The notes under the pieces were generated by a model. It saw only the letters and a program-made list of their open reading frames with translations, had not been told where the DNA came from and made no database searches. Positions 1 to 64,000 of a DNA stretch of 64,000 nucleotides are shown here, one piece after another (positions within the stretch are counted from its first letter, which is position 1; each line of letters opens with the position of its first letter). The position numbers and the translations under genes are program-made. This stretch comes from Bugula neritina (Eukaryota > Animalia > Bryozoa): assembly GCA_964035545.1 (NCBI GenBank), contig OZ037766.1:21812767-21876766 (forward strand). Reading direction: 5' to 3'.

Positions 1-169
1 ATGTACTGATTCAACAGGTCAAAACTGCTAAGACAGGTTTTAGGTTTTGTGTTCTTGTCTCAGCCTATTTAATTTATAGTATCATTTTATAGCAAGTAAT
101 GTGAAAAATCATAGATGCTACATAAGATTGATGAACTTGATTTATGATCATGAAATTGCTTTTATCTAG

Positions 170-750
170 TAGTAGTACTACTACTAACGTAATACTACTA
201 CTGTAGTATTAATAATAGTAATAGTAATACTAGTAGTAGTAGTACTACTACTACTAGTATTAGTAATACTACAGAGTTGAGAGTACAGACTATTACTAAT
301 AGTATTAGTATTACTACTAGTACTAGTTCTAGTAATCAGTAATGCCGGTAGTTGGTGTTACTAGTTTAAGTTGAGCTTTTATAATTTTATTTAATTTTAA
401 TAAAACTCAATAATTATAAGTTTTATCCTCATCATCCACCATTTCAGTGACTTTCAGTTAGACTTAGTCTTACTCTTACAGTTTGAGTTACTCTTAGTCT
501 CACTCTTACTCTTAGAGTTAGTGAGTGTCAATCAATCATTGAATTCACAATTACTACTAGTACAAGTAGTACTATTAGTATTACTATTAGTATAAGTATT
601 AGTAATACCAATGATTGGTATTCGTATTTATTATTTATATTACTATTACTATTAGTATTAGTATCAGTATGAGTATTACATTTACTATTAGTATTAGTAT
701 TACTACTAGTAGTACTAGTAGTAGTGTTACTGTTAGTGTTACTGTTGAAC
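170..750. repeat. Low-complexity AT-rich region (TAG/TAC/TAGTAT/CTTAGT-like short repeats)
   Basis: Degenerate tagtag/tactac/agtatt runs. ORFs 615-815 and 635-826 are compositional artefacts. Confidence 0.7.
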
Positions 751-759
751 TTAATGGAA

Positions 760-2490
760 CCTTTGGCCTTACCAATGACGAAATTGATTTAAGTTTAGGT
801 TTGACTTCAGCTTGAGTTTCAGCCATGATGATGACAAATAGTTTAATACAATCACTTGAATTTGACGTTGTCTAGTAATAGTATTTGACAGCAATAAATT
901 GGAATACAGTTCAACGAGTGTACAGTAGCCGAAATAAGGGTTGGAGCGCGCTTATGCCGCTAGTGACTCTATGGTGGTGGTGGCGGCGGTAGAAGGATGT
1001 GCTCGCAATATGTATAAAATGTATAACTGAGTCAAAACCAATGGGCCAAAATCAGCGTGGTGTTTTCACGCCCTTAAACTATTCGGTCAAAGCGCGCTTG
1101 AATACCCAAACAGGGAGAAACACATTGGATAGCTTCCTGCTTTTTAAGCAGTCTCCATTGAAATAATTGACAAGTCATACGTTTTGACTTGTTGTAGGAG
1201 TTGTGTCACCACATAACCCACCCAGCACTTGCATGTAGGAAGCAACATGATAGAGGCTATAAGATTGTTATAAAATGTAGTAAGCACTACAATATGGTGT
1301 TTCAAGACTAGATGATAAGTATGTGATTGCATATTGTAGTGAATTTTGCCAGTTCACTATTATTATTTGTGGGTCTACTTAATCAAAGCCACTGCGACAG
1401 GTTGTTTACGATAAGATACTTTATTATTTACACAAATACAAGAAGGTTATTTACTGCTAGCATGAATAGAAAACGATTACATAATTAGTGAGCTTTAATA
1501 CACAACTGTTCTAAATGAAGTCCCAAGCTGCTCTGCCGGCTAGCTACTCAGCGCACTGCAACTACGAGTAGCTAGCTCCACCTGCTATCAATTAGTGTGA
1601 CTGTCCTGATTATCTAGCGTTAGTGGTGCCACTGTCGACTGTAAGATATTGTCGGGTAACCGTCTACGCCGAGTCGTCTCTGTCGCTACTAATTAACTCC
1701 ATCACCATAAGCATAACACTAGCATCTGCTACTAAGCAGCTAACTGTCAGTGCAAACCATCTACGCCTCCTACAGTTGTTGATTCCATTTAACTAGTCTT
1801 GCCTTGTTTAACTGCGTGCATTAGTAGCTAGCAATAATTGTCCAGCAGATTGTACGCATTCCAATTGTCAGCTATTATGATAATTGATCTCCAGTACTTA
1901 TAGCCATTATGCCAAGCGTATAGAGAGTAAGCCACAAAGAGTTATCCTTTCGATAATAACATAATCTGAAATCCATTACAATATACTAACCATACCAGGC
2001 CTGTATAATATATATTTTGTTTCACTATTACATCTAGTAGGAGTGCATTGAAATTCAGTATTTTGTGTTCTAAAGCCTTTGTGTATTTTTGTTATAGTGT
2101 TAACAGTGTGACATCTGTTTAAGTTTTTGCATGTTATTATGGAATGAGTCCCTTTAGATTTTTATATGGATTTAGACGATTGTTCACCTATTCTTGCATA
2201 TTGTTATTGTTTTATCTTCTTATAAGTCACTTTGTGCGAGTTTGTGTGTGGTAGTGTATGTGTATGATGGTGCATATGTGATTTTTATGTTATTTCATAG
2301 ATTGTTGTCAAATCTGTACAATGTAATACTTGTGTTAACATCATGCTACGCAGGGCAAGAAGGAGTAGAAAAGCATTGGGTGGTGGAATGCGACAAGCTG
2401 GAGTCTTGGCTGGAGCAGCAATTATGTATGCCTTAAACAACCATGTTGAAATACTGAAGGAGCATCATGATAACACAACTACAGCATGTA
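760..2490 (+). pseudogene. Internally deleted duplicate of the threonine aldolase locus (upstream region plus one exon)
   Basis: 760-1105 aligns with 12530-12832 (gccttaccaatga..tttaagtttaggtttgacttc..). 2100-2280 aligns with 26270-26410. 2281-2490 aligns with 30515-30726 and includes an exon-7 copy reading [41 protein letters not shown]. No copies of exons 1-6 seen. Confidence 0.8.
1335..1980 (-). mobile_element. Solo LTR (Gypsy-like), about 646 bp
   Basis: TG...CA termini with ATAT on both sides (1331-1334, 1981-1984). On the minus strand it starts TGTAATGGATT and ends AAAATTCACTACA, resembling the element 1 LTR termini (TGTAATGGGATT...AAAACTCACAACA). AATAAA lies near the minus-strand 3' end. 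Confidence 0.7.
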
Positions 2491-4625
2491 AGTTACTTGA
2501 TTAATTAAACTACACAATGCATAGCAGTTCATCATATCTCAGAGTATGGTGTTGCACTAGTTAAAGAAAATGCAAGCAGACAATTGCAGACAAACGCTTT
2601 GTATCATAAACCAAACTTGTTGTCTTCTAGTAATTGACATAATATGTAGTTGGTAAGCTCAGTGTCTGCAGTTACATCTGTATTTAAATGTTGTACAATA
2701 GCATGTTATCATCTGTGTTTGCTGTGTTATTACTAATGTTAGTAGCTGGAAATGATCTGAGAACGGTATTTTATTAAAAAATTTAAAAAGTTTCATGAAT
2801 GACTTAGCTTTATTAGAATAGAAGAGATTCGTGACATTCAACTTCATAAAAATTTAAAAAACATGGTGAAGAAAATTACAAAGAATTATGAGAAAAAACA
2901 TCTAAAACCATACAGTTGTGAAAACTACAAAATAAAAATGCATTTATGAAATTGAAACTATTACAGAAAGCATGGCTAAGCCTCATATAAGGCTTCATCA
3001 AGCGAATATCCTTATGGGAACATCTCTCTCAATTCTGATATCTCTGCTCCATGTGTCATTAGCCGCTCCCACTTCTTTGTCTCTTGATTGTAAGCAAATT
3101 TGAAAAATGTAGGCGTAGCTGCTACCCCATACTTAGCTGCTACATCCTAAACACCATCAAACAGCACCCATCATTATCCAATCTCAAAATGTAATACATG
3201 TCAACAATAGAAACATTCTAAATTACAATCAAACTAGATGAATCTTGCTGCACCTATCATAAAAAAATTGCCTTAAAATAAATATAAACTATAGTAAACT
3301 TGGATTTATACATGCAGAATTAAATTTGAAATGTATTTATATATTGTCAGTGATGTTATTTTACATTGTGATTTAATGAAATAAATAAACATATAATTGA
3401 AAATATATTTACCTCACATTCGTCTATGTCACATTTTACTGCCATGATATTATTAATATGTTCTGAAGCCAATTCCTAAAATAAAGAGATTAAGATGATT
3501 TAGTCTCACAACTTTATAGCAAACATGACTAAACTAACTTCAAGATTGTACTACAACTATATACGTGTAACAAAGCGCAAAATTAACAAGTTATAGTAGT
3601 AGAAATTATTTGATATGAAATAGGCCCATATTGTAAAAAAAATTTTCAATCTTTTAATAATCTATATGATATGGATTATTTTTGTTTGGTATATCTTTGA
3701 CAGTTGACAAATTATAATTTAAATTAAACTAAAAAATGATCTTCAACTTTGCACTATGCTCATGTTGAAAACCAAACTTAAAAGGAAGCACAGAGAGTGC
3801 AAAGTAACTATTATACTGAATACGGAGTTAGGCGTTTACTGTAAGCCAATAGTTGAATAAAAAATCAGTCAAGTGGTAAAATTATGAGCACAACTAGTTA
3901 TAATTCTAGTAATCCAAATGCCTCAAAAGTTGTCAATTGACCATACACTCTGGCATATTATGTTTTCAACATAATCAGGGGTATATGACTCAGGTAACAA
4001 GAATTGCTTAGCGAATTCAATCATATCTAAATACTCACTTCGTAATGTGGATCCATAATTTTACAATGTTCACACCAAGGGGTATAAAAGTATACGATGA
4101 GACTTGATTTCTTGGCTTTGGCATTCTCCAGTATCTCCTCCCACTCGGCCTTAAAAACCAACAACATAATTTAAAAAAAAACCTATAAGCAAAAGTGTGC
4201 AATGCTATTAACTTATCCTGGTAAGATTAGTATCTACTTGGAATATATCACAAAACCAATATGGTTCTAAATCATGGTGGTCACAGTATACATAGAAATT
4301 ATAGCTGTTTCCGGGAAAATTTTAATTACTGAAAGTATGATAATAAAGTAAAATTTTAAAGGAATGAACTTGGATTGCAAATATAGTTTTTAACTTTATA
4401 GTTAAGCTTCAGCAAGCCTTTTCTAATTAAAATAAAGTGGCTTGTTCTACCTTTAGAAAGTGATGTGTTTTAATGTTGTGTACTGATTTGGATTTCAAAA
4501 TTGACACACAAGAACTAAAAAATACTCTAAATGTTTTTACAACTATTTAAATGCCTGCACTTCCTATTCATCATGTTATGATATCTTTTTATATTCAGCC
4601 TTGGGCAATAAAATATTAGTAATAG

Positions 4626-4967
4626 TGTAATGGGATTACGTAGTACAATAATGGATTTGTCTCCTCCTGTTTGGGAATACTTATAAAAATGTTCTACTAT
4701 CCAATCAGAAAGACCGGAAGGCAAGGTTCCGGTCAAGTGACTGTTCGCGGGTTAGCTAGCAGAAACCATGTTGTTGAGAGCAGGGGCTCGTAGTAGCTAG
4801 ACGTGTTTATAATTGATTGATGTACTGTGGTTTTGACATACTGTTATAATTATGTTTATCGAGTTAAATAAAGGTTATCGTAGCAAGCTCTGTTAGTAAT
4901 TGCTAGTTAAATTGAAACTAAATACGCAGGCAATCCACGCTTGATGATTGTGCTAAAACTCACAACA
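4626..4967 (+). repeat. 5' LTR of element 1
   Basis: Direct repeat of 11299-11641; contains AATAAA. Confidence 0.95.
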
Positions 4968-4968
4968 G

Positions 4969-4986
4969 TGGTGGCAGCGGTGGGAT
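4969..4986 (+). promoter_or_regulatory. Primer-binding site, tRNA-Leu
   Basis: TGGTGGCAGCGGTGGGAT one base after the LTR; complementary to the 3' end of eukaryotic tRNA-Leu (...AUCCCACCGCUGCCACCA). Confidence 0.9.
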
Positions 4987-5023
4987 TTCGCGTATTTCAA
5001 GAGACAATGGAAAGACGGAGAAC

Positions 5024-8000
5024 ATGACAGAGCACACAACAAAACACCCGGGAGGTAAGCCAGCCAGTTTCTTGCATATGGAGGAGGTGTATAGAAGTAA
5101 ACTGACCGCTCCCACCTTCACGGGTGTAGAAGACGTAGAGCAATTCATTGAAGAATTCCACGATGTAGCGAATGTCACTCAATGGCCGCCACAAGTAGCC
5201 CTCGTCAAGCTGCGGGAAGTATTGACGGAGCGCGCTAGACCGTTTGGACAAGGACGGAGCGTGGCGGATATATTCACTACACTACGGAGCTGTTTTGGCA
5301 CCCCCGCTCTGGAAGCCAGAGCCCGTCTACAAGTGCTACGCCAGGCGGAAGGCACTCCGCTCCGCGACCACGTTGCCTTATTGAAGAGGCTGGCGCGGAG
5401 CGCGTACAGTGACCTGCCAGAAGCACACAGACGGAACTTTACTCTCATTGACTTTATGCAATCCCTAAAAGATGTGGGTCTTTGCCATCAGCTACAGGCA
5501 AAGGGAGTGACCACTCTAGAAAGTGCCCTGCAAGTCGGAGAAGACTACCTCCGGGCAGAACGGTTACATACAGGGAAACCAGAAAGCACACAAGTCACCG
5601 CGGAGACAACCCAATCACTCGGAGGGAAGATGGGCCAACTGAGTACCAGGCTGAAACAGATGGCCAAGACTCTTACCAATGCCGGGCCCTCTAACCAAGG
5701 ACAAAAGAGAAAGACTACCCGGAGTGAGAGCAACAACCAGCCAGGGCCTCCCCGCCCCAGAGACCTCCAACCCAGGAAAAGAGAACAACCCCAGGTATGG
5801 CAGAAACCACGACGGACCACCCGCCCTACTGGGCGACAGGAGCCGTTCGTGCTACCACTCACCAACCGCTTTAGCCAGCTACCGGAGACGGAGCTGGCCG
5901 GCGAGGTCCCTCGGGACATCGGAAGGGAACTAAACACCCCTCCGCCGAAGAAGCGGCACCCGCCTACCACCAAACGGACACCACGCCGTTTGACCGAGGC
6001 TACGCATGCTGGGGAAGTAAGGTTGCAGCCACATGGGGAAAGCTACTTCCTGCCCGGGAAGGTAGCCGGCAAGGGCGTTACGTTCTTGCTGGACTCCGGT
6101 TGCAACACGAATCTCCTCAGCCGACGAGTCTTCGATGCCCTCCCTGCTCAGGTGAGGAAGGGGTTAGCTCCCTACACCAGGGAACCTGGCACCCTCGCAG
6201 ACGGGTCGTGTATCCCTTTCTACGGTGTTGTAGAGCTGCCTGGTCGCGTCCGCGACCAGGCTATCCAAGAAACATTTATCCTCAGCCAGCTGGAAGAGGA
6301 TGCTATCCTGGGGACGCCGTTCTTGAAACGACACCAGTGCCACATGGACTTCCATAAGTCCACCATACTAATGGCAGGCCGGGAGCTCTCTTGTGTCGAC
6401 AAGTTCGGTCGCTCCCTGGTCGGGGGCGTGCAGGTGGTCCGTAACTGTACGGTACCCGGCCGCTCCCGGGCGACCATTCACTGCAGAGTGAATGACCGCC
6501 AGCTCTCTGGATTAGGGGTTGTCGAAGGAACGCACCAGAGAATCCAACTCGCCAGCAGCTTAAATCGGCTGACTGACCGGGGGGGGAGATCTTGGTGCAG
6601 TGCGTCAACCCCTTTTCAGAGTCAGTGACACTATCGTCTGGATCCCTATTGGGCCGTTTCCACACGGTCCAAGAGGGAGACATAGGACCTTCGCTGGGCG
6701 AAGCGACGGAGGGTCCCCAAGAGCGCCTGTCTGTACGGCGGGGGACCGTCCCGGAACACGTCCAGGAACTATACCAGTCAGCCTGTGAAGGCTGTGCGGG
6801 CAACAAGGAGCCCCAGGCTATGGCCCAGTTGCTGCGCCAGTATGGGGACGTGTTCAGCAGCGGAGACCAGGACATGGGCTCAACCAAAGCCGTCCGTCAC
6901 GGGATACCGCTAGCTGCCGGGACTTTGCCTATCCGCCAACCTACCCGGAGACTGGGACCAGAGAAGGAGAAGGAGGTCAGCCGACAAGTCCGGGATCTTC
7001 TGGACCGCGGCATCGTAGAGCCTGCACATAGTGCGTGGAGCTCGCCGGTCGTCCTGGTCCGGAAGAAAGACGGCAGTTGGCGGTTCTGTGTGGATTACCG
7101 CAAACTTAACAGCGTAACCATACAGGACGCCTACCCTCTACCTCGGATCGATGAATCCCTGGACGCCTTAGCCGGCAGCAAGTACTTCAGTACTTTAGAC
7201 TTGCTGAGCGGTTACTGGCAAGTCCCCCTCAGTCCCGACGCCCAGGAAAAAGCGGCGTTCATCACCAGGGACGGGCTGTGGAAGTGGAAGGTACTGCCCT
7301 TCGGGTTAACCTCTGCTCCTGCCACCTTCCAGCGGCTCATAGAACAGGTCCTCAGCGGCCTCCACTGGAAGACGCTGCTCGTCTACCTCGACGACGGCAT
7401 CGTGATCTCCCCAGACTTCGCGACCCACATCAGTCGTCTGAGGGAGGTCTTCGAACGACTCCGAGGTGCCGGTCTCAAGCTTAAACCTTCCAAATGCGCT
7501 CTCTTGCAGCCGGAGGTGAAGTACCTGGGGCACGTAGTCGGCCGTAATGGCATGGCGACGGACCCCGATAAGGTGCGAGCTGTGGCCGACTGGGTCACCC
7601 CCCAGGATTTGACCGGACTCCGGGCTTTCCTGGGGCTGGTAGGGTATTACAGATAATACATACCAGACTTTGCGGGAGTTGCACAGCCGTTAAATCGGCT
7701 CACCGCAAAGGGGGTGGCCTGGCAGTGGACACCAGTCGAACAGAGGGCATTCGACAGTCTCAAGAGCCGCTTGCTAGAGGCTCCAATTCTGGCCTACCCA
7801 GACCCCGCTCTGGAATATATCCTTGACACAGACACCAGTGACCAGAATGTTGGTGCTGTGCTGTCGCAAGTGCAAAAGGGCCGTGAAGTAGTCGTAGCTT
7901 ACTACAGCAAATCACTCTCACCTCCAGAGCGCAATTACTGCACCACTCGCAAAGAGTTGTTGGCAGTAATCAAGTCAGTGAAACACTTCCGGCCTTATCT

Positions 8001-10302
8001 CTACGGTAGGCCGTTCCGCTTGCGGACGGACCACGCCTCCTTGATCTGGCTGTGTAAGAGGGCTGAACCGTCCAGTCAAGTCGCCCCATGGCTCGAAGTC
8101 CTAGCCGAGTTTTCATACCGGATCGAACATCGACCCGGTAGGAAACACGGCAATGCGGACGGACTGAGTCGGCGGCCGGACGAGGGGTGCAAACAGTGTC
8201 ACAACATCGAGAGAAGGGACGGGGGTCCTCCAAGATCCGAGTTGGAGACACTGGACCACCCTGGAGTGAGCTACGACTGGGACCAAGGTCAACTCAAGCC
8301 AAGGAGTCCTGACCCACCGGAGGCTGTCAACAACCTCCGCGCCAATCCTGTCTTAGCTCGTAATGTCAGAGAGCTGCAGAAACTCCAGGAGGACCTCCCT
8401 GGGGTGGTAGCCGACGTATATCGAGCTAAACGGGAAGGGCGACGACCCAGCGAAGAACAGCTGCGGCAGGGGTGCGCCGAGTTACGGCTGTACTGCCAAC
8501 GCTGGGACTCCCTGCGGATCGGGCCAGATGGTCTGCTGACCATCACCTTGGCCGCCGACCAGGGACACCCTGGTCGAGAAAGGGTGATCTGCCCAACCGC
8601 CATGCGCCGGGAGCTAGTATGGGACACTCACCGACAGGCTCACGCCGGAATTCGGAGGGTGCTTACCAAGCTAAGGCTCCGGTGGTATTGGCCCCAAATG
8701 GAGCGTGACGTCCGACTAAGGATCAAACAATGCGAAGTCTGCCAGGCCAGCAAGCATGGCCGTCTTCCTAGGGAGGCGGGACGGCGTAGGCTCTATGCTG
8801 GCAGGCCCTGGCAGGTGGTAGCTGTTGACTTGGTCGGACCCATGCCCCTCACCCCCAGAGGAAACAGCTGGATTCTAGTGTTGACCGACCACTTCACTAG
8901 GTGGGCAGACGCACTGGCTATCCCAGACGCGTCTGCCCCGACAGTGGCCAGCACACTAGACCAGCGTGTATTCTGCTACTTTGGGTTGCCCGAGCAACTA
9001 CACTCGGACCAGGGGTCGCAATTCCAGTCTCAACTGATGAGCGATCTCTGCCGCCTCTGGGGAGTAAACCAAAGTAGGACCACTCCATACCACCCTCAAG
9101 GTAACGGAGTGGTCGAACGCAACAACCGGATGCTGGGCGACGCACTCCGTAGTCTATTACTCGGCCGAGGCCAGGAGGAATGGGATCTCGTGTTGCCACA
9201 GGTTACGAGGGCCTATCGCAGTGCGCCCCATACCAGCACCGGCGAGACCCCCAACTTCTTGACCTTCGGTCGTGAGACACGAGTGCCCGACCACCTCGCC
9301 TATCACATTCCAGAACCAGAATACTCTGTCCACGAGTACGCTGGGGAAGTGGTAGAGCGTCTGAGAGTCGCACACGAAATACTGCGAGATAAGCAGTGGC
9401 AGGTGCGACAGGAAGACGCTGATGAACCACCCCTCTACCAGACCGGAGACTGGGTCTGGATGATCAACTACCGTAGGCGTCGAGGACAGGCGGCTAAACT
9501 ACAGCCTAAGTTCGTAGGACCCTACGTAGTAGTTGAGGTGATGCCCAATCACACTTACAAGTTGGAGCGGTCTGGACAAATATCTGTCCAGAATGAAGCC
9601 CGCTTGAAACCCTATTGGGCTAGCCCAGGTGCGGCCGGGGGTGCCCCCCCATTGTTAGAGCCCAGGAGGCAGACAACAATGCGCGGGCGGCGGCGGCATA
9701 AACCCAATGATGAGTGGGTCATGCCACGGACAGAAGACTTGGCAAGACAAGAGAGGCCACCTCCCCCGACGGGGCCGCGCCCTCTGCTTCCAGAGCCAAG
9801 CCGTCCGGCCCCAGGACTACCACCACCACTTCCGGAACTAAATATACTTCCGAAAGTGCAAAACCCCCCCACGGGAGGGGCTCCGTCCGGAGAGAACATA
9901 GGGGAAGAGAGAATGACAGCTGACGGGAGGCAGGAAGCACCACCAGTGGAGAATAACAACCCACTGGTGAGTACACCACCTCCCTCACCAGCTACACCAC
10001 CTTCCCCGGCGTCTACCACTAGTACATCTCCCCCCCTTGAAAGGGGACAACGTACTAGAAGACCACCAGCTTATCTTCAAGACTTCGTATGCGACCGCAT
10101 TACAAGCGGCAGGTATGAAAGTCCAGCTGGGCGCCGTACGGAAAGACTGACAGCAAAGCGTGGGAATTGTGAATATCACGGAAAAACCAAGTTTTGCGAA
10201 AACGGTATTACCACTCTCCGGGCACATAGTTCCGGTCTCGCACAACAAACACGCTGCCCAGCCTTCTCCTACGCCGACGCGGTCAAGAGTAGATGTACGT
10301 AG
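5024..10302 (+). pseudogene. Gag-Pol polyprotein of element 1 (disrupted)
   Basis: Gag then aspartic protease (FLLDSGC) in ORF 5024-6628. Frameshift in the G-run near 6579-6587. RT (YPLPRID, LPFGL, YLDD) 6592-7656. Premature TAA at 7654-7656 (CAA in element 2). RNase H, HHCC zinc finger, DDE integrase and GPY motif in 7714-10302. Confidence 0.93.
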
Positions 10303-10350
10303 AAATCATAAACATACCACTCTCTCTCCTCCTTGGATAACAGACCGGAA

Positions 10351-11022
10351 ATGGACAACGGACTGCCCGCGGTGCTGCGTCGAAGACATAGATGGGTGTC
10401 GCGACGGACAGAGCGGCAAATTGAAGAAGCCTGGGGACCGAGTAGGTCACAACATACCTGCCATGTGTGTTACGAAGAGCTTCCCTCACACCAAGGACTA
10501 CGGCTGCGTGTGAATGCACACTTCCTGCTACGTTTCTGTCCGTGTAGATTTCACGACGTATACCCCTACCCCGTCGTGGCTCATATGATGGACTGTTTCG
10601 CAGGCGAAGGCTATGTAGTGGACGCGGACAACTACGATGAATACCTAGAAGCGGTCAAACCAATGGTTAAGAAGGCTTTAACCTGGGCCGCATTATCCTC
10701 CGGATTTTATACATTGCTAACAGCCGCACGTCAAAAGTCCCCTATGGTGAAAACGGTCGCCGCAATCATACCGCGGCTAGACAATACCCCTATGGAAGCA
10801 TCAGACTCTCCAGAAGAAGCGACGCCAACCCCAACCAGGCCTACCCGACTAGCAACCGTCGAAGAAAGACTCTCACGGTTACAGGATGAACTCACCCAGT
10901 TGGCTCCCGACCTACTCAGTACCACCATGGGCCTTAGTGAATTGAAGGGCTCAGTAGGACGTCTAAAGCGTAGACTACGTGCACGGCAGGCACGACACCG
11001 GATCGAATCCCTACGAAAGTAG
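10351..11022 (+). CDS. Gypsy accessory ORF3 (zinc-finger plus coiled-coil protein, function unknown)
   Basis: Open frame after the integrase stop, ATG at 10351. Homologous to ORF 19559-20380 (LRRRxRWVS, CxxC..VNAH, FCPC..DVYPYPV, RLATVEERL..LAPDLL). Confidence 0.75.
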   Translation: MDNGLPAVLRRRHRWVSRRTERQIEEAWGPSRSQHTCHVCYEELPSHQGLRLRVNAHFLLRFCPCRFHDVYPYPVVAHMMDCFAGEGYVVDADNYDEYLEAVKPMVKKALTWAALSSGFYTLLTAARQKSPMVKTVAAIIPRLDNTPMEASDSPEEATPTPTRPTRLATVEERLSRLQDELTQLAPDLLSTTMGLSELKGSVGRLKRRLRARQARHRIESLRK

Positions 11023-11298
11023 GAGCTGACAGTTGACAATTCCATCCCACATGTTCCCGGGATACTACGTTGTGATCGTGTAAATGCTTGACTGCTAATG
11101 ACCTACGATCCAGGACTCTCTCTTCATAGCTGGCCAGTTGTACGCTGGCTATCCGTATCTTACTTATATATCATATATGTCGTACGTTTGGTATTTCTTT
11201 TCTTTTTCTTTGTGGATTTTCTTGACTTATGTTATTTTTGCATTATTATACTACTTTTGTTTTTATCAGAAAGTAGGGCTTTCTGCTGGTGGGGGCGG

Positions 11299-11641
11299 TG
11301 TAATGGGATTACGTAGTACAATAATGGATTTGTCTCCTCCTGTTTGGGAATACTTATAACTATGTTCTACTATCCAATCAGAAAGACCGGAAGGCAAGGT
11401 TCCGGTCAAGTGACTGTTCGCGGGTTAGCTAGCAAAAACCATGTTGTTGAGAGCAGGGGCTCGTAGTAGCTAGACGTGTTTATAATTGATTGATGTACTG
11501 TGGTTTTGACATACTGTTATAATTATGTTTATCGAGTTAAATAAAGGTTATCATACGCAAGCTCTGTTAGTAATTGCTAGTTAAATTGAAACTAAATATG
11601 CAGGCAATCCACGCTTGATAATTGTGCTAAAACTCACAACA
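11299..11641 (+). repeat. 3' LTR of element 1
   Basis: Direct repeat of 4626-4967, preceded by the G-rich tract TGGTGGGGGCGG. Confidence 0.95.
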
Positions 11642-11824
11642 ATAGCCACCACTAATTATAGTTAAAACCATCATGATCATAAGATTTAAGAATGAGGTAT
11701 TAGTTTTTAAAGTTAAATAAATTAAAATATAAGTTTAAAGTAAACTTCAACTTCAAGTGTAGGTTTAAGTTATATCATCACCTGTTACTGCTAGATAAAA
11801 GTAATTAACACAAGGGCAGTGGCG

Positions 11825-12180
11825 GCAGCAGCAGCTGGAATACTTGACTGGACTGTTCATGAGCTAAAGAACATGGGCAGAAGGACTAGACATTTTATGA
11901 CAATAAATTGTGCACTCCATCCAAGAGCAAATGTGAAGAGGCTGCATGTTAGCAGAAGAGAAGGTAGCAGAGGAATGGCGTACATTAAAGAATCAGAATG
12001 TGTAAGGATTGAAGAATGCAGCATGTTGGATTACATAAAGAGAACATCAGCATGTAATTGTATTGAATATTAATGGAGACGCCACACTCACACTGAATCA
12101 CTTCCTAAAGAACAAAACAGCAGTAGAGCTGAGAAACAAACAAGTGATAAAGAGAACTGATACGTGGAAAGAAAGAATAA
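11825..12180 (+). mobile_element. Degenerate non-LTR retrotransposon fragment (R4/Dong-like)
   Basis: Translation AGILDWT..ELKNMGRRTRHFMT..ALHPRANVKRLHVSRREGSRGM resembles the post-RT 'DRKTRK.MT..ALHP..DV.RLY..R.EGGRGL' segment of R4/Dong LINEs. Confidence 0.7.
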
Positions 12181-12255
12181 TCATTATCATAAATGAACCA
12201 AAGCAAATACAATACAAATATGAAATTGAATATCAAATTTGCAATTGCATTTTCA

Positions 12256-12438
12256 TGATTTTAGGTAAAAATGGCACAGGTAAAATTAGCACAATTGTAA
12301 AATGGCGAACTGATGTCAAAATTTCCCCACCTCCCCCCCCCCCCATTCCAAACCCCCAACCCAAACCCTTTGTGCCATTATTACCTGTGCCATTTTTACC
12401 TGTGTCGTTTTTACTAGTGCCATTTTTACCGGACACCC
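12256..12438 (+). repeat. Short dispersed non-autonomous element (MITE-like)
   Basis: GGTAAAAATGGCAC units inverted against GTGCCATTTTTACC units around a C-rich core. A related inverted copy lies at 41277-41463. Confidence 0.7.
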
Positions 12439-13256
12439 ATATTCATAATTTATTCATTGACATTCAATTTCATGATTTCACTGACTATCAGTATCAGTGT
12501 GAGTCTTATTCAATCGTTGGATTCACATTTGCCTTTGGTGAAGCCTTACCAATGATGAGATTTCTTTAAGTTTAGGTTTGACTTCCTTTTTAGTTTGAGA
12601 TCCATCCATGATGACAATCACTAGAATTTGAAGGTGATGATTTTCAGCAATAATAGTTTACACTTACAGCAATGACTATTAGTTGGAATAGAATAAGTTT
12701 ACAACAGCCAGGGTTAGAGCGTACTCACGCCGTTGGTAACTATAGTAATATTATGCCGCTCGAAGTCGCAATAACCTCAACTAACGAGATGCTTTTACGC
12801 CCTTTAAACCTTCGACAAAAGGGCCTTGAAATCAGTGTGGTATATTAAGAGTGTTGACTTTAAACCATGAAAAATCATTATGTCGCTAATGGTACCGCAA
12901 GTTTATATAAGTTATAAAGGAAAAATTTTGCCACTTTTGTGATTTTATTTTTTTTTATTATATGTGTCCATTTTTTTAGTTTTGTTTATTGGTAAAGTTT
13001 TTAAACATATTTTCAATACATATAAAATTTTAAAAAAAATTAAAACTTAATCATGCACGTGAATACAAAGCTATAAAGTTTAAGCTTCGCTGTGATTACA
13101 ATGTGAATATGAATTGAATAATGCTTGCAATAACCATTTTACACAAAATACGTTGCAGTTGCTATAAATGTAAGACTAGTAAATTGGATGCAAATAGGCA
13201 CGGTAATACTATTTAATTTATGCTATTTTTGAAATTTGTAGTAAATATTCGGCATG

Positions 13257-13474
<218 letters not shown>

Positions 13475-13779
13475 TGTGGTGGTTCGTGGAACTACCAGCA
13501 GCACAACATGTAGGGTCGCGTAATTGACCCGGAACAATGGATAGCCAATTAGCGTAGTTGATAGTTAGCAGCAATTGTAGTTTCCCGCTGCTAACTCAGT
13601 CGAAGCTAGAGTGTGAAATAGATTAGATGTGTAACTTGTTTGGAGATAATGTATCGTTTTTATAATGTATAATTGTGTGTAAAATATACTCGTTCACTCG
13701 ACTTATCCTGGTGCAGTTCTATAGTAAATAAATAGACTCTCTGGATAGCACATCAACCCTAAATCTGAAAATCTTAACA
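13475..13779 (+). repeat. 5' LTR of element 2
   Basis: TG..CA direct repeat of 20679-20983. Confidence 0.95.
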
Positions 13780-13780
13780 G

Positions 13781-13798
13781 TGGTGGCAGCGGTGGGAT
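13781..13798 (+). promoter_or_regulatory. Primer-binding site, tRNA-Leu
   Basis: TGGTGGCAGCGGTGGGAT, identical to the element 1 PBS. Confidence 0.9.
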
Positions 13799-13810
13799 AG
13801 TGCATCCAAG

Positions 13811-14764
13811 ATGGAGACTGAAAATGCTGGAACTCAACCACCGGCAATCGAAGGTGAGCGTAGAGACAATGCTGTAGAGACAATGCCTGTTAACCATGTA
13901 GTAGAAGAGCGAAGGGTTCCGCGAGAACTAGCTGAGGACCGCTACAGGTTAAAGGCGCCCACCTTCACGGGTGAAGAGGAGGTGGAACAATTTATCCAAG
14001 AGTTTAGCGACGTAATGGACGTCGCTCAGTGGCCCCCTAGGGTGGCCTTGCTGAAGCTTAGAATGGCATTGATGGACAAAGCCAAGCCCTATGGGCTGGG
14101 CGTAGACATTGATAATATCTTTGCTTCTCTGCGGGCCCGCTTTGGCCTCTCTGCTACAGATGCCAGGGCCCGATTGCAGAGGTTGCGGCGTGATCCCCGC
14201 ACCCCGCTGCGGGAGCATGCCGCCGCGGTCATGAAGCTGGCACAGATCGCGTACAGCGACTTGCCCCCAGTCAACCGCGAGAGGTATACCCTCGACGCTT
14301 TCATAGCATCTGTCGACGATCTGGGTCTCCACCACCAGTTTCTAGCTAGGGGAGTCACCACCGTTGAAGATGCTCTGACTGAGGGGGAAGCTTACCTCCT
14401 AGCTAATCAAATGCATAAAAGTCGCGGAAGCTCCCGCCAAGTGGAGATAGACCGCGCAGACACGGCCGCGGGACAAGGGGAGGAAACCCCCGCCGCGGCT
14501 GCCGTGTCCCAGTTGGCGACGGCATCAAAAGTCACTCAACTGACGGACATGCTAGCCAAGCTGATAGCAACACTGACACCACAAAACCCAGTGAGTACCG
14601 CCCCTGAGCCCATGCGGCCATCGGCGCCGCCACAGGGAGAAACGGTCAGTTTTTGCTGGGAGTGCGGAAATCAAGGACATTTCCGCCGATATTGTCCCTT
14701 CCTAAATCAGGGGTTAAACTACCGCGGCCCGCAGATGTTCCCACCTCCTGCGGGCCGACGATGA
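13811..14764 (+). CDS. gag: Gag of element 2
   Basis: 317-aa ORF just after the PBS; capsid-like region homologous to element 1 Gag; zinc knuckle CWECGNQGHFRRYC. Confidence 0.9.
   Translation: METENAGTQPPAIEGERRDNAVETMPVNHVVEERRVPRELAEDRYRLKAPTFTGEEEVEQFIQEFSDVMDVAQWPPRVALLKLRMALMDKAKPYGLGVDIDNIFASLRARFGLSATDARARLQRLRRDPRTPLREHAAAVMKLAQIAYSDLPPVNRERYTLDAFIASVDDLGLHHQFLARGVTTVEDALTEGEAYLLANQMHKSRGSSRQVEIDRADTAAGQGEETPAAAAVSQLATASKVTQLTDMLAKLIATLTPQNPVSTAPEPMRPSAPPQGETVSFCWECGNQGHFRRYCPFLNQGLNYRGPQMFPPPAGRR
14713..14757 (+). promoter_or_regulatory. Candidate -1 ribosomal frameshift signal
   Basis: G_TTA_AAC in the gag frame (14713-14719), 5-nt spacer, perfect 10-bp stem CGGCCCGCAG/CTGCGGGCCG (14725-14734 / 14748-14757). 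Confidence 0.6.
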
Positions 14765-17700
14765 AACCTCCAGGGAAGAAGAAACGCAGGTCACCCAGAC
14801 GGGTACCGCAACCAACAGTGGCAACAGCCACGACGGTCCAGCAAGGGGCTTCGCCCCGCAGCTGCCTTTTCTATGCCCCTTCACAACAGATTCACAGGAC
14901 TACAAGTCCAAGAATCTGGATGGGAGCCCACAAAGGTAGCTGAGAATCTAGCCTCGGCACCCCCGAGGCCTACCTACCACCGCCCTAAGAGACCTCCTTC
15001 GCGACCCAAAGCGAGGGAGGTACTCCCTGCGAGAGTAAGGCCTGAAGGGAGAGTTCAGGTGCAGCCCCATGGGAACAGCTATTTCTTGCCCGGTAAACTG
15101 GAAGGCAAAGCTGTTACTTTCCTCATTGATTCGGGCTGTACCACAAACCTCTTAAGCCGCCAACTCTTCGACACCCTCAGTACTAGGGTCAGGGGCAAGA
15201 TGGAAGCATACGAAGGGGAATACGGCACCCTCGCTGACGGGTCATGTCTTCCTTTCTATGGTATAATTGAGCTGACGGGACGAGTCCGTGATCAAACGAT
15301 CCAAGAGACGTTCATCGTCAGTCAGCTCAAGGAGGATGCTATCCTCGGGATGCCGTTCCTTAAACGGCACGGATGTCACATAGATTTTAGCAGATCTGCA
15401 ATGATGATGTCCGGGCGGGAACTCGCCTGCGTCGACAAGTTCGGCCGCCCTTTAGTGGGAGGAGTGCAAGTGGTACGCAACCGTATCATACCGGGCCGCT
15501 CCCGGGCTACCATTCACTGCAGGGTGAATAGTAGCCGGATCTCTGGACTCGGGGTGGTTGAAGGCGCGCACGAAAAGATCTAACTTGCCAGCAGTCTGAA
15601 TCAGCTGACTGAGCAAGGGGAGATCTTAGTGCAGTGCGTCAACCCCTTTACCGAGCCTATCAAGCTCCCGGCTGGGTCGATGCTGGGCCGTTTTCACTCT
15701 GTTCAGGAGGGAGACGTAGGCCCGTCGCTGGGTGATGCGACGGAGGCACTCCCTCAGTGCCCTATTCAGGGACGAGGGGCAGTCCCAACACATCTCCGGG
15801 AGTTATACGAAACAGCCAGTGGCGGCTGCGCGAGTAACAGAGAACGCCAAGCTATGGCCAAGTTACTACGCGACTACGGTGATGTGTTCAGCAGCGGAGA
15901 GCATGACGTGGGACTGACTGGAATTGTCAGACACGAAATACCGCTGACTGCAGGGACAGTCCCTGTCCGGCAGCCCACACGCAGGCTGGGGCCGGAGAAA
16001 GAGAAGGAGGTTAGCCGACAAGTACGGGATCTTCTGGACCGGGGACTGATAGAGCCCGCCCATAGTGCGTGGAGCTCGCCAGTCGTACTGGTCCGGAAGA
16101 AAGACGGCAGTTGGCGGTTCTGTGTGGACTACCGCAAACTCAATAGCGTAACCATACAGGACGCCTACCCTCTACCTCGTATTGACGAGTCATTGGACGC
16201 CCTAGCCGGCAGCAAGTACTTCAGTACGTTAGACTTGCTAAGCGGCTATTGGCAGGTTCCTCTGAGTCCCGACGCCCAAGAGAAAGCGGCGTTTATCACA
16301 CGGGACGGGTTGTGGAAGTGGAAGGTGCTGCCCTTTGGGTTAACCTCCGCCCCAGCCACCTTCCAGAGGCTGATGGAACAAGTCCTTAGCGGACTCCATT
16401 GGAAGACACTGCTAGTCTACCTCGATGATGTCATCGTAATCTCTCCAGACTTCGAGACACATGTCAGTCGTCTGCAGGAGGTTTTCGAGAGACTCCGAGG
16501 TGCCGGTCTTAAGCTCAAACCTTCCAAGTGCGCTCTATTGCAGCCGGAGGTCAAGTATCTGGGGCACGTTGTCGGTCGAAACGGCGTGGCAACGGATCCC
16601 GAAAAGGTACGGGCAGTAGAAGACTGGGTCACCCCCCAAGACTTGACCGGACTCCGGGCTTTCTTGGGGCTGGTAGGGTATTACAGGCAATACATACCAG
16701 ACTTTGCGGGCATAGCCCAGCCGTTAAACCGGCTCACCGCAAAGGGAGTGACGTGGCAGTGGACTCCAGTCGAACAAAAAGTGTTCGACCGCCTCAAGGG
16801 CTGCCTACTAACGGCGCCCATCTTGGCCTACCCAGACCCCACTCTGGAGTACATCCTAGACACGGACGCCAGTGACCAAAATGTTGGCGCTGTGCTGTCA
16901 CAAGTGCAGGAAGGCCGAGAGGTAGTAGTAGCCTACTACAGCAAGTCTCTCTCACCCGCTGAACGAAATTACTGCACTACCCGCAAGGAGCTGCTGGCAG
17001 TAATCAAGTCAGTGAAGCACTTCAGACCCTACCTATACGGCAGGAAGTTCCGGCTGCGTACGGATCATGCCTCGCTGATCTGGTTGTGCAGGAGAGCAGA
17101 GCCCTCTAGTCAGGTCGCCCGGTGGCTCGAAATCCTAGCTGAATTCTCATACCGGATCGAACATCGACCGGGCAAGAGACACAGCAATGCGGATGGGTTG
17201 AGTCGCCGACCTGACGGAGGTTGCAAACAGTGTCTCAACATCGAGAGGAGGGATGGAGGTCCCCCGCGATGCGAGTTGGAGACGCTGGCTCATCACGGAG
17301 CACCGTTTGACTGGGATCAAGGTCAACTCAGGCAAAGAGTTGATGAGTCCCCGGAGGATGTACAAAACCTCCGCGCCAACCCTGTACTGGCCGGTAATGT
17401 TCGAGAGCTGAAGAAGCTCCAAGAAGAGCTGCCTGGAGTCGTGGCAGACATATACCGGGCCAAAAGGGAAGGGCGACGACCCAGCGAGGAACGCATACGA
17501 CAGGGATGCGCCGAGTTCCGGCTATACTGTCAGCGTTGGGACTCGCTGCGGATCGGGCAGGATGGGTTGTTAACCATCTCTCTAGCTGCCAGCGGCAGAC
17601 ACCCGGAAAGGAAGAGGGTAGTCTGCCCCACAGCCATCCGCCGTGAGTTGATTTGGGATACTCACAAGCAGGCTCACGCAGGGGTCAAGCGAGTGATGTC

Positions 17701-19278
17701 CAAATTACGACTTCGGTGGTATTGGCCACAAATGGAGCGTGATGTCCGGCTCAGAGTCAAACAGTGTGAGATCTGCCAGGCCAGTAAGCATAGCCGCCCC
17801 CCTGGTGAAGCAGGACGGCGGAGGCTATACGCTGGTAGGCCCTGGCAAGTAGTCGCTGTAGACCTGGTCGGACCCATGCCCCTGACCCCCAGAGGCAATA
17901 ATTGGATCCTAGTACTAACCGACCACTTTACTAGGTGGGCGGATGCTCTGGCTATCCCAGATGCATCAGCCCCAACAGTGGCCAGGGCACTAGACCAACA
18001 TGTATTCTGTTATTTTGGGCTTCCCGAACAGATACACTCTGATCAAGGCGCTCAATTCCAGTCTCAACTGATGAGCGACCTTTGCCGCCTCTGGGGAGTA
18101 AATCAGAGCAGGACCACCCCCTACCACCCTCAAGGTAACGGGGTGGTGGAGCGCAACAACCGGATGCTAGGTGATGCACTCCGGAGTCTCCTCCTTGGAC
18201 GAGGTCAAGAGGAATGGAATACGGTGTTGCCGCAAGTCATGCGTGCATACCGTAGCACCCCACACACCAGTACTGGTGAGACCCCAAACCTCTTGATGCT
18301 CGGGAGAGAGACTCGTGTCCCTGACCATCTCACCTATCACGTTCCAGAGCAAGATAACTCAGTCCACGAGTATGCCAGTGAACTAGTGGAACGGATGAAG
18401 GCCGCACACGATATACTGCGCCAACAGCAGTGGAAGGTGCGGCACGAAGATTCCGATGAACCACCTCTCTATCAAAGGGGAGATAAGGTGTGGATGGTCA
18501 ATTACCGTAGGCGCCGCGGACAGGCTGATAAGCTGAAGCCTAAGTTCGTAGGCCCCTACGTGGTCGTCGAGGCTATGCCCAATCATACGTACAAGATTGA
18601 GCGCTCAGGACAGGTGTCTATCCAGAATGAGTCTCGCTTGAAACCGTATTGGGCTAGCCCCGGCGGAGTGGGAGAAGCCCCCCCCCGTTATTAGAGCCCA
18701 GGAGGCAAACAACAACGCGCGGGCGACGGCGGCATGGACCTGAATACGAAGTGGTCATACCGCGGGAAGAAAACTTGGTGAGAGAGGAGCGGCAGCTTTT
18801 GTCAACAGAAGCGTGTCCGCCACCGCCAAGTCTAATTCCATCACTTCCAGAAACCGAACCGGTTCCGGAAGTGCAAACCCCCACGGAGGGAGGGGCTCCA
18901 TCCGGAGAACAAGAAGAGGTGACCGCTAACGGTGAAGTAGAGACGCCATTAGAGGCCCCTACTAACGAACCGGCAAGCGTGTCACCCCCCCTAGAAAGGG
19001 GACAGCGTACGAGGCAACCCCCCGCATACTTGAAGGACTTCGTATGTGACTGCGTTAAAAGCGGCACACATGAAAGTCTAGGGGAAAACCGTACGAGAAA
19101 AGAATCGAGCAAATGTGGGAGTTGTCAACACCACGGAAACATCAACTTTTGTATCGGCGGAAATAGAAACAAAATTCATCCGCCGGGTGCACAAAGTCTT
19201 AATCACGCACCCCAACCACGTTGCTCGATCTTTTCATACGCTGATGCAGTCAGGAGTAGACGTGTTTCTAAGCAGTAG
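14765..19278 (+). pseudogene. pol: Pol of element 2 (protease, RT, RNase H, integrase), disrupted
   Basis: FLIDSGC protease; TAA at 15581-15583 where element 1 has CAA; YLDD RT, DAS RNase H, DDE integrase, GPY; frameshift in the C-run 18678-18686; tail ending FSYADAVRSRRVSKQ. Confidence 0.93.
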
Positions 19279-19302
19279 TTCAAACCATTTCACACATTCA
19301 GT

Positions 19303-20380
19303 ATGTCTTACGACAACAGATCATGGGGTGAGTTAACTATATCTTAATACGAAACTAGATTGCATCGCTCAGCTCTGACTCACTGAGTCAATCGAGCTGG
19401 AGATAGGTTAGTGAAATACCGTAGTAAGAACTCAGTTTGACTTAGAGATTTTTATAATCTCATTGCAATACGTGTTCTATCTGACTATTCACTACCATTA
19501 ATCTCTACGAGGTAACTGAATTAGGAGTTGCCAAGCTGTTCAAGCTGACAACACAGCAGTGTACTGTATTAACACTGTTGAAACTTTTTCAGATTACACT
19601 CGACCCGCTACAACCAGGGTACGGGATAGAACACTTCCCGCTCCGTATCCGGAGGAGTATGCTAGTGGTGACCGGCCTGAGCCACTACGCCGCCGTTGGC
19701 GGTGGGTGTCTCCACAAACAGAGGAAGAAATAGAAACGGCCTGGGGGTCCAGAGGACGGACGAGATGCCAGATCTGTGGTGAAGATTGCGCCTCTCACCG
19801 CTCCCTTAAACTACACGTCAATGCTCATCTCCTACTAACATTCTGCCCCTGCGGGTACAATGATGTGTATCCCTACCCCGTCACCAGACACCGAGCGGCG
19901 GGCTGTTTCCCTGGAGAAAACTACGTGGTCGACGCTAAGCTATACCCGGAGTTCCTCACACTTATACGACCTCTGGTGAAGAAGGCCATGTTGTTAGCCG
20001 TTCTGTCCTCGGGGTTCCAACGTGTGTTAGACAACGCCCGCCAACAATCCCCGTTGGTGTCTGACCGTCCTCAAATTACATACACCCCCGAGGAAATTAC
20101 ATATCCAGAAGAAGGAGAGATCCCCCCTACACCGGCGAAGAGACGAACCAGGTCCCCCAGTCCACCCTTGCGCCGCAGACGGACACCGTCCCCAGACCCA
20201 GTACGCCTGGCTACAGTAGAAGAACGCCTCCTACGATTACAAGAAGAGTTCACCCAGCTGGCACCAGATCTACTTAACACTACAACAGGACTCTTCCAGC
20301 TAAAGGGATCCGTATGCCGTATGAAACGGAAACTGCGTACATGCCAAGCCAAGCACCGGCGTGCCCAACAAGGACTCTAG
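19303..20380 (+). CDS. Gypsy accessory ORF3, predicted spliced (19303-19327 joined to 19593-20380, 270 aa): C2H2 and C2HC zinc fingers, Arg/Ser/Pro-rich linker, coiled coil
   Basis: ATG at 19303, donor G|GTGAGT at 19327/19328, acceptor CTTTTTCAG| ending at 19592; the join is in frame. Homologous to element 1 ORF3. Confidence 0.7.
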
Positions 20381-20678
20381 TTAGACTACCCGGAGTACTC
20401 CAACTCCGCCTCTTGGGAGAAGCCAAGATGTCATGTAAATGTTTGACTGCTTAACAGGTTATCCCCTGTCTAACACCACAGCTAGCTAGTATTCCTCGTC
20501 TATCTACAGCTGGCCAATTGTATGCAACGGATCGTTACGATGACTCTGTCTATTATTATTATGTCTCTTCCTGTATATTATGTGTTATTTTTGTCCACTG
20601 ATGTATGCGGTTACTAATGAATGTTTTTTTTTTATATATATATATATCAGAAAGATGGCTTTCTGCTGGTGGGGGCGG

Positions 20679-20983
20679 TGTGGTGGTTCGTGGAACTACC
20701 AGCAGCACAACATGTAGGGTCGCGTAATTGACCCGGAACAATGGATAGCCAATTAGCGTAGTTGATAGTTAGCAGCAATTGTAGTTTCCCGCTGCTAACT
20801 CAGTCGAAGCTAGAGTGTGAAATAGATTAGATGTGTAACTTGTTTGGAGATAATGTATCGTTTTTATAATGTATAATTGTGTGTAAAATATACTCGTTCA
20901 CTCGACTTATCCTGGTGCAGTTCTATAGTAAATAAATAGACTCTCTGGATAGCACATCAACCCTAAATCTGAAAATCTTAACA
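20679..20983 (+). repeat. 3' LTR of element 2
   Basis: Direct repeat of 13475-13779. Confidence 0.95.
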
Positions 20984-21193
20984 ATATATTATAATAATAT
21001 ATTATATAATATAATAATATAATATATTATTATATTATATATTATATTATATATATTATATATATATATAATATCATATAAAATATATTATTATATTATA
21101 TTATTTACAAAATATATATATATATTATAATAATATATTATATATTATTATATATTATATTATTATATATATATTATACAAGTATAATAATAT

Positions 21194-21225
<32 letters not shown>

Positions 21226-21736
21226 TATAATAATATATATATATATATTAGAATAATATATTATATATTATTATATTATATATTATATCATATATATATT
21301 ATATATATATAATATCATATGAAATATATTATTATATTATATTATTTATAATATATATATATATATTATAATATATATATATATATTATAATATATATTA
21401 TATATTATTATATATTATATTATATTATACATATATATATTATACAAGTATAATAATATTATATATAATATATATATATTATAATAATATATATATATAT
21501 TTTAATAATATATTATATATTTTTATATTATATATTATATTATATATATATATATATTTTAATAATATATTATATATTTTTATATTATATATTATATTAT
21601 ATATATATAATATCATATATAATACATTATTATATTATATATGATATATATATATATATTATAATAATATATTATACATTAATATATCATATATTATATA
21701 TATATAATAATATCATATATAATATATATATATATA
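20984..21736. repeat. AT-only degenerate microsatellite/minisatellite tract
   Basis: Almost exclusively A/T with recurring TATAATAATATATTATAT-like units. Confidence 0.9.
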
Positions 21737-21825
21737 CCAAGAGCTGTACCAGTTTACACTACGGACCCCAGCATCCAAGGACTGATGGCAATGATGTACT
21801 GTAGAGAAGTTCCCATCAGTCAAGA

Positions 21826-21895
21826 CTTCATACTAACCTCCAAGCGGTCACCACTGGTAACTGGGTGTAGATACACCCAGGCTAATAGTATGAGG
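21826..21895 (+). ncRNA. HDV-like self-cleaving ribozyme core in the RTE 5' UTR (5' P1 strand not found)
   Basis: P2 CTTCATACTA/TAGTATGAGG, P3 ACC/GGT, L3 TCCAAGC, P1 3' strand CACCACT, P1.1 GG, P4 CTGGGTGT/ACACCCAG, J4/2 GCTAA. Confidence 0.8.
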
Positions 21896-22111
21896 ATCTA
21901 TGGGTTGATCACCCAGACAACAATCCATCCAGAAACGTGACACTCTGAGAGGGCGAATTACTCGGCCAGTCACTGCGACTACTGAACTGCTGTGCTCGTC
22001 CTGGACACTCCTTGCCAGCACAGCGTACTTCTTTAGTGGAGAGGGGTGCTTAAGCAACTGACAAAACCCTAAGTATCCTTAAACTTCTTGTCAGCATAAC
22101 CCGATTGAATC

Positions 22112-25100
22112 ATGAAAAGAAAAATGAACACGAAATCATACTGGCAGGACGTCGCCCAGGATAAAAAGGTCCAAATTTCTAAACTCAACCTTGCATCATG
22201 GAACATACGAACAATGCTAGACCGGGAGAACACAGAAAGACCTGAGAGAAGGAGTGCAATCATTTCATCTGAACTACAGAAGTATGGCATCGACATTGCA
22301 GCACTGAGTGAAATCAGATTCAAAGATACAGGTAACATTCGTGAAGAGTCAGGCTACACCATTTACTGGAGTGGCAAAACTGCATCTGAGCGCAGTGAAT
22401 CAGGCGTGGCTCTTGCTATCAGGAACGAACTTGTTTCGAGACTAATCGAAGAGCCAAAGGCTATAAGCGACAGACTGATGTCACTCAGGGTTCCTCTGTC
22501 TGATGAGCGATGGTGCACTGTGATAGCTGTCTATGCTCCCACGATGACAAACAGCCAAGAAAACATCAACAGATTCTATGACCAACTGAATCAGGCTCTA
22601 AGATCAGTCCCAGCAGCTGATAAGATCTTACTCATGGGGGACTTCAATGCTAGGGTTGGACAAGATCACTCAACCTGGCCCGGTGTGATAGGCAAGTATG
22701 GCTGCGGAAACCTGAACTCCAATGGTGAACTTCTGATCTCAGTCTGTAGTGAACATCAACTGTGCATTACCAACACCTTCTTCAAGCATAAACCAGCTCA
22801 CAAGTTTTCTTGGATGCACCCGAGAAGCAAGAACTGGCATCTCATCGACTTTGTTATCACACGACAACGTGATCTACCAGACATTCTAGACACAAGGGCG
22901 ATGAGAGGGGCGAATTGCATTACTGACCACATCATGATCAGGTCAAAAGCGAAGCTCAGAGTGAGGAGAAAAATGAAGAAAGGGAGAACACCTTGCCAGA
23001 AGCTGGACGTTTCTCGACTTAAGAATGAGGAAGTAAGACAAGAACTGGAAAAGTCCCTTGCTGGGAAACTGAACTCTGCTCCAGAGGGCGTGGAGAGTAA
23101 GTGGAGAGCATTCAAAGAGATAGTTTATGCAGAGTCAAAAGTGCACCTCGGCACTGTCAGCAGGAAACATGAGGACTGGTTTGACGAGAATAATGATGAG
23201 CTTCAAGAACTCATCCAGAAGAGAAACAAGGCCAGAGCAGACATGTTAACCAGGAATACTCGCTCGAACAAGTCAAAGCTTAGAATGGCTGGCAGAAAAC
23301 TCACAGGAAGATGCAGGGAGCTCAAGAACGACTGGTGGTTGGCAAAAGCTGCTGAACTGCAACGGTTTGCTGACACTAACGACATGAAAGGCTTCTACCA
23401 AAGCATGAAAACTGTTTGGGGTCCAAGAGTGAGTCATCCTGACCAGCTCCTGGCCAGTGACAGCTCAACACTCCTGACAGAAAAACAAGATCTTCTAGCG
23501 AGATGGACAGAGCATTTCAGCAAGCTACTAAACGAGACTCCAGATATTGATGACAACATCATTGAGAACCTGAGACAAGCTCCCATTCAGGACTGGATGG
23601 ACGATTGCCCAGATATTGAAGAGATCATCAAGGCAACTTCGATGCTAAGTGAAGGGAAATCACCTGGCTCTGATGGCATTCACCCGGAGGTTATCAAAAG
23701 GGGAGGGCCCAAACTAATAAGTACTCTCCATGAGATAATAAAGGAGGCATGGAAAACTGCTGTAGTCCCTCAAGATTGGAAAGATGCCCAACTTATAACC
23801 ATCTTCAAAAAGGTGATCGGAAGCTGTGCGGTAACTACAGAGGTATCTCCCTGCTCTCAATTCCCGGTAAAGTTTTTGCTCGTGTCCTTCTGAATAGACT
23901 GACATCATATGCAGAAAACTTCCTACCCGAAACTCAGTGTGGATTCCGTAGTGGAAGGGGAACAGCAGATATGATATTTGCACTGAAGCAGATACAGGAA
24001 AAATGCATCGAGCAAAATATGCCCCTGTACATGGTCTTCATTGACTTCACCAAAGCGTTCGATACTGTTGATCGGGCGACCCTGTGGAAGATCTTACAGA
24101 AACTCGATTTTCCCAGTCACTTCACCAATCTTATCAGCGCTCTCCATATTGGCATGAAGGCCTCAGTCAAGCTGAAAGGGGAGTTATCTGAGTCGTTTCA
24201 GGTCAACAATGGTGTGAAACAAGGATGTGTGTTGGCTCCAACGCTATTCTCTATTTTCTTATCGGCTGTTCTACAGCACGCATTTGAAAACTGTGATAAA
24301 GGCGTCTGGATTCAAAGTAGACCTGGAGCTGATCTGTTCAATGTGAACCAATACAAGTCAACAACAAGAACACAAAAAGTATTGGTTAGAGAACTCATGT
24401 TTGCTGACGACACTGCCTTCGTTGCACACAGCCATGGCGATGCACAGGAATTAGTCAACAGATTCGCCAGAGCTTCCAAAGCTTTTGGTCTGAAGATCAA
24501 TATCAAGAAAACGGAAACGCTCTACCAACCGGCACCTGGAGCCCATGACAGTGGTGACAGTATCTGCATAGATAATGAAGACCTTGCCAACGTCAATAGG
24601 TTTAAATATCTTGGGTCTACAGTGATGTGCAACAACAAGATGGATGAAGAGATTCATACAAGGATGTCCAATGCTTCAATCTCATTCGGCAGACTAAAGA
24701 CCAAAGTGTGGTACAATAAGGATCTGTCATTCAAGACCAAGTGTACAGTGTACAGAGCCATAGTCCTGTCCTCTCTGCTCTATGGAGCGGAGGCCTGGCC
24801 TGTATACAGGATAGCCGCTCACAAATTCAACACCTATATGATGAGACATCTACGCCAGATCTTGAACGTGAAGGGGTGGGATTTCATCTCGAATGAGGAG
24901 ACTCTAGCACAGGCAAATCTACCCAGCATGTATGAACTACTCATTCACAAAAACCTGAGATGAGCTGGTCATGTGCATCGAAAGGATAACTCTAGATTAC
25001 CTAAGCAAATTCTCTATTCACAACTGAAAGAAGGCACCCGTGGTGTTGGCAGGCCGCGACTGAGATTCAAAGATACCGTTAAACGCAATCTAAAAGACCT

Positions 25101-25200
25101 GAAGATCCCTATTGGTAGCTGGCAATCTCTCAGCAAAGACAGATGTAAATGGAGGACCATGATTCACCGGAAGTCATCTTCGGACACGAAGGACAGCTAA
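22112..25200 (+). pseudogene. RTE APE endonuclease-reverse transcriptase ORF (one frameshift, one premature stop)
   Basis: SWNIRT, ALSE, MGDFNARVG and TDH (APE); NYRGISLL, QCGFR, GVKQGC, FADD, YLGS (RT). Frameshift in the A-run near 23807-23811. TGA at 24961 in place of the conserved Trp of LRW.GH. Confidence 0.93.
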
Positions 25201-25210
25201 TGATGATGAT

Positions 25211-25376
25211 TATAATATTATATTATATATTATATTATATATATTATATATATAATAATATCATATATAATATATATAATATATTATTATATTATATATA
25301 TTATATATATAATAATATCATATATAATATATTATTATATTATATATTAAATTATATACATTATATATAATGATAT

Positions 25377-25418
<42 letters not shown>

Positions 25419-25445
25419 TAATATTATATATTATATATATATAAT

Positions 25446-25474
<29 letters not shown>
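25211..25474. repeat. AT-only microsatellite tract
   Basis: TA/TAA repeats; remainder of the core of the 12833-25914 element. Confidence 0.9.
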
Positions 25475-25476
<2 letters not shown>

Positions 25477-26410
25477 TGCCAAATATTTACTACAAAATTC
25501 AAAAATAGCATAAATTAAGTAGTATTACCGTGCCTATTTGCATCCAATTAACTAGTCTTACATTTATAGCAACTGTAACGTATTTTGTGTATAATGGTTA
25601 TTGCTAGCATTATTCAATTCATATTCACATTAAAATCACAGCGAAGCTTTAACTTTATAGCTTTGTATTTATGTGCATGATTGAGTTTTAATTTTTCTTT
25701 TAATTTTATGTGCATTAAAAATGTGTTTAAAAACTTTACCAATAGAAAAAATTAAAAAAAATGTACACATAAAATAGAAAAAAAATAAAATAACAAAAGT
25801 GGCAAAATTTTTCCTTTATAACTTATATAAACTCGCGGTACCAATCTCGGCATAATGGCGCCCATATGATTCCGTAAGATTTGCTAATGGCAACACTCTT
25901 AATATACCACACTGCTTGAAATGCCTTGATAAAAAAAGAGAGAATATATAAGCTTTTTCTTACCGTTCAATTTGTTACAAGAATTGTTTTACCACGTAAC
26001 TTATAGCACGCACGCCTGGAAAAAAACCCTATGTAGGCCTATAACTTAGGTCTTAGAAGATAGTTAGAAAGTATTTAAAGCATGATATCGTATTTGAAAA
26101 TGTGATAATAAGTATCTCCATCCCTCATCCTTGTTCCTTCCTGACTTGCATATATAATTCTTTCCATTATAGCAATTTTTGTCAAAAGAAGAACATTAGT
26201 ATTTTTCATTAAATTACACTTTTAAAATTTTGCAGTGTTTTAAAATCCTTGTGTGGGTACTAGTATGGTGTTGTGACATTTGTTAAAGTTTCTGCTATTA
26301 TGAAATGAGTCCAGTTAGTTTTATATCTGAATTTGAATGGTTGTTCGCTTAGTCCTACATAACACATTTCCCTCATTATTTTCTCATCTTGTTATAGTTA
26401 TAGGTGAGCC

Positions 26411-26651
26411 TGTGGGTGTGCGTGTGTGTGTGCGTGTGTGTGCGTGTGTGTGTGTGTGGGTGTGTGTGTGTGGGTGGGTGTGGGTGTGGGTGTGGGTGTG
26501 GGTGTGGGTGGGTGTGTGTGGGTGTGGGTGGGTGTGGGCGTGTGGGTGTGTGTGTGGGTGGGTGTGGGTGTGGGTGGGTGTGTGTGTGTGGGTGTGGGTG
26601 GGTGTGTGTGTGGGTGTGGGTGTGTGGGTGTGTGTGTGCACGTGCGTGCGC
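26411..26651. repeat. (GT)n/(GTGGGT)n microsatellite
   Basis: Directly visible; explains the spurious VC/HT-repeat ORFs. Confidence 0.95.
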
Positions 26652-27114
26652 TTGTGGAATAATATTCTACTTTTAAACTACTTATCATCAACTAAACATT
26701 GCTACTGGAAATTTAAAATGTTATTCCGATCATTTATTGCACAAAAGATGCTAATTTGGTAAAGTCAGGATTACTGACAAAATAGACTGATCCGTTGGTA
26801 GAGTAATTTTAGTAGCCCAAGTTCTTTAACTTTCTTACTATATAAGTTATATAATTGCTATGTTCTGCAAATACTTATACTAGCATACTTGATATTAACC
26901 GTAGAGCTTGCAAGTTGTATGTGGCTGTGTAGAAGCTTCACAATGTAAAAGTAAACAAGAGTGTAATGCTGATGTGGTTTGTTTTTGTTTATACAGGGCA
27001 AGTACTATGCACTAGTTACTAGTATTATCTACATACTGTAGATTTGGTTTTATTATTGTGCCATCCTTTCACAGATTAGGTTGCAAACTTGGCTACTGAG
27101 TTGTACTGTATGAG

Positions 27115-30100
27115 ATGGAGATGGCAGAGTACGTGATAGATATTAGAAGTGATACTGTCACTAAACCGACAGAGGCCATGTACCAGGCTATGGTTACAGC
27201 TCCACTGGGTGATGATGTGCTAGAAGAAGATCCCACCATACTTGGTCAGTTGCTTAAATGTAGCTGGGCAGAAATTTGCATCATCCTGATATGAGTATAG
27301 TCCTTATTGCTATATATTTTAAATCTTTTAATTGTGTTTTAATAAATTTTTTATTGTTACCATTTAAAAGGTTTTCTTTAGGTTTTTTATATTATGGTTT
27401 TAAAATTGTATTATGTTGAAAGTTTTGTAATAAAGAACTTAAGAAATTGATGTTTATTGCATGAAACAAATAATGGAATCCTGTAAACCCTTTCATGTGC
27501 AGCATCCACAAATGTGGACACCACGTGTGTATATATAGTGCATCAAATGACTCAAAAAAAGTTCATGCATGAAACTGAAAGGGTATAAGATAATAGTGAA
27601 AACATAACCAATTAATATAAAGTCAATATGCTATTGATGATTGTAGCACTTGAAGATCGGTGTGCTAAAATGTTTAACAAGGAAAGTGCAATGTTTGTGC
27701 CAACTGCAACCATGGGCAACCTCATATGCTGTAAGTTTTTGCTTTATAATTGTAATATTGTCTTAGAAGAATGCTACGAGTTATTATGTTTCAGCATTAT
27801 GTGCTCAATACGTGCTTTATTTAAATATACATACATTTAAATAATATTCCAATACATTGTACATAAAATATATATTGTACCAATATAAATAAATAGCTTC
27901 TAACTAGGAAGCGTCCAAGTGGAAAGTGCCTAAGTGAGAAATTTAGCCTAGCATCGAACTGGGAAGCGTCTATCTGGGATGACACCTATATTATATGCAG
28001 TACTATATTTATTTTAAATTCTCTGACTGACCTTTCTACAAAATTGCATATATGTATATATTATGTGTAGCAGTCCTTTATGCTAGTATTCATGTAGTTA
28101 GCAAGTTTATTTTTGACTAATATCAAAACAGCTCTGGAAATGAATGTTTATCATAAGACAAATAAATGTGTTATGATTGTAATTTGTTTTACCAAGTTGA
28201 AGTCTGCTCTCATTGTACATCTAGTGATGACACACTGTCAAGAGAGAGGAGCTGAAGTTATTATGGGTAGAAAAAGTCACACATTCCTGTACGAGTGCGG
28301 AGGTCTAGCTCAGGTGACTCCGCTTATAGTTGAGAGGTTTATAAGACTTGCAATGTTTCTTATACAATATTTAGTTGGTTTACTAAACTCATTTATTAAT
28401 GCTAAACATGTGATGTCAAGTTGTAAGTTCATATTTATAATTTAGATTCATGTTTGTAACTGATTATTTCATATTCATAACCTAATTCCACGTATCCATT
28501 TTAAACATTTTATAATACCTAAATAAAAGTGCAACCAACAGCTCAGCTGTGTTATAATCTCTTTGTTCAAACCATTTTATGTAGAATTATGTTTAATCGC
28601 AGTGTTTATTCAGCTTACTATGTACAGACATACACACATAGATGTGCAGGGTCTTAATATTACATGTATTTTATTAGTTGGCTGGTGTGCACACCAATGC
28701 AATTGATAATTCACCAACAGATGGCACTTTGAACCTTCAGGACATCAGAGACAATATTAGAGATACAAGCAATGTTCACTATCCACTTACTAAGGTACTC
28801 AATCCTATCACACTTTCTCATAATGTGATTGTAGGTTATAGTATTTCTACCAAATTCAATCCCATGTATAACGCTTATAATTAATTTAGCAAATTGGCGT
28901 GGCTATGTTATGCTTTATTTATAAACTCATAGCGGTTTCTTTAAAACTTGAAATATTATTTGTCATCTCTTGTTTTTGTTAAAATAGCTTGTTTTATTTT
29001 GTAGTAATTAATTACATTAGTATTATAGGCTTTATGGCAAATTACTTGGTCAATAGATTCTAAAATAATTTGTGAATGACTTCAGTTAAAAGTCTTCGTT
29101 GCTACAACAAAGAGGATATTGAGTTGTAGAATGTAGATATTACTTTTTAAATAACTATTTACTTTATACTATATAAAAAGTTGAATTGCAAAAGGATATA
29201 ATTTTAAATGTATATGTGTTTTATATCAATCAACACCATTTGCTCACTCCTCCACATATTTCCCTAACAAGTTTTGTACCTATTGTAAGATGTGGGGTTG
29301 AGCTGTTTTTCTAGTGTTTTGACAAACAAACAAACAAATTCAGAACAAATTATGTAACATAGATTCTTCTGATTTTAGTGATTAAATTGCAGCCTGCTTA
29401 TAGCTTAGTTTACATAATTTTGATAAATTTGCATTTACTTTCATTTTATTTTAAACTGTTGAAAAATCAACTTTGTATGTTATACAGCATGTTCTGAGTC
29501 AAAAATTCGTTGCAGTTTGGTCATATCTGAGGTGTGGTTAGACTAAACCACAGTGTTTAAATGAATATTCACTGGCTATAACATTGATTTGTTTTGTGAT
29601 ACTCTTTGAGTTTTTGGTGGTCTGTTGCCTAGAGTTTGATTACAAAATGACTCAGATGTTGCCAATAATAAAACCTAATAAATTCTAGCTTCGCAGCTCA
29701 TATTGGGCTATATAGGGAAAATGTGTTAAGTAAAGTGAAACCCTAAAGCAACTGTGGTTAGGAATTTTTATAATATATTGCTAACCTTTAGCCTATTACT
29801 CAAACAAACCCAATACTGAATCGAATAAGGGTTTCACTTATCAATACCTGACTTGAAACTTGTATTTGTAGGCTATATCCTTGGAGAACACACAGAATAG
29901 GTGTGGAGGGCTGGTTCTACCAATCTCCTACTTTCAACAAGTTAGAGAACTAGCAGATGAGCACAAGCTTGCTGTGCATTTGGATGGGTCGAGATTGTTG
30001 AATGCATGTGTCGCAGTTGGTGTTGAACCATCTGCTTATACAAGCTTAGTTGACAGCGTGAACATGTGCTTTTCTAAGGTACAACTATTGAGTAACTTAA

Positions 30101-32374
30101 TTCACAGTGTTAGCTTTAGACTCGAACCACACGCACGCACTCTCTCTCTCTCTTTAATGTCTCACTATATACTAGTTTATTTGGCATGCATCGGCTTTTA
30201 TGAAAAACTAATGTCTATTAGGAGAAGTTATTTTTAAAATATAGTCATACAGGTATCTTACAAAATCTCTAGTGTGACTTTAAATAGCTTGTGTTTTACT
30301 TATAAACTATGTATTTCTAGCTAATATTGTATCATGTTTTATTTATAAGTATTGCGTGTTACAGGGTTTAGGTACACCTGCTGGGGCAATTATAGCTGGG
30401 ACAGCTGAATTCTGCAAAAGGTAGTGTTTGCGTAAATTCTAGTTTGAATGTTGCATGCGACCAAATTCCTAAAGGTATTTTTGCTTCAGGTGTTTGCATG
30501 TGAAACAGCAATGCGAATTTTTATGTTGTTCCATAGATTACTGTCAAATACGTATAATATAATAATTGTGGTAATCTTTTTCTACACAGAGCAAGAAGGA
30601 GTAGAAAAGCGTTGGGCGGTGGAATGCGACAAGCTGGAGTCTTGGCTGGTGCAGCAATGTATGCCTTAAGCAACCATGTTGAAAGACTGAAGGAAGATCA
30701 TGATAATACAGCCACTCTTGCTAAATGTATTTTTCAAATTTGGTTTCAGTTTATCGTCAGCAGTAGCATTGTGGATGGCTAATTTGCAGCAGCCTATCTT
30801 ATTGCTGTGTGTAGGGAATTTATGTTGTAATGTGAGCAAGAGTATTAATTTGATAAATATTTTTCATAAACTAGTATAATAGTTTTGTCTTAACTTTTAA
30901 AATAGCTACAAGTGCAGCATTTCTTGCAATATCAAGTTTATTACCTGAGGAAACTAAGCATTGGCTCAATTGAAATGCGTTTGAGTATAAAGCATTGACA
31001 ATTTATAGCAATCTATTTCTATGGCTTATTTCAACTGTGTTATAAATTTTTTTCTGGCAACACCGCCATGTCTTGTATTAAACTCTTTGCATTTCTTCTT
31101 ACAGTCATTGATGAGAATGGAGGACCCATTGCATCTGTTGATATGAGTAAAGTGCACACTAACATTTTATTTGTCAACGTTAACAACATCTTGGCTGTAG
31201 AAGTTGTAAAAAGGTTGGCTAAGGTACAATTTTTCTTACCAATATTCCCAGAATACTGTTTATTTACTGGCTTCCTTGGTTTTGGTCACAAACAGATGTT
31301 CGTACATGAGATGCGTGCAACGTGCTTTGGTTTTGACTTTAAATTGTTGCAGTATCAGTTTAATCTATATGTTAGAGTATGTCAACCTAAAACCAAACTT
31401 ATTTCTTATTGGTGTTTTGAAACTATGTGGCATATTTATGATTATGGTGAACTGTTGCCATATTTTGCAAATAATGTATGGATTTACATTAAGATATGAC
31501 TTTTTCAACTCAATTGTCTATTGCAACACAGCAAGGGTTAGTTGCTCAGCACATTTTCCAGGTTTTATGATTATTCAAATGTATTGGTGTTAGCTTTTTT
31601 GAGTATGTATGAATCTAAATTGCCATTGCAAAATTGATATTACTAAGCCATTAAAATAACCTTAACATTGATACAGTATAAAGTTGTAAGATATGATATT
31701 GATGCAGTATAAATTTTTAGGATATGGTATTATACTGACAACAGACCTTAAGAGTATTCTTACTGAACAGTATTCTTGTTGGTCCCATCACTCACTGTAT
31801 CTTTGTAGTACCCATAGCTTTTATATTGTATAAGTATTATTTCAATCTGTTTACCTAGGCTACATATTATGAAGAGTTAGATGCTGATATTTAGTGTTGA
31901 TTGAATGCAAGACACAATACCGAAAATCAATAGTTTTTCAGTAACTTGGAGGGTATAATTTGTTTTAAATAGTAGACATTCAATGCTTTGGCTTACAAAC
32001 CTTATTTTAGCATAATTTCACATTCTATAGAAAAATTCACATGACGGTCCATGAGTTATTTCATGGTGGTTATCAGCGCAATGTAATATTTGATGGGCCA
32101 ATATGTGAGCTTTTATATAAACTGTAAAGCTAAAGCTAAAAGATGTTTTTAAACTGAGTAGGTAGGTTTTGTCAAATGTTCATCATTTTTAATGTTTATC
32201 TCACAGGTAACAGAGAAAGAAAAGTTAGCCTTGGGAAAGTCTATTATAGTGAAAGTTGATGCTTACAGCAAGAGTGAAGTTCGCTGTGTTTGTCACCTGG
32301 ATGTCAGCAAAGAAGACATTGAACTAGTCACAATAAAACTAAAATATGTGCTGGATGAGCTGAAGTTGAAGTGA
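27115..32374 (+). CDS. THA1: Low-specificity L-threonine aldolase (PLP-dependent, THA1/GLY1/LtaE family), 9 coding exons
   Basis: Exons 27115-27244, 27647-27730, 28225-28313, 28678-28794, 29872-30078, 30365-30420, 30590-30726, 31105-31223, 32207-32374; all GT-AG and phase-compatible. Motifs [47 protein letters not shown] (PLP lysine), [12 protein letters not shown]. Confidence 0.95.
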
Positions 32375-32747
32375 ACAATGATTTGTGCTGTTTTGTGAGA
32401 ACAATAGGAACGTAACAAACAGCAGAACAACCTGTATGCTGACTTTTATGACATGCCCATCACCATGATTCAATGAAGTATGTAAAAATTACTGGTAATT
32501 CAACAGGTGGAATGCCCCAAATCTTTGTTGGGAGTACTAAGCAATCTGCTATAACAAACTACTTGAAATACATCAAATAAACTCATACTCTTCATTTATT
32601 CAGCCATTATATTTACATATGAGTGATTAGAATAAATACAATACATGCCATGTACAAGCTAGATCATTCTAATTTACATGCCAAATCTACAAACTATCAA
32701 AAACTAAGATAACAGAAAAAACTAAAGTAATAAAAGAAAATAAGTCT

Positions 32748-35700
32748 CTACCAAAATTTTGTTTTTATTTTAAATATATACAATAAATATATTATAGAAT
32801 TTAAAGTGAATAAGTAGGATATAACTATAAGAAAAGAGAGAGTGGGTGTGCACTGTAGAGTGTCTATGAGTAGGTTAACAGCCCCGGTAAGAATGTTGGC
32901 TATGAGGAAGTATAGGAGGCCATTGTAATTCACAGCTTCTAGCAGGCAGCTTCGATAACTGAATGTGTTGACTGTGTAATAAATAAACATAAATAATGGG
33001 TAAACATGGTTCTGCAAACAAGTCTAGTTAGTACCCTAGCACAATTATCACATGGAGAATTTTTAGCAATAGACCATGTAAAACTCAGCCAATCAGCGAA
33101 GTGTACCAGGTCAATGTCTTACCATTGTAACTGATATAAAATTCTGCAAGTTCAATTGCGAAATGCATGCTTTTAAAAGCTAGTTGTGCAACTTTTTTTT
33201 CATGCATTATTTAATTTCATACCTTAAATTGATGACTCTTGAAATGAATTTTTAAAATGTCTAAATTAAGTGTTTATAAAATGCAATTGAAAATTTCATG
33301 TCTAGAAAAATGACCTGGTACACTTTTGCAACTTGAGGCCAATTATTACATAACTGCCAGCTTAGTAGTTATTTGTTGTTGCAGCTTGAATGGGTTATTG
33401 TTTAGCATTGGAAGCTTGCAGTAAACATCTGTGAATTTGGTACATGACTTTGATTGGCTGGTTTTTGAATGGCCCTTTAGTATATGCATCTGGATGGCTG
33501 GGTAGTGTAGGCTCCGCCTACATCTAGCTAATGTACAGTAGCCAATCCACAGTAGTATTACAAAATTTCTGTTTAACAAATGAAATATTCTGGTCATTTG
33601 TCTTGTACTTTACAATAATAAATATTCTATTCAACTAGAATTTTATTGTATGTGAGCCATGGGAACTACTAAGAGGTTAAATCAACCACCCATGCTAGTA
33701 ATATTGTAGCTCGCAGTAATAGCAAGTCCACACCATATAAATATACACATAAGCTATTATGTGCAGTTTATGAATGCTGAAATGACCCCATTTCTTACCT
33801 TCAATTTGAAAAAAATTGTATTACATATTCTGCCACTTCTGCACCAGGAACTTGTTTTCCTTTTAAATTTTGAAAATAGTGGTCAGTTTCTGCAGCAGTC
33901 AACATTCACAATAAACAACGTAAGCTTTCAAATAAACTATAAATATATGAAATATTAGTGTGGAAACAATGTAATTTATTCATTGCTATAATGAAAAATT
34001 ATAAGAATATTATATAAAAGCTAGATATAGATTTCTAGTAAAATGGCATAGGTAAAAATAACACATTTTTACTTCAAATTCTAAATTTCATCAGTCACCA
34101 ATGGTGGCTGTAGATTACAGAGAGCACAGCAGACTATCATAATCATAAGGATGGTCAGCCCACTGAGCAAAATCCAACTCCAACCCTTCATTTGGGTTAC
34201 CAATGCACTAAAGCATATAATGTAAGACGCACAAAAAAACAGTGGTTTTAATGAAACATGTGAAAGAAGCGAACAGAAAACGTCTTCAACAGAGTCAGCT
34301 GATATAGAGCAACAGAACTCATCTGACAGCCATCCTCATAGTCAGACTTCATCAGAAGTAACTGAGTTACCAGAAACATCAACTACTCAGAAAAAAAGAT
34401 CTGCACATTCTATTGATAGACGAAAATCAAAAGTTGGAAGAAAAGGCTCAAAAAGTTCCACGTTTAAACAAAAAGCAACTATTGAAAAAGTAAAAGTTTT
34501 TAAAACTTTCACCACTACAGATGAGCGAACTAAATTCTATACTGGAATTCCTACACGTTCTCTATACTATTTTTTAGCAAGGTAAAAATTATGATTTTCT
34601 TATTGCAAAGATAAACTATGGTTTATTACAAATAAACAAGGCAAGTCTCACTATGCTAAACTTTGTACATTGATTAAATTTGATGTGTAGTAAAACTGTC
34701 ATTTTAATTAAATTTGTTGCAGTATGAGTGTATCATTCATACATTTCTTATTAAAGATGTTGTTTTATGTAAGATATTCATAAATACCAGAGTGGTCATC
34801 TGCATGCTTTGATTTATTTAGTTTAGGGTTTTATTTAAACAAGCAGCAGTCTTTTATTTGTGGACAAATTGACTCACTTTCTCCAGGAAAAGTAAATTGT
34901 TTTGGCTTAAATTTTCCTTGGTTATTTTAAAGCTTATCAAAAGTGGCCTCCTAATCTAATTTTTAGCTGAAACTAAGTCAGTGTTTAAACCTAAAATGGT
35001 TTACACTTGTTACTAGTTTCACTTATTCACAAACATTATTAAATGCTATTCTAGAAATAATATGGGTTTGAATTAGTTATAGTATAATTATAAAATGAAG
35101 TAATAATTGTTTGTCCACAGTATTTGTTTAAACTCATGACTTCATTCAAAGGATGTATTCATACAACTAGCTTATTATGTACTGTTACAGTATTATGTAA
35201 CACATGTTGACACACATTACATTCTGTTTGGATGGTGATATATTGGGTCAAGCCTTCAACTAGCAGTTCTTGAACTTCATAGTTCTTGCAAAATATAACT
35301 GAAGCTACTTACCAGAGGGTAAAAACTGCTGAATAAATACAAACTAAGCACAAAATTTATTTAGCACATACATTATAATTTGAATCATAATTTAATTTTC
35401 ATTCTTTGTTTACTACATTTAGATTTATATGTCCGAAGATGAAAGTTCTCACTTTCAGAAAAAAAGTTAACAGGACAAGATAAACTTTTATTGGCTTTGA
35501 TGAAGCTGCGTCAAGACTTACAGTTTCAAATGCTTGCTGGGCTTTTTTATATCTCTAAATTGCTAGCAAGCAAAACCTTCAAAGACACATTAGATATTTT
35601 AGCAAGAGAACTAAACAATCTAATAGTTTTTCCAACAAGAGAGAAGCTGAACACTCCTCTGAGCTTTCAAAGCCAATATGCTAACATTAGGTGCATTATA

Positions 35701-38700
35701 GACTGCACAGAAATATTCATTTGTAAGCCTCAATCAAAGCTGGCTCAATCTTTAACATGGAGTGAGTATAAAAAGACCAACACCATCAATTATTTGGTTG
35801 CAATTACACCCAAGGGCACTATTTGCTTTATTTCGCATGGAATGGGAGGTAGAGCCTAAGACAAGTGTGTAGTGAATGACTCTGGGTTCTTAGACTTCAT
35901 AAACCCAGGTGATGTGGTTATGGCAGATAGAGGCTTTCTTATTGAAAAAGAACTTATAGGCGCTGGAGCCAAGTTGGCCATACCACCTGGGAAAAGAGGC
36001 CATTTGCAAATGACTAAAATGCAGTTACTGCAAACAAAGTTGATTGCTAACCTTCGAATCCATGTCAAAAGAGCAATCGAAAGAATAAAGGAGTTCAATA
36101 TTTTAAATGGTCCTGGAAGTGTGAACTTGGTGTTGGCACCTCTATTAGACAAGATTATGATAGTTTGCTGTGCTCTCTGTAATCTACAGCCACCATTGGT
36201 GACTGATGAAATTTAGAATTTGAAGTAAAAATGTGTTATTTTTACCTGTGCCATTTTACTAGAAATCTATATCTAGCTTTTATATAATATTCTTATAATT
36301 TTTCATTATAGCAATGAATAAATTACATTGTTTCCACACTAATATTTCATATATTTATAGTTTATTTGAAAGCTTACGTTGTTTATTGTGAATGTTGACT
36401 GCTGCAGAAACTGACCACTATTTTCAAAATTTAAAAGGAAAACAAGTTCCTGGTGCAGAAGTGGCAGAATATGTAATACAATTTTTTTCAAATTGAAGGT
36501 AAGAAATGGGGTCATTTCAGCATTCATAAACTGCACATAATAGCTTATGTGTATATTTATATGGTGTGGACTTGCTATTACTGCGAGCTACAATATTACT
36601 AGCATGGGTGGTTGATTTAACCTCTTAGTAGTTCCCATGGCTCACATACAATAAAATTCTAGTTGAATAGAATATTTATTATTGTAAAGTACAAGACAAA
36701 TGACCAGAATATTTCATTTGTTAAACAGAAACTTTGTAATACTACTGTGGATTGGCTACTGTACATTAGCTAGATGTAGGCGGAGTCTACACTACTTAGC
36801 CATCCAGATGCATATACTAAAGGGCCATTCAAAAACCAGCCAATCAAAGTCATGTACCAAATTCACAGATGTTTACTGCAAGCTTCCAATGCTAAACAAT
36901 AACCCATTCAAGCTGCAACAACAAATAACTACTAAGCTGGCAGTTATGTAATAATTGGCCTCAAGTTGCAAAAGTGTACCAGGTCATTTTTCTAGACATG
37001 AAATTTTCAATTGCATTTTATAAACACTTAATTTAGACATTTTAAAAATTCATTTCAAGAGTCATCAATTTAAGGTATGAAATTAAATAATGCATGAAAA
37101 AAAAGTTGCACAACTAGCTTTTAAAAGCATGCATTTCGCAATTGAACTTGCAGAATTTTATATCAGTTACAATGGTAAGACATTGACCTGGTACACTTCG
37201 CTGATTGGCTGAGTTTTACATGGTCTATTGCATATGCGTATATGTTTGTCTTTAGTTACAGGAGCTTTTGTCCACTACACAGGTTTAGCAGAATTTCAAC
37301 CACTAAACAGCACTTTCTTACAGAGGGCATTGGTGACTACACCTTTCACACTTCTTGTTATGATAATTCAATTACTAAAGAGAATCTAATTATGTATCAC
37401 AAAAAATAGTTGAAAAGATTTTACTTAGTAATATAACATAGTGCTACCTGTGAATACGAGATCAATAAGTTGGTGAAGGAGGAAGACAGCTAGCATAGTA
37501 GCAATGACCAATGAGCTGTGGTGTATCTAAAAGAATAAATACAACATAGAAACAACTATTAGGTTAGATAATATTAAATGCTTAAAAATAGTTAAAAAAT
37601 CTAAAACCAGTTGATTTTATTATTCTATATTGCTTTTCATTATTCTATCCCATTTTTGAAAGCTAAAGCTGAAAGACTTTTTAACACACTTATGCAGCAT
37701 TAAATTATTCACATACATCTTGACCATCAGTTAAATACAACTACAAGGTAGCATGCCAAGCATATCGATTTTATATTAAGTTTTGTGCATATATGTGTTT
37801 TGAGTTAATTCGAGATGATAAAGTTGCCAATGAGTTCCATTTCTGCAGCACTTTGGAACTGATACTGAAAATTTCTACTTGAATAAAACCTGAAAAGTTG
37901 GGTTAAATTAATTATACTTACAGTCCAAAGAATAAAAGTAAGATTCGCCATTCTTCTTGAAACATCAATCCCATAGGCCCTGGCCACTAGCATCCCTAAT
38001 AGTGAGATTCCACTCAATAATAGCAACTGAAGTGCCAACTTGAAATTATCCCCCCATGTCACTCTAAAGTCACAATATCAATCTTTTATTGTATTTATGA
38101 TTTACTTCAAGACAATATTTCATGTATAAAAAGGCCACAGGCATGTTTCATAGCATATCAAAATTGAACTACCATAACTGGTTGTTATACAGGAATGGGT
38201 TGAAGGCAACATTAGCCATGGTATGGAGAAAAAACCTTATAAGTCAAGTCAATCTATGACACAAGTTATTTTGAAATGATCTACAAATAATTAGTCTATC
38301 TAATATATATGTACGTTTAAAAATTTTGAGAAATAAACAGAAACTGGCAGGAGTTACATGTACTTAGCAATCTGGTAACCAATTAAGAAAGTAATAAGTT
38401 TTAAAATGTTTCAGAAAGTCTATCAAAATTTTAACACAAATCAAATTTAGTCGAGTCAATTAATTACTTTGGCAATTCAAGTCAAAGTTGATTGAATCAG
38501 GTACTAGAGTCAGCAAGTACCTGGTTGAACCTAACTTGTACCTTAGCTTATGCAATAATAATTGTTTCTGACTAATTATGTGCATAAAGACACAACACAT
38601 AATTCGGAAATAACTAAAACACATTAGAATTAAGTTGGTACCTTGTTTTTTGAAATATAATTCTTCCAATTGCAACACCGGCAAAATACAACGACATGTA

Positions 38701-40839
38701 ACCTAAAAGAGAGAATATTCCTTCCCTATTGGCTGATAATAGGTCGCTGTGTCTACCACCTTCTCGTAGAATATATTCTTGCAGTTTATGAGACAGCAAA
38801 TATTGATAGATTGCAGCAAATGACACACTGAGTAAAGCAGCTTTGCTTGGTTTCAGAACACAAAGCATTGCAGTGCTTAACAGCTGTAAGGAGACAGAGA
38901 AACATATGATGAAAATCCAACACGTTTTTAACCTATACAACCCAAGTTTCTTATAAAAGCACAACAAATGAAAATGAAAGTTAACCAAAAGCTCATTACT
39001 ATTGATACTGATAGAGTTATAAGTTATTGGTTAAAATTCAGAGATTATTAATCACTTGCAACTTAATTGGTTTTTTAGCCTGCTTTGTTTCGAATAACAT
39101 TATTTGCTAAGAAAGTTAGTTCAATTTATAACAAATGTCTTAGTTTGAAAATATGATGGAAAAAAATACCATACCCTGACTGCTGCCAAAGTGAGGAAAA
39201 AATTCCAGTGAACACCATATTCAGTGACATGTTCCTGATAGTTGGATGATTTAGTGGATATCAACCTGGCTACGCCAAGTATAGTGAGTGGTAGGGACGT
39301 TCTTAATACCTTCCTTAAACTAGCCAATTTCTCACTAAAACCTCTGCAGATATAAAAAATGAAGTTACAAAATCCTGCCATAAGCTAAATAGCATAATGA
39401 TATTTTCAACACAATAATAGTATGTAGGTGAAGCAAGCAGCTGTACACAGCCATATCGCCATGAGAAGATAACTGCCATCATACCGAATTTCTATGGTAG
39501 AATCAGTTGCCTCTTTACAAACGATGGAGTTGCACATAATAAATGCACCAACAAATATATCCATAAGACCAGTTCCAAAAGTTTCGGTTTTAGCGAGTCG
39601 CCTGGGGTAGATCTTAAAGTCAACAGCGAGAATACATATAGCCGTTAGTACGTTGACATATGCCCGGTACCTACAAATTAATTTTTAAAAGAGGAAGTTA
39701 AATATCACATAAATACAATTATTTTGGCGTCTTAGTTGTGCGATAAAGGTGCTACTTACAAAGCCAAAAAATTATCAAATATAGAGGAATGGTAGTAGGA
39801 CATAATGATTTAGTGTACATTCAATCATCTAAACACAGTGTCTTTATGAAAAAAGCTAACATAACACAATGAAAAATTAAATTGGCCAAAAGACAATAAC
39901 AAATTTTTCTTGATTAAATAAGTTTTTATATCTCTTAAAATTATCTTTCTTTTATACATAGTACACTTCAAAAACTAAATTGATAGCAACTACTTGAACA
40001 ATTTAATACAGATCAACAAAGTTTGCTATACTAACAATATAATATATATTCTGAACTAAAACCTGCAATGCAGAGATAGATAAGGTTAAGAACAAACCAG
40101 CTAATATAGCTTCTATCAGTCTTGCCTACAGTTTTATTCATGACTTCTTTCAAAGAGTTATACTTGAAGTTAGTACACGTAGTAGCAAGGAGAAGGAGTG
40201 CCATGGCCAGCATTGTTTGAGTAAATGCCATGTAATGATCAGCGAACACGGTCAAAGTTGCCAATAAAGGTATAACACACAGACCCAAGTCCACCACATA
40301 CATTCTGCAAGCAAATAAAATTAAACAATAGAATGAAAAAATTCAAAAAGTTAATATAATATTATGTGTGCTAAGCCACTCCATTGAACTAAAATTTCTA
40401 AATTGTCACTTATAAAACCATTGGGTTAATAAATTTACGTTATGGGAGCTTAAAATTTTAGAAAATCAATTCTAATAGCGTTAAAGACAGAGTAGTCATC
40501 CCTTTTAGGCGAAATGTAGCATATTAGTCTGAGATGCCTGAAATGACATTCATTTCAGTATACTACCCTTACAGCGTAGGTGCCATACAAAAGATGGGAA
40601 ATGTATTTCCATACTTTTAGTAAAAAAAAATTGAGCTTGACCTACAATGATTTTCCAGCTAAAGTGTGAGCAAATTCATGTCTGTTGATTTTATGTCCTT
40701 GAAAAATAAAGCAGCAGAATGATGAAAAGAGAAGTATGCAGAGTGGTTGAACGAGCTGAATAAAGTCCACTTCAATCCAAGTAGTACCATTAAGGTGACT
40801 AACGAATTGTTCTTTCAATGCTCGCTTACTTTCATCCAT
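32748..40839 (-). CDS. PIGW: Phosphatidylinositol-glycan biosynthesis class W protein (GPI inositol acyltransferase, GWT1), 8 coding exons
   Basis: Exons 40839-40646, 40304-40098, 39670-39485, 39343-39175, 38883-38642, 38063-37922, 37526-37448, 32971-32748; phase-compatible. Motifs [81 protein letters not shown]. Confidence 0.95.
33071..37226 (+). mobile_element. ISL2EU/PIF-Harbinger-group DNA transposon derivative with 1074-bp inverted arms, in the last PIGW intron
   Basis: Arms 33071-34144 and 36153-37226 are near-identical inverted repeats. AGACC...GGTCT termini are flanked by AT on both sides. An internal DDE transposase is present. Confidence 0.88.
34145..36216 (+). pseudogene. DDE_Tnp_4-type transposase (THAP tail, HTH, DDE), inactivated
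   Basis: Remnant [23 protein letters not shown] (34145-34581), then [19 protein letters not shown] (TAA at 35857), MADRGF, and RIHVKRAI (catalytic E replaced by K). Confidence 0.85.
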
Positions 40840-41276
40840 GATCTAAAATTATCATCAAAATAATAAAAAAGTAAATAAGTAGGCATATACAATTTTGTTC
40901 ATCAAGGTCAAAAGATTAAATCTATGGTCAACATAATCTACTTTCTTATGATTGTCATTTTAGCGTCAGAATAACATTTTAATTGTCATACTCCATCTCA
41001 CTGTAGCTATTTTATTAACTGTTTATGATTTATTGTCAGTCATCATTGTGCTAGCCACAGCAACACGAGTAAAACACAAGTCATAAGCAAATCGTTGAAC
41101 AGAAAATGACAGTCATAGAGTAATAATTATAAACACAATTCAACTTCGAAATAATATAAAAAAATTGAAACTAAAACTTCAGTGACCTATGCTAAGTTTA
41201 ATGCTTAGTTTCATATTCAGTAATATTTATATCACAACTATAAATTTAACTTTATACTGATAAATGCATTTAATTT

Positions 41277-41463
41277 GGTGTCCGGTAATAATTGCAAAAG
41301 CAATAATGGCAAAATGGCACATTTTCAATATTAGGGTTTGGGGTGGTGTTTGGGGTGTTGGTTGGGGCTTTAAGGGTTGGGGGTTTGGGAAAATTTAATA
41401 TCAATGTGAGTGTGCCATTTTTATCTGTGCTATTTTTACCGGTGCCATTTTTACCTAAAATCA
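41277..41463 (-). repeat. Short dispersed MITE-like element related to 12256-12438
   Basis: GGTGTCCGGTAA...GTGCCATTTTTACCTAAAATCAT is the reverse complement of the ends of the 12256-12438 copy. Confidence 0.7.
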
Positions 41464-41905
41464 TTTAATCTTGATACTAAGAATGAGTAAGAGTGATAGC
41501 ATTTCAGTGCAGTTGTAAATATGATCATGATTACATCATAATGATAATTACTGTAAACATATAAATATCAATCATAGCTTTTATTATTGCTAGCACTAAA
41601 ATTATATGTATAACTAACAACTAATACTAATAGTAACAGCAATAGTAATACATTAATTGTAAAACTAGTTGTAATAGTAATACCTAACAACTTGATTATT
41701 AATTTTAAATAACTAATAATAGCAAGTGTAAATATAACAATGAGTTATACTAGAAGTAAAAGCGTAATAAAAAATATTATCAGAGCTATTGAACAGTACT
41801 CTTTGCGTCTGGTTGTTGACTCTAAAAAGGCCGTTATGGTGAGCATAGAGCCTAGACTAGGTAGAGGAAATCTTGACTGGAGTTTTTTGACGATAATAGT
41901 TGGCG

Positions 41906-42352
41906 TAGGGCCGCACGACTCGGGTTACCCGCGAAGGACATGCGAGAAAACCCGTCCAGCCCAAAAATGGGGCATCTGGTGTAGGTTTTTATGCGGATAA
42001 CATGCTGAGCAGCAAGTGCAGAAAGCTCGTGCGGGTTTGATCTAATTGGCTGATTACCATTTAGTGAGCGCACTGTTTTTCATTTCAATTCACATTTTCG
42101 CTTTTAGCAAACTGAATTAAAACAGTTTCATACAGTTTGCATTTTCGCTTTTATAATACATCTAAAGTCACTTTGTCGATGGCGTAGATATAAAAACAAA
42201 CATCTGTAGACGAGCAGTAAAGTTAAACTCCAAGATTATTAGCTAATAAACTCCCGCACACACAACACACGCATTGTGTGTGGCAGGTCGCTCCTGGGAC
42301 GGGTTTTCAGAAAATTGAACCTGTGCGGGGTAACTCGTGTCGTGTGGCCCTA
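41906..42352. mobile_element. MITE with imperfect TIRs (TAGGGCC.., hAT-like)
   Basis: TAGGGCCGCACGACTCGGGTTACCC versus GGGTAACTCGTGTCGTGTGGCCCTA; no TSD recognised. Confidence 0.65.
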
Positions 42353-42396
42353 CACTTAGTGCCCTCCAAGACGTCTGCAATGTGACCATAAATACT

Positions 42397-45300
42397 TAGT
42401 CTAGAAGTAACCTCCCAAAAAGTGCTCAAAAAATTGGCTTATTACACTTTACTAGGTGGCCACTCAAAAAAAGTTGTTTCTAGATTAAAATTTTGTGCTG
42501 ATTCTGAATCTACAAACTCTAGAATTCTATCTCTACCCAAACTCAAGATATTGCAAAAAACAAATCGGCATTTGTGAATTGTGTAAAATAGTATCCAATT
42601 TTATCAAGCTATCTTGAAGAAAAAATATTTGCTGAAATATCAAAAATAATTGCCTCTTACTTAGAATTCTATGCTGATATTGAATTTAAAGACTGCAAGA
42701 GGCTATCTCAAATTATAACCAAGTTGTTTATATAAACATATATAGTCTAGAAGTAACCTCCCAAAAAGTGCTCAAAAAATTGGCTTATTACAATTTACTA
42801 AATGGCCACTCAAAAAAAGTTGTTTTTAGATCAGAATTTTGTGCTGATTCTGAATCTACAAACTCTAAAACTCTATCTTTACCCAAACTCAAGTTATTGC
42901 GAAAAACAAATCGACATTTTAGATGGGTGATAAAAAGAAATGTGGATTGTGCAAAATAGTATCCAATTTTATCAAGCTATCTTGAAGAAAAAATATTTGC
43001 TGAAATACCAAAAATAATTGCCTCTTACTTAGAATTCTATGCTGATATTAAATTTAAAGACTGCAAGACGCTATCTCAAATTAAAACCAAGTTGTTTATA
43101 TAAAACATATGTGTTTGTTATGAATCGACATATATTGCATGAGGCATAAGCATGTAGAATAATCATGTATGACCAAGCTATTTATACAAAAATAAAAACA
43201 AAGTCATGCTGATGTGTGAAACAACTATATTTATAAATTTATAGTACAAAATAAATGTTGAAATGAATAAATATTGAAATCTTTTGAGCTCAGCCCAATT
43301 GAACCATTTGCTATATAGTCTGTGGGTAGCCGTTAAACGTCTGCAAAAATCAACAAGATTTTGTAAAATTATTTAGAAGAACAGAAGCATGAGAGATTAT
43401 CAAAATCAAATTGGTTGCAGCAAAATATATAACAAATGTCTAAAAATAGTGCTTTATTATGAAAAAGTATTCTCGTCACCATTGTCACTGCCATCAGTCT
43501 CATCAGCTTCTTTCCCAATATAGAGCTTCTTCTCAGACAATCCTTACATTGACAAACATCAGTGTATGCACTGCATTTGAGATTTCTGACATCCACATCT
43601 TGATATGTTCAGCTGGTCTTACAGGAGCAGTTTAAACTTTGCAATATACATGTTCAGGTACGGAAGCTTGAATAATCCACTTTATATTTATGTTGCCATG
43701 ATTCTCAACAATCTTTTCATAATGTTCTGGGGGTAGTGCATCAATATAGGCTGTTGTCACTCTTCTCCAAATGGCTGCCTGATAATTTGCTCTTTTTACA
43801 TGCAAATTTAATTCATCTTTTGTTGGAGGCAAACTCTATTAAGTTATTTTAGACGGTGAACGAAATACAGTGTATCAGACATTATCTATATATGGATTTC
43901 CTGCTCCATAAAGCTTATAGACAAATTGTTCTACTTCAGCCGATGTAATGGCTTACAGCTTAAAATACTTCCCATGCAAGGTGTTCAAAGTTTCCCATAC
44001 ATTATGAAAATTTTTTCAAAACAGAGTAGGCTGTGCGCTATCTTTTTCCATAAAAAGCACTATAGTCGAATAAAAACCTGTTAAAGCATGAACTCTACCA
44101 AGTGCTGCACACAACTGCGGTTTGGATTTATTTGCTGCAATGTTGACATCCAAATATCTAATATGATTATGGTTTCCTCCCAGCGAGACGCTATTTTTAT
44201 TTTGTTACCATATATATTAATATTACCTATATAACTGATGAATTGATTGCTAATATGCTATAATAGCTATATGTAGCTAATACATAATATATACTAATAC
44301 TAATACTAATATAGTAATACATTAATAATAGACACTATCTTTAATGGATACTTATTAGCAAAATATATTTTTAAACAACAGACAAGATGTATAAAATAAT
44401 ATACAAAATTAATAAGTTAATGCAAATCAAAGGAATTTATTTACGTGCTAAATAACAAGCAATTGATCCAAGTTTATTTAAATATACATATATTTCAATA
44501 ATATTAAAATAAGTTGCACATGAAAATACATTTTACCAAAATAAATAACTAGCGTCTAAGTAGGAAATTTAGTCTAGCCTCTATCTGGCATGACACCATG
44601 ATTACCACACCCGTGAAAAAAAATAATTGGTAAGAAGGTAATGTTTTGCAAATAGCGAGACTTAGGATGAAAGATTGAGATTTGATTATTACACGCGAGA
44701 TTATGATGTTCATAAGATATTTTGCATGTAACAAAGTTTGTGTATCTGCTACCTTGTGATCTAATTGTAAGCATTTGAGTTGTGCTTCCTTAGGAATTCC
44801 ACCATGTTTGGTAAAATTGTAGCGAACGCAATTTTCTTTGGTATGCATCAACTATAATAACAATATTGTTCTCTAAAATATTTTTACTCCATGTTTCACA
44901 CAAAAAGGCACCAGTCTCAAACTCAGCTTATTTTATTTGCTGATAAGAAATTATTATTTTTGTAACAAATGGCACACATGAAAAAAGTACATGCCTATGA
45001 TCTTTGAATGAGGCAGCCCAAGATCATTTTTCTAATGGGTGGTCTAAATATAACCATATATATTAAACATTATAGGAAAGCTTTAGGGTATTTCTTCTGT
45101 AACTATAACTGAGATAAATTGGCTCTATAGTCATTATATCAAGATAGTATAAAAATATGCATTTTAACCAATAGCATTGTTTTAAAAACCAAATTGCTTA
45201 TGTATATATATATATAGTCCAGCCTAAATTTATTAGCAAAGCTCAATTGTACACATTTAAAATATTATCTTCCGGAGTCCAGATCAACCAGCTCATGCTT

Positions 45301-45996
45301 CTCATTACTTATTTTGTAAAAGTAGTTATTATATAATAAAAATGGTGAAGAAAATCATTATCAGACACAGTTTTACTTATAATTCGCCTTTTTTATAGCT
45401 GATCAATAATAATGTTTGCCTTATAACTGATAAACCCAATTCCTTTGCTTGTTTTCGTCCAAATAATCCCCTTTTTTCAGATTTTTTCGCAAGAAAATCA
45501 CTAGAAATAAACTCAGAGAAGTGAAAAACACATCTATGATTATCTGCAAAAGTTTTTACTTGTATATATAATAAACTAGCTTCAATAATTTCAAGATAAT
45601 ATTTAATGAATTTGGACAAAGTTGTGGGGAAACAACTCCTGTAACATTTAAAAGAGTTTTTGTGACTAACCAGGTGAACAGAAAAATTTAGAGTTTTTAT
45701 AAAAGAAAAGTGAAAAAAGTATCTATAATTATTAGCAAATTTATTTTGCTTATATAAAATAAATTAGCTTGAATAAATCCAAAATATTTAGCCGATTCAC
45801 AAAAACGTTAAGAGAAAACAACTCCTGAATAATTTTAAAAGTTTGAAGCGCTTTTGTGGCTAACTGGGTGCACAGAACTGTCTAGAGTTTTCACAGATTA
45901 ATTAGGACCCTTCAAACTTTCTATTTCTAAAAAAATTGCGTGGCCACCCCTCGAAGTGTAATGAGTGAAAGATAATTGGAGGTTACTTCTAGACTA
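42397..45996 (-). mobile_element. Academ DNA transposon remnant
   Basis: TIR TAGTCTAGAAGTAACCTCC at both ends, 3-bp TSD ACT. Minus-strand transposase debris: DHKVADTQTLLHAK (HEEADT-like), HALTG, LPPTKDELNLHVKRANYQAAIW and a Cys-rich tail. Left end tandemly duplicated. Confidence 0.8.
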
Positions 45997-46691
45997 ACTG
46001 TCATGATTCCTAGTAGTGGGCAGTCCGCTATTGCTTGTTGTAGTATGAACAGTTAACTCTTGGAATAAACCTTGTTCTTTGAGAACTTTTTTGCTCTTTG
46101 ATTAATTTACTATTGAGTTTGGGTTGGCAATAGTGGTGAATAAATTCCATAGACTTTCAGTAGTGAATATTTTGAGCTGAAATCCCTGTTGAATCCTTGT
46201 GATTCAGTTACCAGGAATCTGATTTCTGTAACTATCTCTGACTACAGCTACTGTGATATAAAACGGCGAGCCATAGCCATGTCACTGTCACAATCAAGCA
46301 CTGTTACCAATCACCAGAAATAATATTTCCACTGTAGTGACCATCTTGCATTGGGGATATTCCGTTGAAGCAATACTCCGAAGGCCCATTGTCCCAAAGT
46401 TCCATTAGTCTGAAAATTAGTAGACACAGGATAGTTAGGGCATCCTCACTAAGAATATCATAAATTTCACTCACAATTTAGTTAAGGTCTTGCCATATTA
46501 TTGCCCTGTAGGTGGCATGCGTGTTTTCTACTTGTGATTGTTTAGCCTGAAATTACACTATGACCAATAAGCAGCTGCTTTAATTAGGACAATAATATAG
46601 CAAAAACTTTAAACTAAATTGTGAGTAACATTTATGATATTCTCAGCGATTATACACTTGACTATCTTGTGCCTACTAATTTTTGGACTAA

Positions 46692-47058
46692 AGGCCTGGC
46701 CATACACTCGTGAGAATCACACGAAATCGTCTATTTTACATGAAGACACCAGATGCACGATTAAATTTGAGAGAATTCATACGAAATCGTGTTCACTAGG
46801 TGCACCCACCAAAGAAAGCGAAAGTGACGATAAGCACCACTTGATTGGTCAATAGAATTTTAGCAACAGTGATTATTTCAGTTCTACCACATTTCTATAT
46901 CTGACAATCTTCTGCTGTTTGTATCGCGTGCAAGACCCATTTATGGACTATTTATCATGTGTTTTGTCCAACAAACGTGTGGCTGGTCATAATGAGAGGA
47001 TAACTCACAAAAATATTTACATGAATTTTGTGTGATTTTTACGTGTGTAGCCAGGCCT
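46692..47058. mobile_element. Harbinger/Tourist-like MITE
   Basis: TIR AGGCCTGGC(C)ATACAC../..GTGTAGCCAGGCCT with TAA on both sides. Confidence 0.7.
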
Positions 47059-49162
47059 TAATAGACCTTCGGAAGAATGGACCTTCGAAGCAATGGGCCT
47101 TCAGAATATTGACTAGTCACTCCTGTTGAGTCTTTGTGATTCAATCACCCGGAATCAGATTTCTGTCTCGACTACAGCTGCTGTGATTTAAATCGGCACA
47201 ACTAAGCAGCTGGTACTGAACACCAGAAATCAATTCTTGTCACTGGAAATTATACTTATAGAATTGCACTAAAGCTTTATTAGTGAAAATCAGTAAAAGC
47301 TAATTTAACTAGTGTTCCACACAATGGAATTCTAATCCAGCTTTTGATATAAAATAAAAATTGCTTCTTTTTAGGGACACTTATTTTCAAGTGACATTGT
47401 TTATCGTTCAACAGTAACACTTCTTGTCATGGTTACTGATCAACTAGTGACTCTAAGGTCATATTCTACAAGGCTTGAATTTCGGTCCAACAAATACAAT
47501 TCACTGCAATAGTATAAATCAGGGATTAACTTTAAGTTTAAGTATATATATTATGCACAGATATTATTCTGTCTTTAAGGCTTGCACTTAGTCTTACTCC
47601 TAGCTCTACGTGTTACACAGTCTACACTCTACAGAGTCACGCTTACTCTTAGTAATAGTTAGTGTCAGTCAGAGTCTTGCACAGTTCCAGCTACTAACAT
47701 CAAGTTGCAATTAATGAATTATTGTTACTGCTAGTGTTACAGTTACATATATTTTGAATTTAGCAGAGTTTTAGTAAATAATCATAAAAATCATAAAATC
47801 AAAATAAATATTAATAATAATTTATAAAATTAATAACTGTAATAATACATCAAGTTCAACTTCGATAATCATAATGATATGATTAGATTATGAATTTAAA
47901 ATTCATAATCTTATCATATCATTATTATTATAAATATCATAACCATTATGGTTACGATTATCAATTTTGCTCAAAGTTGAACTTGAAGTATTATTGGTAT
48001 TACAATTATTAAATTTAATTATTTCATTAAATTTAATAATCATTAATATTAATATTAATAATGAATATCGTGATCGTCTGTTATTGCAACCAATAAATAT
48101 AATGTTTGATTGAACCAGCATTTATCTTTTCAAACACTAATAATTGCTATGCACAATGATAACAATTTTGGTGTGCATTATAAATATAATAGCATAAATA
48201 TTTAAAATAAAAGCTATTAAATTTCATTAATAAAAAATTATTCAAATTTAAATTATTATGATTGTCTGGTCATATGGTTATGACCTTAACCGCAGCCTGT
48301 GATCTTACTTGCGCAATGCGTGCAAAATCAGAAGCACTATAGTTATTATGCTAACAATCAGCACAATAAGAACGTTATGTTCGATATCGTAACTGACCGC
48401 TAAATCTAAGAGCCACAGACACATGGTTATGAAAATCGCTATAAACCGCACCACGCTGATAATTCACTTGGCGCAGTTCTTAGGAGGTGACTCCAGACAA
48501 CTTTGTCTTTATACACTCTGCACTCATCCATACCCAAATTGATGCTGCTCCTAGCGAACCTCTAATTCTAAATTTAGGTCCACGCTCACTTTGTAGCAGC
48601 CTTTAAGTTGATTCAATCTTACCAATTTGAATTTCCTCATCACGACTTTTTGCTAATGAGCAATGACTAAAGTAAACACAAACTTTGTAAGTTCTGTGCA
48701 CTTTGGTTTTTCTAAATCCTAAGATGTTTGTTATTATATCCAGGTTATTATAGATACATTAACTTTAAGTTTAGGTGATAAGTCTTAGTCTAAGACTAAG
48801 TCCAAGAGTTAAACTTAAGTTATTTAGTTAAAGTAAAACTAAAAGTAAGAGTTATAGTAACTGTAAGACTAAGAGCCAAGGCCCAGGAAGTTATATTTAT
48901 AAATAATAAACTATGACAATTATTTAGATTTTAGATGATCTTAATCAATAATTTTGAAATTTGTCATCATTTAATTTTATATTAATATTAATATTATCAT
49001 AATCATTATGATGGTTATACCCATTGCCATTGGCCATTACTGATTAGTGATTACAGTTACTCATTAGACTTAGTGATTAAAGTTAAACCAAGGCTATTCT
49101 ACTCTTACAGTTACTCTTACAGTCTTAGTCTTAGTGATTAGTCAATAAGTCATTATGATTAT

Positions 49163-49330
49163 CAATGTCATTATTGGCTTATACGAGTCTATGTAGGCCT
49201 ATACTCGATTATGCGGATGTGGTTTGGGATCCTGCGGTTAGAAGTAAGGTGCATGATATAGAGCTGGTCCAGAACAGTGCCATACGGTTCATAAGCAATA
49301 TGAAGGGACGTGCTGACAGTGTGTCTGATG
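49163..49330 (+). mobile_element. CR1-group LINE 3' fragment, left half (interrupted)
   Basis: LAYTSLCRPILDYADVVWDP..IELVQNSAIRFI is a typical post-RT thumb region; it continues in frame at 61109. Confidence 0.85.
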
Positions 49331-49490
49331 CAGTTAGGTGCAGAAATGGAGATTTTGACCAAAAATTCCTCACTGAATAGCATTTTGTTGAAAGCATTTG
49401 ACTTGTGTTAGATGAGTCCTACCAACATATTTGGAATTGTAGAAAGCTATGGATACAACTCTTAGACAAGGGCTGACTAGTGTATCATAT

Positions 49491-50300
49491 TTGTTAGATT
49501 GTTGGAGATTTGTTGAAAGTGTTAGACAGAGCCCTATCGAATTATTTTGTTAGATTGTTAGATTGTTGGAAATTCAATGCTTTTATATATCTACACTTTT
49601 GGAGAATTGTTGAAAGTGTTAGACAGAGCCCTATCTGATTATTTTGTTAGATTGTTAGATTGTTGGAAATTCAATGCTTTTATATATCTACACTTTTGGA
49701 GATTTGTTGAAAGTGTTAGACAGAGCCCTATCTGATTATTTTGTTAGATTGTTAGATTGTTGGAAATTCAATGCTTTTATATATCTACACTTTTGGAGAA
49801 TTGTTGAAAGTGTTAGACAGAGCCCTATCTGATTATTTTGTTAGATTGTTAGATTGTTGGAAATTCAATGCTTTTATATATAAAAAAGTGTTGGAGATTT
49901 GTTGAAAGTGTTAGACAGAGCCCTATCTGATTATTTTGTTAGATTGTTAGATTGTTGGAAATTCAATGCTTTTATATATAAAAAAGTGTTGGAGATTTGT
50001 TGAAAGTGTTAGACAGAGCCCTAATTGATTATTTTGTTAGATTGTTAGATTGTTGGAAATTCAATGCTTTTATATATTTACACTTTTGGAGAATTGTTGA
50101 AAGTGTTAGACAGAGCCCTATCTGATTATTTTGTTAGATTGTTAGATTGTTGGAAATTCAATGCTTTTATATATAAAAAAGTGTTGGAGATTTGTTGAAA
50201 GTGTTAGACAGAGCCCTATCTGATTATTTTGTTAGATTGTTAGATTGTTGGAAATTCAATGCTTTTATATATCTACACTTTCAGAGATTTGTTGAGAGTG
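49491..50300 (-). repeat. Tandem array, about 8 copies of the 97/98-bp monomer (inverted orientation)
   Basis: Reverse complement of the monomer of 50357-61030. Confidence 0.95.
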
Positions 50301-50356
50301 TTTGTACATTGTTTCTTCCTGCAATGTATTTGTTGAATGCTTCTACGCTGTGAAGG

Positions 50357-53300
50357 TAGGGCTCTGTCTAACACTTTTAACAAATCTCCAAAAGTGTAGA
50401 TATATAAAAGCATTGAATTTCCAACAATCTAACAATCTAACAAAATAATCAGATAGGGCTCTGTCTAACACTTTCAACAATTCTCCAAAAGTGTAGATAT
50501 ATAAAAGCATTGAATTTCCAACAATCTAACAATCTAACAAAATAATCAGATAGGGCTCTGTCTAACACTTTCAACAAATCTCCAACACTTTTTTATATAT
50601 AAAAGCATTGAATTTCCAACAATCTAACAATCTAACAAAATAATCAGATAGGGCTCTGTCTAACACTTTCAACAAATCTCCAACACTTTTTTATATATAA
50701 AAGCATTGAATTTCCAACAATCTAACAATCTAACAAAATAATCAGATAGGGCTTTGTCTAACACTTTCAACAAATCTCCAAAAGTGTAGATATATAAAAG
50801 CATTGAATTTCCAACAATCTAACAATCTAACAAAATAATCAGATAGGGCTCTGTCTAACACTTTCAACAAATCTCCAAAAGTGTAGATATATAAAAGCAT
50901 TGAATTTCCAACAATCTAACAATCTAACAAAATAATCAGATAGGGCTCTGTCTAACACTTTCAACAATTCTCCAAAAGTGTAGATATATAAAAGCATTGA
51001 ATTTCCAACAATCTAACAATCTAACAAAATAATCAGATAGGGCTCTGTCTAACACTTTCAACAAATATCCAACAGTTTTTTATATATAAAAGCATTGAAT
51101 TTCCAACAATCTAACAATCTAACAAAATAATCAGATAGGGCTCTGTCTAACACTTTCAACAAATATCCAACACTTTTTTATATATAAAAGCATTGAATTT
51201 CCAACAATCTAACAATCTAACAAAATAATCAGATAGGGCTCTGTCTAACACTTTCAACAAATCTCCAAAAGTGTAGATATATAAAAGCATTGAATTTCCA
51301 ACAATCTAACAATCTAACAAAATAATCAGATAGGGCTCTGTCTAATACTTTCAACAAATCTCCAAAAGTGTAGATATATAAAAGCATTGAATTTCCAACA
51401 ATCTAACAATCTAACAAAATAATCAGATAGGGCTCTGTCTAACACTTTCAACAAATCTCCAACACTTTTTTATATATAAAAGCATTGAATTTCCAACAAT
51501 CTAACAATCTAACAAAATAATCAGATAGGGCTCTGTCTAACACTTTCAACAATTCTCCAAAAGTGTAGATATATAAAAGCATTGAATTTCCAACAGTCTA
51601 ACAACCTAACAAAATAATCAGATAGGGCTCTGTCTAACACTTTCAACAATTCTCCAAAAGTGTAGATATATAAAAGCATTGAATTTCCAACAATCTAACA
51701 ATCTAACAAAATAATCAGATAGGGCTCTGTCTAACACTTTCAACAAATATCCAACACTTTTTTATATATAAAAGCATTGAATTTCCAACAATCTAACAAT
51801 CTAACAAAATAATCAGATAGGGCTCTGTCTAACACTTTCAACAAATCTCCAACACTTTTTTATATATAAAAGCATTGAATTTCCAACAATCTAACAATCT
51901 AACAAAATAATCAGATAGGGCTCTGTCTAACACTTTCAACAAATCTCCAAAAGTGTAGATATATAAAAGCATTGAATTTCCAACAATCTAACAATCTAAC
52001 AAAATAATCAGATAGGGCTCTGTCTAACACTTTCAACAAATCTCCAAAAGTGTAGATATATAAAAGCATTGAATTTCCAACAATCTAACAATCTAACAAA
52101 ATAATCAGATAGGGCTCTGTCTAACACTTTCAACAAATCTCCAACACTTTTTTATATATAAAAGCATTGAATTTCCAACAATCTAACAATCTAACAAAAT
52201 AATCAGATAGGGCTCTGTCTAACACTTTCAACAAATCTCCAACACTTTTATATATATAAAAGCATTGAATTTCCAACAATCTAACAATCTAACAAAATAA
52301 TCAGATAGGGCTCTGTCTAACACTTTCAACAAATCTCCAACACTTTTTTATATATAAAAGCATTGAATTTCCAACAATCTAACAATCTAACAAAATAATC
52401 AGATAGGGCTCTGTCTAACACTTTCAACAAATCTCCAACACTTTTTTATATATAAAAGCATTGAATTTCCAACAATCTAACAATCTAACAAAATAATCAG
52501 ATAGGGCTTTGTCTAACACTTTCAACAAATCTCCAAAAGTGTAGATATATAAAAGCATTGAATTTCCAACAATCTAACAATCTAACAAAATAATCAGATA
52601 GGGCTCTGTCTAACACTTTCAACAAATCTCCAAAAGTGTAGATATATAAAAGCATTGAATTTCCAACAATCTAACAATCTAACAAAATAATCAGATAGGG
52701 CTCTGTCTAACACTTTCAACAATTCTCCAAAAGTGTAGATATATAAAAGCATTGAATTTCCAACAATCTAACAATCTAACAAAATAATCAGATAGGGCTC
52801 TGTCTAACACTTTCAACAAATCTCCAACACTTTTTTATATATAAAAGCATTGAATTTCCAACAATCTAACAAAATAATCAGATAGGGCTCTGTCTAACAC
52901 TTTCAACAAATCTCCAAAAGTGTAGATATATAAAAGCATTGAATTTCCAACAATCTAACAATCTAACAAAATAATCAGATAGGGCTCTGTCTAACACTTT
53001 CAACAAATCTCCAACACTTTTTTATATATAAAAGCATTGAATTTCCAACAATCTAACAATCTAACAAAATAATCAGATAGGGCTCTGTCTAACACTTTCA
53101 ACAAATCTCCAACACTTTTTTATATATAAAAGCATTGAATTTCCAACAATCTAACAATCTAACAAAATAATCAGATAGGGCTCTGTCTAACACTTTCAAC
53201 AAATCTCCAACACTTTTATATATATAAAAGCATTGAATTTCCAACAATCTAACAATCTAACAAAATAATCAGATAGGGCTCTGTCTAACACTTTCAACAA

Positions 53301-56300
53301 ATCTCCAACACTTTTTTATATATAAAAGCATTGAATTTCCAACAATCTAACAATCTAACAAAATAATCAGATAGGGCTCTGTCTAACACTTTCAACAAAT
53401 CTCCAAAAGTGTAGATATATAAAAGCATTGAATTTCCAACAATCTAACAATCTAACAAAATAATCAGATAGGGCTCTGTCTAACACTTTCAACAAATATC
53501 CAACACTTTTTTATATATAAAAGCATTGAATTTCCAACAATCTAACAATCTAACAAAATAATCAGATAGGGCTCTGTCTAACACTTTCAACAAATCTCCA
53601 AAAGTGTAGATATATAAAAGCATTGAATTTCCAACAATCTAACAATCTAACAAAATAATCAGATAGGGCTCTGTCTAACACTTTCAACAAATCTCCAAAA
53701 GTGTAGATATATAAAAGCATTGAATTTCCAACAATCTAACAATCTAACAAAATAATCAGATAGGGCTCTGTCTAACACTTTCAACAATTCTCCAAAAGTG
53801 TAGATATATAAAAGCATTGAATTTCCAACAATCTAACAATCTAACAAAATAATCAGATAGGGCTCTGTCTAACACTTTCAACAAATATCCAACACTTTTT
53901 TATATATAAAAGCATTGAATTTCCAACAATCTAACAATCTAACAAAATAATCAGATAGGGCTCTGTCTAACACTTTCAACAAATATCCAACACTTTTTTA
54001 TATATAAAAGCATTGAATTTCCAACAATCTAACAATCTAACAAAATAATCAGATAGGGCTCTGTCTAACACTTTCAACAAATCTCCAAAAGTGTAGATAT
54101 ATAAAAGCATTGAATTTCCAACAATCTAACAATCTAACAAAATAATCAGATAGGGCTCTGTCTAATACTTTCAACAAATCTCCAAAAGTGTAGATATATA
54201 AAAGCATTGAATTTCCAACAATCTAACAATCTAACAAAATAATCAGATAGGGCTCTGTCTAACACTTTCAACAAATCTCCAACACTTTTTTATATATAAA
54301 AGCATTGAATTTCCAACAATCTAACAATCTAACAAAATAATCAGATAGGGCTCTGTCTAACACTTTCAACAATTCTCCAAAAGTGTAGATATATAAAAGC
54401 ATTGAATTTCCAACAGTCTAGCAACCTAACAAAATAATCAGATAGGGCTCTGTCTAACACTTTCAACAATTCTCCAAAAGTGTAGATATATAAAAGCATT
54501 GAATTTCCAACAATCTAACAATCTAACAAAATAATCAGATAGGGCTCTGTCTAACACTTTCAACAAATATCCAACACTTTTTTATATATAAAAGCATTGA
54601 ATTTCCAACAATCTAACAATCTAACAAAATAATCAGATAGGGCTCTGTCTAACACTTTCAACAAATCTCCAACACTTTTTTATATATAAAAGCATTGAAT
54701 TTCCAACAATCTAACAATCTAACAAAATAATCAGATAGGGCTCTGTCTAACACTTTCAACAAATCTCCAAAAGTGTAGATATATAAAAGCATTGAATTTC
54801 CAACAATCTAACAATCTAACAAAATAATCAGATAGGGCTCTGTCTAACACTTTCAACAAATCTCCAAAAGTGTAGATATATAAAAGCATTGAATTTCCAA
54901 CAATCTAACAATCTAACAAAATAATCAGATAGGGCTCTGTCTAACACTTTCAACAAATCTCCAACACTTTTTTATATATAAAAGCATTGAATTTCCAACA
55001 ATCTAACAATCTAACAAAATAATCAGATAGGGCTCTGTCTAACACTTTCAACAAATCTCCAACACTTTTATATATATAAAAGCATTGAATTTCCAACAAT
55101 CTAACAATCTAACAAAATAATCAGATAGGGCTCTGTCTAACACTTTCAACAAATCTCCAACACTTTTTTATATATAAAAGCATTGAATTTCCAACAATCT
55201 AACAATCTAACAAAATAATCAGATAGGGCTCTGTCTAACACTTTCAACAAATCTCCAACACTTTTTTATATATAAAAGCATTGAATTTCCAACAATCTAA
55301 CAATCTAACAAAATAATCAGATAGGGCTTTGTCTAACACTTTCAACAAATCTCCAAAAGTGTAGATATATAAAAGCATTGAATTTCCAACAATCTAACAA
55401 TCTAACAAAATAATCAGATAGGGCTCTGTCTAACACTTTCAACAAATCTCCAAAAGTGTAGATATATAAAAGCATTGAATTTCCAACAATCTAACAATCT
55501 AACAAAATAATCAGATAGGGCTCTGTCTAACACTTTCAACAATTCTCCAAAAGTGTAGATATATAAAAGCATTGAATTTCCAACAATCTAACAATCTAAC
55601 AAAATAATCAGATAGGGCTCTGTCTAACACTTTCAACAATTCTCCAAAAGTGTAGATATATAAAAGCATTGAATTTCCAACAATCTAACAATCTAACAAA
55701 ATAATCAGATAGGGCTCTGTCTAACACTTTCAACAAATCTCCAACACTTTTTTATATATAAAAGCATTGAATTTCCAACAATCTAACAATCTAACAAAAT
55801 AATCAGATAGAGCTCTGTCTAACACTTTCAACAAATCTCCAAAAGTGTAGATATATAAAAGCATTGAATTTCCAACAATCTAACAATCTAACAAAATAAT
55901 CAGATAGGGCTCTGTCTAACACTTTCAACAAATCTCCAACACTTTTTTATATATAAAAGCATTGAATTTCCAACAATCTAACAATCTAACAAAATAATCA
56001 GGTAGGGCTCTGTCTAACACTTTCAACAAATCTCCAACACTTTTTTATATATAAAAGCATTGAATTTCCAACAATCTAACAATCTAACAAAATAATCAGA
56101 TAGGGCTCTGTCTAACACTTTCAACAAATCTCCAAAAGTGTAGATATATAAAAGCATTGAATTTCCAACAATCTAACAATCTAACAAAATAATCAGATAG
56201 GGCTCTGTCTAACACTTTCAACAAATCTCCAACACTTTTTTATATATAAAAGCATTGAATTTCCAACAATCTAACAATCTAACAAAATAATCAGATAGGG

Positions 56301-59300
56301 CTCTGTCTAACACTTTCAACAAATCTCCAACACTTTTATATATATAAAAGCATTGAATTTCCAACAATCTAACAATCTAACAAAATAATCAGATAGGGCT
56401 CTGTCTAACACTTTCAACAAATATCCAACACTTTTTTATATATAAAAGCATTGAATTTCCAACAATCTAACAATCTAACAAAATAATCAGATAGGGCTCT
56501 GTCTAACACTTTCAACAAATCTCCAAAAGTGTAGATATATAAAAGCATTGAATTTCCAACAATCTAACAATCTAACAAAATAATCAGATAGGGCTCTGTC
56601 TAACACTTTCAACAATTCTCCAAAAGTGTAGATATATAAAAGCATTGAATTTCCAACAATCTAACAATCTAACAAAATTATCAGATAGGGCTCTGTCTAA
56701 CACTTTCAACAAATATCCAACACTTTTTTATATATAAAAGCATTGAATTTCCAACAATCTAACAATCTAACAAAATAATCAGATAGGGCTCTGTCTAACA
56801 CTTTCAACAAATCTCCAAAAGTGTAGATATATAAAAGCATTGAATTTCCAACAATCTAACAATCTAACAAAATAATCAGATAGGGCTCTGTCTAACACTT
56901 TCAACAAATCTCCAAAAGTGTAGATATATAAAAGCATTGAATTTCCAACAATCTAACAATCTAACAAAATAATCAGATAGGGCTCTGTCTAACACTTTCA
57001 ACAATTCTCCAAAAGTGTAGATATATAAAAGCATTGAATTTCCAACAATCTAACAATCTAACAAAATAATCAGATAGGGCTCTGTCTAACACTTTCAACA
57101 AATATCCAACACTTTTTTATATATAAAAGCATTGAATTTCCAACAATCTAACAATCTAACAAAATAATCAGATAGGGCTCTGTCTAACACTTTCAACAAA
57201 TATCCAACACTTTTTTATATATAAAAGCATTGAATTTCCAACAATCTAACAATCTAACAAAATAATCAGATAGGGCTCTGTCTAACACTTTCAACAAATC
57301 TCCAAAAGTGTAGATATATAAAAGCATTGAATTTCCAACAATCTAACAATCTAACAAAATAATCAGATAGGGCTCTGTCTAATACTTTCAACAAATCTCC
57401 AAAAGTGTAGATATATAAAAGCATTGAATTTCCAACAATCTAACAATCTAACAAAATAATCAGATAGGGCTCTGTCTAACACTTTCAACAAATCTCCAAC
57501 ACTTTTTTATATATAAAAGCATTGAATTTCCAACAATCTAACAATCTAACAAAATAATCAGATAGGGCTCTGTCTAACACTTTCAACAATTCTCCAAAAG
57601 TGTAGATATATAAAAGCATTGAATTTCCAACAGTCTAACAACCTAACAAAATAATCAGATAGGGCTCTGTCTAACACTTTCAACAATTCTCCAAAAGTGT
57701 AGATATATAAAAGCATTGAATTTCCAACAATCTAACAATCTAACAAAATAATCAGATAGGGCTCTGTCTAACACTTTCAACAAATATCCAACACTTTTTT
57801 ATATATAAAAGCATTGAATTTCCAACAATCTAACAATCTAACAAAATAATCAGATAGGGCTCTGTCTAACACTTTCAACAAATCTCCAACACTTTTTTAT
57901 ATATAAAAGCATTGAATTTCCAACAATCTAACAATCTAACAAAATAATCAGATAGGGCTTTGTCTAACACTTTCAACAAATCTCCAAAAGTGTAGATATA
58001 TAAAAGCATTGAATTTCCAACAATCTAACAATCTAACAAAATAATCAGATAGGGCTCTGTCTAACACTTTCAACAAATCTCCAAAAGTGTAGATATATAA
58101 AAGCATTGAATTTCCAACAATCTAACAATCTAACAAAATAATCAGATAGGGCTCTGTCTAACACTTTCAACAATTCTCCAAAAGTGTAGATATATAAAAG
58201 CATTGAATTTCCAACAATCTAACAATCTAACAAAATAATCAGATAGGGCTCTGTCTAACACTTTCAACAATTCTCCAAAAGTGTAGATATATAAAAGCAT
58301 TGAATTTCCAACAATCTAACAATCTAACAAAATAATCAGATAGGGCTCTGTCTAACACTTTCAACAAATCTCCAACACTTTTTTATATATAAAAGCATTG
58401 AATTTCCAACAATCTAACAATCTAACAAAATAATCAGATAGAGCTCTGTCTAACACTTTCAACAAATCTCCAAAAGTGTAGATATATAAAAGCATTGAAT
58501 TTCCAACAATCTAACAATCTAACAAAATAATCAGATAGGGCTCTGTCTAACACTTTCAACAAATCTCCAACACTTTTTTATATATAAAAGCATTGAATTT
58601 CCAACAATCTAACAATCTAACAAAATAATCAGATAGGGCTCTGTCTAACACTTTCAACAAATCTCCAACACTTTTTTATATATAAAAGCATTGAATTTCC
58701 AACAATCTAACAATCTAACAAAATAATCAGATAGGGCTCTGTCTAACACTTTCAACAAATCTCCAAAAGTGTAGATATATAAAAGCATTGAATTTCCAAC
58801 AATCTAACAATCTAACAAAATAATCAGATAGGGCTCTGTCTAACACTTTCAACAAATCTCCAACACTTTTTTATATATAAAAGCATTGAATTTCCAACAA
58901 TCTAACAATCTAACAAAATAATCAGATAGGGCTCTGTCTAACACTTTCAACAAATCTCCAACACTTTTTTATATATAAAAGCATTGAATTTCCAACAATC
59001 TAACAATCTAACAAAATAATCAGATAGGGCTCTGTCTAACACTTTCAACAAATCTCCAACACTTTTATATATATAAAAGCATTGAATTTCCAACAATCTA
59101 ACAATCTAACAAAATAATCAGATAGGGCTCTGTCTAACACTTTCAACAAATCTCCAACACTTTTTTATATATAAAAGCATTGAATTTCCAACAATCTAAC
59201 AATCTAACAAAATAATCAGATAGGGCTCTGTCTAACACTTTCAACAAATCTCCAAAAGTGTAGATATATAAAAGCATTGAATTTCCAACAATCTAACAAT

Positions 59301-61030
59301 CTAACAAAATAATCAGATAGGGCTCTGTCTAACACTTTCAACAAATATCCAACACTTTTTTATATATAAAAGCATTGAATTTCCAACAATCTAACAATCT
59401 AACAAAATAATCAGATAGGGCTCTGTCTAACACTTTCAACAAATCTCCAAAAGTGTAGATATATAAAAGCATTGAATTTCCAACAATCTAACAATCTAAC
59501 AAAATAATCAGATAGGGCTCTGTCTAACACTTTCAACAAATCTCCAACACTTTTTTATATATAAAAGCATTGAATTTCCAACAATCTAACAATCTAACAA
59601 AATAATCAGATAGGGCTCTGTCTAACACTTTCAACAAATCTCCAACACTTTTTTATATATAAAAGCATTGAATTTCTAACAATCTAACAATCTAACAAAA
59701 TAATCAGATAGAGCTCTGTCTAACACTTTCAACAAATCTCCAAAAGTGTAGATATATAAAAGCATTGAATTTCCAACAATCTAACAATCTAACAAAATAA
59801 TCAGATAGGGCTCTGTCTAACACTTTCAACAAATCTCCAACACTTTTTTATATATAAAAGCATTGAATTTCCAACAATCTAACAATCTAACAAAATAATC
59901 AGATAGGGCTCTGTCTAACACTTTCAACAAATCTCCAACACTTTTTTATATATAAAAGCATTGAATTTCCAACAATCTAACAATCTAACAAAATAATCAG
60001 ATAGGGCTCTGTCTAACACTTTCAACAAATCTCCAAAAGTGTAGATATATAAAAGCATTGAATTTCCAACAATCTAACAATCTAACAAAATAATCAGATA
60101 GGGCTCTGTCTAACACTTTCAACAAATCTCCAACACTTTTTTATATATAAAAGCATTGAATTTCCAACAATCTAACAATCTAACAAAATAATCAGATAGG
60201 GCTCTGTCTAACACTTTCAACAAATCTCCAACACTTTTTTATATATAAAAGCATTGAATTTCCAACAATCTAACAATCTAACAAAATAATCAGATAGGGC
60301 TCTGTCTAACACTTTCAACAAATCTCCAACACTTTTATATATATAAAAGCATTGAATTTCCAACAATCTAACAATCTAACAAAATAATCAGATAGGGCTC
60401 TGTCTAACACTTTCAACAAATCTCCAACACTTTTTTATATATAAAAGCATTGAATTTCCAACAATCTAACAATCTAACAAAATAATCAGATAGGGCTCTG
60501 TCTAACACTTTCAACAAATCTCCAAAAGTGTAGATATATAAAAGCATTGAATTTCCAACAATCTAACAATCTAACAAAATAATCAGATAGGGCTCTGTCT
60601 AACACTTTCAACAAATATCCAACACTTTTTTATATATAAAAGCATTGAATTTCCAACAATCTAACAATCTAACAAAATAATCAGATAGGGCTCTGTCTAA
60701 CACTTTCAACAAATCTCCAAAAGTGTAGATATATAAAAGCATTGAATTTCCAACAATCTAACAATCTAACAAAATAATCAGATAGGGCTCTGTCTAACAC
60801 TTTCAACAATTCTCCAAAAGTGTAGATATATAAAAGCATTGAATTTCCAACAATCTAACAATCTAACAAAATTATCAGATAGGGCTCTGTCTAACACTTT
60901 CAACAAATATCCAACACTTTTTTATATATAAAAGCATTGAATTTCCAACAATCTAACAATCTAACAAAATAATCAGATAGGGCTCTGTCTAACACTTTCA
61001 ACAAATCTCCAAAAGTGTTGATATATAACA
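50357..61030 (+). repeat. Satellite array, about 110 copies of a 97/98-bp monomer with two main variants and higher-order blocks
   Basis: Monomer AGATAGGGCTCTGTCTAACACTTTCAACAAATCTCC[AAAAGTGTAG or AACACTTTTTT]ATATATAAAAGCATTGAATTTCCAACAATCTAACAATCTAACAAAATAATC; copies counted by eye. Confidence 0.97.
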
Positions 61031-61108
61031 TAATGTGGAGAAAATGAAAATGTTGTATAGTAAATTCTTATATGTGATTTCCAATATCTCCATTACTGCA
61101 CCTACCTC

Positions 61109-61500
61109 GTCTGATGTGAGGGATGAGTTAGGACTCCGGTCGCTGGAAGACAGACGAAAAAATCATCGACTGTGTTTATTGACCCGAATTCTTCATAATG
61201 AGGATCAACACCAATCTCTATCCAGAGCCTATGACGAAATAATTGAAGACAGGGAACTTGTAACTGTAACCACTCGAGCGGCTGCCAGAGGAGAGCTTAT
61301 CTCTATATCATCTAGGAAAAACTTATTCCACACTAGTTTTCTACCACGAACAATTCGTGAAATGCGCAGAGAATATAATAACTAATTACAAAACAGCAAA
61401 TGCTGTAACTAGTGCTAACCCTGGTCTAATGTAAGTTTTCACTAGAGGCTTCCCTATAGACTTTCCAGTTGCTGCAGAAGTCCTACCTCAACTGAGGTAA
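61109..61500 (+). mobile_element. CR1-group LINE 3' fragment, right half
   Basis: SDVRDELGLRSLEDRRKNHRLCLL..TRAAARG..SFLPRTIRE, stop at 61385, then a short 3' UTR (end approximate). Confidence 0.85.
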
Positions 61501-61501
61501 T

Positions 61502-61930
61502 GGGTGCAGGTCATTTCGTACGTTTCGTACCTACTTTTTCAGGTCGTTTCGTACGCTTATGATAAGTCGTTTCATACACATCAAACCCCTACAGCTAATG
61601 CTATTAGTATTATTATATTTATTGTATAAAAATAAATATTAACGCATTTATTAAAATACTAATAGATTTAAGATTAGTATGAAACATAGTGATAGGTGAT
61701 TGATCAATGACAATAGGCTAGTGAAACTGAATAGTAAATACTAATAGCCAATAGCTGAACAGGTGTGGAAGATACATGATGGAATGCAATAAATAAGTAA
61801 ACTAGTATCATTCAAGTGTTATCCAGTGAATTAGTTTATTATTCATTTTATGTATGAAATGGACAGCAGTTTGTGTACAAAACGATTATTTTGTATACGG
61901 AACGGCTTGTGCACGAATTGGCAGTGACCC
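61502..61930. repeat. Degenerate MITE-like element
   Basis: Repeated TTTCGTAC units at the left versus degenerate GTAC(G/A)AAACG units at the right; GGGT...ACCC ends. Confidence 0.45.
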
Positions 61931-62139
61931 ATGATTATCAATATCATGATCATTATGATTGTGATCTCACTCAAACTTACTCGAAGTGATCACCACATTA
62001 AATTGCCACAGAGGAAGGAAGGGGTGTACTGCATATGGGTAAAATTTTGGAAAGTCATTGGTCAATAGTCATGCATTTGGTCCTTGTTGGGCTGTATTTA
62101 CTGAACAGGAACTTGATCCTGCCTATTTGGTGATCTCTG

Positions 62140-62425
62140 AATTTTCATATCCCAGTTAGCTTTGGGAGAAAACTGTTCAGGTACTTAGTACTGTTAGCAC
62201 CCACTGATCAGGCTGTGCCCTCGCTTGGGAGCGAGTGTGTATAGTGCTGTTTGTTGGTTTGTTCAGCAGATCATCATAGGCAGAGCTGAGAGCCAAATGT
62301 TGTTCTTTTGTCAGAATCCTCATAAGGTGATTGATAAATCTGGTACTCCTTCTTTGATCGCTGTACGCAGAGCTTCTTCATGGCACTTTCGACATCTTCG
62401 CGACCTTTGATATTGGCTATGACAG
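62140..62425 (-). mobile_element. Degenerate LINE 3' fragment related to the 49163/61109 LINE
   Basis: Minus strand reads IANIKGREDV..LMRILTKEQHLALSSAYDDLL..TRSQARAQP..SFLPK, paralleling ISNMKGRADSV..LTRILHNEDQHQSLSRAYDEII..TRAAARGE..SFLPR. Confidence 0.7.
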
Positions 62426-62749
62426 ACAGATAGTTATTATATTAACATTTATTATATCTGTAATATAAATATCAAGATACTATTACTTATACTGTAATTT
62501 AAACTATAATAATTAACTAATTTATATTATATATCAATATGATTTTGCCGCCCACTTCAATTGTTTTCAATGGTGTAAGTGTAACAGTAATGACTTATGT
62601 TAATCATATCAGTTTGATTATCAGTATGATTATAGTTATTTAAAATGATTTTGTGTTGAAAGTTGAATCAAGGTAAACTAAGTTTTACGTGGCTTTGAAT
62701 ACGTAACATGTTTGCTGTATAGTTTTATTTAATTTTATTGACTTTACAG

Positions 62750-63663
62750 GTGTCTGAAGCTATAACGATTTTTAAAGAGCTTGTTGAACATCCCAGGATA
62801 AGTTCAGCCTGGCTTGTCAAATCTAAAAATCGTTACATAAACATTGAAAGTGTTTGGACTCAGAAGTGTTTGGAAAGGAGCGATTCTCATAAATTTAGAC
62901 GTGGTTATGTAATAGATGCTGATACTTCTGAAGTCATAACCCGATCTAATCCACAACTACATCTAGATTGGTGAGTATCTCAAGTCGTAGTTGTGTTACA
63001 AGAGCAGTTGTTAGGACATGAATAAACACATCAAACATTGATCTTGAAAGCTGATGTTGATGTTCAGTGGGTGAAGAATTGATTTATGTAATGATTACAG
63101 TGATTGGCATGTCATTTCTCCATCTGGTCAAAAAGCTGTCGTGATAAGAAAACATATTTCTGACAAAACCAAACCAGCTGAAGAGAAATGGTATTTTGAG
63201 GTATGAATAGATGACTAGCTTAACCTACTTTTGAATATTATAGCTGTTAATAAACATAACTGTGTTATATCAGGAATTACACAGTATATTGTATTCTTAT
63301 ATGTTATCATTTATAGGTTTGGGCTTCCAGTGGATTTTGTGAAAAAGTCATTGATGTTTCAGCAACTGAAAAGCATGGTGCAGTGTATGATGATGATGGT
63401 AGGCAGAATTAGTATTCTATGTTTTTGTCATTTTGATCTTAATCTGTAATTATTGTATCTACAGTGATATGAGTATAACAACACACTCTTATACTGTTAT
63501 TACATTCAGTCATATACTAACCTTCCCCTGTGTAGAAGCATTTGGTTCAGTGGCATGGAACACAGCAGAAGATAAAATAGTTTATGTTGCTGAAAAGAAG
63601 AAAGTAGAGTCGGGCTCCTACTTTGCCAAACCATCCAAATGTCAGGATAAACCCCCTGAGCCG
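62750..63663 (+). CDS. APEH: Acylamino-acid-releasing enzyme (acylpeptide hydrolase), N-terminal exons; the gene continues beyond the window and the start exon is unresolved
   Basis: Exons 62750-62970, 63101-63200, 63317-63398, 63536-63663 in phase. WTQKCLER, SPSGQKAVVIRK, FEVW, EKHGAVYDDDEAFGSVAW, IVYVAEKK match the APEH N-terminal region (SPSG.MKAVLRK, EKHGPVYEDD.FG.LSW, LYVAEKK). Confidence 0.88.
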
Positions 63664-64000
63664 GTTAGTTTACATGTTTTCATACTCACTTTAGCTTATA
63701 GACTAACTCCAGATACAAATTGTAGTCATAAGGGATTTATAGAAAAAAAGAAGAAAGTTGAACATTAAACTAATGTGAATATTAAATTTTAATTATGAAT
63801 GTCTATTATAAATTGTGAATAACTGATACATACGTGCATGTTGAATGTAGATGTATTGGGCTGTTTAAATATCAATATTGAATAGGATGTAATGACAAAC
63901 AAGTTGTATTAGTGATAAAACTGATTTTGTTGAGGTTTCTGTAAAGAGTGATGCTACTTGGTTTTCAAAAATCATATTGACCAGTTGTTTAAACATAATA

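Follow-up and report, generated by a model that had tools for sequence, protein, structure and literature searches.

A selected non-Env third gene in a Ty3/Gypsy family of Bugula neritina: probable gag-leader splicing and a candidate role in regulating unspliced element RNA

The window analysed here is a 64,000-nucleotide stretch of the Bugula neritina genome (GenBank assembly GCA_964035545.1, contig OZ037766.1, positions 21,812,767 to 21,876,766 of the forward strand), and coordinates count from its first letter. Two related Gypsy elements lie in it, and their genes and signals read on the plus strand. Element 2 (13475-20983) is bounded by identical TG...CA LTRs (13475..13779 and 20679..20983) and carries a polypurine tract (PPT; 20668..20678) and a primer-binding site (13781..13798) common to both elements, which we take to be that for tRNA-Leu. 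Element 1 (4626..11641) is a decayed copy with an ATAG target duplication, and its LTRs (4626-4967 and 11299-11641) are six mismatches and one indel apart. The TG...CA LTRs with primer-binding site, PPT and target duplication, and the pol order protease-RT-RNase H-integrase found in both, identify the carriers as Ty3/Gypsy elements. Their pol DNA is 79% identical across 3.7 kb; their LTRs have no BLASTN similarity except at the PPT junction.

The gag gene of element 2 (13811..14764, 317 aa) ends in a zinc knuckle, a weak Pfam hit, and is followed by pol (14765..19278), which encodes protease, RT, RNase H, integrase and a Pro-rich tail. A likely -1 frameshift signal lies near the end of gag (14713..14759), where G TTA AAC, presumably the slippery site, precedes a stable hairpin (z -3.85, 0/200 shuffles). 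The Gag stop is conserved: 27 of 32 relatives place it 16 residues past an L-N motif. Stop read-through at 14764 was rejected in favour of this frameshift signal, given the conserved Gag end. In the subfamily of element 1, gag and protease share one frame, in contrast to the Gag stop of element 2. The Pro-rich integrase tail (18700-19278 in element 2, 9640-10302 in element 1) closes with a Cys/His-bearing segment, finds no match in Pfam and is under weaker purifying selection (dN/dS 0.34). Both copies are broken. In element 1 the reading frame shifts near 6.6 kb, and a stop codon lies at 7656. Element 2 keeps gag and ORF3 intact and its LTRs are identical, yet its pol is interrupted three times (near 14.8 kb, by a stop at 15581-15583 and near 18.68 kb); it is probably a young non-autonomous copy mobilised in trans, or else the frame breaks are assembly errors.

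The surroundings are rich in other repeats. A simple repeat of 96-98% AT surrounds element 2 (13250-13474, 20984-21460), and the flanks of element 1 are ordinary 73-79% AT DNA; two copies are too few to reveal targeting of AT repeats. A non-LTR retrotransposon ORF with endonuclease and RT, split by one frame break, occupies 22109-24963. It and element 2 are flanked by an inverted pair of about 660 nt (12822-13472 and 25263-25925; 86% identical), perhaps two copies of some other repeat. Further along, inverted arms of 1079 nt, 99% complementary and 2008 nt apart (33066-37231), represent a foldback-like element or a local duplication. A satellite array at 49487-61000 repeats a 97-98-nt unit some 110 times in a higher-order arrangement; its block at 49487-50302 is inverted.

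Both Gypsy elements carry a third ORF, ORF3, in sense between integrase and the PPT. In element 2, its main exon (19593..20380) comprises 262 codons from an acceptor at 19592. In element 1, ORF3 spans 10312..11022, the acceptor region is deleted and Arg replaces the first His of the first finger. The homology of the two ORFs, proposed in a first-pass annotation of this DNA, is confirmed by 52% protein identity over 219 columns (pairwise E 1e-68). Over the 207 codons that align, the identity of first, second and third positions is 0.65, 0.73 and 0.35, and a saturated pS of 0.82 stands against a pN of 0.29 (pN/pS 95% interval 0.28-0.43, uncorrected for saturation). The coiled coil by itself has a pN of 0.15, and the fingers are 57% identical. 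Since synonymous change has reached saturation but the protein is preserved, ORF3 is a real gene under purifying selection, and the suggested dN/dS check refutes neutral evolution.

Relatives of ORF3 are numerous and anonymous. A single-sequence search returned 65 and a word-seeded profile search 174; among the 120 of these 174 that are listed, lengths run from 80 to 592 aa, all come from JGI, ENA or Logan assemblies, and none is a named protein or has a Pfam domain. Family counts refer to 133 relative proteins, many of them fragments of decayed copies, so each count gives the copies covering a site and not independent lineages. Neither metagenome contigs (ORF3 and PPT patterns) nor viral contigs (ORF3, PPT and integrase scans) yielded DNA of the relatives, so the family evidence consists of protein gene calls. 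In two relatives, P0138 and P0042, internal deletions join Gag to RNase H or the integrase tail to ORF3, from which internally deleted copies appear to be common in this family.

ORF3 contains a tandem zinc-finger-like region (19766..19906), a C2H2 finger followed by C-x-C-x12-H-x3/4-C. Its eight putative zinc ligands are 87-99% conserved: C 77/84, C 78/85, H 80/92 and H 88/94 in the first finger (C2H2 ligand columns 87-94%), and C 91/95, C 91/96, H 100/101 and C 123/127 in the second. Of 71 relatives, 55 retain the full C-x2-C-x12-H-x3-H motif, and the second pattern is present in 69 of 78. The heptad repeat and two core helices are conserved as well, as are an L-R-x-R-x-R-W-V-S block upstream and a tail of basic residues (K 97/102, R 93/100, R 81/87), which places the conserved basic residues at both ends of the protein. 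Pfam finds zf-C2H2 and Zn_SUZ12 below threshold, with PF00096 at 13.1-14.5 bits against a gathering cut-off of 25.2.

The Pro-rich linker (20069..20200) is variable. Element 2 has the C-x2-C-x12-H-x3-H and C-x-C-x12-H-x4-C motifs, basic linker and heptad repeat that the first-pass annotation quoted, but the basic linker is not family-wide: it is Arg-rich only in the subfamily of element 2, and at least seven Lys/Arg occur in just 4 of 76 linkers. The median linker is net acidic (4 basic, 6 acidic residues). The element 2 linker has one RS/SR dipeptide, the median across the 76 is also 1, and these linkers contain no conserved RS-dipeptide repeats of an SR/RS domain. The Arg-Ser-Pro label thus describes a subfamily trait. 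A conserved Arg-rich RNA-binding motif of the Rev/Rex kind is likewise absent from the ORF3 family. Leucine-rich export-like patterns in element 2's ORF3 fall within the finger and a core helix, where they are unexposed.

The C-terminal coiled coil with its basic tail (20204..20360) opens with R-h-x-x-h-E in 86 of 108 relatives, a trimer motif defined in the available text of PMC5940361 and found in L1 ORF1p. Three copies of the coil are predicted to self-associate as a trimer, with a score of 0.64 against 0.02 for the best of three controls, at least 92% of contacts in common between runs and pLDDT of at least 83. In a calibration on two copies, 21 of 30 solved pairs passed this mark, as did 7 of 16 animal cases but none of the 23 single chains, and the pass of the ORF3 coil may stem from likeness to solved coils. 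The oligomerising coil postulated earlier is therefore upheld as a model prediction.

No described family emerges for the protein, as had been suspected. AlphaFold2 gives the full ORF3 a pLDDT of 58, confident in the C-terminal helix and uncertain in the remainder; the finger region modelled alone reaches 67 and shows the helix of a C2H2 finger. The full model finds no Foldseek match and otherwise just generic coiled coils with Z up to 5.7. The finger region has no significant PDB match by Foldseek, none in BFVD and a best Z of 3.3 in a wide search; its top Foldseek rows are all DNA-bound fingers, none significant. At these model confidences, missing fold matches are not evidence of a new fold. 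By sequence, ORF3 finds nothing in the PDB below E 0.2 and only generic zinc-finger leads in the ESM Atlas, all sub-0.9. The finger pair bears what we take to be a resemblance to R2 retrotransposon fingers, which the PDB sequence search, the finger-region Foldseek search and the wide fold search do not support. Pfam, PDB and BFVD are thus without a significant match, and every listed relative is nameless.

Envelope features are also missing, in agreement with the annotation. The top 19-residue Kyte-Doolittle windows score 1.51, with two lysines inside, and 0.88 in the other copy; both window ORF3s lack a signal peptide and a C-terminal membrane anchor, their hydropathy maxima being non-terminal and their termini charged. 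Pfam, PDB and BFVD return no F-type or gB-type envelope homology for models of low-to-middling confidence. In this Gypsy family, the third gene is real, under selection and not of the Env type.

The start of ORF3 points to splicing. The acceptor at 19592, at which TTTTTCAG ends, has TATTAAC near 19567. Among the 27 of 133 relatives that reach the acceptor, 22 read S|D, two S|G, two L|D and one E|D, and S|D is what TCAG|A would be expected to give. A conserved donor, AAG|GTGAGC (13854..13859), lies in gag 43 nt past the gag ATG, and the Gag start with its 14-codon leader (13811..13853; 43 nt, phase 1) would be the first coding exon of a predicted 276-aa protein. Its counterpart in element 1 is GAG|GTAAGC at 5055, 31 nt past the gag ATG; both donors are in phase 1, matching the need of the acceptor, and this is the sole GTRAGY site common to the two elements. 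The pol-internal donors at 17643 and 17784, tried as first exons, were rejected because element 1 does not keep them. The first-pass annotation missed the gag donor, a better site in the same phase as its own choice. Its statement that no in-frame ATG precedes the core holds for element 2 but fails for element 1, where an ATG stands at 10351; an internal Met also occurs in 23 of the 27 relatives reaching the acceptor. Nor is the intron general to both elements: element 1 has 91 nt between the pol stop and the W-V-S motif, against 425 nt in element 2, and its deletion of about 330 nt takes out the acceptor.

The relatives support the same join. A search with the element 2 Gag gave 133 hits, and of the 120 listed, 46 span the leader and 74 do not. 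The junction residue in these 46 is Gly in 39, Ser in four, Asp in two and Arg in one; Gly and Ser both permit GT, so 43 of 46 are donor-compatible. The E-G-E columns at the junction are 0.89/0.85/1.00 conserved, against 0.28-0.52 at leader residues 4-13, across seven groups at <60% identity with leaders of 10 or 14 residues. Conservation of the donor is that of residues, not bases, and E-G-E might be retained for protein reasons. The E|D relative, P0021, begins with 14 non-ORF3 residues and continues with D and ORF3. The same 14 residues open Gag P0188 and its kin; the Gags go on G-E, and P0021 goes on D-H-T-R. Because its leader matches the Gag N-terminus, P0021 appears to be the product of an exact leader-to-acceptor splice, although it is the only such case among 133 proteins, was called as a gene on a 5.3-kb contig, and may represent either a transcript or a copy templated by spliced RNA. 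In RNA data, the 15 of 85 joints that are listed include neither 13853-19593 nor 19327-19593, and depth over 19475-19705 is zero. Run X1 has a 219-nt contig over 19741-19959, which does not show transcription because the data are contigs only and possibly DNA. Judged from these sequence patterns, ORF3 is very probably translated from an env-style subgenomic RNA in which splicing links the donor at 13854, after the gag leader, with the 19592 acceptor. The evidence supports a requirement for splicing in the ORF3 subfamily of element 2.

The first-pass annotation had instead proposed a mini-exon just upstream of ORF3 (19303..19327). Its sites exist as described: CAG at 19299-19301 precedes an ATG at 19303, GTGAGT follows at 19328, and the join to 19592 across a 265-nt intron is in phase and encodes 270 aa. 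Such an arrangement is unusual but not strongly so, since 210 of 5000 shuffles of 19279-19560 yield a GTRAGY with an in-phase upstream ATG. The sole listed variant inside the mini-exon, at 19323, is synonymous, and the gene call of a diverged relative, P0025, opens V-S-Y about the donor, which fits GTGAGY, yet dynamic-programming alignment places that start 4 nt off. Against a leading role, none of the 133 relatives has a mini-exon-like start peptide (best score 21 of 48), which is weak evidence because gene callers on unspliced DNA skip joins; there is no TATA-like box within 19000-19303; and when the mini-exon is included behind the gag leader, ORF3 no longer reads in the frame set by the start of gag. 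Element 1 cannot settle the matter, as the missing 330 nt or so include the acceptor; its S-L-D-N-R was considered as a mini-exon counterpart and rejected, matching ORF3 residues of its own subfamily. Expression of ORF3 mainly through this exon and its intron, whether from an internal start or by way of another splice upstream, is decidedly improbable, and by these sequence comparisons the mini-exon is most likely not the main first exon. As a first exon only, it can coexist with the gag leader as a minor isoform; it may otherwise be a frame-breaking cassette or a decoy donor, and the donor at 19328 may still be a real signal.

The non-coding stretch between this donor and the acceptor (19328..19592, plus strand, 265 nt) is conserved and holds the second donor-like site, hairpins, the branch-like site and the acceptor. 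Gene calls of five relatives extend 5' of the acceptor and were aligned as possible bases to 19280-19592. P0025, whose ORF3 is 47% identical, matches the stretch at 97 of 129 fixed bases with a score of 105.8 (shuffle maximum 31); three others lie far above shuffles (62/82, 69/90 and 66/92 fixed bases), and the fifth is weak (24/32). These identities are inflated by gapped local alignment, and the near-saturated synonymous distance to the five relatives is an assumption from their ORF3 identity. In element 2, every one of its three reading frames is interrupted by stops. As a whole it folds with z -2.42 (3/100 shuffles); its individual hairpins are non-significant against shuffles (z -1.98, -0.69 and -1.20), including a predicted 9-bp hairpin (19554-19580) whose loop and 3' arm contain TATTAAC. 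Located within the long intron, the stretch would be present in unspliced RNA alone and is a candidate response element; it could also be a splicing, packaging or promoter signal independent of ORF3.

Retroviral Rev, Rex and Rec are small, oligomerising, basic export adaptors made from spliced message. ORF3 is comparable in its predicted oligomer and in the candidate structured element within its intron, but its Arg-rich motif is unconserved, it has no clear export signal and it has zinc fingers; no homology to Rev, Rex or Rec was found. The excerpted text of PMC10309623, which also describes HIV Rev, presents a closer system: CERV of Cer1, a C. elegans Ty3/Gypsy element. CERV is required for export of unspliced genomic RNA, and the same text describes a spliced CERV mRNA, an N-terminus shared with Gag, a leucine zipper, a Cys-rich finger and a predicted multimer, and proposes default splicing to the CERV message (PMC10309623). 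As far as that text goes, CERV is a 517-aa product of five exons, has H, M and G-protein-like domains and a C4 loop, is predicted to form rings, and has no homologues beyond nematodes (PMC10309623). Both are non-Env Gypsy accessory proteins with a coil, a finger and, for ORF3 putatively, a Gag N-terminus. ORF3 differs in its size of about 276 aa, its env slot, its C2H2 and C2HC fingers and its predicted C-terminal trimer, and its architecture of fingers, helices, linker and one long helix does not match CERV in size or domains. This separation is by description, and export is shown for CERV alone; by analogy, ORF3 may work in a CERV-like way without belonging to the CERV family.

Other known arrangements share parts of this layout. 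In the idefix subclade of Drosophila errantiviruses, according to the available text, env is expressed through a subgenomic RNA whose splice attaches a Gag peptide (bioRxiv 10.1101/2023.08.03.551782; PMC2585583). It likewise is a third ORF after pol with a gag-leader splice, which for ORF3 is putative, but ORF3 lacks F-type Env traits, a signal peptide, an anchor and a Pfam envelope hit. Bdelloid LTR retrotransposons have ORF3s (PMC5408684) and plant LTR elements carry additional ORFs (PMC7264820), which between them comprise GDSL esterases, DEDDy exonucleases and env-like or antisense ORFs. These resemble ORF3 as family-specific ORFs between pol and the 3' LTR, but none described in the available portions of those papers is a spliced zinc-finger/coiled-coil protein. 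In Drosophila MDG1-group elements, the non-Env accessory ORFs sORF1 and sORF2 encode unspliced proteins of 70-110 aa upstream of gag, sORF1 nuclear and sORF2 a membrane protein, as far as the accessible text states (PMC11952523); ORF3 is downstream of pol, putatively spliced and about 276 aa. A spliced zinc-finger/coiled-coil ORF3 in Gypsy is undescribed in the largely open-access literature searched, and CERV is the sole Gypsy example among the nine papers listed for unspliced-RNA export. Repbase or GyDB may contain a consensus whose third ORF is unannotated. The gene layout is known, from the idefix-type env splice and CERV, and none of the known families in the searched libraries matches the ORF3 protein.

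These parallels suggest a regulatory cycle. Element RNA would be spliced by default to the ORF3 message; ORF3 would enter the nucleus through its basic ends and bind the structured, conserved stretch at 19328-19592 of unspliced RNA; bound ORF3 would then shift output, by retention and export, to genomic and gag-pol RNA, a feedback switch. That gag-leader-spliced ORF3 is a Rev/CERV-like regulator licensing unspliced RNA is our tentative preference by analogy, somewhat short of an even chance as a whole; if gag-leader splicing is granted, action as an RNA-level regulator is about evenly balanced. A stronger version is doubtful: an independent complex-retrovirus-style switch, in which trimeric ORF3 acts on a response element in its own intron, splicing is tuned by the second donor together with a branch site held in a hairpin, and a second unrelated Rev-like system outside retroviruses joins CERV. 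The non-conserved Arg-rich linker counts against the Rev-like reading that it had suggested.

C2H2 fingers bind DNA more often, and together with the DNA-bound Foldseek rows they count against an RNA-level role. With the same gag-leader splice, ORF3 might instead be a DNA-binding, trimeric transactivator or anti-silencing factor for its own LTR. The canonical C2H2 finger of most relatives, the sub-cut-off zf-C2H2 and Zn_SUZ12 hits and the mostly acidic, Pro-rich linkers fit such a protein; but each chain has a single canonical finger beside an atypical one, the LTRs in the window are dissimilar although the fingers are 57% identical, and the conserved non-coding stretch is left unexplained, making this reading rather unlikely. 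The predicted trimeric coil with its L1 ORF1p motif, the conserved basic tail and the insertion of element 2 within an AT simple repeat would suit a protein that travels with the particle or pre-integration complex, as an L1 ORF1p-like RNA chaperone or an integration-targeting adaptor (e.g. for TA-rich repeats). Such a role is unlikely: ORF3 has no RRM-like domain, its Gag leader is too short to direct packaging, and element 1 sits in ordinary DNA, a single insertion being no pattern. Cell-to-cell particle movement by a trimeric coil and hydrophobic helix, with ORF3 as an Env substitute, would draw on the env slot, the env-type splice and the 12 of 135 sequences that have some 19-residue window >1.6. 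It is very improbable given that the window copies lack a signal peptide and anchor, that the zinc-ligand pattern is of an intracellular type, and that ORF3 is dissimilar to sORF2, a short membrane protein upstream of gag in the available text of PMC11952523. That ORF3 is a captured host fragment or a functionless chance ORF, as might be imagined from relatives that are metagenome gene calls and often fragments, is scarcely credible in the face of the refuted neutrality, the ligand-level conservation and the lack of a named host protein among the hits.

The gag-leader-spliced regulator of unspliced RNA preferred here bears on a largely open question, how simple LTR retrotransposons export such RNA. 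A reporter could test the idea, since its parts are mapped and small: a donor, an acceptor, the 265-nt conserved stretch and the protein of 276 aa. If ORF3 binds DNA instead, it would still be an element-encoded regulator of no known family. An env slot and a probable gag-leader splice that serve a soluble zinc-finger protein bear on how retroelements gain accessory genes.
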